Assembly: GCA_016186955.1 (NCBI GenBank)
Contig: JACPKP010000003.1
Coordinates: 66,290-130,289 of the forward strand
Length of the DNA: 64,000 nucleotides
Direction: 5' to 3'
Source: Candidatus Daviesbacteria bacterium
GTDB taxonomy: Bacteria; Patescibacteriota; Microgenomatia; Daviesbacterales; UBA10151
In this document: positions 1-64,000 of the stretch, piece after piece
Layout: every line of letters starts with the position of its first letter
How positions within the stretch are numbered: the stretch's first letter is position 1
Position numbers and translations under genes: made by a program
The notes under the pieces: model-generated
Seen by the model: only the letters and a program-made list of their open reading frames with translations
The model's database searches: none
Told to the model about the DNA's origin: nothing

Positions 1-1
1 A

Positions 2-1402
2 TTTTTAGCTTTGACAGCCCATCTAAGTTATGAATTGACATTATCATTGCCTCTGATGGTTTTTGCCTACCAATTACTTATGAAATTTAAAACAGGCAAA
101 TGGCGCTGGAAACTGTCAATACCGTATTTTTTCATAGTTTTAACTTATCTGTTTGTTAAATTTGGGTTAGTACATATGTATGGGGCACAAAAATATTTAG
201 CTGATAACTTTTTACTTACCTGGCTAGTTATGTTAAAAGTTTTTGTTTTATATATAAAACTGCTGGTTTTTCCACTCAACTTATCTATAGATCCGTCTCT
301 TGGACCCGGAATACAGGTACTCCTGGACCCCTTCAGCAATATTAATTATTTAAAATCCCTGACAATTTTTACTCCTGAGATTTTTTTGAGCTTGGTAGTC
401 TTGGTAATAATCATTTTTCTAGGTTTTAAAAACTTTAAGAAAAACCCTTGGGTTATATTCGGGATTGGCTGGTTTTTTATTGCCCTTTCGCCGGTATCCT
501 ATATATTTCCACAAGATGCAGCGTATCAGGAGAGGTATCTTTATATCGCCTCATTTGGGTACACTTTTATTTTATCCTGTTTGATATTTAAAATTTTTTC
601 TTTAAAGAAAAAATTTCTTTGGATAAAATATCTGACTATCTTTTGCTTAATTTTTTACCTGTCTTTTTATCTAACCAGAACATTTTTGAGAAATATGGAT
701 TGGAAGGATTCGGTGACTATGTGGAGAAAAGTTGTTACCCAAATCCCAGATTCTGTTGTGCAAAATTATGTTTATGCAATACATCTTGAGAGTGCGGGGG
801 ATAAATCTTTAGCGTTGGAGCAATACATTAAAGTTATTAACCTGGAGCCCCAATTTATAGATATTTATACAAAGATAGCAGAGATTTATAATGAGCAGGG
901 GAATATAAAAAGGGCTGTTACTTTTTTAAACACAGCCTTATTTTTGGATCCTGGCCATAAATCCAGCAAAGAACTATTAAATTCTATCATCGACAAAAAT
1001 AGTTCAACAGAGGGGATAATTATGACAGAAGGTTGGGTAGGACGGAAGATAGATGGTTTTCTCGTTTTTTATCCGGCAGATTGGAAAATAAATTTGGGAA
1101 AACAGTTTGAATTTAGAAACAGAGCTGGCGATTTTTTTCTACGATTAAAATTTAATGAGTTGGAAAATTTAACTGCAGATGCTTTTGTAAAAAAACAAAA
1201 AGTATCTGCAAAAGTAGAAAAAGAAGGACCGGCAAAGTTACCAAATTTCAATCCCGCATATGTTAGAATTTTACAGGACAATCAGATGCAACTTTTTTTA
1301 TTTAGACGTACAAAAGTTGTTGAGGTATTATTGCTGCCGAAAGATTCACCAGAGATGAAAGTTTTTGAAGAAATGATCGGACTTTTAACCCCGCTTGAGT
1401 AA
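2..1402 (+). CDS. TMTC-like (DUF1736-type) GT-C membrane glycosyltransferase with C-terminal TPR repeats; 5' end lies outside the window (frame open to position 2; ORF track starts at TTG 11)
   Basis: Shares the P(Q/V)GPxxxERYLYxASFGF then RNxDW(K/Q)D then TPR architecture with the ORFs at 5187 and 7004. TPR-like helices appear at aa ~250-330. No in-frame stop upstream to the window edge. Confidence 0.6.
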   Translation, partial: FLALTAHLSYELTLSLPLMVFAYQLLMKFKTGKWRWKLSIPYFFIVLTYLFVKFGLVHMYGAQKYLADNFLLTWLVMLKVFVLYIKLLVFPLNLSIDPSLGPGIQVLLDPFSNINYLKSLTIFTPEIFLSLVVLVIIIFLGFKNFKKNPWVIFGIGWFFIALSPVSYIFPQDAAYQERYLYIASFGYTFILSCLIFKIFSLKKKFLWIKYLTIFCLIFYLSFYLTRTFLRNMDWKDSVTMWRKVVTQIPDSVVQNYVYAIHLESAGDKSLALEQYIKVINLEPQFIDIYTKIAEIYNEQGNIKRAVTFLNTALFLDPGHKSSKELLNSIIDKNSSTEGIIMTEGWVGRKIDGFLVFYPADWKINLGKQFEFRNRAGDFFLRLKFNELENLTADAFVKKQKVSAKVEKEGPAKLPNFNPAYVRILQDNQMQLFLFRRTKVVEVLLLPKDSPEMKVFEEMIGLLTPLE

Positions 1403-2848
1403 ATGATAAAAATTATTAAAAGATATAAGTTTTGGGTTTTACCCCTTTTCCTATTTATATCCCAGGCGGTGTATACATTTAATTCAATGGGGCAGATTAG
1501 ATACGAAGAGCTTGCTGAATCTGTCAGAAATCCTTTCTGGTTTCAAAACAGATTAATGTTTGACGGATTATCCGGCAGTCTGTCTTGGTATGGTTTTCAG
1601 GCTCTGGTCTATAATATTTTCGGTTTCCATCTATTTGCCGCTAAAGTTATTAGGTTAATACTGGCAGGGATATCGATTTTTTGCCTTGCAGGTATTTTAA
1701 AAAAATATTTAGGCATCAGGAATGGTTTGATACCGCTGCTGGCTATTGGTATCTCACCGACACTTCTTTATTTTAATATTTTACAAACTACATATGGTAT
1801 GGATTTGCAGTTTTTGCCAATATGCCTTTACCTCTTGTCACGGATTTATCAAAACCCTCAAAAAACCTTAAACCATATCTTACTTTGGATGTTAGTTATG
1901 ATTGCCTGGCTTTGCTACCCTAACTTTGTTTTTTATATTCCTGCGTTGGGTGTAGTGGATTATGTTATTTTACGGGGTAGCAAAATACAGAGTAAATCCA
2001 AAAAGGTCTCATTTTCAATTATCGCTTTTTTATCCCCACTGCTGATTGTATTTTTTTATATTAAAAATAGGCAGGATCTGATCTATGATCCGGTTGCCAA
2101 AAGCGGATTATTTAGGGGTGGGGTAAAATCAGGGTTGGACTTTTCTTCTCTTTGGCCGAGTCTGCAGGTGACACTGGGCGATCTTTTTCAAAAGGGGAAC
2201 AGTTATTATTTTGAATTAAAAAATGCTGAATTTTCAGGATATTATCCAATCACTGCCGTTTTACTAGTAGTGGCCGCAAGTTTTTATATTTTTTTTACTT
2301 TAAAAAAAATCAGATTAATTTTAGGGGTTATATATCTGACAGTTTTACTGACAATATTTTTAGGGCACAGCGCCGGAGACAGTGTATTTTCGGGCATCCG
2401 CAGGGCTACACCTCTTCTGGTTTCTTTTTACATACTTTATTCAATAGTCTGGTCATTTATATTGAAACTTAAGATAAAAATGAAGTTTTTAAAGTTTTCT
2501 CTGGTCTGCCTTTTGCTGCTTTTACCCCTTCACCACTTGCTGGTATATCCGGAAAACCTCTTATTTTTAAAAAGATATAGCCCTTATAGGAACCAGGGAT
2601 GGTTTGCAGTTGGTTCCTCTCCGGAGAAATCCCTTGATATTTTAGTTAGCCAGGTGCAAAAAGATGACTTGAAATTGGCATGTAAAGATAACAAAGGTCA
2701 AACAAACCTTTGTAGATATCAAGAAGTTTATGCAGCTGTTGCAGGGTCATGTTTGTGGAACAGATTGGAGTGTCATAAAATTTTAGGGTATGATGAAAGA
2801 ACTAAAAAAATGATCCCATTGTCGGTTGAACTTCTAGATCCCGATTAA
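1403..2848 (+). CDS. Polytopic membrane protein of unknown family, possibly glycosyltransferase-like; paralog of 3566..5005
   Basis: 481-aa ORF with many hydrophobic helices. Motif QIRYEELAESVRNPFWFQNR and the Cys-containing C-terminal block CRYxE(V/I)YAAVAGSCLWNRLxCHKILGYD are conserved with 3566..5005. Start abuts the upstream stop (TAAATG). Confidence 0.55.
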   Translation: MIKIIKRYKFWVLPLFLFISQAVYTFNSMGQIRYEELAESVRNPFWFQNRLMFDGLSGSLSWYGFQALVYNIFGFHLFAAKVIRLILAGISIFCLAGILKKYLGIRNGLIPLLAIGISPTLLYFNILQTTYGMDLQFLPICLYLLSRIYQNPQKTLNHILLWMLVMIAWLCYPNFVFYIPALGVVDYVILRGSKIQSKSKKVSFSIIAFLSPLLIVFFYIKNRQDLIYDPVAKSGLFRGGVKSGLDFSSLWPSLQVTLGDLFQKGNSYYFELKNAEFSGYYPITAVLLVVAASFYIFFTLKKIRLILGVIYLTVLLTIFLGHSAGDSVFSGIRRATPLLVSFYILYSIVWSFILKLKIKMKFLKFSLVCLLLLLPLHHLLVYPENLLFLKRYSPYRNQGWFAVGSSPEKSLDILVSQVQKDDLKLACKDNKGQTNLCRYQEVYAAVAGSCLWNRLECHKILGYDERTKKMIPLSVELLDPD

Positions 2849-3582
2849 AGTTTTTTTTGTGCAATAGCAATTATAGATAAACCAAAATTCAAGGGAACCG
2901 TTTTATCTAGGAAATCTAAACATGGAACAAGCTTATTAATAAGCCAAGTTTGGTGTTGAGGAAGACCCTTTCTTTTTAAAAGTTTACTGTTAACAAACCA
3001 ACCCAAGGCGCCTAGCTTATTAATATAAAATATTTTTTTTATTTTAAAGTTTGTTTTGACTAATTTATTTGATATCTCTTTTTTGGAGTATCTTCTAAAA
3101 TGGCCCACCCTTTTATCATAAGATCCATATAAAAAATTATGTGCAGGAGCAAGCAGTATGAGAATACCCTTATCCTTCAGCAATTTAGAAATATTGATTA
3201 ATACTTTCATATCATCTCGGGTATGTTCGACAACATTTACAGCAACGATAGTCTGAAATTTTTTGTTTATTTTACATGGTTTAGTTATATCCAAAAATAA
3301 AGGCTGTTTTGAAAACTGTTTAAGTTTTTTGATATATTTTTTATTAATCTCAGAAGGAGTAACATTGAAACCGGTAGATATTAATATCGAGGTAATAGTG
3401 CCAATACCGCTTCCGATTTCCAAAACGTCATTTTTTATAAAGTTTTTAAACTTAGAAACAAGCCAAAGGTTGTAAGCATTAAGCCCTGAAAGTGTTTCTA
3501 ACGCTTGTATCTGCAAATCCATAAATTGATATTTATTTTTTGCTAATATATCATTTCCATCATCAATGCAAAAGAGGTTCAA
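2845..3582 (-). CDS. Class I SAM-dependent methyltransferase
   Basis: Motif I VLEIGSGIGTIT followed by an acidic residue after strand 2. Length 245 aa. Confidence 0.7.
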   Translation of the reverse strand: MNLFCIDDGNDILAKNKYQFMDLQIQALETLSGLNAYNLWLVSKFKNFIKNDVLEIGSGIGTITSILISTGFNVTPSEINKKYIKKLKQFSKQPLFLDITKPCKINKKFQTIVAVNVVEHTRDDMKVLINISKLLKDKGILILLAPAHNFLYGSYDKRVGHFRRYSKKEISNKLVKTNFKIKKIFYINKLGALGWFVNSKLLKRKGLPQHQTWLINKLVPCLDFLDKTVPLNFGLSIIAIAQKKL

Positions 3583-5005
3583 GGGTTGGTATTGGTTTTT
3601 GGTTTTGATTTTATTTGGTTTTCAGACAATTTTTATTTTTAACTCTTTGGACCAGATACGTTATGAAGAATTAGCAGAATCTGTAAGGAACCCTTTTTGG
3701 TTTCAGAATAGGCTGATATACGATGGCACCTCCGGTAGTATCTTTTGGTATGGAATTTTAGCATCCGTTTACAATATTTTTGGGTTTAGTTTATTCACTG
3801 CCAAATTCGTCAGGTTATTTTTATATCTAATATCGCTGTTGTCGCTGGCAGCTTTATTAAAAAAATATTTTGGAGTAAAAAAAGCTGTAATCCCTCTTAT
3901 AACAATAGGGTTTTCACCGACTCTGCTGTATTTTAATACAATACAAACCATAGGAATTGACTTGGTATGGCTGCCGATATCCCTGTATCTGCTTAGTCGA
4001 ATAGATTTTAAGAAGGGTGCTTTTACACAAATTTTATTTTGGGTGATTTTAATGTTTTCCTGGCTTTCTTATCCTACTGTTATTTTTTATACCCCTGCGC
4101 TAGTTCTCATATATGGATATAAATTATTTAAAACAAAAGCAGCAATACTAAAAAATGTTTTGATAAGTACAGCAACATTTTTTATGCCTCTAATTTTAAC
4201 CTTTATTTACATCACAAACAGAGAATGGATGATATACGACCCGCACCTTAGAAACGGTTTGTTTAGGGGTGCAGGACTGTTGCAGTTTGACGGCGGGTTT
4301 TTCTTTAGAAATCTTAATATCTTGAGTATGAATTTATTTGACCGGGCTTGGGGTTATTATTTTGAGCTTTCTAATGTTGAATTTTCACATATTTTGCCGA
4401 TGTTTTCTATTGGTTTAATTTTTTACATAGCTGTTAAGGTTTTTTTCATCAGCCCAAAACTTCGCTTCTGGGTTTTTTTGGCATTTATAACACTTATTCT
4501 AAACATTGTTGTGATAAGTTTTTCAATAGATCCTAATCTTGGAATCAGACGGTACACCCCAGTTATCGCTTCAATTTATGTACTGTTTATAATCTGCTGG
4601 GTATATACCAGAGATCTTCAAAAAAACAACCAGTTCCGTCTTATCACAACCTTAATGCTGATTATTATACCTGCCCACCATATATTAAGCTTTCCTGTTA
4701 ACTTAGTTCATTTAAAAGATCCAAGTTATTTTCGGGAAATGGTTTGGTTTAACAGATCAGAGACTCCCCAGAAATCCCTTGATCTGGCAGTCCAGGAGGT
4801 GCAGCAACATGATTTAGATCTGATCTGTTTGGATCAAAAAAATCAGCCCTATCCTTGCAGATATAGCGAAATTTATGCTGCAGTGGCAGGTTCTTGTTTA
4901 TGGAACAGACTGCAATGCCATAAAATTTTAGGTTATGATTTCAAAACAAAAAATTTTATTCCCCTTTCCGTTGAACTCTGGAATACTTACTACTTCGGGC
5001 ATTAG
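3566..5005 (+). CDS. Polytopic membrane protein; paralog of 1403..2848
   Basis: 479 aa with the same conserved N-terminal motif and Cys-rich C-terminal block as 1403..2848. Confidence 0.55.
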   Translation: MQKRFKGWYWFLVLILFGFQTIFIFNSLDQIRYEELAESVRNPFWFQNRLIYDGTSGSIFWYGILASVYNIFGFSLFTAKFVRLFLYLISLLSLAALLKKYFGVKKAVIPLITIGFSPTLLYFNTIQTIGIDLVWLPISLYLLSRIDFKKGAFTQILFWVILMFSWLSYPTVIFYTPALVLIYGYKLFKTKAAILKNVLISTATFFMPLILTFIYITNREWMIYDPHLRNGLFRGAGLLQFDGGFFFRNLNILSMNLFDRAWGYYFELSNVEFSHILPMFSIGLIFYIAVKVFFISPKLRFWVFLAFITLILNIVVISFSIDPNLGIRRYTPVIASIYVLFIICWVYTRDLQKNNQFRLITTLMLIIIPAHHILSFPVNLVHLKDPSYFREMVWFNRSETPQKSLDLAVQEVQQHDLDLICLDQKNQPYPCRYSEIYAAVAGSCLWNRLQCHKILGYDFKTKNFIPLSVELWNTYYFGH

Positions 5006-5186
5006 CTCGAAGCAAGCTTGCTTATTTCGAGCATTAGCAAGAAACAAATTTGTTTATTTTGGACACTAAATTTAATTTACAATTTATAGTTTGCAATTTA
5101 CAATGAATTTTCAGTTACACAATTTTTAAACTATTGATACATTATAAATTCAATGAAAATTAGAAATTAAAAATTGAAAATTATCA

Positions 5187-6965
5187 ATGATGTTAAAAAA
5201 ATTAAAATCACAAAAAGTTCAACTTCTGATAATTATTATTTTAACCTTTCTTGCTTATTCAAATATCTTCACCAACCACCTTGTTATAGATGACCAGTTT
5301 TTTATCAAAGAATGGCCCCAGATGCAAAACTTTGATGTTGGTGTATTGCTTGGTGGTTCACTTCCTGCAAAGGCCAGCGGGGTCTACCGGCCGATCAGAA
5401 GCTTACTTTATGCATTTTATTACCAGATAGGAGGGGAGAATACATTCATTTATCATCTACACTCAATCCTCGTCCACCTGGCAGCAACATTGTTAGTCTA
5501 TTTTATAACCAGGCAGCTCATTCTCACCCCGGGGGTGAAAAACTTGAGATTACACCCCCGGGGTGGTCACTGGTTGGCTTTTTTAACTGCCCTTCTTTTC
5601 GGCCTGCACCCAATCCATACAGAAGAAATTACATATATCTCAGCCAGCATGGATGCAACAGGGATTGTGTTTTTGTTGGCCTCATTTTACCTGTATATGC
5701 GCTCGCAATTCACCCCGGGGGTGAAAAAAATGCAGCTACACCCCCGGGGTGTAGTCTTGGGAGGTTCAATAGCTTTCGCATTACTGGCATTTTTCACAAA
5801 CGAATTAACGCTGATACTGCCAGTACTCATCATTTTATATGAGATCTATTTTGGCAAAATTGCAGCCTCATCAATAAGATTGCCACGTCCTCCGATGGAC
5901 ATCGGAGTCCTCGCAATGACAATGTTTTACTTTGGTTTAACTGCTTTCTATATGTTTGTGAGGTTTTTTGTGGTCCAAGTTCCATTCAGCAGGGGGGATT
6001 ATCTGGCCCAAAGTTTTTACCATACTATGTTGGTGATGCCGGGAATCGTTTTGAAGTATATTTATCTTCTTGTTGTTCCTTTAAAACTTTCTTTTTACCA
6101 CACTCTTGCTCCTGGCTTTGAAAATTATATGGTGGCTTACACTCGTTTTGATTCAATTTTAAAAAAGTCATTTTTTGATGCTGATGTTTTATTGTCCCTG
6201 GTAGGATTGATTGGACTGATAGGACTTATTTTCTGGTTTTTCCAAAAAAACCGGTTGGTTAGTTTTTGTCTGGCCTGGTTTTTTATCACAATGTTACCAG
6301 TCTCATACATTATACCAGTTGGCCCGGCAATTTCTGAAAGATATCTATATTTGGCTTCCTTTGGGTTTTGTTTATTGGCAGGCTATCTGATGATAAAAAT
6401 TTCTAATTTCAAATTTCTAATTTCAAATTTCAAACTCCTTTTTTTAACTTTTAACTTTTTACTTTTAACTTTTTACTTTTACCAGACTTATCAACGCAAC
6501 TGGGATTGGCAGGATATACCCTCTCTTTACAAAAGCACATTAAGGGTTTATCAGAAGAGCCTAATTGCCAGCTATCATCTGGCTGTTTATTACTCAAATA
6601 ACCAACAATTTGCATTGGCAGTTCCTGCTTACCAGAAAGTATTAAGCATAGAGCCGGATTTTTATGAAGCCCATGCTAATTTAGGGAGCGCCTATTTTAA
6701 TTTAGGCCTGAAAGATGAGGCAGGGATCCAATACCAAAGGGCATTAAGCATTAATCCAAATTTTTTAGATGCCTATTTAGGTTTAGCATCTGTTTACAAA
6801 CAACAAGGAAAATCTAAAACTGCGGTGGAAATGTTAAAAAAAGGTTTAGATATTGATCCTGGAAAATACAAAACTTTAGGAGTGTTAAAAAGCCCGGAGG
6901 AGATCAATATTAAACTGGCTGGTATCCGTAAAATGCTAAAGGAGTTGCAAACTCCAACCCATTGA
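5187..6965 (+). CDS. TMTC-like (DUF1736) GT-C glycosyltransferase with C-terminal TPR; carries in-frame palindromic insertions
   Basis: Motifs GVYRPIRSLxYA, GLHPIHTEE, PVGPAISERYLYLASFGF and RNWDWQD, followed by TPR repeats (AHANLGSAYFNLG..., AYLGLASVYKQQG). Paralog of 7004..9091. Confidence 0.7.
   Translation: MMLKKLKSQKVQLLIIIILTFLAYSNIFTNHLVIDDQFFIKEWPQMQNFDVGVLLGGSLPAKASGVYRPIRSLLYAFYYQIGGENTFIYHLHSILVHLAATLLVYFITRQLILTPGVKNLRLHPRGGHWLAFLTALLFGLHPIHTEEITYISASMDATGIVFLLASFYLYMRSQFTPGVKKMQLHPRGVVLGGSIAFALLAFFTNELTLILPVLIILYEIYFGKIAASSIRLPRPPMDIGVLAMTMFYFGLTAFYMFVRFFVVQVPFSRGDYLAQSFYHTMLVMPGIVLKYIYLLVVPLKLSFYHTLAPGFENYMVAYTRFDSILKKSFFDADVLLSLVGLIGLIGLIFWFFQKNRLVSFCLAWFFITMLPVSYIIPVGPAISERYLYLASFGFCLLAGYLMIKISNFKFLISNFKLLFLTFNFLLLTFYFYQTYQRNWDWQDIPSLYKSTLRVYQKSLIASYHLAVYYSNNQQFALAVPAYQKVLSIEPDFYEAHANLGSAYFNLGLKDEAGIQYQRALSINPNFLDAYLGLASVYKQQGKSKTAVEMLKKGLDIDPGKYKTLGVLKSPEEINIKLAGIRKMLKELQTPTH
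5525..5565. repeat. 41-bp palindromic element, copy 1 (13-bp stem CACCCCGGGGGTG / CACCCCCGGGGTG, 15-nt loop), in-frame inside the CDS
   Basis: Perfect inverted repeat read directly from the sequence. It encodes an extra LTPGVKNLRLHPRG segment that the paralog 7004..9091 lacks. Confidence 0.75.
5711..5751. repeat. 41-bp palindromic element, copy 2 (same 13-bp stems, different 15-nt loop), in-frame inside the CDS
   Basis: Perfect inverted repeat. It encodes FTPGVKKMQLHPRG, which is absent from the paralog. Confidence 0.75.
6396..6482. repeat. Two adjacent 14-nt tandem duplications (TTTCTAATTTCAAA x2 and ACTTTTAACTTTTT x2, each with a partial third copy) inside the CDS
   Basis: Read directly. 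Translates to KISNFKFLISNFKLLFLTFNFLLLTFYFY. The words resemble the AT-rich intergenic motifs at 44462-44560. Confidence 0.6.
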
Positions 6966-7003
6966 TTACTCAACTTCTACTGTGATATTCTCAGCTCATC
7001 GCT

Positions 7004-9091
7004 ATGGAGCAAGTTTTCAAATATCTGGATAAAAATAAGTATTTGGGGCTTGTTATTGTTTTGGTGGCTACTTTTTTAGTTTATGCAAACTCACTCCAAA
7101 ATGGGTTTGTAATTGAAGATGATATTTATATCAAAAATTGGTCTCTCACCCAAAGCCTTGCCAACATCCCAAAAATGTTTGGCGGGGATACTGCCCCAAC
7201 CGGGAATTATGGCATCTACAGGCCATTGCGGGGGGTATTTTATGCAATCAGTTATGCAATGTGGGGCGCTTCTAACCCTTTAATCTATCATACTCAGGCA
7301 TTATTGGTGCATCTTATCATCACCGGGCTAGTATTTTTGATAGCCCTGCAGGTTTTTAAAAAACCTTACCTGGCTACCCTGGCAGGTCTTTTGTTCGGCC
7401 TTCATCCTATTCATACAGAACCGGTCGATTACCTGACCGCTAATTTTGATGCAGTCTCCTACATCTTTTTTTTCGGTTCGCTTTACTTTTACTTAAAGAG
7501 TCTAAAACTGCCAAAATTTGATATCAACTATTACCTGTCTTTAGCCCTGGCAACATTGGGGTTTTTCTATTTCGAAATGACTTTAACACTGCCGTTTCTG
7601 GTACTTGCCTATGATTTTTGTTTCAGAAGAAAGATGTTTAAAAAATGGGAGGATACTTTAAAAATATACGGGCCTTATTTTTTCGCAGCAGGAGTTTTTC
7701 TGTTTATAAGAATTGTTTTACTCAATATGACTGTCAGGGGGGAATATTTAGGGGGAAGTTTTTATCTGACCATGCTCACCATGGTTAAAGTGATAGTAAA
7801 ATACCTATATCTTTTGATCTTTCCCCTTAACCTCTCAATTAACCCCCAGATTGCAGACGGCATTTATTCCTGGGTTCACCCTCTTGCTAGGATGGACAAA
7901 ATTCTTTCTCAGTCAATTTTTAATCCGGATATCTTGGCAAGATTGGGGTTGCTAGGCGGACTTTTTTATGCTGCGTATTTTTTTTACAAAAAACTGCCTA
8001 TGGTTCCGTTTTGTATCTTCTGGTTTTTTATCTCAATTTTGCCAATCTCCTATATCATCCCGCAGGGGCCAATTATGCAGGAAAGATATATCTATACCGC
8101 CTCGTTTGGGTTTGTCATGCTTTTGGTATATCTTTTTGATTATCTGCAACACCATGATTTCAGTAAAAACAAAAAAAGATCAAAAGAGGTCCGTGAAATC
8201 CTGCAGCCTGCACTGGTTACGTTACTTATTATAACCCTATCTTTTTATGCCTTCAGGACATTTACCAGAAACAGGGATTGGAAAGACTCTTTTGCGGTTT
8301 GGTCAACTTTAGCAAAAGAGTCTCCGCAGGATGTGATAGCAAACTTTTACACAGCCAACCTTTATGCCCAAAATAATATGGATGATTTGGCAACGCAGTA
8401 TTATAACAAGGCGCTGTCAGTGGAATATAAACTTCATGAAGCGCATTTTGCTTTAGGAAAAATAGCCTTCAAGCAGGGCAATTTTGACTCTGCGGCCACT
8501 AAATTTTATCAAACCCTTGCTATAAACCCAAACTTTACTCCGGCTCTTGAAGGTTTAGACCTGATAAACAAGGAAGCAACCGCAGAAGGAAAACTGAACA
8601 AGGAAAATATCTGGAAAGAATGCACCCTGCAGCAACAGTCTGAAATTACACTTATTTTTTCCTGTCCAACTACTTGGAAGATGATCAAAACTAAGCAAGG
8701 TTTAACCCTGAAAGATACGAAGGGCGAATTCCATATAGAGATGAGTTTGGACAGCGCCCAAGGCGAACCCAATTTGGATGAATATCTTGCCAAGCAAACA
8801 GATACATATGGTAATTTAGTCAACCAGGGCCTTGCCAATTTCCTGAATTTTGACGCAGCTGCAGTCAAAGTATGGGAGGAACCAGCAGAAGAGGCGACCC
8901 AGCCCAAAAAAACCCAGAAGAAAGATGGGGGAGAACAAACCCAGCCTGAACAAAATTTGCAAAAATTACAGTTCTTCCTTTTTAAAGGAAGTAATGTTAT
9001 TAAAATACTTGTTTACCCCTCAAACTCTCCTTTAATGCCTAAATTTGAAAGGTTAGTCAGCTCTATCAAAGAAGTTGAGAAAGCTCCCTAG
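7004..9091 (+). CDS. TMTC-like (DUF1736) GT-C glycosyltransferase with TPR repeats and an acidic/lysine-rich C-terminal extension
   Basis: Motifs GIYRPLRGVFYA, GLHPIHTEP, PQGPIMQERYIYTASFGF and RNRDWKD. TPR: YTANLYAQNN..., AHFALGKIAFKQGNFDSA. Confidence 0.7.
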   Translation: MEQVFKYLDKNKYLGLVIVLVATFLVYANSLQNGFVIEDDIYIKNWSLTQSLANIPKMFGGDTAPTGNYGIYRPLRGVFYAISYAMWGASNPLIYHTQALLVHLIITGLVFLIALQVFKKPYLATLAGLLFGLHPIHTEPVDYLTANFDAVSYIFFFGSLYFYLKSLKLPKFDINYYLSLALATLGFFYFEMTLTLPFLVLAYDFCFRRKMFKKWEDTLKIYGPYFFAAGVFLFIRIVLLNMTVRGEYLGGSFYLTMLTMVKVIVKYLYLLIFPLNLSINPQIADGIYSWVHPLARMDKILSQSIFNPDILARLGLLGGLFYAAYFFYKKLPMVPFCIFWFFISILPISYIIPQGPIMQERYIYTASFGFVMLLVYLFDYLQHHDFSKNKKRSKEVREILQPALVTLLIITLSFYAFRTFTRNRDWKDSFAVWSTLAKESPQDVIANFYTANLYAQNNMDDLATQYYNKALSVEYKLHEAHFALGKIAFKQGNFDSAATKFYQTLAINPNFTPALEGLDLINKEATAEGKLNKENIWKECTLQQQSEITLIFSCPTTWKMIKTKQGLTLKDTKGEFHIEMSLDSAQGEPNLDEYLAKQTDTYGNLVNQGLANFLNFDAAAVKVWEEPAEEATQPKKTQKKDGGEQTQPEQNLQKLQFFLFKGSNVIKILVYPSNSPLMPKFERLVSSIKEVEKAP

Positions 9092-9094
9092 AAG

Positions 9095-9215
9095 CTATTT
9101 CAAAACGTCATCGCGAGCGACCGGGGGGAGCATAGCGATCTTACTTCAATCAGATTGCTACGTCACTCGCTGCGCTCGTTTCTCGCAATGACATCGGGTT
9201 TTGAAATGGGCTCTA
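9095..9215. terminator. Long imperfect inverted repeat between convergent genes; putative bidirectional terminator
   Basis: TTTCAAAACGTCATCGCGAG ... CTCGCAATGACATCGGGTTTTGAAA, with a second internal dyad CGAGCG ... CGCTCG. It lies between the 3' ends of 7004..9091 (+) and 9213..10655 (-). Confidence 0.4.
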
Positions 9216-10655
9216 GAATTTAATCTGGTATACTCCGGTAAAATCCCCTTCTGCTCTGGAAAATATCCTTAATGGTTTTATGTATGGTTTGATCTCTGTA
9301 GGAATTAACTGGCTGTGGGATATAAAATAAACTGGGGATAATTTGGCCAAAAACCTAATCTGATTTAAATCAATATGGTCTTTGGGCAGGGCCAAAATTT
9401 TTAATCCAAGACTATTTCGGTAGTAGCTTAGCGCATAAGATGAGATATTGCTCATTCCGTCGAGGGTAGGGACCAGTAAAAAAACTTCCCCTTTAGAGGG
9501 CCTTATTGAATCAAAAAAAGCCAATGCTTCTTTAACACTATATCCTGAAGGCCAATCAAATACGTAGGCCCGTTCTATCTGAAGCAGGGAACCTTTGGGG
9601 ATTAAGGAAAAAAAACCAAGGGGGTGAAAAGTTATAAGCAAAGCTTCAAACAACAATGGTAGGAAGATTAACATCCTAATCCATAAGGCATTTTTTAAAC
9701 GTGAGATTAAGTTATCCAAACCAACCGCAAGGATGAGCAAAAGCGGGGCTGCAGCGAATAAATCATAACGGAAATTTAACATCTTAGAAGTCAGTATCAG
9801 CAAAAGAGAAGGCATCAAAAACCATAGGAATAAAACCCTAGTCTCTTTTTGTGCTGTATCTTTTTTTAGAAAAAAAAGCCCTGCAAAAACAGCAGGTGTG
9901 AAATAAAGCAGATATGAGATAGTAAAGAAAAGTAAATTCCTAAACCAGGTTTGGATGGGGAAACCGGCAACTTCGTTTAATGGAAGTGCAAACCCCTGCC
10001 CCTCAAGTAAAATCAAGTTGAAATCCGGCCTTAAGATTAAAGGTAGGATAAAGCTCAAGGAAACAATTAAGGGGATTATTAAGGTTCTAACCCTAAAAAC
10101 GATTAACGCAACAAAAGCTGTGATACCAAGATATAAACCGGTAGTTTTTATCCAAAGAGTCAAACCAAGGATTATCCCCAGATTTAAAGCGTCAACCCAC
10201 CGGAATTTTTTTCTTAGTTTAAAGACCAATGCTAAAACCATAATGTTTAAATCAAACAAAATACCATCCATTAAGGCTGTTGCCTGTGAAAAAATCAAAA
10301 AAGGAGAAAAAGCGTATAATATTAAACCAATGGTTGCTGCATTTGCATTTCTCAGCTGCCTTATGAGTTTATATAAAATAAAAAAAGGTGGGATACTTAT
10401 TATCAGGTTTACCAATCTGGCGCCGGTGACCGGGTTATTAAAAATTTGTGCTCCGAACCCGTAAACCCAAAAAAGCAAAGGTTGTTTATGCCAAACTTCA
10501 ACCGGCATAAACAACCCGTCTTTTAACTTCAGCGAAAGGATTCCCCACCAGGCATAATTTGACTCATCAATAAATGGTGGGAAAGTAAAGATAAAATAGA
10601 TACGCAAAGCCAAAAATAAAATAAAAACCCAGATAATTTTAGTTGATGTAGCCAC
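9213..10655 (-). CDS. ArnT/PMT-like GT-C membrane glycosyltransferase (GT39/GT83-like)
   Basis: N-terminal TM helix followed by a first-loop DE motif (FPPFIDESNYAWWG). Polytopic, 480 aa. Confidence 0.5.
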   Translation of the reverse strand: MATSTKIIWVFILFLALRIYFIFTFPPFIDESNYAWWGILSLKLKDGLFMPVEVWHKQPLLFWVYGFGAQIFNNPVTGARLVNLIISIPPFFILYKLIRQLRNANAATIGLILYAFSPFLIFSQATALMDGILFDLNIMVLALVFKLRKKFRWVDALNLGIILGLTLWIKTTGLYLGITAFVALIVFRVRTLIIPLIVSLSFILPLILRPDFNLILLEGQGFALPLNEVAGFPIQTWFRNLLFFTISYLLYFTPAVFAGLFFLKKDTAQKETRVLFLWFLMPSLLLILTSKMLNFRYDLFAAAPLLLILAVGLDNLISRLKNALWIRMLIFLPLLFEALLITFHPLGFFSLIPKGSLLQIERAYVFDWPSGYSVKEALAFFDSIRPSKGEVFLLVPTLDGMSNISSYALSYYRNSLGLKILALPKDHIDLNQIRFLAKLSPVYFISHSQLIPTEIKPYIKPLRIFSRAEGDFTGVYQIKF

Positions 10656-10656
10656 A

Positions 10657-12381
10657 TTATTTAGTTTTCTTCCGGTATAGAAAGATGAAGGATAGAGAGA
10701 CTATGAAAAAATTAATGCTGAGTATGTTGCTGACTGACCTTAATGTGGTGTTTTCTAAGTTTAAAATTACTTCATGTTTGCCCGGAGGGAGTTGGATATC
10801 CATAAACCCGTAAATATTGTCGTAGTTGGGTTGTGCTTCTTTACTGTCTACAAATACCTTCCAACCCGGATAATAATGGGTGAAAAACCTTGCCACTGAT
10901 GGTTTTTGCATCTCCATATTGTATTTTTTCAAGGATGCAGTAAGTTTGTAGTCAATTATTTTGGCCTCACCCAGCAGAATTTTTACCTCTTCTTTAGGCC
11001 GGTCTGATTCTGCAGGTAAGACATCTGTCCAGCGGGGCATGTATCCCGGCTCAGGGTCAAAATTTTTCAGGTTCTCAGAAGGGTGTAAAATTTTATAGCC
11101 AAAATCAACCTCATTTGAATTACCATAAGCTGCAGGTTTTAAATAACCGCCATAGGCATAGGTTGCAGCTACCATTAAACAAACAAAAACGATATACCTG
11201 GAAGTGTCGTTTTTAAAGGCTATAAGAATGCTGCCTGCGATAAACGATGAAGTAAATGTCGCCACTGCCAGAAACCTCCAGGAATACTGGATGAAAGGGA
11301 TATATGGTAGAGTTTCCCAGATAGGTTGGGAGATAGGCAACATAATATAAACAGAGGTAAAAAGGGTTGCTAAAAAAATCAACAATAGCCAGTATTCCCT
11401 AAGATTGAAATTTTCCAGGTTGACAAAGTTTGAGATAAATGCCAGTTTTTTTCCGGCCCAAAATTTTGCACAGATAATAGCGGCAAGTATAAAAACAGCC
11501 AGCCAATGGACTATTCCCAACTGGAAAGAGATCTTATCTGTGCAGCCGGTTTGTGAAGTGCCATAATTCCAAGACGGGGTAAAAAGCTGCTGCAGGCAGA
11601 CAAAATGGTGGTGGAAATCATAGTACCCAGAGTGCATGTAAACAATCTGGACATAATCCTGTTCAAAATAAGCCGGGATCAGAAAGAAAGATACCAACCC
11701 AAACCCTACAAACAGTGAGAATATGACTGGTAAAATTTGTCTGAAGGATTTATACAACAAGTATAGGTATGTAATATAAGCCAAAATTAAAGGGGAGAAC
11801 ATGATAATTGTCGGCGGATGGGAAATGGTTACCAGCGCTACAAAAAATGAGGCAAGGGTCAAATAAAGGCCCTTTGAGCTGTCAAAATAGGCTTTAATGC
11901 CCCAGAAAATACCAGGGACAAATGCCAGGGCAGTAAATTCCGGCAGGGCGCTCCTTACAAAAATATCCAGTATATGGTAAGGCGCAAGAAAATACAGGAA
12001 AGAGGAAAGGATGCCGGGCAGTGTGCCGAAATGCCTTTTTGCAAACAGGAACATCAACAGGGCTGAAATAAACCATAAAAAAACAGCAGAAACATTGAGT
12101 GAGGGTATATAGTCCAACCCTAAAGACCTGGGGATTTGAAATAAATAGTAGATCCCGGGCTGGTAAAAATTAAAAAGCGGTTGGTTAAAACCCGGCACAA
12201 ACCAGTCAATCCAGCGTACCGGGAATTGTCCTGCCCTCAAAGCCTCCTCGAATTTCCTTAGGTAAATGGAATGCAGCTGGCTGTCATGGCCCAAAAACAT
12301 CCCTTCTTTCAAAAAAGGCGCCAAAATCTGGGTAAAAAGCAGCAATGAAAAAATTATTATAATCCTGTACCAGAATTTCAT
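10657..12381 (-). CDS. Large polytopic membrane protein, YfhO-like or related to the 18583/25650/28547 family; probable GT-C-type
   Basis: 574 aa, at least 10 TM helices. N-terminal motif GHDSQLHSIY...GQFPVRWIDW, C-terminal soluble region and a final TM helix. Confidence 0.4.
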   Translation of the reverse strand: MKFWYRIIIIFSLLLFTQILAPFLKEGMFLGHDSQLHSIYLRKFEEALRAGQFPVRWIDWFVPGFNQPLFNFYQPGIYYLFQIPRSLGLDYIPSLNVSAVFLWFISALLMFLFAKRHFGTLPGILSSFLYFLAPYHILDIFVRSALPEFTALAFVPGIFWGIKAYFDSSKGLYLTLASFFVALVTISHPPTIIMFSPLILAYITYLYLLYKSFRQILPVIFSLFVGFGLVSFFLIPAYFEQDYVQIVYMHSGYYDFHHHFVCLQQLFTPSWNYGTSQTGCTDKISFQLGIVHWLAVFILAAIICAKFWAGKKLAFISNFVNLENFNLREYWLLLIFLATLFTSVYIMLPISQPIWETLPYIPFIQYSWRFLAVATFTSSFIAGSILIAFKNDTSRYIVFVCLMVAATYAYGGYLKPAAYGNSNEVDFGYKILHPSENLKNFDPEPGYMPRWTDVLPAESDRPKEEVKILLGEAKIIDYKLTASLKKYNMEMQKPSVARFFTHYYPGWKVFVDSKEAQPNYDNIYGFMDIQLPPGKHEVILNLENTTLRSVSNILSINFFIVSLSFIFLYRKKTK

Positions 12382-12502
12382 ATTAGATAATTTTCAATTT
12401 TTAATTTACAATTTTTAATCAATAATCTAATTTTTAAATTTTCAAATTGATTTATTGAAAATTCAATGAAAAATGAAAATTGATACTTGTAAATTTGTGA
12501 CT

Positions 12503-15109
12503 TCATAGAGGTTTAAATGTTCCCAGCATTTTATAAAACAGGTCAAGTTTTATTGAATTTCCTGGATAAACTTTAAACTGCCAGACCTCACTCTCTTTGA
12601 TTAGAACAAAACGTTGTGAAGAATCCCCCTGGGGCGTGCCGAAAACCTGCACGGCTGCTATAAAACCTATAAAATTAATAGGCTGGACATCCAAAAGCAC
12701 ACCGGTCATCTTCAAGGGTGATTTGCTGATATGGTCTTCAATATTTTCCCCTTCTTTGAGCTTGGTGGCCAGAGCCTGGATATTGAGGCCCATACTGCCG
12801 GGGTTATTATCGGAAATCAGCATAATTTGAGCATTAGGATCTTTACTTACTGAAAACTTAGGGGGTATTTTGATGGAAAAGTGATTCCCCGGATCTTGTA
12901 TTTCTTTCCAGGAAACAGTCTGTTCTAAATTTGCCGGGTCGTTTAAATTATAAGTGCTGATTTTTTTAAGTATATTATCAGCCTCCAGGCCGATCGGGTC
13001 GCCGATCGGGGATAGTTGTTTCACAGTCTCAAACTCCAGTTTTGCCTGGTCTGTCCTGCCGATATTGATATATGATAACCCGAGGTTAAAATGTACGGAG
13101 AGATTTTTTACATCCAGCCTCTCCGCTTTGGCAAGGTAATGGTAAGAGCTGTTAAAATCCCTCATCCTTGCGTAAAACTCTCCCAGATGTGCCAGGACTT
13201 CGGCATTCTCCGGGTTTGTAGCTTTAGCCATGTTGAAATATTTCAGCGCCTGCCCATTATCACCTTGCTTTGCAAAATAGTCTCCGAGGTACTCATAGGC
13301 ATAGACATAGTCGTTTAAGATATTATTAAAGCCTCCGCGGTAGTTTCTTTCCAGGTAATAAGGTTTTGGGTGCAAAGGCGTGGTAAATTTAAAGTCATAC
13401 AAAGCTAAATTAAGTTTAGCTTCCTGCGTTGCCCGGATCACTTTTAAGGTTAATCCATTGGGGACGAATTTAAACCTTTTTTCATCCAGCCTGAGCTGTC
13501 CTCCGTCGGTAGCTGCCAAAGCAGAAGCCCGCAGGGTTAAATGGGTGACATAAATAGGGTGGGAGTTAATATTTTCATCAATAAACTGGTTCATGGCATC
13601 GTTATACTCAGAGTATTTTTTATATTGGATAATCTGTTCTATTTTGTCTGAAACTGATAAATTTGTGGCATGGCGGACCACGTCCCTTTCCCACCTGTTT
13701 ACATAAAACACATTTGCCGTTAAAGGTGTCACATCAGGCCTGTAAATATCCGCTTCATGCAAATAATGGGACAGTGAATTAAAAAAATCCCCGGTGCCGA
13801 TTATGATGGCGTTTTTCTCAAGCGGGGAGTATAAGTTATAGGCATAATCCGAAGCGAAATAGTGGTTGCTTCTGTCCAAGATCCAGAAGAAGCTTAAAAG
13901 CGGCAAAAAGCACAGTGAAAAAACCAGGAAAAGTTTTCTGCCGGATAACTTAAATTTTAAAGCAGCAAAATAAAAACCAGCCCCTAAAAAAATTGATAAA
14001 AATTCCCAGGCTAAAATAAACCATGATTCCTGGTTTCCGGAATAGTATATTCCGGAATATACGACATCAATTACCGGAACTGAGAGTAAAAATACCAGCA
14101 AAAACCTGTTTACCTTGTAAACATAGTAAATACCCAAAGCCATAAAAGGGAACAGGAATGGCGTAAATTGGATCAATGTATTCAATAGGAAATAAGAGAA
14201 TGATTGCGCAAAGATAAGCGGGGAGCCGGTGAAACCATTGATGGATCCTCCTTCAGGTTCATAAATATTTAATCCCTCGCCATGTAAGTGGCCAATAAAA
14301 AGTTTCCATGTTTGCGGGTTGCCCCAGTTGATAAAAGGCCAAGAACTGGCCCGGATCGGCAGATAAGAATAAACAGCAGAAATTGTGGCTGCAAAAATTA
14401 AACCTAAAATGATCAGTTTGGGTATATTTAAAGACTTACGGTTTAAAAACATGACATAAAGCGTGGCAGGCACCAGGGATGCGACAGTCGGGTTGGCGCC
14501 TGCAGCCAGCCCGTAGAGGAATGCAACCAGCAGGAGTATTTTAAATAGGTATGCAGAGTAGCGGTTAAAACTTAATTTTTTTTCAGTTATTTCACGTTTT
14601 TTAACCATAATTTTAAGAAGCAAATAGGCAAAAAGCGCCACAAAAAAATAGGTAAAAATAAAAGCCTCGGTATTTTGTGACTGTGACCAGTACTGGTAGG
14701 AAAATGCCAAGGCAGTTGCCCCAAAAAGGGCGGAAAGATGAGGGAGCCCGCCTGAAGCGCTATATGTAGCATTGCGGGCAGGTTTGTGGAAGAAAAAGTT
14801 GTTTTGTAAAATCAGCAGGATGATTTTGTATACCATCAGCAGCAAAGCCAAAGAAAAGATAATGGTAAAAAGCTCCAGGCTTAAAAGTTTGGTAAAAAAA
14901 GGTGTGACTTGGGTAAAAATATGGGATGCCATCATATAAAAAGGGAAACCTGGCGGATTTGGGATGCCAAGTGATGAGGCTGCTGCAATCATGGTTCCCG
15001 AATCTATCCAGAGTATTGATGGAGGTTTGGTGTAAAAGTAAATTAGAAAAGCCAGTATCAATAAAGATAAAGGCATAATGTTGGGGTATTTTAAAAAGCT
15101 TTTGGGCAT
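12503..15109 (-). CDS. TMEM260-like (DUF2723) GT-C glycosyltransferase with C-terminal TPR repeats
   Basis: N-terminal motif ILWIDSGTMIAAASSLGIPNPPGFPFYMM matches the DUF2723 WxDSGE...LGIxHPPGYPLY signature. At least 11 TM helices. C-terminal TPR: YAYEYLGDYFAKQGDNGQALKYF, AHLGEFYARMRDFNSS. Confidence 0.65.
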   Translation of the reverse strand: MPKSFLKYPNIMPLSLLILAFLIYFYTKPPSILWIDSGTMIAAASSLGIPNPPGFPFYMMASHIFTQVTPFFTKLLSLELFTIIFSLALLLMVYKIILLILQNNFFFHKPARNATYSASGGLPHLSALFGATALAFSYQYWSQSQNTEAFIFTYFFVALFAYLLLKIMVKKREITEKKLSFNRYSAYLFKILLLVAFLYGLAAGANPTVASLVPATLYVMFLNRKSLNIPKLIILGLIFAATISAVYSYLPIRASSWPFINWGNPQTWKLFIGHLHGEGLNIYEPEGGSINGFTGSPLIFAQSFSYFLLNTLIQFTPFLFPFMALGIYYVYKVNRFLLVFLLSVPVIDVVYSGIYYSGNQESWFILAWEFLSIFLGAGFYFAALKFKLSGRKLFLVFSLCFLPLLSFFWILDRSNHYFASDYAYNLYSPLEKNAIIIGTGDFFNSLSHYLHEADIYRPDVTPLTANVFYVNRWERDVVRHATNLSVSDKIEQIIQYKKYSEYNDAMNQFIDENINSHPIYVTHLTLRASALAATDGGQLRLDEKRFKFVPNGLTLKVIRATQEAKLNLALYDFKFTTPLHPKPYYLERNYRGGFNNILNDYVYAYEYLGDYFAKQGDNGQALKYFNMAKATNPENAEVLAHLGEFYARMRDFNSSYHYLAKAERLDVKNLSVHFNLGLSYINIGRTDQAKLEFETVKQLSPIGDPIGLEADNILKKISTYNLNDPANLEQTVSWKEIQDPGNHFSIKIPPKFSVSKDPNAQIMLISDNNPGSMGLNIQALATKLKEGENIEDHISKSPLKMTGVLLDVQPINFIGFIAAVQVFGTPQGDSSQRFVLIKESEVWQFKVYPGNSIKLDLFYKMLGTFKPL

Positions 15110-15206
15110 AATTTTGGTGTGTAACGATTTTTGCAGAAATGAAGATAGTTTTCAAGACCGTAGAAAGAACTTGTAATGGCAAAAAATTTATTATAAAGTA
15201 GATGCA

Positions 15207-16115
15207 ATGCATCAGTTAAAACTGGATTGGAAAAAATTATTGCCGCTTATTCCGCCTGCAGTAACCAAGCTTAAAATATCCGGCTTGGCATTTTTCAGGC
15301 GGCGTTCCCCGGTTATTTTAGGGGCAATATTAGGTCTGTTGGTCTCATACCTGACTTATACCTATGTCACAAGCCCCAATCCCACCATTACACTACAAGT
15401 TCCAGCTGGTGACCAGGAAGTAAAAAGCGAAAACCTATTTGTTAAGGGAATAGTAGCGCCTATTGGGTCTAAGGTCAGGGTTAACGGCCAGGAGGTTGCT
15501 GAAAACGGCGACGGTACTTTCACCACTGTTATTAACATACCCGAAGGTAAAAGCACACTCAAAATAGAAGCAAACTACCGGGGGAAAAACGCGGAAGTGA
15601 TACACCTTATTAACAGGCTGTTGACAGAAGAGGAACAAAAAACCAAAGATGAACAAAAAAGAAGGGCCCAACTAAAAGACAAAGAGGATGTTTTGGGGAT
15701 AGACCAAAAGATTGATGAGCTGATAGTGGCGTACAATAACAAAACCGGCAGTGATATTGTACGGGTATTAGACCATAAGGTAAATGAAAAAGCAGGGTTT
15801 CGGTCTGTCAGCGGAGAAGTCATAAACGGTGCCAAAGAAGATGTGTATTGGGTGAAGGTTACAGCTAACTTTTATGATGAACACGACAGCCTGGTTGACA
15901 CAAAAATAGGGTTTGCTGTGGCGCTTGACCAATATTTAAAACCAGGGGACAAGGGGACTTTTGACAGCCAGTCAACATCAAAAGAATTTTCTTACTATAA
16001 ACTTTCAGTGGAATGGAAAAAAGGCAGCGATTTGGGTGGCGCCCAGTCGCAGGAAGAAGCTGAAGCTGCCACAAAATCCGCTGAAAAAACACCCCAGCCT
16101 TCACCCAAAAAGTGA
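15207..16115 (+). CDS. Hypothetical membrane-anchored protein with a K/E-rich extracytoplasmic region
   Basis: Single N-terminal TM helix (VILGAILGLLVSYLTYTYV), then a beta-rich segment, a charged coiled region and a C-terminal PQPSPKK tail. Confidence 0.5.
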   Translation: MHQLKLDWKKLLPLIPPAVTKLKISGLAFFRRRSPVILGAILGLLVSYLTYTYVTSPNPTITLQVPAGDQEVKSENLFVKGIVAPIGSKVRVNGQEVAENGDGTFTTVINIPEGKSTLKIEANYRGKNAEVIHLINRLLTEEEQKTKDEQKRRAQLKDKEDVLGIDQKIDELIVAYNNKTGSDIVRVLDHKVNEKAGFRSVSGEVINGAKEDVYWVKVTANFYDEHDSLVDTKIGFAVALDQYLKPGDKGTFDSQSTSKEFSYYKLSVEWKKGSDLGGAQSQEEAEAATKSAEKTPQPSPKK

Positions 16116-16126
16116 AAAAAGTGTAG

Positions 16127-16480
16127 GTGAGTCAGATCGAAATGTTGACAAATTCTTACTGGTATGATATTCTTACTAGTATGAACGATTATACTCAAAC
16201 TATTTCTAAAATAAGAGAAAGGGGTCAGTTAACTGTCCCCCAGAGTGTAAGATCAGCCTTAAATTGGCCTGAAGATGAAGTGATGGTTAAAGTTACCACT
16301 ATCCAAGATGGGTTTAGAGTGGAGAGATTACCTGTTTCTCACCCCCAGCACCCTAAAAAGAAATTAACGGAAAAAGAATGGAGTAGGATCTGGAAGAATT
16401 TTCAGAAAATTAGCCGCTCGGGCAGGCAGGACATTAAATTAACAGATTTTTTGAGGCAAGACAGGGATACTCACTTTTAA
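16127..16480 (+). CDS. AbrB/MazE/SpoVT-type antitoxin (VapB-like); true start probably ATG 16181
   Basis: Swapped-hairpin motif RGQLTVPQSVRSALNWPEDEVMVKV. Its stop overlaps the PIN gene start (TAAATG). Confidence 0.6.
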   Translation: MSQIEMLTNSYWYDILTSMNDYTQTISKIRERGQLTVPQSVRSALNWPEDEVMVKVTTIQDGFRVERLPVSHPQHPKKKLTEKEWSRIWKNFQKISRSGRQDIKLTDFLRQDRDTHF

Positions 16481-16900
16481 ATGAACACTTATGTCCTGGA
16501 TACTTCAGTGGTGCTGCAGTGGATTCATCAGAAACATGAGCTTCATCCTAAACAGGCGCAGAAAATTTTTGAAGACTTACAATCCGGCAAGATCAATATT
16601 TTAATTCCCAATTTGTTAACTGTTGAACTTCTTAACGCGCTGCTTATCGGTAAAAAGACTTCAACAGAAGAGGCTAATTTAGCTGTTAAAGAAATCTTTG
16701 AGAGTACATTAACTATTGTTGAAGTAACCTTACCATTACTCTTTGAGACCTCTGTTTTGATGAGAGAGTATAGTCTTACGTCTTATGATGCTTATTTTCT
16801 GGCCCTTGCCCAAACAGAAGGATGTCAATTGATAAGTGATGATCAAAAAGCCCATGGTAAGATAACTGATGGAACAGTTCTAATGCTTGAAGATTATTAA
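16481..16900 (+). CDS. PIN-domain toxin (VapC-like)
   Basis: N-terminal YVLDTSVV (first acidic residue). Conserved D in SYDAYFLALAQ...LISDD. 139 aa. Confidence 0.7.
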   Translation: MNTYVLDTSVVLQWIHQKHELHPKQAQKIFEDLQSGKINILIPNLLTVELLNALLIGKKTSTEEANLAVKEIFESTLTIVEVTLPLLFETSVLMREYSLTSYDAYFLALAQTEGCQLISDDQKAHGKITDGTVLMLEDY

Positions 16901-16963
16901 GATTCCGGTAGTTCAAATCCCAGGGTTGATATTTTCCACAGAAAATTACTATGATAATAAAGT

Positions 16964-18319
16964 ATGCAGGAGATGCTTGATGGGCAGGATATCAGACGTG
17001 GGATAGACTTTTCAGCCAGGATGGGAAAGACTGTTGCCGAAAACCTGGAGGAAAAATTCTCCTGGTGGGGGGGTTCAGGGTGGAGCAGTGCCACGCTGGT
17101 ATTTTTGGCGCTGGTATTTTTTATTAACCTATTGGTTGTTTATCCTATATTTACCTATAACCTGGCCGGTTCATTTTCCTCTTCAGCGCTGCTTACTTTA
17201 GCTTTTTTATCAGAGCAGCTTGGTATTTTAAAAATAGGGCAGTTTTTACAATTTATTACCATATCCTCACTCATACTAACCCCTGTCAGTATTTACTTTT
17301 TTGTCAGAAAAAACACCAACCATGACCTGACAGCCCTGTTTGCCACATTATTTTTTATCTTGCCCAACCCTTTTGTTAAAGAAGGTATGCCTCTTTTAGG
17401 TGTGCTTTTTTCCGGCGACGGAGCACATGTTGTTGCGTTTACTTTTATACCATTGATACTGCTTTTGGTACAGGCGTTTATATCAGAGGGTATATCCATT
17501 TACGGGGTAATAGGTGCGATGCTGACAGCTGGTGTGGCTATTATTTCACCTTTTAGCGCATTTACCCTGTTGTGTTTATTTGGGTTGTTAATCCTGGCTG
17601 AAGGGTTTTTAGGCCACATACGTATAAAAATTGCCAGGCTGGGATTTTTACTGACTGCAGTATTTGCCCTGACCGCATTTTGGTATTTTCCTAATGTTTT
17701 GAACAATAAGATCATTGCCTTAGACCATGTTGGGTTAACTTTGCGCAGGATTACCGGAAGTTTACCTGTTGCCATCCCGGCGATTCCTATTTTTGGGACA
17801 GTTTCCTTCTTAATTTTCGACAGAAGGGCTAAATTAAAACCGGTTTTTTTAAGCGCGTCACTGTTACTCTATTTTTACCTTCTCTACAGTGTCAGCAATA
17901 ATCTTAATATAAACGGTATCTTTACAGCTGAAAGGTATGTTGCCGGCCTAACCCTTGGCGCAGCCTTTTTCTTAGCTGTAATGGCAGCCCCTTTGGTTGA
18001 AATGATCACCAGAAAATATATTTTAAAATTACATAAGCTATTTCTGGTTGGGCTTGCTGTAACCGTGTTTTTTATTGGTCTATTTTTAGCCAACTCCGGG
18101 TATATACAGATCCAGTCAGCCCAGTACTGGTCCAGTCAGTCTGCTGTTAAAAACCAGACCAATAAAGGGATAGGTTCGCTTGGCAGGAGTAATGATAACC
18201 CGCTTTTTTCAAATATTGCAGCAGGAGTCTCGCTGGCGATGCTTTTTATTTTCATCTTTGTCCTGATCCGTTATCCCGCGGTATTAAAGGTTAATGAGGG
18301 TAATGGAGCTTTACCATAA
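16964..18319 (+). CDS. Polytopic membrane protein, unknown family
   Basis: 451 aa, about 10-12 hydrophobic helices. No recognisable catalytic motif. Confidence 0.45.
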   Translation: MQEMLDGQDIRRGIDFSARMGKTVAENLEEKFSWWGGSGWSSATLVFLALVFFINLLVVYPIFTYNLAGSFSSSALLTLAFLSEQLGILKIGQFLQFITISSLILTPVSIYFFVRKNTNHDLTALFATLFFILPNPFVKEGMPLLGVLFSGDGAHVVAFTFIPLILLLVQAFISEGISIYGVIGAMLTAGVAIISPFSAFTLLCLFGLLILAEGFLGHIRIKIARLGFLLTAVFALTAFWYFPNVLNNKIIALDHVGLTLRRITGSLPVAIPAIPIFGTVSFLIFDRRAKLKPVFLSASLLLYFYLLYSVSNNLNINGIFTAERYVAGLTLGAAFFLAVMAAPLVEMITRKYILKLHKLFLVGLAVTVFFIGLFLANSGYIQIQSAQYWSSQSAVKNQTNKGIGSLGRSNDNPLFSNIAAGVSLAMLFIFIFVLIRYPAVLKVNEGNGALP

Positions 18320-18537
18320 TGTTAAACCGGGTTCCGGTCTGTGAAAACCATCTTGCAGCCCTTTATGAAGCCTTAAAAAGAGATGATTTAAAAGTAGTGC
18401 GTAAAGTTGAGCATCTCCTGACCGGTGAAGAGAAATGCGTGGCATGCTCATATATGTTTATAGCCCAAGGGGGCGCAAAAAAGGCTTTCAAAGAATTTTT
18501 AGTGGCAAGAAGGGTTTTGTACCCGCGCCTGAACTAA
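18319..18537 (+). CDS. Small hypothetical protein (72 aa) with CxxH...CxxC; start overlaps the upstream stop
   Basis: TAATG overlap with the upstream gene. Cys/His pattern CENH...CVAC. Weak. Confidence 0.3.
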   Translation: MLNRVPVCENHLAALYEALKRDDLKVVRKVEHLLTGEEKCVACSYMFIAQGGAKKAFKEFLVARRVLYPRLN

Positions 18538-18582
18538 TTTGTCATTGATCTTTCCTCTTTTTGATGATATGTTTTTTGATTA

Positions 18583-20700
18583 GTGGAATTAAAAAATAAG
18601 ATACCCGAGTACTCCAAAAAGGCTTTAACTTTAGTTGCAGCTGTCATCAGCGTTAGTGTTATTGCCTGGCTGAACTGGCAGATCATCTCCGGTTGGTTTG
18701 GCAAGAACGGTCCTGCAAATGTAGGTTCAATAGAGGTGTCCTATGTCTCAATGGGTAAGTTTATTTTGGATTTAGGGTTTGGGACTTGGGCGCCTTTTTG
18801 GTATTTTGGTTTTCCGTTCCATGTTTTCTACACCCCTCTTTTGCCTTTTCTTGAAGCTGTTGCCAACAAATTTTTTTCCATTCCGCTTTGGCAGTCATAC
18901 AGACTTCTCACGGGAATAGGATATATCCTGGCTCCTGTCAGTGTATTTTTCTTAGGCTGGCAGCTCTCAAAACGGGTGATAGGCGGGCTAATTAGCGGGT
19001 TGCTTTATTCTGTGGGTCCGACGGTTTTTTATTTCATAATTGCCGGTGTCGAGGTAGCCCGTGACAGGATGTCCTTGGATTTTTGGGATCCGAGGCGTTT
19101 TACTATCCTGGTGCGTTGGGGGGAAGGGCCTCATACCTTCTCTTTGGTATTCCTGCCTTTGGCAGGCGTATTTTTTGCGCGTTTCCTGGAGAAACCAAAA
19201 ACCTCAAATTTAATTTTAACTTGTGTCTTTGTCGGTTTGATTGCGTTGACCAACGCAATTGGACTATTTGCAACCATCCTACTGATGGCTGCAATGAGTT
19301 TTGCCAAGCTTTCTATTGACCGCAGCTGGAAAAGCATCGGTTTAATGGTACTTACGGGTATAACCTCCCTAGGTTTGGTATCTTTTTGGTATAACCTGAC
19401 ATTTATCTCAACTTTTTTGAGGGAAGGAGGAGACAGTGGGAGCATATTAACATCCCTTTTCCCCTGGGGGTGGATAGTAGGGGTAGTGGTAGCGCTATTC
19501 CTGTACTTTATATTAAACCGTTTCATCAGGAACTTTGGTTTGGCAACCGCACTGCTTTGGTCAGGGGTGCTTTTTTCAGTGGTTGCGGTCTATTACTTAT
19601 CAGCAGGGCAGGATGAATCTTACAGGCGACTTCAGTTGTTACCCCAGGCTCTGCGTTACAACACAGAAGTAGATTTAAGCCTTTCCCTGCTGGCAGGAGT
19701 TTTGATAGCCTATCTTTTGGGCCTTTTAACAAGAATATTGGCGGTATTTGGATTGGTTGCAGGAGTGCTGGGAATCTCGTCGATTATAGTTGCTATTTAT
19801 TATATACAGCCATTTCTGCCTGCAGCCCGGCAATCTTCATCAACAGTAGTTGATGTAAATTCTACAGCCGAGCATAGAGTTGCAGCCTGGATGGTAGGGA
19901 ATACGGATCAGATGAAAGGTGAAAGGGTACTGTTACCGGGGAATTACGGCTTCTATTTAAATTGGTTTAATTACGTTTGGCAGCTTAGGGGTGGACTTTT
20001 CCAGGCATCAACCCATAGATGGCCTGACCACATCTATTACCAGTTTGCAAACGGGAAAGATCCGGCTGTAATGGATGCCTGGCTTACAGTCTCAAATATA
20101 AAATATGTTTTAGTTACTACTCCGGGGACCAGCGAACTATACAAAGAGTTAAAAAATTTGGACCGTTTCAGCAGCATGCATGCTGTATACGAACAACAAG
20201 GGGATATAATTTATGAGGTTTCCCTGAAGCGTTCCTCTCCGGCAAAACCGGTCAGTGTCCAACCTATTAAAACATTGGAAGCTCCGGTAAAAGCGGATGA
20301 TAAGAAAAATCTGCTGGCCTATGCTGACTGGGTAGAAAATTCCAGCGCTAATGATTTAAGTTTTAAGCTGATAAGTTATGATAAGCTTGCTGTTACCGGC
20401 ACACTAGGTGAAAAAGAGGCGGTTTTAGTCCAAATTACTGCAGATCCAGGTTGGAGCGCTTATGATAAAATCAGCCGGCAGGGGATCAGAACCGGCAAAG
20501 ACCCGCTTGGGTTTTTAATGCTCTACCCAAAACCGGGTCCGGTTAATATCGCTTTGGAACACCATACCTCCTGGCAGGAATGGTTGGGATATCTAATCAG
20601 TATTTTGACAGTCTTCCTGCTATTTTGGTTTAATCTTTTTAAAAAAAGGTCTCCCGATGTTGTTGCACAAAATCCAACTGATGTGTACCAGATATCATAG
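18583..20700 (+). CDS. Large GT-C-like membrane protein with extracytoplasmic C-terminal domain and terminal TM anchor; paralog family with 25650 and 28547
   Basis: 705 aa. N-terminal block SGWFGKNGPANVGSIEVSYV...FGFPFHVFYTPLLPF is alignable to the N-termini of 25650..28571 and 28568..31411. About 12 TM helices plus a final C-terminal helix WLGYLISILTVFLLFWFNLF. Confidence 0.5.
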   Translation: MELKNKIPEYSKKALTLVAAVISVSVIAWLNWQIISGWFGKNGPANVGSIEVSYVSMGKFILDLGFGTWAPFWYFGFPFHVFYTPLLPFLEAVANKFFSIPLWQSYRLLTGIGYILAPVSVFFLGWQLSKRVIGGLISGLLYSVGPTVFYFIIAGVEVARDRMSLDFWDPRRFTILVRWGEGPHTFSLVFLPLAGVFFARFLEKPKTSNLILTCVFVGLIALTNAIGLFATILLMAAMSFAKLSIDRSWKSIGLMVLTGITSLGLVSFWYNLTFISTFLREGGDSGSILTSLFPWGWIVGVVVALFLYFILNRFIRNFGLATALLWSGVLFSVVAVYYLSAGQDESYRRLQLLPQALRYNTEVDLSLSLLAGVLIAYLLGLLTRILAVFGLVAGVLGISSIIVAIYYIQPFLPAARQSSSTVVDVNSTAEHRVAAWMVGNTDQMKGERVLLPGNYGFYLNWFNYVWQLRGGLFQASTHRWPDHIYYQFANGKDPAVMDAWLTVSNIKYVLVTTPGTSELYKELKNLDRFSSMHAVYEQQGDIIYEVSLKRSSPAKPVSVQPIKTLEAPVKADDKKNLLAYADWVENSSANDLSFKLISYDKLAVTGTLGEKEAVLVQITADPGWSAYDKISRQGIRTGKDPLGFLMLYPKPGPVNIALEHHTSWQEWLGYLISILTVFLLFWFNLFKKRSPDVVAQNPTDVYQIS

Positions 20701-21337
20701 TATTGATATAATCTCCTCCCGGTTGGTTACAAAGGGGTCTAAAGTTTTAGATTTGGGTTGTGCGGAGGGTTTGTTGGGATCCTCTTTTTGTAAAATTGGA
20801 TGCACTGTAATAGGAGTAGAGATTAGTCAAAAATCTGCTAGAAAGGCTAAAAATAAGATCAATAAAGTAATCACGGGGAATATTGAAGATGTTAAAGTTT
20901 TCAACAAAATTAAAAATCTTGGCCCTTATGATATAGTATTTGCTTCTTCAATCTTTGAACACTTAGTTAATCCTCAATATACAGCGATAAAATTATCAAA
21001 ATTACTTAAGAAAAATGGTTTTATGATTATCACTCTGCCTAATATTGGCCATTGGACTGCACGGTTATCCATCCTTTTGGGCAAATTTGATTACCAAGAT
21101 AGCGGAATATTCGACAGAACCCATCTGCATTTCTACACAATCAAGACAGCCAGAGAATTTTTTAAAGAAAGTAATTTGACGATTAAAGAATATGATTATG
21201 AATTGACAGAATTTCCCATACTTCATCGCCTTTTTAAATTATTACCCGGCGGCAGTTTACTGCAGTTTAAATTTTACAGATTTTTCCCAGCCTTTTTTGC
21301 TTATCAAATGATGTTTAAAGTAAATCCTACCAAATGA
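20657..21337 (+). CDS. Class I SAM-dependent methyltransferase (start possibly ATG 20681)
   Basis: Motif I VLDLGCAEGLLG. Acidic residue at VIGVEIS. 226 aa. Confidence 0.7.
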   Translation: MLLHKIQLMCTRYHSIDIISSRLVTKGSKVLDLGCAEGLLGSSFCKIGCTVIGVEISQKSARKAKNKINKVITGNIEDVKVFNKIKNLGPYDIVFASSIFEHLVNPQYTAIKLSKLLKKNGFMIITLPNIGHWTARLSILLGKFDYQDSGIFDRTHLHFYTIKTAREFFKESNLTIKEYDYELTEFPILHRLFKLLPGGSLLQFKFYRFFPAFFAYQMMFKVNPTK

Positions 21338-22245
21338 AAAGAAGTGATTGCTACCCCACTGTTAGTATTGTCATACCTGTTTATAACTCTAATTATCTTC
21401 CGGCGCCCCTCTTGAAAAGCTTAAAACAGCTAGCCTATCCAAAAAATAAACTTGAAATAATTTTAGTAGAAATATTGTCTCATGTAAAAGATATCAGACT
21501 GAATGAAATTAAGATTAAAAATATTCTGATCAATCAAAAAACAGGATATAGTGAAGCTGCCAATAGAGGTATTGAAGAAAGCGCCGGGGATTTCATTCTA
21601 CTTCTGAATCCGGATGTTCAATTGGATACGTTAACGCTCAAGTATTTGATAGATTGCATCACAGGTGATAAGCGGATAGCAATTGTTGGGCCCAGGGCTT
21701 ACTCAATGCTGCAGCCTAACAATATCTCAGGGTTTGATCTGCCGGTTTCACAATTTAACCGGTCTTTGGGTGTGATCAAACCAATACCCTCAAAAAACTT
21801 AGGTCAACTTGGGACAAATATTGAAGTTGAGTGGATTTCAGGATCAGCAATGCTATTTAAGAGGTCATTATGGAAAAAGCTCAAAGGTTTTGATAAACAA
21901 TTTTTTTTATACTGGGAAGACGCGGATTTTTGCATCAGGGCTAAAAAAATGGGGCTAAAAATTATTTTAGTGCCCCAAGCTAAAATATGGCATCAAGGTT
22001 CTGCCAGTGTTGGAGCGGATAATCCTATCAAACATTATTATTTGAAAAGAAATTCAATGATTTTTCTAAAAAAACACGCAAATTTTAAAGGTTTACTGGT
22101 TGAAAACTTCAGGACTGCTGTTTTAGTATTGGCAAAGATATTTAGGTTTATAATGCAGAAACATAGACGGGAAGAAAGCTATATGTATTTGCTCGGTGTA
22201 CTGGATTTTTACAGGGGAAAAACTGCAAATCTTGACAAATTATGA
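21334..22245 (+). CDS. Glycosyltransferase family 2
   Basis: PTVSIVIPVYNS N-terminus. DxD-like FILLLNPDVQLD. ATGA overlaps with both neighbours. Confidence 0.7.
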   Translation: MKRSDCYPTVSIVIPVYNSNYLPAPLLKSLKQLAYPKNKLEIILVEILSHVKDIRLNEIKIKNILINQKTGYSEAANRGIEESAGDFILLLNPDVQLDTLTLKYLIDCITGDKRIAIVGPRAYSMLQPNNISGFDLPVSQFNRSLGVIKPIPSKNLGQLGTNIEVEWISGSAMLFKRSLWKKLKGFDKQFFLYWEDADFCIRAKKMGLKIILVPQAKIWHQGSASVGADNPIKHYYLKRNSMIFLKKHANFKGLLVENFRTAVLVLAKIFRFIMQKHRREESYMYLLGVLDFYRGKTANLDKL

Positions 22246-23402
22246 AAGTTGCTGTTGTTAGGGGGCCCGGTTTGAGTAAATGGGAGATGCAGATTTATGA
22301 GCCACTGGCAAAATGGTTTGATCTTTTGGGAATTGGGTCTAAATTGCCAATAAATGATATAACGGGGATTAATTTTCCCATAACTCAACTTTATTGTCCC
22401 AGCCAATACCCGACAAGGATCCCAAAATTTATCAGGTTTATGATGGAGGCAACAGGAGATACCCAATGGCTCCTGGGTTTTGACCATGCAATATCCGGTT
22501 ATGATCTTCTCCATTGTGTAGAGACAAGAAATGGTTATACTCTGCAGGCCATTAGGGCAAAACAACGCGGTCTTGTTAAAGCAGTAACTTTAACAGTGTA
22601 TGAGAATATACCGTTTGTTTTTGATGAATACCCAAAGCGTAGGCAGATAAGACAGGAGGTTATCCAATATGCTGACCATTTTTTGGCAGCCAATGAAATG
22701 GCCAAACAGGCGCTTATAATAGAAGGTGCAGATGCAAAGAAAATATCAATTACCCCTCAAAGCGTAGATACTGGTATATTTAGGCCGGTAGTGAGATCTG
22801 ACAATCCAAGTCTTGCCAAATTGAGAAAAAAATATAAGTTTAGCAGGGATGATTTTATCGTGCTTTGTGTCGGACGGATGGTTTGGGAAAAGGGCTGGTA
22901 TGATATTATTCCCGCTGCCTTAATGATGAAAAAAATTTCAAAAAGGGTTAAATTTTTATTTGTCGGCGGTGGTTCTGAAACGCAGAAACTGAAAAATTTT
23001 ACAGTGTTGGCAGGTGCATCAGATGTAGTTGTATTTGCTGGACCTTTGCCTTATACAGAAGTGCCCATCCTGTTCCGTTTAGCAGATGTATTTCTCTATC
23101 CGTCTCTTCCAACCAAATATTGGAATGCCCAATTTGGCGGGGTTTTGATTGAGGCTATGGCAAGTGGAATCCCGCTTGTGGTGACAGATTGCGGAGGGGT
23201 ATTTGAAACCATTGGTAAGGATGGGGCAATTTTTACCAGGCCCCAGGATTTTTCAGCGCTCGTGGCGGCTTTAATAAAATTCATGAATTACCCTAGCTTT
23301 AGAAAGAAAGTAGGGGAGAGAAACAGGAATACGGCTTTAGCAAAATACGATGTGGATGTAGTTGCAAAAAAAATCAAAAATATTTGGGAAAGGATTTTAT
23401 AA
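22242..23402 (+). CDS. Glycosyltransferase family 4 (GT-B, Glycos_transf_1)
   Basis: FLFVGGG...ADVFLYPS...GGVLIEAMASGIPLVVTDCGG (EX7E region). Confidence 0.75.
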   Translation: MKVAVVRGPGLSKWEMQIYEPLAKWFDLLGIGSKLPINDITGINFPITQLYCPSQYPTRIPKFIRFMMEATGDTQWLLGFDHAISGYDLLHCVETRNGYTLQAIRAKQRGLVKAVTLTVYENIPFVFDEYPKRRQIRQEVIQYADHFLAANEMAKQALIIEGADAKKISITPQSVDTGIFRPVVRSDNPSLAKLRKKYKFSRDDFIVLCVGRMVWEKGWYDIIPAALMMKKISKRVKFLFVGGGSETQKLKNFTVLAGASDVVVFAGPLPYTEVPILFRLADVFLYPSLPTKYWNAQFGGVLIEAMASGIPLVVTDCGGVFETIGKDGAIFTRPQDFSALVAALIKFMNYPSFRKKVGERNRNTALAKYDVDVVAKKIKNIWERIL

Positions 23403-23405
23403 ACG

Positions 23406-24878
23406 ATGCAGATACCGGAGCTAAATCAGGAGATTCCGGCAATCCAGAAAAAGGTTGTGAATGGGGTTTTTATTTTAGGTTTGAAACGTATTTTAACCCA
23501 GCTAATTTTAACTTCATCTAATATTATCCTTTCCAGAGTCCTTTTTCCGGCAGATTTTGGCAAATTTGCGGTTATCTCATTTGTACTTGCTATTTTTACC
23601 CTCACTTCTGATATTGGCTTGACTGCTGCACTAGTCCAACGCCGTAAGAAACCTTCAGAAGATGAGTTAAAAACCATTTTTACACTGCAAATAATTTTGG
23701 CAGTGACTTCTGTGGTCCTGATCTGGTTATCTACCCCTTTTCTGCTGATTTTTTACAAAAGCGGTTTTGATAGTACAAGTGCAGTGATGCTTAAAGTAGC
23801 TGCATTTTCAATATTATTTTTTAACCTTAAATTGATTCCAGCAGTTCTTCTAGAGAGGGAGATGAGGTTTGCCAGATCAGTTATTGCGGAAGTATTTGAA
23901 CTTTTAATAATGCAACTTACAACTGTAATTTTCGCATTGAAGGGTTTTGGATTTGAAAGTTTTGTTTTTGGGCTTTTAGTCAGCCGTCTGGCTGCTGTCC
24001 CAATATATTATATTCTGCATCCTTTTAAAATAGGTTTTAGGTTATCCTTAAATGAACTGAAAACTTATCTGCCGTTTGGTATGCATGTTCAGTTTAACTC
24101 TATAATCGGGACAATAGGTGGGATGAGTGTGCCTGTTGTTGTAGGGGGGATGTTAGGAGTGTCACAATTGGGTTTAGTTAACTGGGCTGGTGGTGTGGCT
24201 GTTTTACCCAGGGCAGTGGGTGATGTGGTTGGCAGGATAATATTCCCAATGTGTGCAAGGTTCCAAACAGACAGGAGGTTTTTAAAAAAGATTATAGAAA
24301 GGGCGCTGCAACTTAACAATCTGGCCTCTTTTCCGGTTATCATCATGATAATTGCACTGGCCCAACCGGTTACCCTGATTATTTTTACCGATAAATGGAT
24401 AGGAGGAATCAGTGTTTTATACCTTTTGACACTGCAATCAGCATTTATGGTGCCGGAAGTGATTTTCACAACCGCCCTTTTAGCGCTTGGGTATTCCAAA
24501 ACAGTCCGTAATATTAATCTAATGTTTACGGCTCTGATATGGTTTTTATCAATTCCTTTAGTTAAGATATTGGGTTTAAACGGTTTTGCATTGGCAAGCC
24601 TTTTTGCCTCTTTAATATTTTTGGTCTCCTTAAGGGAGTTGAGAAAACATGTTAAAATTGCCGTTGTCCGCTACACCTTGCCTTATATGTTTTATGCAGT
24701 TTCTGCCGGGATTTTAGTGTATGTTTATTCATTAGTCTTTCCGATCCGTTCCTTGTTGGAGCTTATTTTGTCAGTAGTGTTTGGTGGATTATCTTATGGA
24801 TTCTTATTACTTTTATTTGAAAGAAAAGAGCTCATAAAGGATATGGTGCAAGCCTATCAAATCTTACAAAAAAAATGA
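23406..24878 (+). CDS. Wzx-like oligosaccharide flippase / polysaccharide biosynthesis protein (MOP superfamily)
   Basis: 490 aa, about 14 TM helices, typical size and topology. Sits in a glycosylation operon. Confidence 0.55.
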   Translation: MQIPELNQEIPAIQKKVVNGVFILGLKRILTQLILTSSNIILSRVLFPADFGKFAVISFVLAIFTLTSDIGLTAALVQRRKKPSEDELKTIFTLQIILAVTSVVLIWLSTPFLLIFYKSGFDSTSAVMLKVAAFSILFFNLKLIPAVLLEREMRFARSVIAEVFELLIMQLTTVIFALKGFGFESFVFGLLVSRLAAVPIYYILHPFKIGFRLSLNELKTYLPFGMHVQFNSIIGTIGGMSVPVVVGGMLGVSQLGLVNWAGGVAVLPRAVGDVVGRIIFPMCARFQTDRRFLKKIIERALQLNNLASFPVIIMIIALAQPVTLIIFTDKWIGGISVLYLLTLQSAFMVPEVIFTTALLALGYSKTVRNINLMFTALIWFLSIPLVKILGLNGFALASLFASLIFLVSLRELRKHVKIAVVRYTLPYMFYAVSAGILVYVYSLVFPIRSLLELILSVVFGGLSYGFLLLLFERKELIKDMVQAYQILQKK

Positions 24879-25630
24879 CTGCCATATCAATAGTAGTGAT
24901 TGCTAAAAATGAGGAAGAGATAATTGAGGGTTGTCTTCAGAGTGTATCGTGGGCGGATGAAATTATCGTGGTTATTGATGATAAAACAACCGATAATACT
25001 GCCAAAATTGCCAAAAAATATACTGATAAAGTTTTTAAGCGTAAATATGACCGGGCGCCCAACCAAAAACAATTTGCTTTGGATAGGGCTAAAAATGAAT
25101 GGGTTTTTGTATTGGATGCTGATGAAAGGGTTACCCCGAAATTAAGAAAAGAGATTATCAGGAATTTGAAAAGCAAAAAATATGTAGCTTATCATACCTA
25201 TTTCCAGACTGTTTTTTTAGGAAAAGTTTTCGATGCTTCGACAATCCGTTTTCAAGGCACGCAAAGGTTATTTAAAAGGAGTAAATGCAGGTTTATCCCA
25301 AACACTGCCCACGAAAAAATGGCTATTGATGGTCAGATTGGAGTGTTGAAAAATGAAGTATTGCACTTTACCAGCAGGTCAATTTCCCAAACCATTGCAA
25401 AAAATAACTTTTATACTTCTTTAGAGGCTAATGAATTAAACAAAGCAGGAATACGGACAAATTTATTGGTGGTATTTTTAGCGCCTCTGAATATTTTCCT
25501 CAGAATCTATTTCGGTGAAAAAAAATACCGTAATGGTGTGTACGGTTTTGTTTATACACTGCTTCAGGCAAACTACTGTTTTATAAAACATCTTAAGATG
25601 TGGGAGCTGCAGCTGGTTGAAAAGAAATAA
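24875..25630 (+). CDS. Glycosyltransferase family 2 (small, WaaE/KdtX-like)
   Basis: ISIVVIAKNEEEIIEGCLQSV...EIIVVIDDKTTDNT...VLDADERV. Confidence 0.7.
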   Translation: MTAISIVVIAKNEEEIIEGCLQSVSWADEIIVVIDDKTTDNTAKIAKKYTDKVFKRKYDRAPNQKQFALDRAKNEWVFVLDADERVTPKLRKEIIRNLKSKKYVAYHTYFQTVFLGKVFDASTIRFQGTQRLFKRSKCRFIPNTAHEKMAIDGQIGVLKNEVLHFTSRSISQTIAKNNFYTSLEANELNKAGIRTNLLVVFLAPLNIFLRIYFGEKKYRNGVYGFVYTLLQANYCFIKHLKMWELQLVEKK

Positions 25631-25649
25631 ACCTTTGTTCTAAACTGAG

Positions 25650-28571
25650 ATGATGCGTATAAAAGTTACCGCTTTCCTGAAATTTTCAATCAGCCTAATC
25701 CTGACAGGGTTTGCAGCTATACTGATTTTTTTTATGATCCGTCCGTTTTCCGGCTGGTATTTAAATTCTACCCCCGCAGTAGGGGTCGATTTATATAACA
25801 GCGCCACCTATGTTGCGTTCCATCTGAAACATTTTTCCTTGCCCTTGAATGGCTTTAAGGATATCTGGTTTGGAGGTTATCCTCTCGCTTTGGATTTTCC
25901 TCAGCTCTCATTTTTTCTGATGCTTCCTTTCGGAGCTTATTTCGGTCCCCATTTTGGGGTGCAAATATTTTCTATGGTTGTTTTATTTTTATTGCTTTTT
26001 TTCTGCTATCTTTTATATTTTCATCTTGCGAAAAACTTTGGGCTCGCCCTGTTTTTGACAGCCGCTGTTTTTTTGTCTGTCAACCTCTATGGTGATTTAA
26101 CATGGGCCGGGTCCATCCCGTACTTTACTTCGCAGTTATTTTTTCCCCTGGGTCTTTTGGCAGCAGTTTGTTATTTTGAAAAACCTGAACGGAGAAGAAT
26201 GGCAACATTAATTTTAGTCACGGGTTTAGGTATCCTTATTCATCCTCTTGGGGTTTTGGCATACCTGATTCCATCGGCTCTGATAATTATATTTCTGAAA
26301 GGGTTAATGCAACCCCATCCAATCAGCAAAATTTTGACACACAGTTCATTGTATATAGTAGGATTTCTGCTGGCCTCATTTATCTTTACCAGCGGTTATG
26401 TTGTGCCGATTTTGGTATCAATGCAGATCCCCAATATTGTGTCGGTTCCCCAGACGCCTGCTACCGAAACAACAGTTTCACCGGAAGCCGCGGCAGGCGC
26501 AAAAGCGATCGCCGATTTTTATAAAGGGCAAATTACTTCTTTATATACCCAGACAAATATCTGGATTTTTATATTGGTTGCAACAGGTGCAATCTTCTTC
26601 ATCTTAACTCTGCCAATTAGGGGAGATAAAAAAAGGTTGGGGTTGGCTTTGCCGCTTATTTTAATCACTATTTATGCTGCCGCCCATCCTGCGGTCAATC
26701 TGGCCGGGATTGTCAGCATATTCCGCCACGACCCATACAGGGCTTTCTGGCAGTTTCCGGTTGCAGTCGGAGCGCTGGCAGCCTATTTTTGGGGTTACGG
26801 GTTATCAGCGGTAGGTTTGAAATTGGCGCAGTTGAAAGTTTTAGGCAAGGTTACAAACTACCTTTTAATTTTTAGCACAACCTTAATTTTTGGTGTCATT
26901 GCTTTCGCAGTCTATATGGGCGAGGTGGAAAAAATGATTGCGCAAATCAGCGCACATTCCGAAGTGTCTTCTGCTTTTCCGGAGGCGTTAAATGATAATC
27001 TGCGTAAGGAAAATCTGGAAAAAATTACAAAATCTATAATCCCTTCATTCATAGACCCTCATGATAAAAATAAGAGGATGTACAGCGCCGATGCTACAAT
27101 TAATATCTGGTGGAACTCTTTTTTTGATATGCCTCTTGTTAGGGGTTATCTCGATCCTCCGATCGGTACCGATAGGAGGGGAGGCTTTTTTTGGTTGGAT
27201 ATAGCAATTGCTAACGATTCCCTGACCCGGGATTTTAAAATACCGGAAGACATAGCCTTAAATAATGCTAAGTTCCTGATGGATTGGTATGCGGTAAACT
27301 ATTTTGAGGGAGGCCGCCCAAGCAGCCGGGGTCCCAACCCCGGCCCGTCAAAGTACTTGCTCGATAATGCCATGCTTGACAAAGTGGAAGAGGTTACGGC
27401 TTCAGGAGCGCTACTAAGATGGATGACCGCCTCAGGTAAACCGGAGTGGCATCCGGAACTTACCCAAACTCTTAAGTACTTTAAAGTTGCGGATGAATAT
27501 GCCTCTCCCATATTGTCTCTTTCCGATGCCCCCTCAGTATTAGTTTTTAGTGATTGGCCGGGATATGAAGATTTTATGCGGGTTTTAGGGGCTTTTAATA
27601 TCAACTCTAAAAACCTGGTTCCTGTATACGGCGGAAAATACATTGACGATTTTGATCTTAAATCCTTAAACCGGTTCGAAGCGGTTTTTTTACACAATTA
27701 TGATTACCGTAACCGGAAAGTTTTTGATAAGTTTACAGATTATGTTAACCGGGGAGGAAAAATTTTTGTTGACACAGGGGGTGAAGTAAAAGATTCAAAA
27801 TCCGATAAATTGCCTGAGATTTTTCCTATGAAAGACTCTGTGAGTGGGGAGATGGGAAAGGAATGGGAGTTGGGCTTGTTTGAAAGCCCGTTTATAAAAG
27901 AGGTGGAACTTGATTCTTTCGGCCCGTTAATTTTCAATCAAAATCCTTGGAAAATTACAACACCCAAAAATAAGGATTTAAAGGCAGGTTCAACAGTTAT
28001 ATTAACCCATAAAGATAAACCAATCCTTGTTGAGAGGAAGATTGGGCAAGGTGATGTAGTCTGGTCCGGTTTTAATGCCATCTACCATTACAATCAATAC
28101 AGGAGCAGGTCAGAAGGCAAGCTGCTGCTGAACATAGTAGAAGAGTTGACCAGATTCAAGGACGTCCCATCTGTCATCCATACTTCTGTATCCTGGGTCA
28201 AACCGGAGAAAGTTATTGCCAGCGTGGACCAGAAAGCTGGAGGGATATTATTTAAAGAGCAGGGATATGAGGGGTGGCAGGCAAAGATTATCTCATCCGG
28301 CAAAGCGCTGCCTATTTTTAAGGCAGGACCAACTTTTCCGGGCTTTATGTATGTTCCTTTAGATGGTGTAGATTTCGGATCAAAGGTAGAATTTAACTTT
28401 GTCGGCGACTACCATAATTTTATATGGGCAGCGATAAACCTTATAACAGTACTGATACTTTTGGAAATGATTTTTTTTAAAGGTAAGTTAGTGGGAGACT
28501 GGCTTGGGTTGAGAGCTGGGAAATTCAGGAGCAAAGTATTTTCCTGGTGGGAAAAAGAGGAAGAAGTATGA
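25650..28571 (+). CDS. Large GT-C-like membrane protein (973 aa) with extracytoplasmic C-terminal domain and terminal TM anchor; tandem paralog of 28568..31411
   Basis: About 13 N-terminal TM helices, a C-terminal domain of roughly 500 aa, and a final TM helix (FIWAAINLITVLILLEMIFF). Collinear with the next gene, for example NIWWNSxxxMPLxRGYxDPP and DTGGEVK. Confidence 0.5.
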   Translation: MMRIKVTAFLKFSISLILTGFAAILIFFMIRPFSGWYLNSTPAVGVDLYNSATYVAFHLKHFSLPLNGFKDIWFGGYPLALDFPQLSFFLMLPFGAYFGPHFGVQIFSMVVLFLLLFFCYLLYFHLAKNFGLALFLTAAVFLSVNLYGDLTWAGSIPYFTSQLFFPLGLLAAVCYFEKPERRRMATLILVTGLGILIHPLGVLAYLIPSALIIIFLKGLMQPHPISKILTHSSLYIVGFLLASFIFTSGYVVPILVSMQIPNIVSVPQTPATETTVSPEAAAGAKAIADFYKGQITSLYTQTNIWIFILVATGAIFFILTLPIRGDKKRLGLALPLILITIYAAAHPAVNLAGIVSIFRHDPYRAFWQFPVAVGALAAYFWGYGLSAVGLKLAQLKVLGKVTNYLLIFSTTLIFGVIAFAVYMGEVEKMIAQISAHSEVSSAFPEALNDNLRKENLEKITKSIIPSFIDPHDKNKRMYSADATINIWWNSFFDMPLVRGYLDPPIGTDRRGGFFWLDIAIANDSLTRDFKIPEDIALNNAKFLMDWYAVNYFEGGRPSSRGPNPGPSKYLLDNAMLDKVEEVTASGALLRWMTASGKPEWHPELTQTLKYFKVADEYASPILSLSDAPSVLVFSDWPGYEDFMRVLGAFNINSKNLVPVYGGKYIDDFDLKSLNRFEAVFLHNYDYRNRKVFDKFTDYVNRGGKIFVDTGGEVKDSKSDKLPEIFPMKDSVSGEMGKEWELGLFESPFIKEVELDSFGPLIFNQNPWKITTPKNKDLKAGSTVILTHKDKPILVERKIGQGDVVWSGFNAIYHYNQYRSRSEGKLLLNIVEELTRFKDVPSVIHTSVSWVKPEKVIASVDQKAGGILFKEQGYEGWQAKIISSGKALPIFKAGPTFPGFMYVPLDGVDFGSKVEFNFVGDYHNFIWAAINLITVLILLEMIFFKGKLVGDWLGLRAGKFRSKVFSWWEKEEEV

Positions 28572-31411
28572 GAAAAACAGTAAAATTTTTGGTTGAGGTA
28601 ATTTTATTCCTATTGGCGGCCGGGATCATTGCAGCAACTTTCCTGCCAATAGCTAACTGGTATTTTAGTGCAACACCCCTTTGGGGTGTTGATTTTTACT
28701 ACACTGCTACAATTGTAAATTTGATTCAAGCAAACCTGACGATACCACCATTAGGATGGGGGTATGCGTGGTTTAGCGGGTGGCCGATAGTTTCTAATTA
28801 TCCTATTTTACATTATTACATCATACTCGCCTTCACACATTTCTTTGATCTTATTTCAGCAATAAAAATTTGGATGCTGACAAGCCTTTTTATCTATTTT
28901 TTAGGATGCTACATAGTTTTTTACCAGCTTTGTAAAAACTGGGCGGTTTCAACAGTTTTATCTATTGGAGGAATTTATTCTGTTGGAGTATACGGAACGC
29001 TGATGTGGGGGGGGAGTTTGCCCTCCCATGCAACCCAGGCTTTTTTCCCCTGGGTTTTGTTTTTACTGATTTGCTACCTTAAAAACAACCAGACGAAGTT
29101 TCTTCTTTTGGGGGCTCTTCTGACCGGCATCTCCATTTTGGCGCATCCCCAGATAGTCATTGCTTATATTTATCCCTCGTCCTTCATACTTTTTATAACC
29201 TGGTTTGGAAGAATAAAATTGATTAACCGGATAAAATCATATGTTTTCTATTTTATAGTGTCATTTATTGTTGGTTTACCCGGATTCTATGTCGTTTTTT
29301 TGAAGGCGTTGCAAAGTATAGTTAACATTCATGCCAATAAAATTGCTGCATCAACGGTTACTGTTTCGCAAAAAGCGGTAAATGAGATTGAAGCTTTCAG
29401 TAGGGCCCAGCCGCTGAGGATTTTTCATGATACCAATACCGCCGTCTTCATTTTGCTTGGCGCAGCTTTAGCATTTTTTCTATTGGGGTTGATTTTACGG
29501 GTTTCAAAACAACGGCTTCTTGATGTCTTACCTGTTGTTTTTTTGGCGGGTTGGTTAACCGCCTATATATGGATGTTCGCATATGGGATTTCTATCTATC
29601 ACGGAGGTTGGTACCGTCTTTTTTGGACAACACCCCTTTGGTTAGGTATGGTAGTTGCTGTTTTTTGGGGATATTTCCAGCATTCATTGAAAGACAGGCT
29701 AGTTGTTCATTGGCATTTTAAAGGGATGATTGTAATAGTGAGTTTTCTGATTCTTGGCGGAGGTTTATATCTGGTGCTTTATTTTTCATCAGGATTTAAG
29801 GAGAGAGTAATTGCTAGAAGTACGCCGTCTTCAGCTTTTCCTGATGTTTTGAACTTAAGGGTTGATCCAGATGGGAGAGAGCAGTTGAAAACCGAGCTTG
29901 TGCCCAATTGGCTTGACCCCCAGCGCACTGATTACAGGCTTTATGGTTCTGACCAGACTGTTAATATCTGGTGGAATTCCCTTTATAAGATGCCTCTTGC
30001 GCGTGGGTATTTTGATCCGCCAAGCTCCTCTGAATATACTTTTTGGCTGGATGCTGCATTAAGCCAAGATAGTTCAACCGGAGAAGACCAATTAGCAGGC
30101 TCTTTTAAGTATCCGAAAGAGATTGCTTTCAACAATTCACTATTTTTGGTTGACTGGTATGCTGTTAAATTCGCGGAAGCCGGGCATGCAAGTCCCACGG
30201 TGTATGCACCGTTACCCAAAAGCCTGACTGATAAAAATTTGCTTGTTAATGAGCAGGAATTAGAGTTTAATAAGGAAAAATATAATAAGTTGAACCTGGT
30301 TCTCCACTATTTTGAGTTTAAAGATGAGTTAGTATCACCGATCCTTACAGCTACAAATGCCCCGGTCTTGTGCATTTTTGGTTCCGACCAGGGTTTTGGA
30401 ACCATTATCAGAGGGCTTGCGGATCTTAACCTGTCTTCACAACAGGTCATACCTTTAAAATTTGGTAAGTATCTGGATAAAATTAGCTTAAGCGATTTAC
30501 GCTTATGTGACGCTGTCATAATTTACGATTATGATTATCAGGATAAAGCGAAAGCATTCAGGCAGATAAGCGACTATGTTAAAAAAGGAGGCAAGGTATT
30601 CATAGATACCGGCGGGGAGGTTAAACAGTCTGAGGATAAAGGTCCTCTGCCGGATTTTTTTCCCATTGATAAAACTTACAGAAAGCCGTTAGGCAGGACT
30701 TGGGAGTTTGAGGTCGCAGATGATCCTATAACAAGAGATGTTGACTTTTCTACTTTTGATCCGCCAATTTTTGATGGGTCAGAATGGAATCTGTCTTTTC
30801 CCCAACAACCTGACGATGTACGGCAAAATGCAGTAATTTTATTGAAGAATCACACGAAGCCCATATTGGTTTCAGAAAATATCGAAAATGGTTTTGTTTT
30901 TTGGAGCGGGATGAACCTGCCTTACCACATCATCCGTAACCATAATACAAACGAGTTGGTATTTTTTAAAAAAATTATTGAAAAATTGATCGGGTCTGAA
31001 AAACCTACACCACCTCAATCTACCGTAAAATTTATTTCAGCCGGTAAACGCGAGCTTTCTACCTCAGGCGCCAGGGGCGTTTTATTTAAAGAACAGGCTT
31101 ATGACGGATGGAATGCAGTATGGACGGAAAACGGTAGAAACAGGGATCTTAAAGTGTATAAAGCCGGACCGGCAGATCCTGGATTTATTTTTGTGCGCCT
31201 TCCTGCCGGGTCCGGTACGGGAAAGCTCATCTTTTCCTATAACGGTTCAGGTAATACCTGGTTGGTTACGCTTTTATCAGTAACACTTTTTATATTAATT
31301 TTGGATGAGGTAATTTTTGGGGAAAAACTGTTGGGGGGAGCAAGACGTTGGATTTGGAGGAAATTCCACCACCGTTTAACCGGTTGGTGGGGTAGGGAAG
31401 ATGAAATTTAG
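28568..31411 (+). CDS. Large GT-C-like membrane protein (about 947 aa); paralog of 25650..28571 (ORF track start 28547; ATGA overlap favours 28568)
   Basis: Same architecture and conserved blocks as the upstream gene. C-terminal TM helix WLVTLLSVTLFILILDEVIF. Confidence 0.5.
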   Translation: MRKTVKFLVEVILFLLAAGIIAATFLPIANWYFSATPLWGVDFYYTATIVNLIQANLTIPPLGWGYAWFSGWPIVSNYPILHYYIILAFTHFFDLISAIKIWMLTSLFIYFLGCYIVFYQLCKNWAVSTVLSIGGIYSVGVYGTLMWGGSLPSHATQAFFPWVLFLLICYLKNNQTKFLLLGALLTGISILAHPQIVIAYIYPSSFILFITWFGRIKLINRIKSYVFYFIVSFIVGLPGFYVVFLKALQSIVNIHANKIAASTVTVSQKAVNEIEAFSRAQPLRIFHDTNTAVFILLGAALAFFLLGLILRVSKQRLLDVLPVVFLAGWLTAYIWMFAYGISIYHGGWYRLFWTTPLWLGMVVAVFWGYFQHSLKDRLVVHWHFKGMIVIVSFLILGGGLYLVLYFSSGFKERVIARSTPSSAFPDVLNLRVDPDGREQLKTELVPNWLDPQRTDYRLYGSDQTVNIWWNSLYKMPLARGYFDPPSSSEYTFWLDAALSQDSSTGEDQLAGSFKYPKEIAFNNSLFLVDWYAVKFAEAGHASPTVYAPLPKSLTDKNLLVNEQELEFNKEKYNKLNLVLHYFEFKDELVSPILTATNAPVLCIFGSDQGFGTIIRGLADLNLSSQQVIPLKFGKYLDKISLSDLRLCDAVIIYDYDYQDKAKAFRQISDYVKKGGKVFIDTGGEVKQSEDKGPLPDFFPIDKTYRKPLGRTWEFEVADDPITRDVDFSTFDPPIFDGSEWNLSFPQQPDDVRQNAVILLKNHTKPILVSENIENGFVFWSGMNLPYHIIRNHNTNELVFFKKIIEKLIGSEKPTPPQSTVKFISAGKRELSTSGARGVLFKEQAYDGWNAVWTENGRNRDLKVYKAGPADPGFIFVRLPAGSGTGKLIFSYNGSGNTWLVTLLSVTLFILILDEVIFGEKLLGGARRWIWRKFHHRLTGWWGREDEI

Positions 31412-32313
31412 TAAAATCTACGTACTAGTCGTCTAGCATTTAATGTATTTTTAAGGTTTAAAATATTCCAATAAAGTCCTTTTATAAGTGGAATATAAGT
31501 TTTAACTGACGAATTAAAGTTTTCAAAAGCGATTACTATACTAAATTGGAAAGCCAAGGAAGAAACAATCTGGAAAACTGTTGCGTGTTTAAACATACAA
31601 CGCCATTTACTTCGGTATTTTATTGTGGCTATATCTTCCCAGCGGATTTCCCTATAAGCTGTTTTTGAGCTTATGTGGTAAAAAACAGCATTTGGGTTGT
31701 ATAAAACCTTAAATCCTGCCCGTTTGGTTCTGATGCAATAATCAATATCTTCAAAATATAGAAAAAAACCCTCGTCTAGCGAACCAATTTTATTTATAAG
31801 TTTCCTGCGGACAAAAAAACCTCCCGCGGGTGGAATGTCGCACTCCCGGATGCTGTCTAAATTATTTAAATCGTATTGGTGATATCCAAGATATGGGTTG
31901 ATCCTTAACCCGTTAAACCCAATTGTGCCACCCTTTTGGTTGTAACACTTACCGCCAATTATCCCAATTTTAGGATTGGACTCTGCCAATTGAACCATCT
32001 TGGTGAAAAAATCTTTGTCAAAAATAACGTCGTTGTTTGAAAATAAGATATAATCACTTTTTGTTTTTTTTACTGCAAGATTTACAGCCTTAGAATATCC
32101 TAAATTTTTTGGTTGACATATGATTTTTACCCATGGAAAATTTTTCTTTATCAGAGCAGGTGTATTATCAGAAGAATTATTGTCAATAACCCAAACCTCC
32201 AACTTATTTTTAGGATAACTGACCTGTTGTAAAGATTTAAGGCATCTTTTCGTATCCTGCCAGCCGTTAAAGGTGGGGAAAATGACTGAAATTTTTTCAT
32301 TAGAAATTTTCAT
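31408..32313 (-). CDS. Glycosyltransferase family 2; paralog of 42536..43426
   Basis: ISVIFPTFNG...LEVWVIDNNSSDNT...ILFSNNDVIFDKD. C-terminal GLYWNILNLKNTLNAR is shared with 42536..43426. Confidence 0.7.
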   Translation of the reverse strand: MKISNEKISVIFPTFNGWQDTKRCLKSLQQVSYPKNKLEVWVIDNNSSDNTPALIKKNFPWVKIICQPKNLGYSKAVNLAVKKTKSDYILFSNNDVIFDKDFFTKMVQLAESNPKIGIIGGKCYNQKGGTIGFNGLRINPYLGYHQYDLNNLDSIRECDIPPAGGFFVRRKLINKIGSLDEGFFLYFEDIDYCIRTKRAGFKVLYNPNAVFYHISSKTAYREIRWEDIATIKYRSKWRCMFKHATVFQIVSSLAFQFSIVIAFENFNSSVKTYIPLIKGLYWNILNLKNTLNARRLVRRFY

Positions 32314-34643
32314 GTTCGTAATTCTTTCATTGCAATTTGCAAGATTGCAGCAAATTTTAACGAGATTTTCTCCCAGGTTAGTTTAGAGGCCTGAAACTCT
32401 GCCTTTTTTGATAAATGAATGCGGTATATATTATCAGTTAAAATACGGATAACCTTATTTGCAAAATCATAATAATCCCCAAGGGGAACTTTCCGGTAGC
32501 CTTTTTTGTAAACTGTTTCCAACACCCCTATGTCCCATCCTATCACCGGGAGTTTGGCTGCCATAGCTTCGCCTACAGCTAATCCCCACCCTGCTTCATG
32601 ATCGGTAAACAGAAAAACTTTAGCAGTTTTAAGAATTGACCATACCTTTGGCTGTGGGATAAATCCCAAAAGCTTAATATTATCTCCAAGGCCAAAATTT
32701 TTTATCTGCAGCCTAAGCTCTCTTAAGATATTATTTGGACCGGGTCCAATAACTGCCAGCTTGGCTTGGGGGGACTTCTTTGTTACTTCAACCCAAATCT
32801 TAGGTAAATCAAAAATGCCTTTAGTAGGATGCAATCTTCCCAAAAAAACACCGTCATATTTTTTTCTCCAAGCAGGACGAAATGATTTGATTGCCTGATA
32901 ATCTACCCCCCCTCCCAAAACAATCACTTTTTGAGCATTAAACCCTGATTCGTGAAGCTGATTTTTAAGGTTTTGGTTTAGCGCTATGATTAAATCAGCT
33001 TTTTGTTTAATTGCTTGAAGAGAAACCCATTGCAGGAATGACGAGCCTAAATTTACCCAGAGCCTGCCGGGTCTTTTAAAAGGGGAGGGAGATAGGTGGT
33101 GGATTCTTGCTATCCAATATACGCCGGCTTTTTTGGTAAGATAAGCCGGTAATATATCGGGTAAGATACTTGTTGAAGAATATATAATTTTAGATTCTGA
33201 AATTTTCTTGAGTAACTTAGTTGAGGAGATAATCCTTAAAAGATAAGTTATAAATACCCCCCATGGTCCAGTATGATTATCAAAAACAGTCCTCTTTAAT
33301 TTTATTAAGTTTATCTTGAGCCCTGATTGGACCCAATGGCTAGTATTGGTTTCCGGCAAAACCACACTAATTTTAGGGGCAAGTGCGAGTCTTTTCGCCA
33401 TTTCCACAAGTAACAAATCACCTCCGGCTATACCGGATTGTGCAATATGCCCGGTTTCTAAAGCAATAAATTTGGGTTGGTGGTGTTTTAGAATGTCGTT
33501 TATTAATTTAACTAAGCTTAGGGTATGTTGCAAATGTGTATAGTAAAGTTTAACTAATTTGGCAGCTTCCACCCCCATTTTGTAGGCCCGACGCTCATCC
33601 TTCAAAAGAATTTCCACAAACTTTTTTAAAATATTAGCTGAAATTTGATTAGGGAAAAAGCCATGCTTATTATTTTGGAATAGTTCAGTGATTCCTGATC
33701 GCTTGGGAATGATAATGGGAATTCCCAAGCTGGCAGCTTCCAGCGCAGACAGAGAAAAAGCTTCAAAATGGGGATGAATCCAAACCCTGGCTTGGTTACA
33801 AATCATCTCCAACTCGTTTTGTTTGTAGCCTGTTATCAAGGTGACCCTATTCTGCAGCTGTTTTTGTTTGATAAGCTTTCTAAACCAGGTAAGATTGTGT
33901 TTACTGCTCCATGTGCCTGCAATAATAAGCTCTGTTTGGGGAAGTTGTTCTAAGAGCTCAAGTAAAATATCCAGATTTTTTTCTCTGTCCCAACGGCCAA
34001 AAGAAATAATCTTGTCACCCCTTTTTTTTGGTAAATTTTTAGGAGGATTAACCCCCAGGTAGAGTATTGTTGGATTGACCCGGTAGGAGTTTTTAATAAA
34101 GTTTGCATGTACGGTGGAATCTACCAGACACAGGTTTGAAGCCTGTATAAAATGTTTTTCTAAAAATGACGCGATGGGTTTAATAATAGGGAAGAATAAA
34201 CGCAGCATTGTTTCTGAATATACTTTTTCCAAAATATAAACCATAGGGTCATGGATAACAGCGATATAGGGGATATGGCGGAAATGGCAAAGAGCCCAAA
34301 TAGTAAGAGAAGTTGTAGTCCCGTGGCTAATAATTATATCAAATTCTTTAGGGCCTACTTTTATAGGCGCTAAAATGGGGCTTACAAGGTGTAAACTGGA
34401 CAGGAATTTAAAAATAGGCAGTTTAAAACTGGACTGTAAAATTTTTGGATACCTGTCTGAGAGAAATTCATGTGGTATGTTTGCAACAAGATAACTATTC
34501 CTTTTTTCAAAACCCCTGCGCATTAATATTAAAAGGGTTGCATGAAATCCCAATTTGTTTAATTCCTTTACTTCTTCAATCGCAGCTTTCTGTACGCCTC
34601 CAGGTAAGATTTGATCAATAACTACTGCAATTTTTGGTTTCAT
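32310..34643 (-). CDS. Tandem two-domain GT4 glycosyltransferase (777 aa)
   Basis: Two GT-B C-terminal signatures: FEAFSLSALEAASLGIPIIIP and EAGWGLAVGEAMAAKLPVIGWD. Confidence 0.7.
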   Translation of the reverse strand: MKPKIAVVIDQILPGGVQKAAIEEVKELNKLGFHATLLILMRRGFEKRNSYLVANIPHEFLSDRYPKILQSSFKLPIFKFLSSLHLVSPILAPIKVGPKEFDIIISHGTTTSLTIWALCHFRHIPYIAVIHDPMVYILEKVYSETMLRLFFPIIKPIASFLEKHFIQASNLCLVDSTVHANFIKNSYRVNPTILYLGVNPPKNLPKKRGDKIISFGRWDREKNLDILLELLEQLPQTELIIAGTWSSKHNLTWFRKLIKQKQLQNRVTLITGYKQNELEMICNQARVWIHPHFEAFSLSALEAASLGIPIIIPKRSGITELFQNNKHGFFPNQISANILKKFVEILLKDERRAYKMGVEAAKLVKLYYTHLQHTLSLVKLINDILKHHQPKFIALETGHIAQSGIAGGDLLLVEMAKRLALAPKISVVLPETNTSHWVQSGLKINLIKLKRTVFDNHTGPWGVFITYLLRIISSTKLLKKISESKIIYSSTSILPDILPAYLTKKAGVYWIARIHHLSPSPFKRPGRLWVNLGSSFLQWVSLQAIKQKADLIIALNQNLKNQLHESGFNAQKVIVLGGGVDYQAIKSFRPAWRKKYDGVFLGRLHPTKGIFDLPKIWVEVTKKSPQAKLAVIGPGPNNILRELRLQIKNFGLGDNIKLLGFIPQPKVWSILKTAKVFLFTDHEAGWGLAVGEAMAAKLPVIGWDIGVLETVYKKGYRKVPLGDYYDFANKVIRILTDNIYRIHLSKKAEFQASKLTWEKISLKFAAILQIAMKELRT

Positions 34644-35350
34644 GAATTATTCTTTTGGGCAGCTACCCAAAAACTGTCCCTGATCAAAGCCAATGGGGAG
34701 GACCAAAGTAGGTAAACAAACAAGATCTTAATTGGAGTAGGCAGATCCCAATAGAAAGGTGTATTATAAGCAGTTTTGAAATTAAATTTAATTTTTTTAA
34801 ACCGTACTTTTTTTAAATCTTTTGCTAAAGAAAAAGGTGTATAAAAATTAATGTGTGTCGGGTCGGAATACCCAAACCACCTTTTGCCCCGATAAAGCCT
34901 GACAGGGGATAATAAGTTGGGAGTCACAATGAAAATAATTCCATTAGGTTTTAATATTCTCTTTGCTTCCTTTAGAAAAATATTAACCTGTTTTTTAGTT
35001 AGGTGTTCAATAACAGAGATAGAAGTAATCATATCAAAAGTAGCCCGTTTAAAGGGCAACTTTGTTGCATCTGCTTTTATAAATTTTTTCTTAGCAGATT
35101 TTACGGCAAATTTTCTGGCAATTTTTATCGCTTCTATACTACTGTCAGTACCAATAACGTCAAACCTATTTTGATTTAAATAATTTACGATTTTTCCCGT
35201 TCCGCATCCGACATCCAGAATTTTTTTAAAATTATTTTTTTCCAGAAGAATTCTAATAGTATAAGCTATGCGTTCGTCGAGATAATCCCTATCTTCGAAA
35301 TATTTTTTATTGTAGTGTTTTTTTAATGATTTTTTCATATTGTTTAGCAC
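34640..35350 (-). CDS. Class I SAM-dependent methyltransferase
   Basis: ILDVGCGTGKIV then VIGTDSS. Confidence 0.7.
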   Translation of the reverse strand: MLNNMKKSLKKHYNKKYFEDRDYLDERIAYTIRILLEKNNFKKILDVGCGTGKIVNYLNQNRFDVIGTDSSIEAIKIARKFAVKSAKKKFIKADATKLPFKRATFDMITSISVIEHLTKKQVNIFLKEAKRILKPNGIIFIVTPNLLSPVRLYRGKRWFGYSDPTHINFYTPFSLAKDLKKVRFKKIKFNFKTAYNTPFYWDLPTPIKILFVYLLWSSPLALIRDSFWVAAQKNNS

Positions 35351-36440
35351 ACCTTTTCCAGCTGAAAAAAAGTGTTTTTAGTTTAGCATTTTGTCCTAAC
35401 TTTTGCCTAAATTGATCATTTTCTATGAGTATTTGTAAATAGTTTCTGAACTCTTCCGGTGTTTTGGCAATAAAACCCGTTTTACCATGGTCAATCAGTT
35501 CCTTTGCTGCTGCCAGATCCATGGAAACTGTGGGGATGTCAAATTGTGCAGCTTCCATGATGGGCAGGCCAAAATAAAGGTATTTATCCCCACAAGCATA
35601 AATATCAGACCTTTGGTAAAGTTTTGCCAGCTTTCCGTCTGTTGGGTCGATAATAATTCTGACCATTTCTCCGCCAATTTTTTTGAGATATTTTATATAA
35701 TTTTTTTTGGGTTGCGACCCTACTATCGTGAATTTAATTTTTTTGTCAGAATTAATTTTTTTTAAAGCGTTAATTATAAAATGGAAACCCTTATAAGGAG
35801 TAATCCTGGAAACGGAAATAACAGTGATATATTTTTTAGGAGTTTGTATGACATTCTTTGCAAGTAAAGAAGTAGCGCCTAAATACACTGAGCAATCTAC
35901 TTTTCTGCTAAATAACCTCTCACCTTGTTTTGCCGCAAACTTACTAATAGCTACAATTTTTGATGATAGCTTAAATGATATTAACTCGGTTAAGTATATT
36001 ACTAAATTGCCTAATTGATTGATTAGAGTATCAAAAATATTGGTTTTCTCATCAGGGGATTTATTTTCCAGTAACGCATCCAATTGGATACCCATAAAAA
36101 GGCGGATTATAGGGATTCCTGAAAGTTTACCGGCTAAAAAAAATGGTAATGTACCGGCAAAGATCAATACCTCGGGTTTATCTTTTCTCAAGATTTTATA
36201 TAGAAAGACGGCAGATATATATTTACCAATGATTGGAGTTTTATTTTGAGTGAATGTGACGATTTTGACTCTATCTCTTTGCAAATTTTTTTCAGTCTCA
36301 ACATCCCGCATCGTGTCATAAGCATACGTTGTGACATTATGTCCAAGTATTGCCAGGTGTTTTCCGATCTCCAGTGGCGCCCTGGAGCCTGAGTGGCCAT
36401 TTATTATTTCCGTCAAAAGCCCAATTCTTATTTTTTTCAA
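35307..36440 (-). CDS. Glycosyltransferase family 4
   Basis: FTIVGSQP...SDIYACGDKYLYFGLPIMEAAQFDIPTVS...GKTGF. Confidence 0.65.
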   Translation of the reverse strand: MKKIRIGLLTEIINGHSGSRAPLEIGKHLAILGHNVTTYAYDTMRDVETEKNLQRDRVKIVTFTQNKTPIIGKYISAVFLYKILRKDKPEVLIFAGTLPFFLAGKLSGIPIIRLFMGIQLDALLENKSPDEKTNIFDTLINQLGNLVIYLTELISFKLSSKIVAISKFAAKQGERLFSRKVDCSVYLGATSLLAKNVIQTPKKYITVISVSRITPYKGFHFIINALKKINSDKKIKFTIVGSQPKKNYIKYLKKIGGEMVRIIIDPTDGKLAKLYQRSDIYACGDKYLYFGLPIMEAAQFDIPTVSMDLAAAKELIDHGKTGFIAKTPEEFRNYLQILIENDQFRQKLGQNAKLKTLFFSWKRCAKQYEKIIKKTLQ

Positions 36441-37495
36441 CTTTTGTATAAATTACAAAGATCATCCATAATCTTGTTATTATCAAAAGTAATATTCCAT
36501 TTAGGGTATTTTTTTCTGAATTTGCCGGAGGAATAAATACACCATTTATGGTCACCCCGCCGGGTTTGATCAGAATACTCGATATCTGCCTTTTTATTTA
36601 ATTTTTTTTCAGCCATAGTTACCGCTTCCAAAATTGAATTGTTTGAAGACCTGCCCCCGCCGATGTTGTAAGCTTCGCCGTATGAGCCGCTTGGATCCTG
36701 ATAAACCTGCCAGAAGGCATTAACCAAGTCGTATGCATGAATATTGTCGCGCACCTGTTTCCCTTTATATCCGTTAATAATATATTTTCCCCCGGTTGCG
36801 ATACATTTAACGAGGTAAGCCAAGAAACCGTGTAGTTTTGCTCCTTTGTGTGCAGATCCTGTTATACAAACCGGCCTGAAAATTGCAATTGGAAGATTAA
36901 AATAGTGCCCATATTCCCCGGCCATAATATCCCCGCATGCTTTGGATGCGCCAAATAATGAATGAAGGTTACCGTCTAACCTGCCAAAAGATTCATCAAC
37001 TCCGCCATAGTATTTATGATTTTTGGGTAAATCATACCTGGTTTTTAATTCTTTTAAAGGTAAGCTATTGACCGAATCACCATAAACTTTAGAGGAAGAG
37101 CAATGGATAAATATGGCTTTGGGGGATAGTTGCCGGTAAACTTCCAGTAAATTCATTGTGGTTGAAGCATTTAGTTCGAAATCTTCTATTGCATGGTTGG
37201 TTGACCACTCATGAGCCGGTTGGCCGGCACATGCCCCGATCATGTCGAATGGCCCATATTTTTTAAATATAGATTTCAGTTTAGGGAAATCCCTAAGGTC
37301 TAAGTTTATATGGGAATAATTTGTATACTTTAATTTCAATTCCTTACCAACTGGGGTAGTTGAGCACTCAGGCCCGAATAAGTATTTTCTTGTATTATTA
37401 TCAATGCCAAAAACCACCCATTTTTTTTTGGCAAAAAACTTTACCATTTCCGAACCAACCAGGCCGTGTGATCCCGTAACCAGTAACCTTTTCAT
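36437..37495 (-). CDS. NAD-dependent sugar epimerase (extended SDR; CDP-paratose 2-epimerase/CDP-tyvelose epimerase-like)
   Basis: LLVTGSHGLVGS Rossmann motif. Blocks INGYKGKQVRDNIHAYDL and YNIGGGRSSN resemble the RfbE family. Confidence 0.55.
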   Translation of the reverse strand: MKRLLVTGSHGLVGSEMVKFFAKKKWVVFGIDNNTRKYLFGPECSTTPVGKELKLKYTNYSHINLDLRDFPKLKSIFKKYGPFDMIGACAGQPAHEWSTNHAIEDFELNASTTMNLLEVYRQLSPKAIFIHCSSSKVYGDSVNSLPLKELKTRYDLPKNHKYYGGVDESFGRLDGNLHSLFGASKACGDIMAGEYGHYFNLPIAIFRPVCITGSAHKGAKLHGFLAYLVKCIATGGKYIINGYKGKQVRDNIHAYDLVNAFWQVYQDPSGSYGEAYNIGGGRSSNNSILEAVTMAEKKLNKKADIEYSDQTRRGDHKWCIYSSGKFRKKYPKWNITFDNNKIMDDLCNLYKS

Positions 37496-37529
37496 ATATT
37501 TATTCTTTATGAAAGTTTTAACATATTTG

Positions 37530-39857
37530 CTATCTCTTTTGCATTAAAGTAACTTCTGCTTGACCGGTTTTGAATTTTTTGACATTTATAAATTTCCTGT
37601 TAATTTCATTTTTTACAACTTGGGATTCTTTATCATCAGTCCAGATATTCGTATCTACTAACCAAAACTCTTTTGCGGTGATATTTTCCTTTTTACCGCC
37701 AATATACTTGATTGTTTGGGGAGAAAATAGGTTTTTAGTAAGTAAAATATTTTCCCGCTTGGTATAAAAGTAGGTTGAATAAAAAGTAAGGGAGGAGGTA
37801 TGTGCAATGGGAATTTTTGGGTTCGAGTTTATAATTTGAATGATTGGCTTAATTTTTATTCCATTAAAAAAAGGACCCGTGAGTTGGATGAGAGAGGTAG
37901 AGCTTAGTAGGAACAGACATATAAGAATCAGTTTTTTAGATTTAAAAGACGCGAGACCCAAAGCCATAATCATTAAAAAAACCGGTGAATAAACCGAAAA
38001 CCCTTTCGGTGAAAAGATGGGTATAAAAAAACCCGCCCCGGATAACAATATAAGCGGGATACCATAAACCAGGCTTAAATAAAAACTTTTAATTAACCCT
38101 TTGAGAAATAAAACAAGGGAGACAATTGTCAGAGGGATAAATAAAAACAAGTAATACCATGGTAATTTTGGGAAATTGCGCAAGGTAACTTCTCCGATCC
38201 CCCCCAGGGTTGGTGAGGCGAGAGATGCCGGCAATGACAATATACTATTGGGGCAGGAGCAACCATTATGAGGTGTTTGTATTGAAAAGAAAAGCCATGG
38301 GATAAACAAGATTACTTCAATCATCAAAATGACAAACCATCTACTGCGAAGCTGCGGTTTTTTCACCAGTAAAAATAAAGTTAAAGGAAAGAAAATCAAT
38401 ATTACATAAAATTGTGTATATAACCCCAAAATAGAAACCAAAACAAATAAAATAGTATATTTAAAGTCAGGTTTCTCAAATAGTTTAAGAAAAGATAAAC
38501 ACATTGCGCTGATAAAAAAAATGGCCATGGAATGAAGCCTGGCAGTGGTTGCGAGATAAACTGTAAGAGGGGAAAGCGAAAATAATGCGGCCGCAAGGCT
38601 TGCCGCTTTTTTATTGAAGTCTGCCGAAAACCGTGGACTATTAGTCCACGGATGAAGGCGACGGAAAGAAGCGATTTCTGAAAGAAACCGCTCCGATGTA
38701 CATCGGAGCGGAGCTTCATTAAATCTCTGGGTAATTTTAAACAGTAACAAAATAGTTGCTAAATTAAATAATAGTGAAGGCAGCCTTAAAAAAACCTCAT
38801 TACTGTTGACCTTTAGCCAAAAATGCATCAGGGTATAATACAAAGGAGGATTATTGTCCGTTAAAACAGCCTCAAAAACTGTTTTTAATGGAAGTTTTGC
38901 AATATGGTATGTAAAGGCTTCATCAAACCAGAAATCATGGGATATCAGAGCATAAATCCGGAAAAATAAACCTAAGAAAAAAGATAGAATAAGAATCTTA
39001 GTTTCAAACCGGCTGTTTTTAAAGTTCCACCAAAAACCCCACCACCGCTCATTTAAAGTATTTCTTTTTTTAAAAACTAACAGGTAAAAAGGTGCAATAA
39101 ATAATTGAAAAATTGTAACAACAATTTTTTGCGGTAGATTACCGTAAGTATATATAATACTGAAAGTGGCCTTGTAATAATAATGATATTTTAAAGGGAA
39201 GTATGTCGGAGTTGATTTGCTTTTGCCATGATAAACAAAGGTATCCGGGAAATAGACAATTTTGCCGCCTTTTTTTTTAATCCTCAGGCTAAAATCAGGG
39301 TCATCTCCATAAAAAAAATATTTTTTATCAATTAACCCAATTTTTTTCAGGGTTTTTTGGGGAAAAATATGAACCAGCCCTTCCAAATAATCAAATTTTT
39401 GGCCCTCATTTTTAATAATTACCGGAGTTACTAACCCGGTATAGAAATTAATATTTATGGTTGGCGGGAGCAACCGGTGGGAGTCTTTAGCATAAACTTT
39501 GACACCCAAAAGGGCAATGTCCGGATCCCGGTTGAATTTCTCAACTACTTTAACAAAGAAACCCTTTGAAACTGTTACATCGGACTGTATGGAAAAAATC
39601 AACTCTCCGCGGGCTTCCTTATAACCGATATTAAATGCCGGCATCCCTAAGTTTTTAGGCAGTTGAATAACTTGAACTCTCGGGAAAAAATGTTTGATTT
39701 TAGAGCATGTCTGATCAGTTGAGGCGTTATCCACAACAATTATTTCGTATTTATTTTTGGGGTAATCTGCCCTATTTATTGAATATAGAAGATTTGAGAC
39801 ATCGCGCTTACTATTCCATGTTAAAATGACAACAGAAACAAAAGGAAACCTAGTCAT
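37530..39857 (-). CDS. Fusion protein: N-terminal GT2 glycosyltransferase plus C-terminal ArnT/PMT-like GT-C membrane domain (775 aa)
   Basis: N-terminus FPFVSVVILTWNS...IIVVDNASTDQT...SIQSDV (GT2). C-terminus from aa ~290, FWFDEAFTYHIAKLP...DNNPPLYY, is collinear with the whole of 40422..41780, with the DE motif in the first loop. Confidence 0.65.
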   Translation of the reverse strand: MTRFPFVSVVILTWNSKRDVSNLLYSINRADYPKNKYEIIVVDNASTDQTCSKIKHFFPRVQVIQLPKNLGMPAFNIGYKEARGELIFSIQSDVTVSKGFFVKVVEKFNRDPDIALLGVKVYAKDSHRLLPPTININFYTGLVTPVIIKNEGQKFDYLEGLVHIFPQKTLKKIGLIDKKYFFYGDDPDFSLRIKKKGGKIVYFPDTFVYHGKSKSTPTYFPLKYHYYYKATFSIIYTYGNLPQKIVVTIFQLFIAPFYLLVFKKRNTLNERWWGFWWNFKNSRFETKILILSFFLGLFFRIYALISHDFWFDEAFTYHIAKLPLKTVFEAVLTDNNPPLYYTLMHFWLKVNSNEVFLRLPSLLFNLATILLLFKITQRFNEAPLRCTSERFLSEIASFRRLHPWTNSPRFSADFNKKAASLAAALFSLSPLTVYLATTARLHSMAIFFISAMCLSFLKLFEKPDFKYTILFVLVSILGLYTQFYVILIFFPLTLFLLVKKPQLRSRWFVILMIEVILFIPWLFFSIQTPHNGCSCPNSILSLPASLASPTLGGIGEVTLRNFPKLPWYYLFLFIPLTIVSLVLFLKGLIKSFYLSLVYGIPLILLSGAGFFIPIFSPKGFSVYSPVFLMIMALGLASFKSKKLILICLFLLSSTSLIQLTGPFFNGIKIKPIIQIINSNPKIPIAHTSSLTFYSTYFYTKRENILLTKNLFSPQTIKYIGGKKENITAKEFWLVDTNIWTDDKESQVVKNEINRKFINVKKFKTGQAEVTLMQKR
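38588..38711. repeat. Cluster of perfect small palindromes inside the CDS: CCGTGGACTATTAGTCCACGG at 38631-38651, CCGCTCCGATGTACATCGGAGCGG at 38688-38711, and GCAAGGCTTGC. Corresponds to an insertion of about 35 aa relative to the paralog
   Basis: Read directly. The paralog 40422..41780 lacks the segment APLRCTSERFLSEIASFRRLHPWTNSPRFSADFN. Confidence 0.65.
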
Positions 39858-40404
39858 ATTTTTTAATGGGTTTTAACATAAAAATTATTTCGGTTGAGGG
39901 AAAAATCCAGCAGAAAAAATATTCATATATTTTTCTGGTAAAGTCGTTAATATTGACAATATATTCAAAGGGTTTATAAGGTAAGGCAAATATAATCATT
40001 TTTTTTATCAAATTGAATCTGATTTTTGGATTATAGCCGGACATGGTTGAAAGGTAAGTCCCTTTTATATAAAAATCAAGGCTTCTTGAGGAAAAAAAAG
40101 TTTTGTGAGTGAGGTCTGTGTACATCCCTTCAGAGGTATAGTGGGGGACTCTGATAAAAATCTCCCCCTCACTTTTACAGATGCGCCAGCATTCTTCGAT
40201 GAGTCGTTTGGCATTTACTACATGTTCAAAAGCATGGTTTGAATAAATAAAATCAGCATAATTTTTGGGAAAAGGGAGTGATTTTTCCAGATTATGCACA
40301 ATGTCTACAGATTTATGTTTTATACAGTCAACACCAATAACTTTCTCACCCCTTTTGGGTTTTAATTTATCATTACCACAACCTAAATCCAAAATGATTT
40401 TCAT
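39850..40404 (-). CDS. Class I SAM-dependent methyltransferase (Methyltransf_11-like)
   Basis: KIILDLGCGNDK...VIGVDC. 184 aa. Confidence 0.65.
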   Translation of the reverse strand: MKIILDLGCGNDKLKPKRGEKVIGVDCIKHKSVDIVHNLEKSLPFPKNYADFIYSNHAFEHVVNAKRLIEECWRICKSEGEIFIRVPHYTSEGMYTDLTHKTFFSSRSLDFYIKGTYLSTMSGYNPKIRFNLIKKMIIFALPYKPFEYIVNINDFTRKIYEYFFCWIFPSTEIIFMLKPIKKYD

Positions 40405-40421
40405 TATTTAGCGGATTTTGT

Positions 40422-41780
40422 TCATTTAAGTTTAAGGTATTCTACAGAAATATTATCTACCCTGAACGCTTTTTCTATAATGAAATTTTGGCTTACTTGT
40501 TTTAAGACTTCAGCCCTCTCTTTTGGGTCAACCCAGATTTTTGTGTCAACAAACCACGCGTTTGAGCGTGGAAGCTCCGGTTTTTTGCCGCCAACGATAT
40601 AAAAAACCGTTGCCGGGGAAAGCGGGTTTTTTGTAAGTAAAATATTCTGTTTGTTTAAATAGTAATTTATTGAATAATATGTATAAGGGGAGGTGTGCAC
40701 TATAGGCAAGCTGTCCCCGGATACAATATCCGCTACAGACTGCAGCCTGTCACTTTTAAAAAATGGGTGTGTCAGTTGAATAATTGAAACACTAAAAATC
40801 AATACTAATATAACCATAGCAACCACTTTTTTGCTGGTTCCCTGAGCCAATATTAAAAAAAATAAGGGGTTGAACACCCCAAAAGCTTTTGGGGAAAATA
40901 CAGTAAAGAAACTTCCCAAAATTGTTAAAATTGCCAATGGAATCAAGAATATTGATGATAAAAAGGATTGTCTTAAGCCTTTTAAAAAAATGATAAAAGT
41001 TAAAATGGCTGTCACTGAAAAAAGAATTATTAGTGCAAAAGGAAGAGTAGGAAAAGCTCTCAGTGTTATGAGTCCCACACCTCCAATAATTGGTGAAACC
41101 AAAGATGCGGGAAGTGATAAGAGTGCAACCGGGCAAGCACATTCACTATGATTGATTAGCGCAGAAAGATATAGCCAGGGCAATAAGGGGACTGTAATGG
41201 TTGCCAAAATTCCAGCCCAAATTTTTTTACTAAAGCCTGCTTTAAAAGCCAACCAGGAGAAAGGCAGCAATAAAAGCATTAAATAATACTGGGTATAAGC
41301 GCTAATAATTCCAAAAAGAGTAAAGAAAACATAATTTTTAAGCACCCTTTTTTTTAACAGAGAGAAAAACAAGCTTGTTAAAAAAATCGCTTCTAACATC
41401 CCCAATGCGTGCAACCGGGCTTCTGTTGCCATATAAATTGTCAAAGGAGAAACGGCAAATAACATCGCCGCAATCAACCTGGTGGATCTTCCGATTTGAT
41501 TTCTAAATTGGAAATAAATTATCTGCATTGCTGCCAAACTGAAAAGCAGCGAAGGTATACGCAGAAGTATTTGATTGCTGCCCAGTTTTAAAACAAAATG
41601 AATTATGAGGTAATAAAAAGGGGGGTTGTTATCTGAAAGGGCAGCAGGGAAAAATTGGTTCAGCGGTAACCTGGCCAGGTGGTAGGTAAATGCTTCATCA
41701 TACCAAAACGCCCGTTGGTTTATTGCTAATACCCGGAGTAATATTCCCAGCATAAAAACCAGCACGAAAGTCTTATCCAT
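40422..41780 (-). CDS. ArnT/PMT-like GT-C membrane glycosyltransferase; paralog of the C-terminal half of 37530..39857
   Basis: AFWYDEAFTYHLARLP...DNNPPFYY. About 12 TM helices. Confidence 0.55.
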   Translation of the reverse strand: MDKTFVLVFMLGILLRVLAINQRAFWYDEAFTYHLARLPLNQFFPAALSDNNPPFYYLIIHFVLKLGSNQILLRIPSLLFSLAAMQIIYFQFRNQIGRSTRLIAAMLFAVSPLTIYMATEARLHALGMLEAIFLTSLFFSLLKKRVLKNYVFFTLFGIISAYTQYYLMLLLLPFSWLAFKAGFSKKIWAGILATITVPLLPWLYLSALINHSECACPVALLSLPASLVSPIIGGVGLITLRAFPTLPFALIILFSVTAILTFIIFLKGLRQSFLSSIFLIPLAILTILGSFFTVFSPKAFGVFNPLFFLILAQGTSKKVVAMVILVLIFSVSIIQLTHPFFKSDRLQSVADIVSGDSLPIVHTSPYTYYSINYYLNKQNILLTKNPLSPATVFYIVGGKKPELPRSNAWFVDTKIWVDPKERAEVLKQVSQNFIIEKAFRVDNISVEYLKLK

Positions 41781-42555
41781 TTTTAATGCTGATAATAAAT
41801 GAACAACTGGGGATATTTTTTAGCTCAGGTAATATTTTGATGACTTTGCCGTAATTTACAGGCAAAGTCCAAACGCCTTTAAAAACAATGTGCAACCCGG
41901 CAATTTTGAACATTTTTTCCAGCTGTTTTTCTGAAATAGGTTGCTCAATAGGTTGGTGGGTAACATGCAGCAGTTTGGTCGCCAATTTATGGACTGTCAA
42001 GGCACAAGGGATAGGCAATGGTTTATGGACTGTCAAAACCTGTATCTTGGCAACCCGGGCCATCTCATTGATTGCTTTTTGAGGATTTGGGAAATGTTCT
42101 AAACTTCCTGCAGAAATTGCCACATCAAAGGTATTATCTAAGAAAGGCAGGTTTTGAGCGTCAGCCAACACTAAATACTTTGCGCCATTCTTTTTGGCTT
42201 TTTTTAAAGCATTTAGTGAAAATTCTACCCCTACAGTTTCCGGTGCAAGTTTTTCAATCAAGCCCTCCCCGCATGCTATATCAACTGTTTTATTACCCCG
42301 GGCAATCGTTGCCAAAATTTCATATGAACCGTCATTTGGTCCGCCGAAGGTTGTTTGGTGCATTTTATCGTACTCAGCCAGGGATTTTTTTGAAACATTT
42401 CCCGAATAAAGCAAGTTCCAGATGCCGTCTATTTTTGGGTATGTATTATGGCATCTTTTACAGCTGGCTTTTAGTTCCTTAATAGTGAAGGCTATTTTAC
42501 ATTTCGGGCATGCCAGGTAATTTATAAACCATTTGTTATCCATTGTTTCGGGCAT
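41773..42555 (-). CDS. SAM-dependent methyltransferase with N-terminal Trm112-like zinc ribbon
   Basis: CPKCK...CKRC...YPKIDGIWNLL, then DIACGEGL and VGVEFS. Confidence 0.65.
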   Translation of the reverse strand: MPETMDNKWFINYLACPKCKIAFTIKELKASCKRCHNTYPKIDGIWNLLYSGNVSKKSLAEYDKMHQTTFGGPNDGSYEILATIARGNKTVDIACGEGLIEKLAPETVGVEFSLNALKKAKKNGAKYLVLADAQNLPFLDNTFDVAISAGSLEHFPNPQKAINEMARVAKIQVLTVHKPLPIPCALTVHKLATKLLHVTHQPIEQPISEKQLEKMFKIAGLHIVFKGVWTLPVNYGKVIKILPELKNIPSCSFIISIKNG

Positions 42556-43426
42556 TTAAGGTTTTTTTAAGGTTTAAAATATTCCAGAAAAAGCCTTTTA
42601 AAAGCGGGACTAGCCGGCCTTCTTTAAAATGTATTACATTGAAAGGCATTACCAAAAATATCTGAATCAGTAAAATGTTTATTATATTAGCAGGCGGCAT
42701 GTGTTTGAGTATAAATCTGAACTTATTTTTGTACCACTGGTAATATTTTTCAGGTTTATTTTTATTCATCGTGACAGTATTACCGTGCCAAAATTTTGCC
42801 TCAGGAAGACAAGTGACTTGAAACCCTGATTCTCTTGCCCTAAAACAAAAATCAATATCTTCAAAATAGATTAATGAAAACCCTTCATCTACAAGTCCAA
42901 TCTTGTTGATAACTTTTTTGGGTACCATCATACAACATCCTTGAACCCAATCAGGTTCTTTTGATTGGTCAGGATTTTTAGCCATGTATATTTGTCCGGT
43001 CCATCTATTAAACATAAACCCGGCAGAAATAATTTTTTTGGGGTTGGATTTTAAAAATATCTTTCCTCCCAAAACCCCAACTTCTGGATTTTGTTTTAGG
43101 TAGTCTGTCATAATTTTGAAGCTGTCTTTTCCAAAAACCACGTCGTCGTTGGTGATTAGAATATATTGACCGGTTGATTTTTTAATGCCTTGGTTGATAG
43201 CTTTTGCAAAACCCAAATTAGTTTTATTTTTTATAAGTTTAACTTTAGGAAATTTTATTTTAATCTTTAAATCAGACCCGTCTGTGGAATTGTTATCTAT
43301 GACAATAACCTCCAATTGAGACTTTGGGTAATTAAGGTTTTTAATGGATTTAAGGCAATCAAGGGGTTCTTTGCCGCCATTGAAGTTTGGGAATATGATT
43401 GAAATTTTAGGTGATGTCATCCCCAA
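42536..43426 (-). CDS. Glycosyltransferase family 2; paralog of 31408..32313
   Basis: ISIIFPNFNG...LEVIVIDNNSTDGS...ILITNDDVVFGKD. Confidence 0.7.
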   Translation of the reverse strand: MGMTSPKISIIFPNFNGGKEPLDCLKSIKNLNYPKSQLEVIVIDNNSTDGSDLKIKIKFPKVKLIKNKTNLGFAKAINQGIKKSTGQYILITNDDVVFGKDSFKIMTDYLKQNPEVGVLGGKIFLKSNPKKIISAGFMFNRWTGQIYMAKNPDQSKEPDWVQGCCMMVPKKVINKIGLVDEGFSLIYFEDIDFCFRARESGFQVTCLPEAKFWHGNTVTMNKNKPEKYYQWYKNKFRFILKHMPPANIINILLIQIFLVMPFNVIHFKEGRLVPLLKGFFWNILNLKKTLNARNNG

Positions 43427-43435
43427 AATACTAAC

Positions 43436-44461
43436 CTAAATCAGTTTATTTTTCCAGGTGGTGGGAGTTGATCCGGTGGTCAGTTCAAGTTTATCAAGAT
43501 ATTGAAACTTTTGTGGGCCCACACTTTTGGCCCATTCCACCATTTTTGCCACACCCTCCTTCAGGGGTGTTTGGTTTTTAAAACCTAAAAGTTTTTTGGC
43601 TTTTGTATCGGTTGAATATGCCATTTTGACTTCCTGGGGTCGGTCTGGAACAAAAATAGGTTTTAGGTGTTTTGGGATATCGTTTAAATTTGTTACAAAA
43701 TGGGATAGTATTTCATTTGCCAGTTCATTGATGGTGTATTCTTTGGATGGGCCGACATTAATTATCTCCCCGGCGGTTTTTGATAAAAAACCAGCATTGG
43801 CTATATAAGGGGTGACATCATCAATAAAGCTGAAAGCCCTTTTTTGCTGCCCATCACCATAAATATAAAAATTTTTACCTTGCATCAGGCAGTTTATAAA
43901 AATTGCCACTACATTTCTGTAGGGATCAGCCAGGTTTTGCTTTGGGCCAAAGACATTATGGGGCCTAATGATAGTGTATTCAAAGCCATAGACTTGGGAT
44001 AAAACTTTGGTTGCATCTTCCATAGCAGCTTTTGATATCCCGTATATATCTACAGGTTTTTTGGGTATGTTTTCTGAGAAGGGAGGTTTTTGGTCACCAT
44101 AAACACTCATGGAAGAGGTCATCACCACCCTTTTGGTTTTAGCTTTAACTGCACCCACTAAAATGTTAAGCGAGGCATTCAAATTACGCTCCGTTGCCCT
44201 GACCGGAGTGAATTGGCTTCTGCCTTCTGTTGCATCAGCAGCCAGATGGTAGATAAGTTGAGGTTTGATTTTGACAATCAAAGCAACTGTTTTGGGGGTA
44301 TTTCTAAGATCCAGTTTGGTAAATATACTCTTGGGGTTTACATTGCGCATGTAGCCGCCCGAAAGATCGTCCACCCCATAAACTTGATGTCCTATCCTGA
44401 TGAGATGATCAACTAAGTGCGAACCCATAAATCCAGCAGAGCCTGTGATAAATATACGCAT
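43436..44461 (-). CDS. NAD-dependent epimerase/dehydratase (UDP-sugar 4-epimerase or dehydratase-like extended SDR)
   Basis: IFITGSAGFMGSHL. Catalytic SSMSVYGD ... YGISKAAME (YxxxK). Confidence 0.65.
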   Translation of the reverse strand: MRIFITGSAGFMGSHLVDHLIRIGHQVYGVDDLSGGYMRNVNPKSIFTKLDLRNTPKTVALIVKIKPQLIYHLAADATEGRSQFTPVRATERNLNASLNILVGAVKAKTKRVVMTSSMSVYGDQKPPFSENIPKKPVDIYGISKAAMEDATKVLSQVYGFEYTIIRPHNVFGPKQNLADPYRNVVAIFINCLMQGKNFYIYGDGQQKRAFSFIDDVTPYIANAGFLSKTAGEIINVGPSKEYTINELANEILSHFVTNLNDIPKHLKPIFVPDRPQEVKMAYSTDTKAKKLLGFKNQTPLKEGVAKMVEWAKSVGPQKFQYLDKLELTTGSTPTTWKNKLI

Positions 44462-44496
44462 AATTCAAAATGCAAAATTCAAAAGGTAAAAGTACA

Positions 44497-44531
44497 ATTC
44501 AAAAGTAAAAAGCTTTCAAACTTTTGAATTT
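44497..44531 (-). terminator. Hairpin (11-bp stem AATTCAAAAGT/ACTTTTGAATT) followed by a T-run on the minus strand; putative intrinsic terminator of the methyltransferase gene 44531..45775
   Basis: Perfect inverted repeat in the 69-nt gap. The minus-strand downstream sequence is T-rich. Confidence 0.45.
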
Positions 44532-45775
44532 TAACTTGAAATTTTAACTTTTGATTTTTGACCTTTGACTTTTTCAGGGTATAGTTTCGCCATTTGCTCC
44601 CTTGAGAATAGCATAAAGATGCCGTTTTTGCTTTTGTAAGTTGTTTTGCAGATGGGACATGAAAGAGTTTTGGTGGATTTATGGTAATTTAAGCCTGGTT
44701 TCTGTTTACAATTGGGACAAGCTAAAAGTTCAAATAATTTCTGTTCAGAAAGTCGCTCGCCACCTTCAAAAAAACCGCGAGTCCTTCCACGCGACTCGCT
44801 TGGAGTTTGTCTCGCGCCGTAAAAGTTCTCGGATGTGATGTTATGTGGTGCGCTCGACTGCACTACATTTTTTTGAATTGGTGGCTTCGCTTCTTTCTCT
44901 GATTTTTTGCATAAAGCCTCTATTCCTCCGCCTAAAATCTGCAAAAGGATGTTTTTATATAATGGGGGATTGAGCCAGCCCCGTACCGGATGGTACTGGG
45001 GCCAACCTTTTTTTGGTGTTTTGATTTGCACACTAATTGGGCCATAAGGGAAAGCCTTTAATGTGGCTTGAACTGCATCAAATACATTTAGGGTTTTTTC
45101 CCAGGTTTTTAAAGAAAAAGCTTCCTCTAAGATATTATTTTCAATCTCACTTTTGCCTATTTTGGAAATGAAATGCAAGACAAGCAAGCTCCTGAGGATT
45201 TTTTCAAACCAGCGCAAGTTCCTGTCCCTTTGCCATAAATTCAAGTTGATCATTTGGGCAACTGGCTCTTCATTAAAATAAAAATAACCTCCCGGCGCCA
45301 ACACCCTATATATCTCTTCCAAAACCGGTTTTGGGTCAGGAAAATGATGGAGTGTTTCAACAGTGAATATAAACGGTAGGGAGTTTGTTTTAAATGGCAA
45401 ATTATAAACATCACAGCAAACCCGAAACGGCATTTTTTTAAAATGCAGCTTGTCTTTATAGTGGTTAGCAAGTAGAAGCGTGTCATATGAGATGTCTGTG
45501 GCAAATCCCTGGGTTTTATATTGATCTTCCAAAAACATTGCCCCTTGCCCAATTCCTGAGCCAATTTCTAAATATGGCTCCAAAGTCATTTCATGTGAAA
45601 TTAAAGATTTAAAATATCTTTTGTAATCTTTAACCCTGCCGCGGATTATAGATAAATTTTGTTTATAAGATGGTTCACCAGGATACATAACTTCCTGCCC
45701 TGCAAATTGTTTAGCCAGCTTACGCCTGAAGTTTACTTCTCCCTGTTGGTTTCTCAGGTTTTGCAGGTTTGACAT
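44531..45775 (-). CDS. SAM-dependent methyltransferase with C-terminal Trm112-like zinc ribbon
   Basis: EIGSGIGQGAMFL motif I. C-terminal CPNCK...CPICK...NGIFMLF. Confidence 0.6.
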   Translation of the reverse strand: MSNLQNLRNQQGEVNFRRKLAKQFAGQEVMYPGEPSYKQNLSIIRGRVKDYKRYFKSLISHEMTLEPYLEIGSGIGQGAMFLEDQYKTQGFATDISYDTLLLANHYKDKLHFKKMPFRVCCDVYNLPFKTNSLPFIFTVETLHHFPDPKPVLEEIYRVLAPGGYFYFNEEPVAQMINLNLWQRDRNLRWFEKILRSLLVLHFISKIGKSEIENNILEEAFSLKTWEKTLNVFDAVQATLKAFPYGPISVQIKTPKKGWPQYHPVRGWLNPPLYKNILLQILGGGIEALCKKSEKEAKPPIQKNVVQSSAPHNITSENFYGARQTPSESRGRTRGFFEGGERLSEQKLFELLACPNCKQKPGLNYHKSTKTLSCPICKTTYKSKNGIFMLFSREQMAKLYPEKVKGQKSKVKISS

Positions 45776-45813
45776 TGCAGCAATTGTAACATTATGTATA
45801 ATCTAGAAAAATA

Positions 45814-46947
45814 ATGCACGTTTTATTGGTTAGTCCTTTAAATCCCAGAGGTTTTGTAAAAAAGTCAAAGCTTAGGTTTCTCAATGGCGAAAGTACTTAC
45901 ACCGAAGCTTTATTAAAAAATCCTCCCAAAGGGGTTGAGTATACTTTTTACTCGGATGCCCTGAAAAAAGGGTGGATTAAACATACATTGTGGCAAAAAC
46001 CCCTTAACTGGTTAATCAAGTTCAGAGTTTTACCCCTCTCCCCGCAAATTATTTGTTTTAAACTCAGAAAAAATTTCGACCTTGTCCATTCCTTAGGCCA
46101 TGGTCTAAAAATTTCAGGAAATCACCCGCCTGTTGTGCTTGCAGATTCATCAGGTAATTATCAAATGGTTAAAGGGTACATGGGGTGGGGTGAAGCAAGG
46201 ATTAAAGTAACCTATTTGATTAAAAGGTTTGTTGTAAAATTTTTAAAATTATACGACCAGGAGTTAAATATTAAAGATGCAAGACTGATTGTTTGGTCGG
46301 AAGCTTCTAAAAAAGATCATATCAGGTTTGGAATTAAAGAAAATAGGATTATAACCATCCCGCCAGGACTGCATAAACCCCTTAAAATGAGGAAAAAAAT
46401 TCCATCTCTATTTAACATCCTTTTTATAGGCACATGGTTTGAAAGGAAGGGTGGAAATATTTTATTAAAAGTTTATGAGCAGCTGGTTAAAAGATACCCC
46501 GGAATAAGCCTGACCATAGTTACAAATATACCTAGTAATACCAAACTGCCTGAAAATACCTACCACCGGGATTTTCTTCCCAGAAAGGAGATATTTGAAT
46601 CACTTTACCCAAAAGGTAGTGTACTTGTACTGGTTCCGCCCAAAGCAGAAGGGTTTGGGCTAACGGTTTTGGAGGCTGCATCCTTCGGGATTCCTGCAAT
46701 TGTTTCCAGGGTGTATGCTTTACCGGAAGTGGTGGAGGATGGCAAAAACGGTTTTTTAATTAAGCCGGGAAGTATTAAGGAACTTGAAAAGGCGCTGGAA
46801 AAATTAATTACTAACCCTGAACTTACAGCAAAGATGGGAAGGGAGGCAAAAAAGAAATTTTTAAAGCATTTCTGGATTAAACAGACTAACAAAAAATTAT
46901 TTAAAGTTTACAAAGAAGCCTTCTATAACAGTAAGCATAGACTCTAA
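45814..46947 (+). CDS. Glycosyltransferase family 4
   Basis: FGLTVLEAASFGIPAIVSRVYALPEVVEDGKNGFL. Confidence 0.7.
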   Translation: MHVLLVSPLNPRGFVKKSKLRFLNGESTYTEALLKNPPKGVEYTFYSDALKKGWIKHTLWQKPLNWLIKFRVLPLSPQIICFKLRKNFDLVHSLGHGLKISGNHPPVVLADSSGNYQMVKGYMGWGEARIKVTYLIKRFVVKFLKLYDQELNIKDARLIVWSEASKKDHIRFGIKENRIITIPPGLHKPLKMRKKIPSLFNILFIGTWFERKGGNILLKVYEQLVKRYPGISLTIVTNIPSNTKLPENTYHRDFLPRKEIFESLYPKGSVLVLVPPKAEGFGLTVLEAASFGIPAIVSRVYALPEVVEDGKNGFLIKPGSIKELEKALEKLITNPELTAKMGREAKKKFLKHFWIKQTNKKLFKVYKEAFYNSKHRL

Positions 46948-47847
46948 TTAGCTAAACCCTCCATCCCATAAATATCTTACCCTTTTTTTTGGAACAAAAT
47001 AATTTTTCCTGTCCCTTATAGTATGGAGGAGATCAGCAATAAGGGTAACGAGGATCAGTACAGGTTTGTAGCGGGTATATGACCAGATTAAATCCTTAAA
47101 ACGGCGCTTATAATAAAACCAGGTAGACGTATTTTCTATAGTTAACTTTTTTACCTCCTTTTGTACTGAGTCTTTCTGGGAGATAATAATACTGTGTTTA
47201 TAAATAGTTGCCTGATACATTTTAATCCTGCAAAACTTTATATTTAGCCCTGTTTTTATGCAATTTACCATAAATGCTAAGTCTGCGATTGGAGTATTGG
47301 GGAAAAGGTTTGATTTGGCGAGCGAGCTTTTTCTAATTAAAAACCCCAGTCCGCAGGCGCCATGAATAAAGACATCCAATACACTTTTGCCATAATTTTG
47401 GCCGGGCCCAACATAGTTATAATGGAGTGCTCTTTTACCTTCATATTTAACTATGCCTCCGCAAACAAGCACATCAATTTCCTGGTGTTTTTCCATCGTT
47501 TCCACCGCTTTTTCCAGTCCTTGCGAAAATATCGTGTCATCATCGGGTAGGATTACTGCGTATTTGCCCCGTGCCAGGAGCAGGCCTTTGTTAGTGGCAT
47601 GGACATTGTTAAGATCAGGTTCTGATAAGAAAATATCAATTAATTTAGACCTTTTGGCTACTTTTATAGTTTGGTCACTAGAGTTTCCGTCAATAACAAC
47701 CAATTCATCCCCTTTTTTTCTGAGCGATCTGTATATCTTAAGCGCTTTTTTGAAATACTTGACTCTGTTTTTAGTGGGGATAATAAAACTGACTCTTTTA
47801 GTCAATAAATTGTCAATGTTTTTAACGGTTTTCATTAAATTTCTCAA
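46948..47847 (-). CDS. Glycosyltransferase family 2
   Basis: RVSFIIPTKNR...LVVIDGNSSDQT...VILPDDD. Confidence 0.65.
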   Translation of the reverse strand: MRNLMKTVKNIDNLLTKRVSFIIPTKNRVKYFKKALKIYRSLRKKGDELVVIDGNSSDQTIKVAKRSKLIDIFLSEPDLNNVHATNKGLLLARGKYAVILPDDDTIFSQGLEKAVETMEKHQEIDVLVCGGIVKYEGKRALHYNYVGPGQNYGKSVLDVFIHGACGLGFLIRKSSLAKSNLFPNTPIADLAFMVNCIKTGLNIKFCRIKMYQATIYKHSIIISQKDSVQKEVKKLTIENTSTWFYYKRRFKDLIWSYTRYKPVLILVTLIADLLHTIRDRKNYFVPKKRVRYLWDGGFS

Positions 47848-48655
47848 TATTCCATAATATCCAGACAGTCAACTTATACCACAAAAAGGCTAAAGTCAGC
47901 ATTGGGTGGTTAATCAGTTTCCGCCAGGATTTTATCCAGACCGCCAGCCTGTAAGCAAGATTGGATTGGATAGTAAGAGCTTTTGGGTGTTTTTTCTGGT
48001 AGTTTTTTATGTTTCTAATATAGTAGAGCTCTTTCTGCAGCAGCTTTGAGAGAGAATCTTTGGATTCATGATGGGTGATGAGGGAGATACGGGAGATTTG
48101 GGTAGAGTAACCTGCTTTGGCAAATCGTAAGGTTAAATCCCAATCTTCTGCTGCAATCAGCTTAGGGTCATAGCCTCCAATTTTCAAAAAATCCTTCTTT
48201 GGGAAAAATCTGGCGCCCAAAAGCCAGGTTGCATCATGATAGCAATTGCGCTCTAGCGCTAAAGCCCTGCCCCAAAAAGTGGTGCCTTGGGAATGCTCTT
48301 TGAGAGCAAGGATAGGGTATAGGGTATAGGGTATAGGGTATAGGTAGAAAGAAATACATTCTGTAACAGTATTTGATTTAAGCTCCATGTCTGCGTCAAT
48401 AAATAACAGATATTTACCTTTAGCAATTTGAGCACCAAAATTACGCTGAGTTGAGCGTTCAGAGCCTTGCAGAAAGACTTTTTTAGTAAATAATTTTGCT
48501 AATTTGACTGTTTTATCTTCTGAAAAATTATCAACTACAATTATTTCAATCTTCCCTCCATATTTTTGCCTTTTGATGGATTTTAAGCACCGCCCAATAT
48601 TTTGCTCCTCGTTTTTGGTGGGTACGATAATAGAAACAGTTGGGTATATTTTCAT
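47822..48655 (-). CDS. Glycosyltransferase family 2 (DPM1/GtrB-like); contains a heptanucleotide tandem repeat
   Basis: TVSIIVPTKNEEQNIGRCL...IEIIVVDNFSEDKT...QRNFGAQIAKGKYLLFIDADMEL. Confidence 0.7.
   Translation of the reverse strand: MKIYPTVSIIVPTKNEEQNIGRCLKSIKRQKYGGKIEIIVVDNFSEDKTVKLAKLFTKKVFLQGSERSTQRNFGAQIAKGKYLLFIDADMELKSNTVTECISFYLYPIPYTLYPILALKEHSQGTTFWGRALALERNCYHDATWLLGARFFPKKDFLKIGGYDPKLIAAEDWDLTLRFAKAGYSTQISRISLITHHESKDSLSKLLQKELYYIRNIKNYQKKHPKALTIQSNLAYRLAVWIKSWRKLINHPMLTLAFLWYKLTVWILWNIEKFNENR
48310..48344. repeat. Heptanucleotide tandem repeat (ATAGGGT, about 4.7 copies; TATACCC on the coding strand) inside the GT2 CDS
   Basis: Read directly. Encodes YPIPYTLYPI. Confidence 0.8.
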
Positions 48656-49785
48656 TTTTGATGATGTTGGTATGCAACTTTTTCAATTAACTTCAAGCTC
48701 ATTTTTTTGGATTTTTCCCATGTAAATTTTTTACTCCATGCCAAAGCCCCTTTTTTGAGCCTGCTGTATTTCTTCTGGTCATTTAGTAAATTGAGTATAT
48801 TATTTGCAAGCTCTAAAGGTGTATTATCTTTACAAATTACCCCTGAAATACCATGTTTTACAGAATCAACCAGCCCGGGAGATGAGTAAGCCATAACAGG
48901 TGTCCCAACACTGTTAGCTTCTATATTTACAAGTCCCCAGCCTTCCCGTGCCGAAGGATTGATTAGAAGATGTGAACGGGAAAGCAGTTTGAATTTATCT
49001 TTTTCTGAGACATATCCCCAGAATTTCACTTTTTTTGATATGCCAAATCTTGCAGCCAGTTTTTTCAATTTCCTGGTATAGATTGTTGTTTGGGGTTTTC
49101 CTATGACCCAAAAGCGGAAGTCACCCAGTTTATCTAAAAAAGAGTAGCATTTGAGCGCATCTTCAATGCCTTTATCTTTTGACAAAGCTCCCAGAAACAT
49201 AATCGTCCATTGTTTGTTTTTATGTATTTTTTTAAATTGAATTAGTTTAATCGCGTGGTTAATAATGTAGATCCTGTCAGGTTTAATACCAAGATTGACC
49301 AGGTCTTTTTTAGTAGAAGGTGAACCAGTCCAAAAGGGTATACCGGTGTAGATTTTAAAGATTAGAGGTTCAAGTACGTATCCCAGTAGTCCAAAGATCC
49401 AACTGAGAGGCCATTTTAGCTCATTCATAAACCAGACCTCTTTTGCTACCTCTTGAATCACTGCCAGCTTTTTTATTCTAATATAAAGCGGGGTAAAAAA
49501 CGGCAGGCCATGGAATTGATCAAACACCAGATCAAATTTAGACTGATTTCTTAAATAGTAAAAACAAGCAGCTATCTGGACTCCCAGATACTCGTGCCCG
49601 CTTCTTAAAATATTGACCCCATCGAGTGTTTCCTCTTTTGCAGCGCCTTGGAACCGGGAAGAAAATAGGTATACAGTATGTCCTGCTGCTATCCAGCCTT
49701 TGGCATGCTCATGGGTAACCTGTTCTGCGCCTCCTGCCAAAGGGTGTTTAGGGTCGCGCCAGGAAAGAATTAGTATGTTCATCAC
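48652..49785 (-). CDS. Glycosyltransferase family 4
   Basis: N-terminal MNILILSWRDP...GGAEQ. C-terminal INPSAREGWGLVNIEANSVGTPVMAY. Confidence 0.7.
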   Translation of the reverse strand: MMNILILSWRDPKHPLAGGAEQVTHEHAKGWIAAGHTVYLFSSRFQGAAKEETLDGVNILRSGHEYLGVQIAACFYYLRNQSKFDLVFDQFHGLPFFTPLYIRIKKLAVIQEVAKEVWFMNELKWPLSWIFGLLGYVLEPLIFKIYTGIPFWTGSPSTKKDLVNLGIKPDRIYIINHAIKLIQFKKIHKNKQWTIMFLGALSKDKGIEDALKCYSFLDKLGDFRFWVIGKPQTTIYTRKLKKLAARFGISKKVKFWGYVSEKDKFKLLSRSHLLINPSAREGWGLVNIEANSVGTPVMAYSSPGLVDSVKHGISGVICKDNTPLELANNILNLLNDQKKYSRLKKGALAWSKKFTWEKSKKMSLKLIEKVAYQHHQK

Positions 49786-50597
49786 CCTATATTTACTCTA
49801 AAGTTAAGCTCCGGGTCAAATACCCATCTTCTTTTATTTTTGTCAGAATAATAATGCATCAGTTTTAACCTGTAAAAAACCGCCAAAGTATCCCAAAGTA
49901 TCCGGAATATTGTTATATAAAAGTTTTTACCTGTAACAGCTGAAGTATTGCCAAACTCCAGTTTAATCTCCACCGGAGCTTCAAAAATCCTTTTAAACCC
50001 TGTATAATTTGCAACAGCCAGTATTTCGATATCAAATGCGTAAGTTTTAACAAGCAGGCGGGGGAGCACTTTTTCCAAAACTTCTCTCCGGAAAAACTTC
50101 AGCCCTACCTGGGTGTCTTTGACCTTTAAGCCGAATAAAACCCCTGTTAAAACCTGGTATCCGATTGAAAGGATCCTTCTTTGCCATGGATAAATAACTT
50201 TAGAGACGGGATGCCTTTTTGACCCTACCACAATATCAGCCCCATACCACTCAAAATGTTCCAGCAGCATTGACAACCCGTTTGGGTTTAAATCCATGCC
50301 TGAATCTATAAAAGCGATAATATTTCCTCTGGCTTTAGCCATCCCAAAGCGGATAGCGTAACCCTTACCTCTATTGGTTTCATATCCGACCACTCGGACA
50401 CCAGGATTTTTTTTGGAAAATTCGGCTGCTTTTTGGAGTGTTTTGTCTGCGAATCCGTCTACCACACAGATCAACTCTGTTTTGTACCTAAGCTTGTCCA
50501 GGATTTGTTTAATCCTGCGCAGGTCTTTGATAATGGTTTTTTCCTGCTTGTAGGCAGGTATAATAATAGATATCAGGGTTTTTCTCATTGGCTGCAC
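49782..50597 (-). CDS. GT2 polyprenyl-phosphate sugar synthase-like (DPM1/ArnC-like)
   Basis: ISIIIPAYKQEK...LICVVDGFADKT...NRGKGYAIRFG...IAFIDSGMDL. First gene of the minus-strand operon. Confidence 0.55.
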   Translation of the reverse strand: MQPMRKTLISIIIPAYKQEKTIIKDLRRIKQILDKLRYKTELICVVDGFADKTLQKAAEFSKKNPGVRVVGYETNRGKGYAIRFGMAKARGNIIAFIDSGMDLNPNGLSMLLEHFEWYGADIVVGSKRHPVSKVIYPWQRRILSIGYQVLTGVLFGLKVKDTQVGLKFFRREVLEKVLPRLLVKTYAFDIEILAVANYTGFKRIFEAPVEIKLEFGNTSAVTGKNFYITIFRILWDTLAVFYRLKLMHYYSDKNKRRWVFDPELNFRVNIG

Positions 50598-50615
50598 CTT
50601 TTATAACCTTTTTTC

Positions 50616-50661
50616 TTATCCAGATCAAGTGTTGTTTAAGAGTTATCCACAGTTATCCACA
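50616..50661. promoter_or_regulatory. DnaA-box cluster: TTATCCAGA at 50616-50624 plus two perfect tandem TTATCCACA boxes at 50643-50651 and 50653-50661 (a 10-bp AGTTATCCAC duplication)
   Basis: Exact match to the DnaA box consensus. Lies 20-65 bp upstream of the minus-strand gene start at 50597, at the edge of an ~830-bp ORF-free region. Confidence 0.45.
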
Positions 50662-51305
50662 ACCGCTATTTTTTGCCCAAAAGATTTTTAAGGCAAGATG
50701 GTTTAATTGGTATATCAAGCTAATCATGCTCCAATATCCCCCAAAATAAACTCCAGGCTGCCCTAAATTTTACGTATTTTTTGCTATGGGATCTGCAAAT
50801 CTTGACAAATAGTTTTTTATATGCTATCTTTTGAGCAGATGCTTAATTTTAGATTCAATACAAGAAGTAAATCAGGTATGGCCATAAGAAGAAGGCAGAT
50901 AGGAAACCGTGATTCTATGGAAAGTCATGTCAGGAAAGTTTTAACAGACCTTGATCAGAGGTTGATACTGATGGTCAGGAACTGAAAGTTCTTTAACAGC
51001 ACAAAAAAAGAGCATTACTACCGCAGACGGACTCGAATAGCAATGCTCCTTTATTAATTACGAAAATAACCTCAAGAGCAGTTAAAAGTTATTTTCTATA
51101 TTTAGAATATTCATAAAACTGCTTTGTTGTCAAGTAGTCATTTTTGGGAGATTATGGATCAGTATCGGGGGTTTGTCTAGGGCAGGGACAAGTCCCCGAT
51201 ATTGGTCCCTAACAGCGGGAGGAGATTTGACAATACACCCTTCGGCTGCGCCGGAGCAGGGCAGGGTCCAGTCTCCAATCTGAATTAGCACCACGGGTTG
51301 TCGTC

Positions 51306-51334
51306 TTGACACAGTATCAACTTTGTGTTTTAAT
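51306..51334 (+). promoter_or_regulatory. Putative sigma70-type promoter for rho (TTGACA, 17 nt, TTTAAT)
   Basis: Read from the sequence. About 95 nt upstream of the rho ATG. Confidence 0.3.
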
Positions 51335-51428
51335 ATAAGGTTAGATACTCAAATTTGTCTTTTCCAAATATAGTTTTAAATAAATAGACCTCTATCCTAA
51401 ATGAAATTTCACTTTTCACTTTAAATTT

Positions 51429-52712
51429 ATGGCTAATACACGTTCATTCAAACCTGCCCGCAACACTTCAGAGACTGTAGAGGATATGGTCGGAAAACCT
51501 GTGGAACCGGAAAACCACAACGGTTACCGTTCCAACGGTTACGGTGAGCGGGATTATTCCACACGGGATGTCCCTACGGAGCAGGTGGCAGGTTACCTGG
51601 ATATTATGCCGGAAGGCCACGGGTTTTTAAGGCCAAAATATATCCCAAGCGACCGCGATGTCTATATCTCTGCCAGTCAGATTAGGCGTTTTAATTTACG
51701 GCCCGGGGATTTTGTTGAAGGCGGGGCCAGGCAGCCTAAAGAAAATGAGCGTTATTTCGGGCTGCTCCAGGTGGATAAAGTTAACGGTAAAGATGCCGAG
51801 CAGCTGGTTGCTTTGGACCAGGGTTCTGGCCGGGGAAAAACTAGACGGGTGAGGTTTGAAGACCTGACTGCGATTTACCCAAACCGCAAGTTGAAGCTTG
51901 AAACCGGGAAGGCTCCACTGTCCCAGCGGGTTATAGACTTGATTGCTCCGATCGGTTTTGGACAGCGTGGTTTGATTGTTTCCCCCCCTAAAGCAGGTAA
52001 AACTACAATTTTGAAAGATATTGCAGCAGGTATAGCCAAAAACCATCCCGATGCAGTGCTTATGGCAGTCTTGGTAGGCGAACGTCCGGAAGAAGTTACT
52101 GACATCTCCCGTTCAATTAAAGGCGACGTAATCGCTTCAAATTTTGATGAACCGGCGGAAAACCAGACTAGGGCTGCAGAAATTGCCCTGGAGCGTGCAA
52201 AAAGGCTGGTCGAAGAAGGTAAAGATGTGATCATCCTGTTGGATTCTGTTACCAGGCTTGGCCGTGCCTATAATCTGGTTGTCCCGCCATCCGGCAGGAC
52301 CCTGTCAGGGGGTTTTGACCCGGTTGCGCTTTACCCTCCCAAGCATTTCTTCGGGGCGGCCCGCAATTGTGAAGAGGGCGGTTCTTTGACCATTATCGGG
52401 ACAGCGCTTGTTGACACCGGTTCAAGGATGGATGACTTAATTTATGAGGAGTTTAAAGGCACTGGGAATATGGAGTTGCACCTGGACCGCCGCTTGGCTG
52501 AACGCAGGATTTATCCGGCTATAGATATAGAAGCTTCATCTACCAGACAGGAACAGCTGCTGTTTAAAGAAGATCTGTACAGGCAGATTATTGTGATGAG
52601 AAGGATGCTGGGGATCCTAAATGGGGAAGAAAGGACAGCGGTATTTTTGGAAAGGCTTGAAAAAACTGCAGATAATGATGAGTTCTTAAGCTCACTCAAA
52701 GACGTTAAGTAA
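51429..52712 (+). CDS. rho: Transcription termination factor Rho
   Basis: N-terminal RNA-binding region ...FGLLQVDKVNG. Walker A GQRGLIVSPPKAGKT. Walker B VIILLDSVTRL. Q- and R-loop regions are present. 427 aa. Confidence 0.95.
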   Translation: MANTRSFKPARNTSETVEDMVGKPVEPENHNGYRSNGYGERDYSTRDVPTEQVAGYLDIMPEGHGFLRPKYIPSDRDVYISASQIRRFNLRPGDFVEGGARQPKENERYFGLLQVDKVNGKDAEQLVALDQGSGRGKTRRVRFEDLTAIYPNRKLKLETGKAPLSQRVIDLIAPIGFGQRGLIVSPPKAGKTTILKDIAAGIAKNHPDAVLMAVLVGERPEEVTDISRSIKGDVIASNFDEPAENQTRAAEIALERAKRLVEEGKDVIILLDSVTRLGRAYNLVVPPSGRTLSGGFDPVALYPPKHFFGAARNCEEGGSLTIIGTALVDTGSRMDDLIYEEFKGTGNMELHLDRRLAERRIYPAIDIEASSTRQEQLLFKEDLYRQIIVMRRMLGILNGEERTAVFLERLEKTADNDEFLSSLKDVK

Positions 52713-52825
52713 TACCACCCTTTGTCAAGTTGACACCTCATTGACAGTCTCTGTTAAAATACTTTGAAGAGGCCTTTAAGGTTATTAAGGCAGTTAAGTA
52801 ATACCTTAAGCAAACTTAATCCTAA

Positions 52826-53941
52826 ATGAATTCTACCAAAGATGATTTAGCCTCACTTTTAAAATTTTTAGTCATCTACCAGTCCAGAAAAACTCGTGTA
52901 TTTGGCGCTAATTTCGAACGGTTCAAAAACACTTCAGTAGAGGTTTTGATGCACCGGAGAGGAAAGCTGCAAAAATCAGTATTCCATACTTCAATGATAG
53001 GGTTGGCTTCAGTCGGGGTTTTAACATCAGGAGTTTTAGGGGGTAATTCCCTGGTTGCTTCTTCCCTTCCCGGAGTGGGCGGGCCTGACCCAAGGATTAT
53101 TGAGACATATGACCCTAATGCTTCGGGCGTCAGCTTGGATTCCCTGATCGATTTCCATACTGATATTTCCCAAAAACCCCGGTCTGAAATTTTGGAATAT
53201 GAGGTTAAAAGCGGTGAAACCATTTCGCAGATAGCTGTAAAATTTGGCATATCGGTTGAAACCATTAAATGGGCCAATAACCTTGACTCTGTGCACACCA
53301 TAAAACCAGGCCAAATCTTAAAAATACTGCCTGTTTCAGGCGTGATGCATACCGTAAAAAGCGGTGATACCCTGGAATCAATTGCCAAAAAATACTCTGC
53401 AGAGGCGCAGGCAATTTTGGATTACCCTTTTAACGACGTACCGGATGATTTTAAACTGAAGATAGGACAGGTGTTGGTTATACCTGACGGTGCTCCTCCT
53501 GAAACTAAGGTAAAACCCAGGTTACAACCGCAATATATTGCCCAGGGTCCATCAACCCAATTTAGCGCACCGGGTGGGGGTAACTTTATTTGGCCGACTA
53601 CCTTACAAGGCATTTCACAATATTTTGCCTGGTACCATCCCGGGATAGACCTGCCAAACAGGTCTGCGCCGCCTATTCTGGCATCAGACGGGGGGACTAT
53701 TATTGTTGCCGGATGGCCTGATAACTATGGGTATGGCAACAGGATAGTCATAGACCATGGGAATGGCTACCAAACCCTTTACGCGCATTTATCAAATATC
53801 TATGTCTCTGCGGGTCAGACAGTCTCAAGGGGACAGGCGATAGGCCAGATGGGTTCTACGGGCCGTTCTACAGGGACACACCTGCATTTTGAAATCCATT
53901 TCAAGGGAGTAGCTGTCAACCCTCTGGCAATTTTGAAATAG
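52826..53941 (+). CDS. LysM-domain M23 family metallopeptidase
   Basis: Two LysM repeats (YEVKSGETISQIAVKFGISVETIKWAN and HTVKSGDTLESIAKKY). M23 catalytic region HPGIDL...YGNRIVIDHGNGYQTLYAHL...GSTGRSTGTHLHFEI. Confidence 0.85.
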   Translation: MNSTKDDLASLLKFLVIYQSRKTRVFGANFERFKNTSVEVLMHRRGKLQKSVFHTSMIGLASVGVLTSGVLGGNSLVASSLPGVGGPDPRIIETYDPNASGVSLDSLIDFHTDISQKPRSEILEYEVKSGETISQIAVKFGISVETIKWANNLDSVHTIKPGQILKILPVSGVMHTVKSGDTLESIAKKYSAEAQAILDYPFNDVPDDFKLKIGQVLVIPDGAPPETKVKPRLQPQYIAQGPSTQFSAPGGGNFIWPTTLQGISQYFAWYHPGIDLPNRSAPPILASDGGTIIVAGWPDNYGYGNRIVIDHGNGYQTLYAHLSNIYVSAGQTVSRGQAIGQMGSTGRSTGTHLHFEIHFKGVAVNPLAILK

Positions 53942-53958
53942 GAGTATACTTAGCACAT

Positions 53959-54031
53959 GGGCCGTTAGCTCATTTGGTAGAGCGTCTGGCTGGCAGTCAG
54001 AAGGTGACCGGTTCAAGCCCGGTACGGTCCA
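53959..54031 (+). tRNA. tRNA-Ala (anticodon GGC)
   Basis: Manual cloverleaf: acceptor GGGCCGT/ACGGTCC with G3:U70, D-arm GCTC-ATTTGGTA-GAGC, anticodon stem TCTGG/TCAGA with loop CTGGCAG, T-arm ACCGG-TTCAAGC-CCGGT, discriminator A. CCA is not encoded. Confidence 0.8.
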
Positions 54032-54053
54032 CTTAAAAATATATAATTAAATT

Positions 54054-54584
54054 ATGGCAGAAACTGATATTACAACCAAAAATCAGGCCTTGCAGCCCCA
54101 AGCTGCAACTTCTGGAGGGGTGAAGGCAGCAAAAAATGGTGTGGAGGAAAGGGTTATCCGCATCCAGGTTATAGGAGGCGTGGCAAACGGTGATTACCCC
54201 TCATCTGATTTTCAGACTGCTAAAAGAACGTGGGAGGCTTTTGTAGAAGCAGGCATTGAGCCCCAATTTTTAGTTGCTAATGGGCTGCATGAGGGGCACA
54301 ATTACCAGGTTTCAGAAGTTTCTACCAGGCAGTTGCTCAAAAAAGGAGGAGTAATCAACTTGATAGGGGAATCAAGGGCTACTGAGGAAGCTTTGCTGGC
54401 ATATAATTATACTAAGTCACAGGCTCAAGCTGACAATAATTTAATCAGTGGTACAGATAAAAAGACTGCTTTAGTTAAGGTAAGCCAGGAACTGGGTAAG
54501 TTTGATGAAGCAGGAGAAATCGTAGAGGCAACTGTGATATTGCCTGAAAAACAGCAGAAAATTGCTGAGCCTAACTCAAACTAA
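54054..54584 (+). CDS. Hypothetical soluble protein (176 aa) flanked by two tRNA-Ala genes
   Basis: Intact ORF with no TM helix or signal peptide. No recognisable domain. Confidence 0.5.
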   Translation: MAETDITTKNQALQPQAATSGGVKAAKNGVEERVIRIQVIGGVANGDYPSSDFQTAKRTWEAFVEAGIEPQFLVANGLHEGHNYQVSEVSTRQLLKKGGVINLIGESRATEEALLAYNYTKSQAQADNNLISGTDKKTALVKVSQELGKFDEAGEIVEATVILPEKQQKIAEPNSN

Positions 54585-54586
54585 TC

Positions 54587-54657
54587 GGGCTTGTAGGCAA
54601 GTGGTATACCGGTACATTCGCATTGTACAGTCCCGGGTTCGATTCCCGGCAAGTCCA
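54587..54657 (+). tRNA. tRNA-Ala (anticodon CGC), with a somewhat irregular D-arm
   Basis: Acceptor GGGCTTG/CAAGTCC with G3:U70. Anticodon stem GTACA/TGTAC with loop TTCGCAT. T-arm CCGGG-TTCGATT-CCCGG. Discriminator A. The D-stem has one mismatch. Confidence 0.6.
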
Positions 54658-54671
54658 CACAATATGAACAT

Positions 54672-54944
54672 TTACAATTTGTAGATATCATGACTGCCAA
54701 TTTTATGAAATAAAACCTTTCCTTGCCCCATAAATTCAAATATAATCCTATCTTTATAATTTATAGAAAATGCCCATAAACCTTCTAATTGACCAGTAAG
54801 TTTATGGGTTTTTGACGTAGGGGAAAATGGATCCTTTTTAAATAATTTCTCTGCCTTGATAGCCTGTTTCTGTATCTTTGGGGTGAGTTTTTTAAATTGT
54901 TTGACAAAATTACTTGAGTACTCTATTTGAGTAATAGCCATCAA
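54672..54944 (-). CDS. Type II toxin, RelE/ParE family
   Basis: KLTGQLEGLWAFSINYKDRIIFEF...VLFHKIGSHDIY, typical of the RelE/StbE family. 90 aa. 4-nt overlap with the upstream antitoxin. Confidence 0.7.
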   Translation of the reverse strand: MMAITQIEYSSNFVKQFKKLTPKIQKQAIKAEKLFKKDPFSPTSKTHKLTGQLEGLWAFSINYKDRIIFEFMGQGKVLFHKIGSHDIYKL

Positions 54945-55252
54945 ATTAAATCAGAGAGTGAGCCTGTTTTGATAGTTTTGTCTTCTTTATACTCTTTTCT
55001 GCCTTCCTCTACCACCCGGAGTGTATCCGCCACTTCCGCCTCGTAGGCAATTCTTCTCAGATTCTCTAAAGCCTTATAATCAATTATTGCCACATCTGGT
55101 TTATTGTTGGATAGCACAACCACAGGCTCCTTAGTTTTTTTGACCCTATCAAAAACCTTACGGTAGTTTTTTTGTATATCAGATACAGAGACTGTATTAG
55201 GCATCAATGTAATCATAATATGTATAATATTACATAAAATTTTATATGTCAA
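54941..55252 (-). CDS. Type II antitoxin, Phd/YefM family (start probably an internal Met)
   Basis: VSVSDIQKNYRKVFDRVKKTKEPVVVLSNNKPDVAIIDYKALENL. Confidence 0.65.
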   Translation of the reverse strand: MTYKILCNIIHIMITLMPNTVSVSDIQKNYRKVFDRVKKTKEPVVVLSNNKPDVAIIDYKALENLRRIAYEAEVADTLRVVEEGRKEYKEDKTIKTGSLSDLI

Positions 55253-57546
55253 GGGGTTGGTGAAGGAGAGGGAGTATTTTTAGGTGATGGTTTAGGGCTA
55301 ACTTTGACAGCTTCAGGTGTAGCGATATTTTCCGGTTGTGGCAGGTTCAGAACTTTTGGCAGCTGTTTTTTTTGGAGGGCGCCTTTTTCTTCCTGGGGGA
55401 TATTCTGCTTAGCGCTGCCGGTTGCAGTTTTATTGCCCTCAGATTTAATATCAGATAGCAGTTTGCTGGCTGTATCATAGTCTTTATCTTTGGGGTTTAA
55501 TAAAGATATTAATGCTTTCACGGTAAGCTCGGCGCCTGCAAAATCCCCCTTATCTTTCTGGGTTGCTGCAAGGCGGTAATAAGCAATGGTAAGATCCGGT
55601 TTTAAATTGATAGCATCAGTGAAAAACCTGATAGCCAGGTCATAATTTTTGATAGAACGGTGGATTTCCCCAACGCTAAACCTTAGCAGCGGGTTTAACG
55701 GGTCTCTTAATATTGCTTGCCCGTATGAATCCAGCGCAAAACTGAGGGCGTTTTGCGCCACACCGGTGATTTGCCGGTATATTGAACCCAATATTTCATA
55801 ATTGGTGCTGTTTCTCGGGCTTAAAAATATGGCATTTCTCGCCTCACTGATTGATTGTGATAAAAGCTGGCTGATGTCCTGTTTATCCTGGTCTGTCAGG
55901 GAGCCGGTGGGGGAGGCCTCGCTCGGGCCTTTGGCGGCTGCAATCCCGTTAGCCAAGGCAAAATCAACCTGGGCGAGGTTAATCCTGTACAGGTCAATTT
56001 GGGAGTTTAATTGTTTGGCTTGTTGCAGCCGGTAGTAGGTGTCAGGGCCTTTTTTATAAATTGAATCCAGCGCCAGCCGGTGCTGGTAGTCGGCAAGCGC
56101 CACCCGGTATATATTACTGGCGGCTGCTGCCACAAAAATAAATACTACTATTAGCAGGGTAATTGGCAAAACATCACCGGCTATCAGGTTTTGCATTGCC
56201 TGGGGATCCAGCCTGGATGCCTTGATACCCAAATGCCATTCTTCCGCCTTGCCGGCCATTTTATGCATTGCCACCAGCATCGCCCATATAGTAAGTGTTA
56301 CCACCATAGTTGTTGGAGTAGAAACATGCATGGCAAGCAGTATCAGGGCAGCAATAGCGCTAATGGAAAGGGACGCCGCAGCCAGGTTATTCTCAGGCTG
56401 CATCAGCCCCCTGGCCCCTAGCTTAAATACTGTAAATGACAGGTATAAAAAGGCCAGAAAACCTGTGATTCCTAGTGTCCCTAAAATCTGTAGGTATTCA
56501 TTAAAAGCGCTGTCAAAGCGTAAATTCCAGAATTTGGTCATGTTAAATTCAATTGGTTTATTTTTGGTGAAGTTAAACAGGTAAGTACCAGGGCCTGTGC
56601 CTAAAAATGGGGCATCACGGAAAGCGGAAGCGGATATCTGCCAGGAGATAGCCAGCGGCAGTTGGATCTCCTTTGGAAAATCCAGCCGTTTTTGGAAAAA
56701 GGGGTTAGCGGGTTGGCCTGTTTTGATAAAACCCAAAATTAAAATCAGCGCTGCAATACAAAATGGGATGGCGGCATAGATAACACTACGTTTAATACGT
56801 TCCAGTTTAGCTGTAAAAAATGTCAACCCTAAAACTGCCAAAGCAGCCGTACCTGTTGCCATGTCTCCAATCAAAGCTATGGCGGCTGCAAACAAACCGG
56901 ATAATATAATAGCTAAATACAGCGGTATAAAATTATTCGGGTTGGCTATTGAAAGCAATGTTACCGGCAGCATCAACACCAGCAGTGTTGATGCGGAAAA
57001 AGAGGATCCTGTAGGGGTAAAATTGACAGTTTGCGCAAAGGGAAGGGGAATATACCAGTTGAAATAAGATACAATACTAACAGCGGCTACCAATACTGCA
57101 GAAGAGAGTAGACTATAGTATAAAGCTTTAACCTGGGTTCTGGATTTGATATTGGATACAAGGATAAAATAGAACAGTATGTAAGTGATAAAGCTGACTA
57201 TTGAACCATGGACCCTGGGTAAATTGCCAAAGATTGCCACTGGCTTTGAATCTGTAAAAACAGTGGACAACACCAACACTGCAAGCAGTAACACAAGGGG
57301 TAGGTCAAGAGGGGTTTTGGTCACTACCACCTTGCCCTCTAAAACCCACTTCAGCGACCACAGCAAAAGTAAAAGCAGGACAGTTACTGATAAAAAAATA
57401 AGTTTGGGGATGTCAAAAAATTCTGTCGTAAGGGGGACAAAAATAAGCGGGGTGATAAAAATTACCAACACCATCAAAACTGTCATCAATTTACTTACCC
57501 ATGTTAATAAAGCTTGTTTCATAATCTTAAAATTTGATCTTTCCAA
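55249..57546 (-). CDS. Wzy_C / O-antigen-ligase-like membrane protein with C-terminal TPR repeats (PglL/WaaL-type candidate oligosaccharyltransferase)
   Basis: About 12 TM helices. Wzy_C-like loop motif FRDAPFLGTGPGTY...SAFNEYLQILGTLGITG. C-terminal TPR (AYYRLAATQKDKGDFAGA...) and a PKPSPKNTPSPSPTP tail. Confidence 0.5.
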   Translation of the reverse strand: MERSNFKIMKQALLTWVSKLMTVLMVLVIFITPLIFVPLTTEFFDIPKLIFLSVTVLLLLLLWSLKWVLEGKVVVTKTPLDLPLVLLLAVLVLSTVFTDSKPVAIFGNLPRVHGSIVSFITYILFYFILVSNIKSRTQVKALYYSLLSSAVLVAAVSIVSYFNWYIPLPFAQTVNFTPTGSSFSASTLLVLMLPVTLLSIANPNNFIPLYLAIILSGLFAAAIALIGDMATGTAALAVLGLTFFTAKLERIKRSVIYAAIPFCIAALILILGFIKTGQPANPFFQKRLDFPKEIQLPLAISWQISASAFRDAPFLGTGPGTYLFNFTKNKPIEFNMTKFWNLRFDSAFNEYLQILGTLGITGFLAFLYLSFTVFKLGARGLMQPENNLAAASLSISAIAALILLAMHVSTPTTMVVTLTIWAMLVAMHKMAGKAEEWHLGIKASRLDPQAMQNLIAGDVLPITLLIVVFIFVAAAASNIYRVALADYQHRLALDSIYKKGPDTYYRLQQAKQLNSQIDLYRINLAQVDFALANGIAAAKGPSEASPTGSLTDQDKQDISQLLSQSISEARNAIFLSPRNSTNYEILGSIYRQITGVAQNALSFALDSYGQAILRDPLNPLLRFSVGEIHRSIKNYDLAIRFFTDAINLKPDLTIAYYRLAATQKDKGDFAGAELTVKALISLLNPKDKDYDTASKLLSDIKSEGNKTATGSAKQNIPQEEKGALQKKQLPKVLNLPQPENIATPEAVKVSPKPSPKNTPSPSPTP

Positions 57547-57591
57547 TCATCGGATAAAAGCAGTAAATTGTCAACCCTTTTACCCAAGATT

Positions 57592-60500
57592 TTATGGCGC
57601 TCCTGTTACCGGGCCATATCTAGCTGCGCCACCATCATTATATAAAGCCTTAATTTGGGTGGCAGTTAGGGCATAGTTATAGATCCTGGCATCATCAATC
57701 TGGCCGTTTAAAGGTTGTTGGTTGGATTGAGAGTTGCCTAACTTGGCATTCACATTAGGACTAGTATTGGCAACAGCAGACTCTGCTTGGCTTAAAGAAC
57801 CTTCCTGGACACCATTAACATATATATAATGAACATCAGCATCACTATCAAATACCGCTGCCATATGATACCAGGTTCCCGTAGCGGCAGTTGTACTGGT
57901 GGCGCAAACATTTCTTCTGGAGGAACCAGAAGTGCCTGTCCTGAAGCTAAAGGCGAAATGGTTTGCTGTACAAACAGTACCAAGGTTATCCATCCAGACC
58001 TGAGCTCTGATGAAGCTTGCAACATCTGCCACTGGTTCATAGTAAAGTGAAGAATTCCCTAAAGCGGTAATATTCATCCAGCCGCTGATAGTATATTGGC
58101 TCAAACCTTTAACACTAAAAGAGCCCAAATCCACATAATCATCATTTCCATCAAAGTTAAGGGAATAATTCCTCTTACCTGAATTACTGCCTGATGCACC
58201 ACCCCAGGCAGATGTTGATGTTGAACATGTGCCAACTGTAGTTGTTCCACCAGAACCGAGGGTGATTGTACCTGGATAGCTGTTACCTGAGGAATCATTA
58301 ATAGTTGTCCCCTGGCACTCATCCATCTTCCAGTGGGCAACAGGAGCCCCCCTGTTATAATCCCAGGCAATTTGGGCCGGAGTCCTGGCATAAGTAAATT
58401 CTTTTAACCCATCAATAGTCCCATCAAAAGTACTACCACTAGTAATATCATAAGTTGCCACAGCTATAAAAGCCGGATTAGTATTGGCAATTGTGCCTAC
58501 AGCTGTAGTGTCTGTATCTTCCAGCTTGCCATTAACGTATAGTTTGTGCGAGTCATTCACACTATCATAAACACCAACGATATGATACCAACTGTCTCCA
58601 GCAGCTACAGTTGTAGAACAAAGGGTAGCATCAACCCCGTTATTAGCAGTATCAAAAACAAAGGAAAAATTCCCGGCACTACACCGCAGTCCACCATCAA
58701 TTTGAAGTCCTATTCTAGGCGCACTTCCCCCTGCATTCTGTTCCTCATAAATTTCTCTATCGCCTGATCCAGGTATAGTGTTGGGTTTTACCCATGCTTC
58801 AATTGTTACAGCGGTCTGGTTTTTTACTGTAGCGGTGGTTGGTACATTTACATACGTTGTATTACCATTAAACTTTAAAGCCCCACCAATTTTACCTACC
58901 ACTACCGTTGGGGTATTAGTTATAGTTCCAGCGTAACCGTTGCCTGAAGTATCGTAAGCACTTCCTGAATTAGCTTTTTCTTCAAAATCATACCTTAAAA
59001 GTGGTTCTGCACAGGAAGTAGAATCCCCAGGCACACAATATTCCTGGTTTGCAGCCTGGACCTGATAAGAAGAATTATCAGACAAAGCCCCTAAAACCTG
59101 GGATGAGCTTCTATTCATGTCCAGTTTTACCTGCTCTGCAGTTAAAGCCTGGTTATAAACTTTAGGCTCATCTATTGTCCCTGCAAATAAATTAGACCCT
59201 GCATTTTCTGCGCCAATATCCAAAATAGTAGTAGGGTTTTGCAGGGTAGTGGGGATAGAAGTGGTGTTACTGGCATCTTGTACTCCATTAATATATAGTT
59301 TGACAGAATTTGCGCTGGAAAATACTCCGGCTACATGATACCAGGTGCTAGCCGAGAGTTTAGTTGTCCCGGTTGTCGTGATAATAGAAGGTCCTGTAGA
59401 ATTCACAACTGACATATTCAAATAGACACCTCCTATGCCGGTATCAATATACAAACAATATGCAGAGGTAGCAGCAGTGCCTGTGTATTTACAGATAATG
59501 TCATGGGTAGAGGAGGTATCAGCTAAATTAACCCAGGCTGATAAAGTCAGATCACCGGTAATTTTTAAAGCAGCCACATCAGATGGCATAGCCACATAAT
59601 CATTTGTCCCATCAAAGATCAATGCTTTACCAAACTTGCCTGAATTAGTCCAGCCAGAGGTGGAAGTAGCAGGCACTGCCATGCCAGACTGAGCTCCATC
59701 TAGAGCAGATCCTTGGGATCCTGAATTACAGGCATCATTTGTCCCTCCAGAGCAGGTATTATCTGCTCCCTGCTCAAACTTCCAATGCCCCAAAGGCGTC
59801 CCCACAGGGGAACCTGGCGCAGGGTGCCCGGCATTCATGTCTTCTATAATTTGAGCAGAAGTCCGGACATAATTATAAATTTTAACTTCATCAATCTTTC
59901 CATTAAAGAAAGAGGAACCAACTAGACTACCTATTCGGAAACTATTCAATACAGTGTTAAAAGCAGTAAAACTTGTATTTTGGCCAACCAACACACCATT
60001 TAAATAAAGTTGAATAGTTGTTGAGCCATTAAAGACTCCTGCCAGATGGTACCAGGTTTTAGTAGAAACCGTATTGGTAACATCAAAGTCATTATTCCAA
60101 CCAAAGTATCTTATTTTTTGGGTCCCGGCATCATTTACCAACTGTAACCCATTAGCACCATTATCTGTTCCTTCTGTACCATAACGAAAAATGGTCGCTT
60201 GAACATTGTTACTTGGTAGAGAGTTAGCATAAAACCAAGCCTCAATTGTTCTTGGTTTAGAACCGCTTGGAAATGTAGAATCTGATCCGGCAATAAATGC
60301 AGAACTCCCGTCAAAACTTCCTGCTTTGCCATATTTACCAATAGTTACAGTTGCCGAAGTGCTTGTTCCGTTTATTCCATTCCCTGATGAATCCTTAACT
60401 TCTCCTGAAGTTCCATTCCAGCTTGGTTCCTCCATCTTCCAATACCCCACTGGCCCTGGAGCAAAGTTATACAGCTGGGAGACTTCAGCAGGAGAGATGG

Positions 60501-62946
60501 CTCGATTATAGACTCTTACTTCATCTACTCTGCCTTGAAAATTAAATCCACCACTGGTCGAGCCAATTCTCAAGGCGTTGGTATCATTAACTACAGAGGT
60601 AGTAGTTGAGGAGGATTCTTCTAATACTCCATTAACAAAAATTCTGACCTCCTTACCATCATATGTCCCAACTACATGGGCCCATGTACTTGTCGAAATT
60701 GCTGTTGTACCAGTGGCGGTTACCCAAGCTGATCCTGTACTGACTTCAAAAATTGGAAAATTATTTGCGCTTCTAAAGCCTAATTCATAACTTGAATTAG
60801 CATTTGTTGAGCCGTCACCTTTATTAATAGCCATTTCAGCTGTTACAGTTCGTCCTCTATAAAGCCAAGCAGCCACGGTTACTCTGGAAGGGGTTAAGCC
60901 ATCATTATCATCAATATTGACATAGTCATTTGTACCATCAAAGTCACCAGCATTGCCAAATTTTCCAGTAAGTGGGTCATTGGCATCTGCATTTGGGCAT
61001 GATTCACCATTATTACTATTTCCTGATGCATCAGTTACTTCCTCTGTTGTACAATCACTAGTCCAGGAACTCTCATCCATCTTCCAATATCCCACCAGCC
61101 CATTAGAGAGATTGCTTCGCGGATCGCTCGCAATGACGGTTGAGGCTCCTTCATTATTCCCCCTGGCGTTAAAATCAGCTAACACCTGTGTAGCCGAGCG
61201 GGCATAAGGGTAAACCTTAACCTCATCTATAAACCCCAGCCATTCATTGGACGTGCCATCCCGGTCTACACCGACATAAAAAATATTGGTATTAGCTAAA
61301 GTTGCAGTTGTTGGGTCTGTTTGGCTGTCTTTTTGAATGCCGTCCACATACACATAAACTTTATCATCGGTATTGCTTCGTACCCCGGAAACAAAATGCC
61401 ACTTGTCATCATCAAAGTTGGCATTGGCAGAGCAGGTAGAGATATCGGGGCCCCAGGATGAATCATCATCGATGCCAAAACACAAATCCCCATCTGCGTC
61501 CATCCATAGTTTATACCCGCCTGTTGTCGTATCGGCTTTACTCATAATGTAATTAATAGCGCTGGAGGCGCCGTTCCTTTTCACCCAGGTAGAAACAGTA
61601 AAGTTGTCGGTTGCAGCAAAATCCAGTTTTGCATCATCTGCTTTTGATACATTCATATTGGCAGTACCGGAAAAGTAATAACATTTTCCGCTAATGCACA
61701 TATCTTCAGTCTGCCAGGTAGGATTGTTGTTTAAAGTTCCATCTAAATTGTTAGTAGTTGAATCCTGGATAACACTACTTATTGCAGGGTCATCAAATTT
61801 CCAGTATAAGGTAGGGGAGGGGGCTTTAGCTTCAGAACCAAGTGAGCCTACTGAATAGTTGGAAGCCTGGGATTGGGAAAAAGCCCCGACATCTTTGGAA
61901 GACACAGCAGGGTTGCCATAATATACATAATAAGTGGATTTTAAATCCGGGAATGAGGTAAGAAGAAAATCAACAGTTGTGTTAGAAAGGTTACAGGCAT
62001 TAGTCCTGCCAATATAGTAAGGTAGGTTCTTTCCTCCCTGGTCAGTAATCCTGATATCCTGGCAGGATGATTGTAATTTCCCTGCAGTAATTAAAGTTGC
62101 AGTATCAAGGCTAAAAGAGATAAAAACATTGGATTGGGCAGAGCCGTTGGTAGAGGTAACAGGCACTTCCTGCCTGTACGCCCAATCATCATTGAACCAG
62201 ACAGCTTGTGTAGATTTAGTCCAAGGACCAAACAGATACAACAGCCCTGATCCTGACAGGGCAAAGAATATAATAAGGTAGGTAGTTAGGGTTTTTTTGG
62301 TAAGTTTAATAAAGCCTTTTTGCCAAGCTTTTCCTCTTTGCTCAAGGCGTTTTTTAAGTAAATTTTCATTAAATCCACCCTCTTTGGTGTGTTTTTCTTT
62401 TAAAGATTGAATTAATTTATCTATTAAAAAATTGGCTTGCTGGATTAAGGTAATTAGTAAATTAACAGCCCGGGTGGAATCTGAGGGAAGAGAGGGGAAA
62501 TTAGGTTGAGAAGGGAGATAGGGATTATTTTTAATTATCTCCCAAATTACCCCTATTTCCCTTATCTCCCTTTTCGCCCTTTCTTTATCCCAAATTTCTA
62601 TTTTATTTTGCCTGGCATAAGATAAGTAGTCATTTAGAAGCTCCTCTAAGGAGCCTCTGGAAACTCCTGAAAGCTTAATATAACCTGCTAAGCTTTGCTG
62701 TTTGTAGCCCTCCGGAATATTTTGCATACCACTCCTTGCTGCTTGCTCCATCTGATCAACTGTTCTTGACTTATAAGGGATGTATTTTTTAACAAATTCC
62801 ATTGTAAGGTCATAAATAGGTACAGTTAGCTTATATGCTAAGAGATATTCATAGCCTGCTTTTTTCTTTTGATTCTGCTTTTGGTTTATTTCCATATCTT
62901 CCATATTTCCCTTATCTCCCTTATGGTGCTCCAGTGCTTGGTCCAT
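57592..62946 (-). CDS. Giant surface protein (1784 aa): N-terminal four-helix-bundle (Avd/TIGR02436-like) domain, one TM helix, then at least 7 tandem LamG/concanavalin-A-like lectin domains
   Basis: N-terminus MEQAARSGMQNIPEGY...SRGSLEELLNDYLSYA matches the four-helix-bundle protein family. TM helix TYLIIFFALSGSGLLYLF. Repeated modules end in D(E/D)V(K/R)(V/I)YNxAL(S/T)xxQ(V/I). Rich in G/S/T/N. Confidence 0.7.
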   Translation of the reverse strand: MDQALEHHKGDKGNMEDMEINQKQNQKKKAGYEYLLAYKLTVPIYDLTMEFVKKYIPYKSRTVDQMEQAARSGMQNIPEGYKQQSLAGYIKLSGVSRGSLEELLNDYLSYARQNKIEIWDKERAKREIREIGVIWEIIKNNPYLPSQPNFPSLPSDSTRAVNLLITLIQQANFLIDKLIQSLKEKHTKEGGFNENLLKKRLEQRGKAWQKGFIKLTKKTLTTYLIIFFALSGSGLLYLFGPWTKSTQAVWFNDDWAYRQEVPVTSTNGSAQSNVFISFSLDTATLITAGKLQSSCQDIRITDQGGKNLPYYIGRTNACNLSNTTVDFLLTSFPDLKSTYYVYYGNPAVSSKDVGAFSQSQASNYSVGSLGSEAKAPSPTLYWKFDDPAISSVIQDSTTNNLDGTLNNNPTWQTEDMCISGKCYYFSGTANMNVSKADDAKLDFAATDNFTVSTWVKRNGASSAINYIMSKADTTTGGYKLWMDADGDLCFGIDDDSSWGPDISTCSANANFDDDKWHFVSGVRSNTDDKVYVYVDGIQKDSQTDPTTATLANTNIFYVGVDRDGTSNEWLGFIDEVKVYPYARSATQVLADFNARGNNEGASTVIASDPRSNLSNGLVGYWKMDESSWTSDCTTEEVTDASGNSNNGESCPNADANDPLTGKFGNAGDFDGTNDYVNIDDNDGLTPSRVTVAAWLYRGRTVTAEMAINKGDGSTNANSSYELGFRSANNFPIFEVSTGSAWVTATGTTAISTSTWAHVVGTYDGKEVRIFVNGVLEESSSTTTSVVNDTNALRIGSTSGGFNFQGRVDEVRVYNRAISPAEVSQLYNFAPGPVGYWKMEEPSWNGTSGEVKDSSGNGINGTSTSATVTIGKYGKAGSFDGSSAFIAGSDSTFPSGSKPRTIEAWFYANSLPSNNVQATIFRYGTEGTDNGANGLQLVNDAGTQKIRYFGWNNDFDVTNTVSTKTWYHLAGVFNGSTTIQLYLNGVLVGQNTSFTAFNTVLNSFRIGSLVGSSFFNGKIDEVKIYNYVRTSAQIIEDMNAGHPAPGSPVGTPLGHWKFEQGADNTCSGGTNDACNSGSQGSALDGAQSGMAVPATSTSGWTNSGKFGKALIFDGTNDYVAMPSDVAALKITGDLTLSAWVNLADTSSTHDIICKYTGTAATSAYCLYIDTGIGGVYLNMSVVNSTGPSIITTTGTTKLSASTWYHVAGVFSSANSVKLYINGVQDASNTTSIPTTLQNPTTILDIGAENAGSNLFAGTIDEPKVYNQALTAEQVKLDMNRSSSQVLGALSDNSSYQVQAANQEYCVPGDSTSCAEPLLRYDFEEKANSGSAYDTSGNGYAGTITNTPTVVVGKIGGALKFNGNTTYVNVPTTATVKNQTAVTIEAWVKPNTIPGSGDREIYEEQNAGGSAPRIGLQIDGGLRCSAGNFSFVFDTANNGVDATLCSTTVAAGDSWYHIVGVYDSVNDSHKLYVNGKLEDTDTTAVGTIANTNPAFIAVATYDITSGSTFDGTIDGLKEFTYARTPAQIAWDYNRGAPVAHWKMDECQGTTINDSSGNSYPGTITLGSGGTTTVGTCSTSTSAWGGASGSNSGKRNYSLNFDGNDDYVDLGSFSVKGLSQYTISGWMNITALGNSSLYYEPVADVASFIRAQVWMDNLGTVCTANHFAFSFRTGTSGSSRRNVCATSTTAATGTWYHMAAVFDSDADVHYIYVNGVQEGSLSQAESAVANTSPNVNAKLGNSQSNQQPLNGQIDDARIYNYALTATQIKALYNDGGAARYGPVTGAP

Positions 62947-64000
62947 AGTTTATTGCCCCATTACTATAAAGTGTTTTTACCTGGGTAGAACTTAAAGCAT
63001 AATTAAATAATTTTATCTCATCCATTTGCCCCAGATACCTGCCAGCTCCGCCTGAGGTTTCCCCCATATAAAGAATGGAGGAGGCAGCAGTTACATTATT
63101 AGTTTCAGAGCTCTGTTTAATTAACTGCCCATTTAAATAGGTATTAATATTTGTCCCGTCATATGTACACAAAACATGATTCCACGAACTGAGCGTTAAA
63201 GTCGAAGTTGGTGCAGAGGAGTTGTGGAAGGCTGCGGAGTAATAGACCCCGCAAATTGGCATGGAACTGCTATCTGTAGTCAGCTGAAACTCACTGGATT
63301 TCTCAAGTAATGTTTTAGATGCAACTGAAGTTGTAGGATAAAACCAGCCTCCCCAGGAAAATTTAGTGGTAGTGGCAGCTGCAGCAGCCAGAGGTGAGAA
63401 AGCGCTAGTTGTCACAAAATCATCAGTGCCATCAAAATTTAGGGAGTAATTTATCTTGCCAGTCCTGCCATTATACCAGGCAGTGGCAGTATCCACCACC
63501 GCGCAGGCTCCAGCACTAGTTTGGGTTCCAGAGGCTCCAATAGTAATAGTCCCTGTATTGGAATTTCCTGATAAATCATTAACACTTGCTCCATTACACT
63601 CATCCATATCCCAGTAAGCCATAGGAGCCCCCCTGTCCATATCCCACTTGATCTGGGCAGGGGTTCTGGCGTAGCTGTAAATCCTAAAATCGTCATATGT
63701 CCCCTTAAATTCTGTGGTGGCATTGGCCCAGGCGCCTATTGAAATACCGTTTGGTGCGGTATCCTCAACAGCAGATACTGATTGGGACAAAGAAGCATCT
63801 AGTGTGCCATTTAAATATATCTTATGGATATCAGATACACTGTCAAAAACCGCAGCCACATGATACCACCTGTTAGTTGATAAAGCAGTTTGACTGCACA
63901 CATCATACCTGGTTGAAGTACTATCTCCTGTCCTGAAATGAAAACTGAATGCGGCAGAGCCGGCATTGCAATTACTAAAATTATATCCAGTTGTTAAAAA
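62921..64000 (-). CDS. LamG/concanavalin-like repeat protein; N-terminus lies beyond the window end (frame open to 64000)
   Basis: Same repeat modules (DDFRIYSYARTPAQIKWDMDRGAP, DEIKLFNYALSSTQVKTLY). C-terminus ...NYGPSTGAP is similar to the giant protein's C-terminus. No stop occurs between 63901 and 64000 in frame. Confidence 0.65.
   Translation of the reverse strand, partial: FLTTGYNFSNCNAGSAAFSFHFRTGDSTSTRYDVCSQTALSTNRWYHVAAVFDSVSDIHKIYLNGTLDASLSQSVSAVEDTAPNGISIGAWANATTEFKGTYDDFRIYSYARTPAQIKWDMDRGAPMAYWDMDECNGASVNDLSGNSNTGTITIGASGTQTSAGACAVVDTATAWYNGRTGKINYSLNFDGTDDFVTTSAFSPLAAAAATTTKFSWGGWFYPTTSVASKTLLEKSSEFQLTTDSSSMPICGVYYSAAFHNSSAPTSTLTLSSWNHVLCTYDGTNINTYLNGQLIKQSSETNNVTAASSILYMGETSGGAGRYLGQMDEIKLFNYALSSTQVKTLYSNGAINYGPSTGAP

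Follow-up and report, generated by a model that had tools for sequence, protein, structure and literature searches.

An open reading frame of 1784 codons runs without interruption on the reverse strand of the 64-kb stretch of DNA analysed here (the window), and its product combines an N-terminal four-helix-bundle and suffix (4HB-suffix) domain with a hydrophobic segment and a giant LamG-repeat ectodomain (Table 1). The preliminary description had reported an in-frame fusion without a stop codon, located directly after another LamG gene with a similar C-terminus, and both points hold in the sequence as given: the frame is continuous, and the upstream gene is a paralogue whose stop codon lies 17 nt ahead of the 4HB coding sequence and which ends in the same C-terminal motif. 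Translation likely starts at ATG 62904 (M15), since homologues begin there and a start at M1 would fall within the upstream gene, whose end is at 62921.

Table 1. Features of the 4HB-LamG locus in the order in which they are read on the reverse strand, with the neighbouring genes first and last.
Feature	Position	Strand	Remarks
Upstream paralogous LamG gene, 3' part	62921..64000	(-)	Start beyond window end; ends ...YGPSTGAP*
Whole ORF, with residues ...LEQRGKAWQKGFIK... spanning the join	57592..62946	(-)	
In-frame upstream extension M1-N14	62905..62946	(-)	Translation improbable; overlaps 3' end of upstream LamG gene; carries GGGAGATAAGGGAAAT, a purine-rich Shine-Dalgarno-like motif
N-terminal 4HB-suffix domain, complete	62323..62904	(-)	Residues 15-208; from probable ATG 62904
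PF05635 / TIGR02436 core	62551..62841	(-)	Residues 36-132; HMM matches
TIGR04258 four-helix-bundle suffix	62335..62469	(-)	Residues 160-204; takes in fourth bundle helix and KEGGFNENLLKKRLE helix
Alternative-frame ATG inside suffix codons F-N-E	62367..62369	(-)	Preceded by GAGGGTGGA, a Shine-Dalgarno-like motif
Join and lysine-rich n-region QKGFIKLTKKT	62290..62322	(-)	Homologous to ...QQGFIKLTKKT of L007 LamG1
A5 homopolymer (GGCAAAAAGGC) at the join	62317..62321	(-)	
Latent TAA	62306..62308	(-)	Would end the 4HB gene if the run were A6
Hydrophobic segment	62221..62289	(-)	Residues 220-242; signal-peptide h-region or membrane anchor
Predicted signal peptidase I site STQA248↓V249WFNDDW	62200..62205	(-)	AxA and (A/V)WF(D/N)DxW kept in orthologues; cleavage inferred
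DUF2341 match, N-terminal ectodomain	61891..62064	(-)	Residues 295-352; Pfam
Six Laminin_G_3 repeats	57595..61806	(-)	Residues 381-1784; end in conserved GQIDDARIYNYALT...YGPVTGAP motif
Downstream Wzy_C (O-antigen-ligase-like) and TPR membrane protein	55249..57546	(-)	Syntenic with L007, L001 and L020

Domain identities of the encoded protein

The N-terminal domain belongs to PF05635 (34.8 bits against a cut-off of 33.8, rising to 39.7 for the isolated N-terminus) and to TIGR02436 (33.7 bits against a cut-off of 24, and 40.9 for the isolated N-terminus), followed by a match to TIGR04258, 4helix_suffix, that scores 43.1 bits (cut-off 40) and covers 4-48 of the 49 profile positions. Residues 16-208 are matched end to end, at 356 bits, by a profile made from 120 homologues. 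An AlphaFold2 model of the N-terminal part is all-helical (pLDDT 78; helices 18-41, 47-68, 72-99 and 143-175 in model numbering), and its best PDB matches in Foldseek are PF05635 structures, namely 2GSC (target TM 0.80-0.82, probability 1.0) and 2RLD (TM 0.66-0.69), so that the predicted fold is a four-helix bundle like these two. These results bear out the preliminary description, which had placed the domain in this family and named a TIGR02436 search and an AlphaFold model as checks.

The N-terminal 194 residues correspond to a full-length member of the 4HB-suffix proteins (TIGR02436 plus TIGR04258, within PF05635, "23S rRNA intervening-sequence protein") with the same helices. Daviesbacteria, Levybacteria and other Microgenomates have standalone versions that share 85-91% identity with them, and for standalone proteins of 190-195 aa the value is 85-89%. 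We rejected recent horizontal spread as the source of this high identity, since just ~54% of codons are identical at conserved residues; the pattern indicates a gene under purifying selection whose synonymous sites have diverged. As claimed earlier, such proteins are normally standalone: nearly all of more than 900 homologues are separate proteins of 190-215 aa that terminate 3-8 residues past KKRLEYR. While the family is thus usually free and ~195 aa long, the window domain is no small protein of about 110-215 aa, but meets no stop before residue 1784 and is continued in the same frame by a signal peptide and an ectodomain of 1,536 residues.

Unlike 23S rRNA IVS proteins, the window 4HB does not lie inside a 23S rRNA intervening sequence, and there are no rRNA genes in the 64-kb window. 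A defence-system or phage origin of the domain was dismissed because neither PADLOC nor PHROG gave a match. Our literature search on PF05635, TIGR02436, TIGR04258 and "four helix bundle suffix" found no functional study outside diversity-generating retroelements (DGRs). In other lineages, members of the family are fused to a DNA-binding zinc ribbon of the topoisomerase type (Zn_ribbon_Top1), suggesting that 4HB-suffix proteins may bind nucleic acid.

In the ectodomain, Laminin_G_3 (PF13385) matches above its cut-off with 514.8 bits in six stretches starting at residues 381, 620, 835, 1054, 1318 and 1538, and the "at least 7" LamG domains counted in the preliminary description are to be replaced by these six repeats plus DUF2341. 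The same organisation is found in other DUF2341 and Laminin_G_3 giants of CPR, among them L007 LamG1 and LamG2 and the LamG protein of L010, which share both ends with the window protein (a mature N-terminus AWF(D/N)DxW and a C-terminus ...YGPxTGAP) but, in contrast to it, have their own methionine and signal peptide. Membership in TafC, a haloarchaeal fimbrial protein (NF052521), was rejected at 194.9 bits, far under the cut-off of 410; the weak resemblance is due to the LamG repeats.

Gene order and fusions in related loci

At the syntenic locus L007-L009, a 4HB gene (120 aa), LamG1, a 4HB-suffix gene (213 aa), LamG2 and a Wzy/TPR gene are all separate. The N-terminus of the window LamG part is 72.6% identical to residues 21-211 of L007 LamG1, QQGFIKLTKKTL included, and L007 LamG1 has its own upstream ATG. 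Across the ten loci examined, a giant surface-protein gene stands directly upstream of the 4HB-suffix gene in eight (the order of surface-protein gene and then 4HB gene is seen in L003, L007 and L010), and the 4HB-suffix gene stands directly 5' of a gene for an exported or membrane protein in six; some other 4HB-suffix loci have cytoplasmic neighbours (such as GT4, MerR-like and GIY-YIG genes). The 4HB-suffix protein is a strongly conserved, cytoplasmic protein of ~195 aa whose gene, in this CPR (Microgenomates) clade, is almost invariably located directly behind those of giant surface proteins. The PF05635 / 4HB-suffix family is very large, and in Microgenomates it is under purifying selection and far more conserved than its neighbours, with identities between window and L007 of 72% for 4HB-suffix, 49% for Wzy and 39% for LamG.

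Fusions to the N-terminal export signals of downstream proteins have arisen repeatedly in this family. Every one of the five family representatives with a C-terminal extension of at least 150 aa has a prepilin motif, a Sec signal peptide or a membrane helix right after the suffix, and an export or membrane signal stands at the same place in P0060 and the shorter P0155. The prepilin motif G↓F-x-x-x-E is carried by P0060, P0204 and P0264. Like the window protein, the fusions to prepilins or signal peptides (P0060, P0204, P0264, P0308, P0140, P0131 and P0149) have their join at the extreme C-terminus of the family domain, after ...KKRxEYR, and there the 4HB passes directly into the export signal at the N-terminus of what the downstream gene encodes. 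The P0060 fusion is present in two assemblies, and its locus is syntenic with the window, the fusion being followed by a TPR protein and then a LysM/M23 peptidase. The partners differ: elsewhere the 4HB is joined to type IV pilin-like proteins, to a wall protein with WxLIP_PGBD or to small anchored proteins, whereas in the window the partner is a giant LamG protein. The 4HB-pilin fusion is colinear in an alignment of proteins that are only 41-53% identical, and most orthologues of the pilin partner are unfused. A fused 4HB can also decay, as seen in P0308, where it is internally deleted, and P0307, where only a remnant of the suffix is left.

Signal peptide and reading frame at the join

Between the suffix domain and the hydrophobic segment there is neither a stop codon nor an in-frame ATG, GTG or TTG. 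What follows the suffix resembles a signal peptide, with KGFIKLTKKT, then L220-W242, then STQA↓VW, located after 210 residues and not at the N-terminus; the 1784 residues contain no second hydrophobic segment (Kyte-Doolittle mean above 1.6 solely at 220-242). Orthologues show the same succession, in which an n-region rich in K/R and a hydrophobic core precede AxA↓(A/V)WF(D/N)DxW, and this last pattern is conserved in eight orthologues or paralogues. The LamG part may have a cleavable Sec signal peptide, with a predicted cut at STQA↓VWFNDDW, and such a cut would part 4HB from LamG again because the join falls within the cytoplasmic n-region. A type IV prepilin (class III) signal was rejected for the window protein: lysines precede the hydrophobic stretch, and KG↓FIKLT lacks the Glu at +5 of the prepilin motif.

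The A-run at the join decides whether the two parts are read as one. Its extension to A6 in silico yields a 4HB ORF of 199 aa and a separate LamG ORF from ATG 62369 with a 26-residue K-rich n-region like that of orthologues; with A5, as sequenced, the same ATG opens merely a 27-codon ORF. The preliminary description had named a frameshift between a small four-helix-bundle gene and the LamG gene as what would undo the fusion, and the locus comes close to this, in that a single extra A would split the genes, yet the given sequence holds no frameshift. L007 has the same alternative-frame ATG with a stop 4 codons later. The neat A6 solution could be partly coincidental, since the conserved KEGGFNE codons bring the ATG and its Shine-Dalgarno-like motif with them; we roughly estimate its joint chance at ~10%.

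The join had first been read as a 71-nt deletion together with an ATG-to-ATT change relative to L007 LamG2, a reading that we dropped because the closer paralogue L007 LamG1 has the same ...GFIKLTKK with the ATT lying within the coding region. An independent LamG start at this ATT (62310-62308, behind AAAAAGG) seems unlikely. A search of the JGI metagenome collection gave no hit for the junction 34-mer, and neither the exact fusion protein nor a counterpart of the 4HB::LamG fusion is recorded in the databases searched.

Proposed origins of the continuous frame

In our reading, the locus reflects either a secondary gene merger that is tolerated or an indel in a homopolymer. Our best explanation, to which we give about an even chance, is a secondary merger of two adjacent co-directional genes that reflects neither an ancestral architecture nor a DGR. 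The fusion is not an ancestral architecture: relatives keep two genes, and one extra A would separate them here too. Most likely, it is an accidental or very recent merger caused by a one-base slip between two normally separate genes. Gene 1 would be a ~195-aa cytoplasmic 4HB-suffix protein and gene 2 a secreted surface protein with DUF2341 and six LamG repeats. In the window genome the stop codon of 4HB is missing and the ATG of LamG itself is out of frame, for which the simplest cause would be a one-base length change of the A-run where the two genes overlap, and ribosomes starting at ATG 62904 would consequently run straight into the LamG signal peptide. Given that the join lies in the positively charged n-region, the predicted topology places the 4HB in the cytoplasm and the LamG domains outside, connected by a single membrane pass. 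A cut by signal peptidase I would then release a normal ectodomain and leave the 4HB on the cytoplasmic side, which would make the merger cheap and tolerated, and we infer that it is neutral and that the DNA truly carries A5. What counts against a merger of this kind is the intact state of the fused 4HB: none of the 53 columns invariant in an alignment of 37 sequences has changed in it, and thus it shows no relaxed selection, which leaves a very recent merger or a continuing need for the domain.

Alternatively, and in our judgement rather unlikely, the fusion is not the normal state at all, and the true or predominant run is A6, which would give the two overlapping genes described above and which would have turned into A5 through a sequencing or assembly indel or through slipped-strand phase variation. 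Homopolymer tracts at the 5' ends of surface-protein genes are classic phase-variation switches, and here, too, a short poly-A near the 5' end of a surface gene sets the reading frame. One added A restores a 4HB of normal length as well as a LamG gene with ATG, Shine-Dalgarno-like motif and K-rich n-region, all close homologues are standalone, and the A5 junction is seen in a single assembly of the organism. On the other hand, A5 is short for slippage or Illumina error, the window's remaining large ORFs are long, have no breaks and give no sign of a frameshift-prone assembly, real in-frame fusions of the family occur elsewhere in independent assemblies, and the ATG with its Shine-Dalgarno-like motif follows from conserved 4HB codons anyway. 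The "off" frame in the window differs from such switches in being rescued by translation from the upstream gene instead of yielding a truncated product. In a rarer variant of the A6 explanation, a programmed -1 ribosomal frameshift would occur at C_AAA_AAG from the ATG of LamG itself, but the sole hairpin (62262-62244) is too distant, at ~50 nt 3' of the slippery sequence, to act as a stimulator. The practical value of the window is one of caution, in that two genes or one fusion should be annotated only after a check of the reads.

It seems improbable to us that the fusion is a selected functional architecture, in which an uncleaved signal would serve as anchor and the 4HB as cytoplasmic tail of a giant LamG protein that it might couple to a cytoplasmic partner or nucleic acid, or whose biogenesis it might assist as a built-in factor. 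In that case, the recurrence of fusions and the conserved neighbourhood would count as "Rosetta-stone" evidence linking 4HB-suffix to exported proteins, and the gene order across the ten loci, the conservation of 4HB beyond that of Wzy and LamG, the restriction of all large fusions to exported partners, the colinearity of the 4HB-pilin fusion and the intact domain in the window all speak for such a link. Yet fused forms are a small minority, with the pilin partner mostly unfused in its orthologues; the 4HB decays in P0307 and P0308; neighbours elsewhere are cytoplasmic; the conserved AxA site argues for cleavage; and the Zn_ribbon_Top1 fusions suggest a nucleic-acid role over a membrane role. 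We likewise give little credence to the broader proposal that 4HB-suffix proteins work in the cytoplasm of CPR bacteria as partners dedicated to exported pilins and giant adhesin-like proteins, be it as detachable pro-domains or chaperones that could be removed by signal or prepilin peptidase or as Avd-like RNA-binding factors that could be needed for expressing very long surface-protein genes. Under this proposal the recurrent fusions, among them a prepilin with a ~190-residue leader and the LamG giant, would be no accidents but "Rosetta-stone" evidence of such a partnership. Were the linkage functional, it would give a first way into the role that Avd-like proteins play outside DGRs and would imply prepilins and secreted proteins with ~200-residue leaders.

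That the locus is part of a DGR, with the 4HB as Avd, the LamG C-terminus as variable region and both template repeat and reverse transcriptase beyond the window, we regard as next to impossible. DGRs are known from CPR genomes. The family most commonly associated with these elements is PF05635 (PMC10053308), and Avd proteins such as bAvd of Bordetella phage BPP-1 (PDB 4DWL) are assigned to the same broad four-helix-bundle superfamily (CDD; PMC10053308), though neither a direct sequence search of the PDB nor Foldseek matched the window 4HB to Avd. The preliminary description had likened the order of the two genes to that of target and avd; the order as such is conserved, and an Avd-family gene does stand just past the 3' end of a surface-protein gene, but this by itself does not define a DGR, and the further likeness falls away. 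Pfam scans detected no reverse-transcriptase domain in any ORF of at least 150 aa in the window, and self-BLAST no adenine-biased repeat pair, in agreement with the earlier remark that neither a reverse transcriptase nor a template repeat is visible there; in the gene tables of related loci, none appears within 7-10 kb. The duplicated LamG 3' ends of L003 and L010 show no adenine bias either, their differences being mostly transitions. The partner in the window is a LamG protein and not a target of C-type-lectin fold, and the two LamG C-termini of the window are only ~64% identical at the DNA level with mismatches spread evenly.

An N-terminal four-helix bundle in frame with a LamG protein

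The open reading frame 57592..62946 on the minus strand runs for 1784 codons without interruption and thus joins a four-helix-bundle (4HB) domain in frame with a membrane segment and LamG repeats, as the preliminary description had proposed; the fusion frame is really encoded in the sequence, and the domain assignment is sound. Because its first ATG lies within the end of the upstream gene (stop at 62921) and homologues begin at the second, ATG 62904 (MEDMEINQ..., preceded by GGGAGATAAGGGAAAT), the latter is taken as the likely start of a protein of 1770 residues; residue numbers are counted from M1, not from ATG 62904. The suggested membership of the N-terminus in the 4HB family is borne out by PF05635, TIGR02436 and the suffix profile TIGR04258, all above cut-off, and a profile made from 120 homologues matches residues 16-208 end to end. 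An AlphaFold2 model of the 4HB part (input: 37-sequence alignment) is likewise all-helical with a pLDDT of 78, and its best PDB matches are both PF05635 structures, 2GSC (target TM 0.80-0.82) and 2RLD. Sequence search of the PDB with this part returned 2GSC as the only match and did not find Avd, the 4HB accessory protein of diversity-generating retroelements (DGRs). Instead of the "at least 7" LamG domains counted earlier, the remainder holds six and a DUF2341 domain.

Features of the fusion protein, the window, related loci (L) and 4HB-suffix family proteins (P)
Feature	Location	Details
PF05635 match	residues 36-132	34.8 bits, cut-off 33.8
TIGR02436 match	residues 36-132	33.7, cut-off 24
TIGR04258 "four helix bundle suffix" match	residues 160-204	43.1, cut-off 40
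Lysine-rich stretch	directly after suffix	
Hydrophobic segment	residues 220-242	sole one in fusion protein
DUF2341 match	after hydrophobic segment	
Laminin_G_3 repeats	starts near residues 381, 620, 835, 1054, 1318, 1538	n=6
17-nt direct repeat	62904-62920(-), 62554-62570(-)	two exact copies
Wzy_C/TPR gene	55249-57546	
Phd/YefM-type antitoxin ORF	54941-55252(-)	directly downstream of Wzy/TPR gene
90-aa ORF	54672-54944(-)	after Phd/YefM-type ORF; no family match
Two tRNA-Ala genes	53959-54658(+)	anticodons GGC, CGC
176-aa ORF	54054-54584	between the tRNA genes; no match in Pfam, PADLOC or PHROG
Large ORFs	3566-5005, 10657-12381, 16964-18319, 18583-20700, 28547-31411	no family match
LamG 3'-end duplicate, L003	6651-6766 vs 7355-7470	88% identical
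LamG 3'-end duplicate, L010	6133-6252 vs 6854-6973	67% identical
Three tandem 4HB genes	L015 4266-5640, L016 4238-5612	123 aa, 114 aa, 190-aa suffix type
Truncated 4HB-suffix gene	L019 5911-6153	80 aa
P0060	L001 2343-3563	prepilin fusion, KNQLGFTFIEL; two assemblies
P0204	after suffix	canonical prepilin motif KGFTLMEIL
P0264	after suffix	canonical prepilin motif QGFTLLEVV
P0140	after suffix	Sec signal peptide ending AYA↓DD, then WxLIP_PGBD domain
P0131, P0149	after suffix	membrane helix
P0155	after suffix	shorter extension, likewise opening with membrane helix

A search with residues 15-360 matched 933 proteins, and the claim that such proteins are normally standalone is true of all but one among the 120 best (190-237 aa, PF05635 as sole domain). 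Microgenomates-type CPR bacteria, e.g., Levybacteria, Gottesmanbacteria and Daviesbacteria, are the source of these best matches, whose identity to the 4HB part of the window is at most 89%; homologues end 3-8 residues past a KKRLEYR motif (residue 204 in the window protein). Since codons of conserved residues are only ~54% identical at ~85% amino-acid identity, the family is under strong purifying selection rather than in recent spread.

A one-base-sensitive join, probably of neighboring genes

Three assemblies (L007, L008 and L009) share the order of the window, which is LamG, fusion, Wzy_C/TPR and then a LysM/M23 peptidase; theirs reads giant protein, 120-aa 4HB, LamG1 (1747 aa), 4HB-suffix (213 aa), LamG2 (~1757 aa) and Wzy_C/TPR. 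In L007, the 4HB-suffix gene stops at TGA and is followed by an 87-nt spacer and the LamG2 ATG; identity between window and L007 is 72% for the 4HB protein, 49% for the Wzy/TPR neighbor and 39% for the LamG neighbor. The LamG N-terminus of the window is of LamG1 type (72.6% identity over 197 residues, including ...QQGFIKLTKKTLATYL). We considered ATT 62310-62308 as a degraded start codon and ruled this out: because L007 translates the stretch homologous to the join from an ATG ~25 codons further upstream, this ATT is normal for a LamG1-type paralogue.

As sequenced, the join indeed contains no stop or frameshift, but one extra A would separate the 4HB and LamG genes. With six in place of five adenines at 62321-62317(-), the 4HB ORF would end in ...RLEQRGKAWQKRLY and a stop after 199 aa, a family-typical length, and the LamG ORF would become MKIYLKNALSKEEKLGKKGFIKLTKKTLTTYLIIFF..., with an n-region closely resembling that of orthologues. 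Because the sixth A would restore both separate ORFs, the usual two-gene state is one homopolymer step from the fusion. An alternative ATG (62369-62367, frame 0 of the junction) lies within the conserved F-N-E suffix codons behind GAGGGTGGA, which derives from conserved K-E-G-G codons; as sequenced, it opens 27 codons only (MKIYLKNALSKEEKLGKKALLNLPKKP, then stop), whereas with six adenines it would be the LamG start; L007 shares it with a stop coming four codons later. This ATG and its Shine-Dalgarno-like motif should be viewed with caution, as both exist owing to conserved 4HB codons.

The most plausible origin of the fusion is that two neighboring genes merged secondarily where they overlap at this one-base-sensitive site, and we give about even chances to its being real and tolerated. 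LamG orthologues and paralogues have in common an n-region that is long and rich in K/R, a hydrophobic core and AxA before (A/V)WF(D/N)DxW (e.g., NAEA↓AWFDDNW, KVEA↓AWVDDDW, SASA↓AWMDENW, QASA↓AWFDDNW and QASA↓VWFDDNY), and the corresponding site in the window is STQA↓VWFNDDW. The join falls on the cytoplasmic side of this predicted signal peptide, so that the 4HB domain would be expected inside, with a single membrane pass and the ectodomain outside; a cut by signal peptidase I would free the normal mature protein, and the merger would then cost little.

A real recent deletion could explain the homopolymer step, as could a phase-variable tract or an assembly error. The five-adenine reading rests on one assembly, the exact fusion protein is absent from the gene-position index and the junction 34-mer was not found in the JGI metagenome collection; there is no further sign of frameshift-prone assembly elsewhere in the window, and we regard an indel artifact or phase variant as possible, on the doubtful side.

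Conserved neighborhood and recurrent fusions of the 4HB-suffix family

At eight of ten distinct loci (window, L001, L003, L007, L010, L015, L017 and L019), the 4HB-suffix gene lies directly behind a giant surface-protein gene on the same strand; at L013 it sits within a glycosyltransferase operon and at L018 it adjoins opposite-strand ORFs. Small NYN and GIY-YIG genes stand between the LamG and 4HB-suffix genes of L003 and L010, each insertion with a second copy of the terminal ~116 nt of LamG, so that an ...FGPSxGxP-stop remnant still precedes the 4HB gene; this looks like selfish-gene insertion carrying or duplicating the 3' end of its target. The tandem 4HB trio of a Levybacteria genome (L015, L016) is flanked by a giant protein gene and an ~800-aa secreted-protein gene. 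The truncated gene of L019, from a MAG labeled Gammaproteobacteria, sits between the genes of a 1914-aa protein and a DUF2341/LamG protein, a CPR-type arrangement that makes mis-binning of the contig possible.

A complete suffix occurs in 111 of the 150 best cluster representatives (50% identity level), and a C-terminal extension of at least 35 residues in 25; all five with at least 150 extra residues carry an export signal directly after the suffix. The window and the P0060 locus are syntenic (fusion, TPR protein, LysM/M23 peptidase), and P0060 has no alternative start. In the type IV pilin-like prepilin fusions P0060, P0204 and P0264, a ~190-residue 4HB-suffix domain replaces the usual short pilin leader before G↓FTxxE; if prepilin peptidase processes them, these leaders would be exceptionally long. 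These three are colinear in alignment at 41-53% identity, orthologues of the P0060-type pilin are mostly unfused (220-245 aa, ordinary leaders), P0308 has a 4HB lacking its middle (internal deletion) and P0307 a suffix remnant only; 4HB fusions thus arise repeatedly, persist and can decay. This pattern agrees with a tolerated merger whose extra domain is removed by a peptidase; a functional link may exist as well, and we consider a selected functional fusion in the window unlikely. Six other cluster representatives (P0179, P0183, P0193, P0200, P0225 and P0229) have a zinc ribbon at the C-terminus, with one cysteine pattern common to all six, and the three scanned (P0193, P0225 and P0229) all exceed the Zn_ribbon_Top1 threshold of Pfam (PF01396, topoisomerase type), hinting at a nucleic-acid-related role of the family.

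A DGR, to whose cassette the gene order was likened earlier, is highly improbable and was rejected, as none of the ORFs of at least 150 aa in the whole 64 kb has a reverse-transcriptase domain, self-comparison of the window gave no repeat with adenine-biased mismatches (its two LamG 3' regions are ~64% identical with mismatches spread evenly) and the L003 and L010 duplicates differ mostly by transitions, not with adenine bias. Rfam detected no rRNA in the window, its sole matches being two tRNA genes; the 4HB part has no match in PADLOC or PHROG, and our literature search found no functional study of the 4HB-suffix family outside DGRs. Of more interest than the window fusion itself is the family-wide pattern: members are strongly conserved, keep a fixed place after genes of giant surface proteins and are recurrently fused with export signals.

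Other features of the window

The first copy of an exact 17-nt direct repeat, GGGAGATAAGGGAAATA, forms the Shine-Dalgarno-like region directly before ATG 62904, and the second lies within the 4HB gene, 350 nt further downstream, where it codes for the conserved REIREIG. In relatives, comparable purine-rich motifs, (A/T)AGGGRA, precede the 4HB-suffix genes, and the internal site is matched with 1-2 mismatches. The repeat is unlikely to be due to chance and may reflect partial duplication, gene conversion or autoregulation.

The window is an envelope-glycosylation island (PMT_2/TMEM260-like glycosyltransferases, GT2, GT4, methyltransferases, epimerases and a flippase) that also encodes Rho and the LysM/M23 peptidase. 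The island (1-50600) takes up nearly the whole window, with several PMT_2/TMEM260-like O-mannosyltransferase-type membrane proteins with TPR tails and many GT2 and GT4 enzymes. The two ORFs within 54672-55252(-) are probably a toxin-antitoxin pair.
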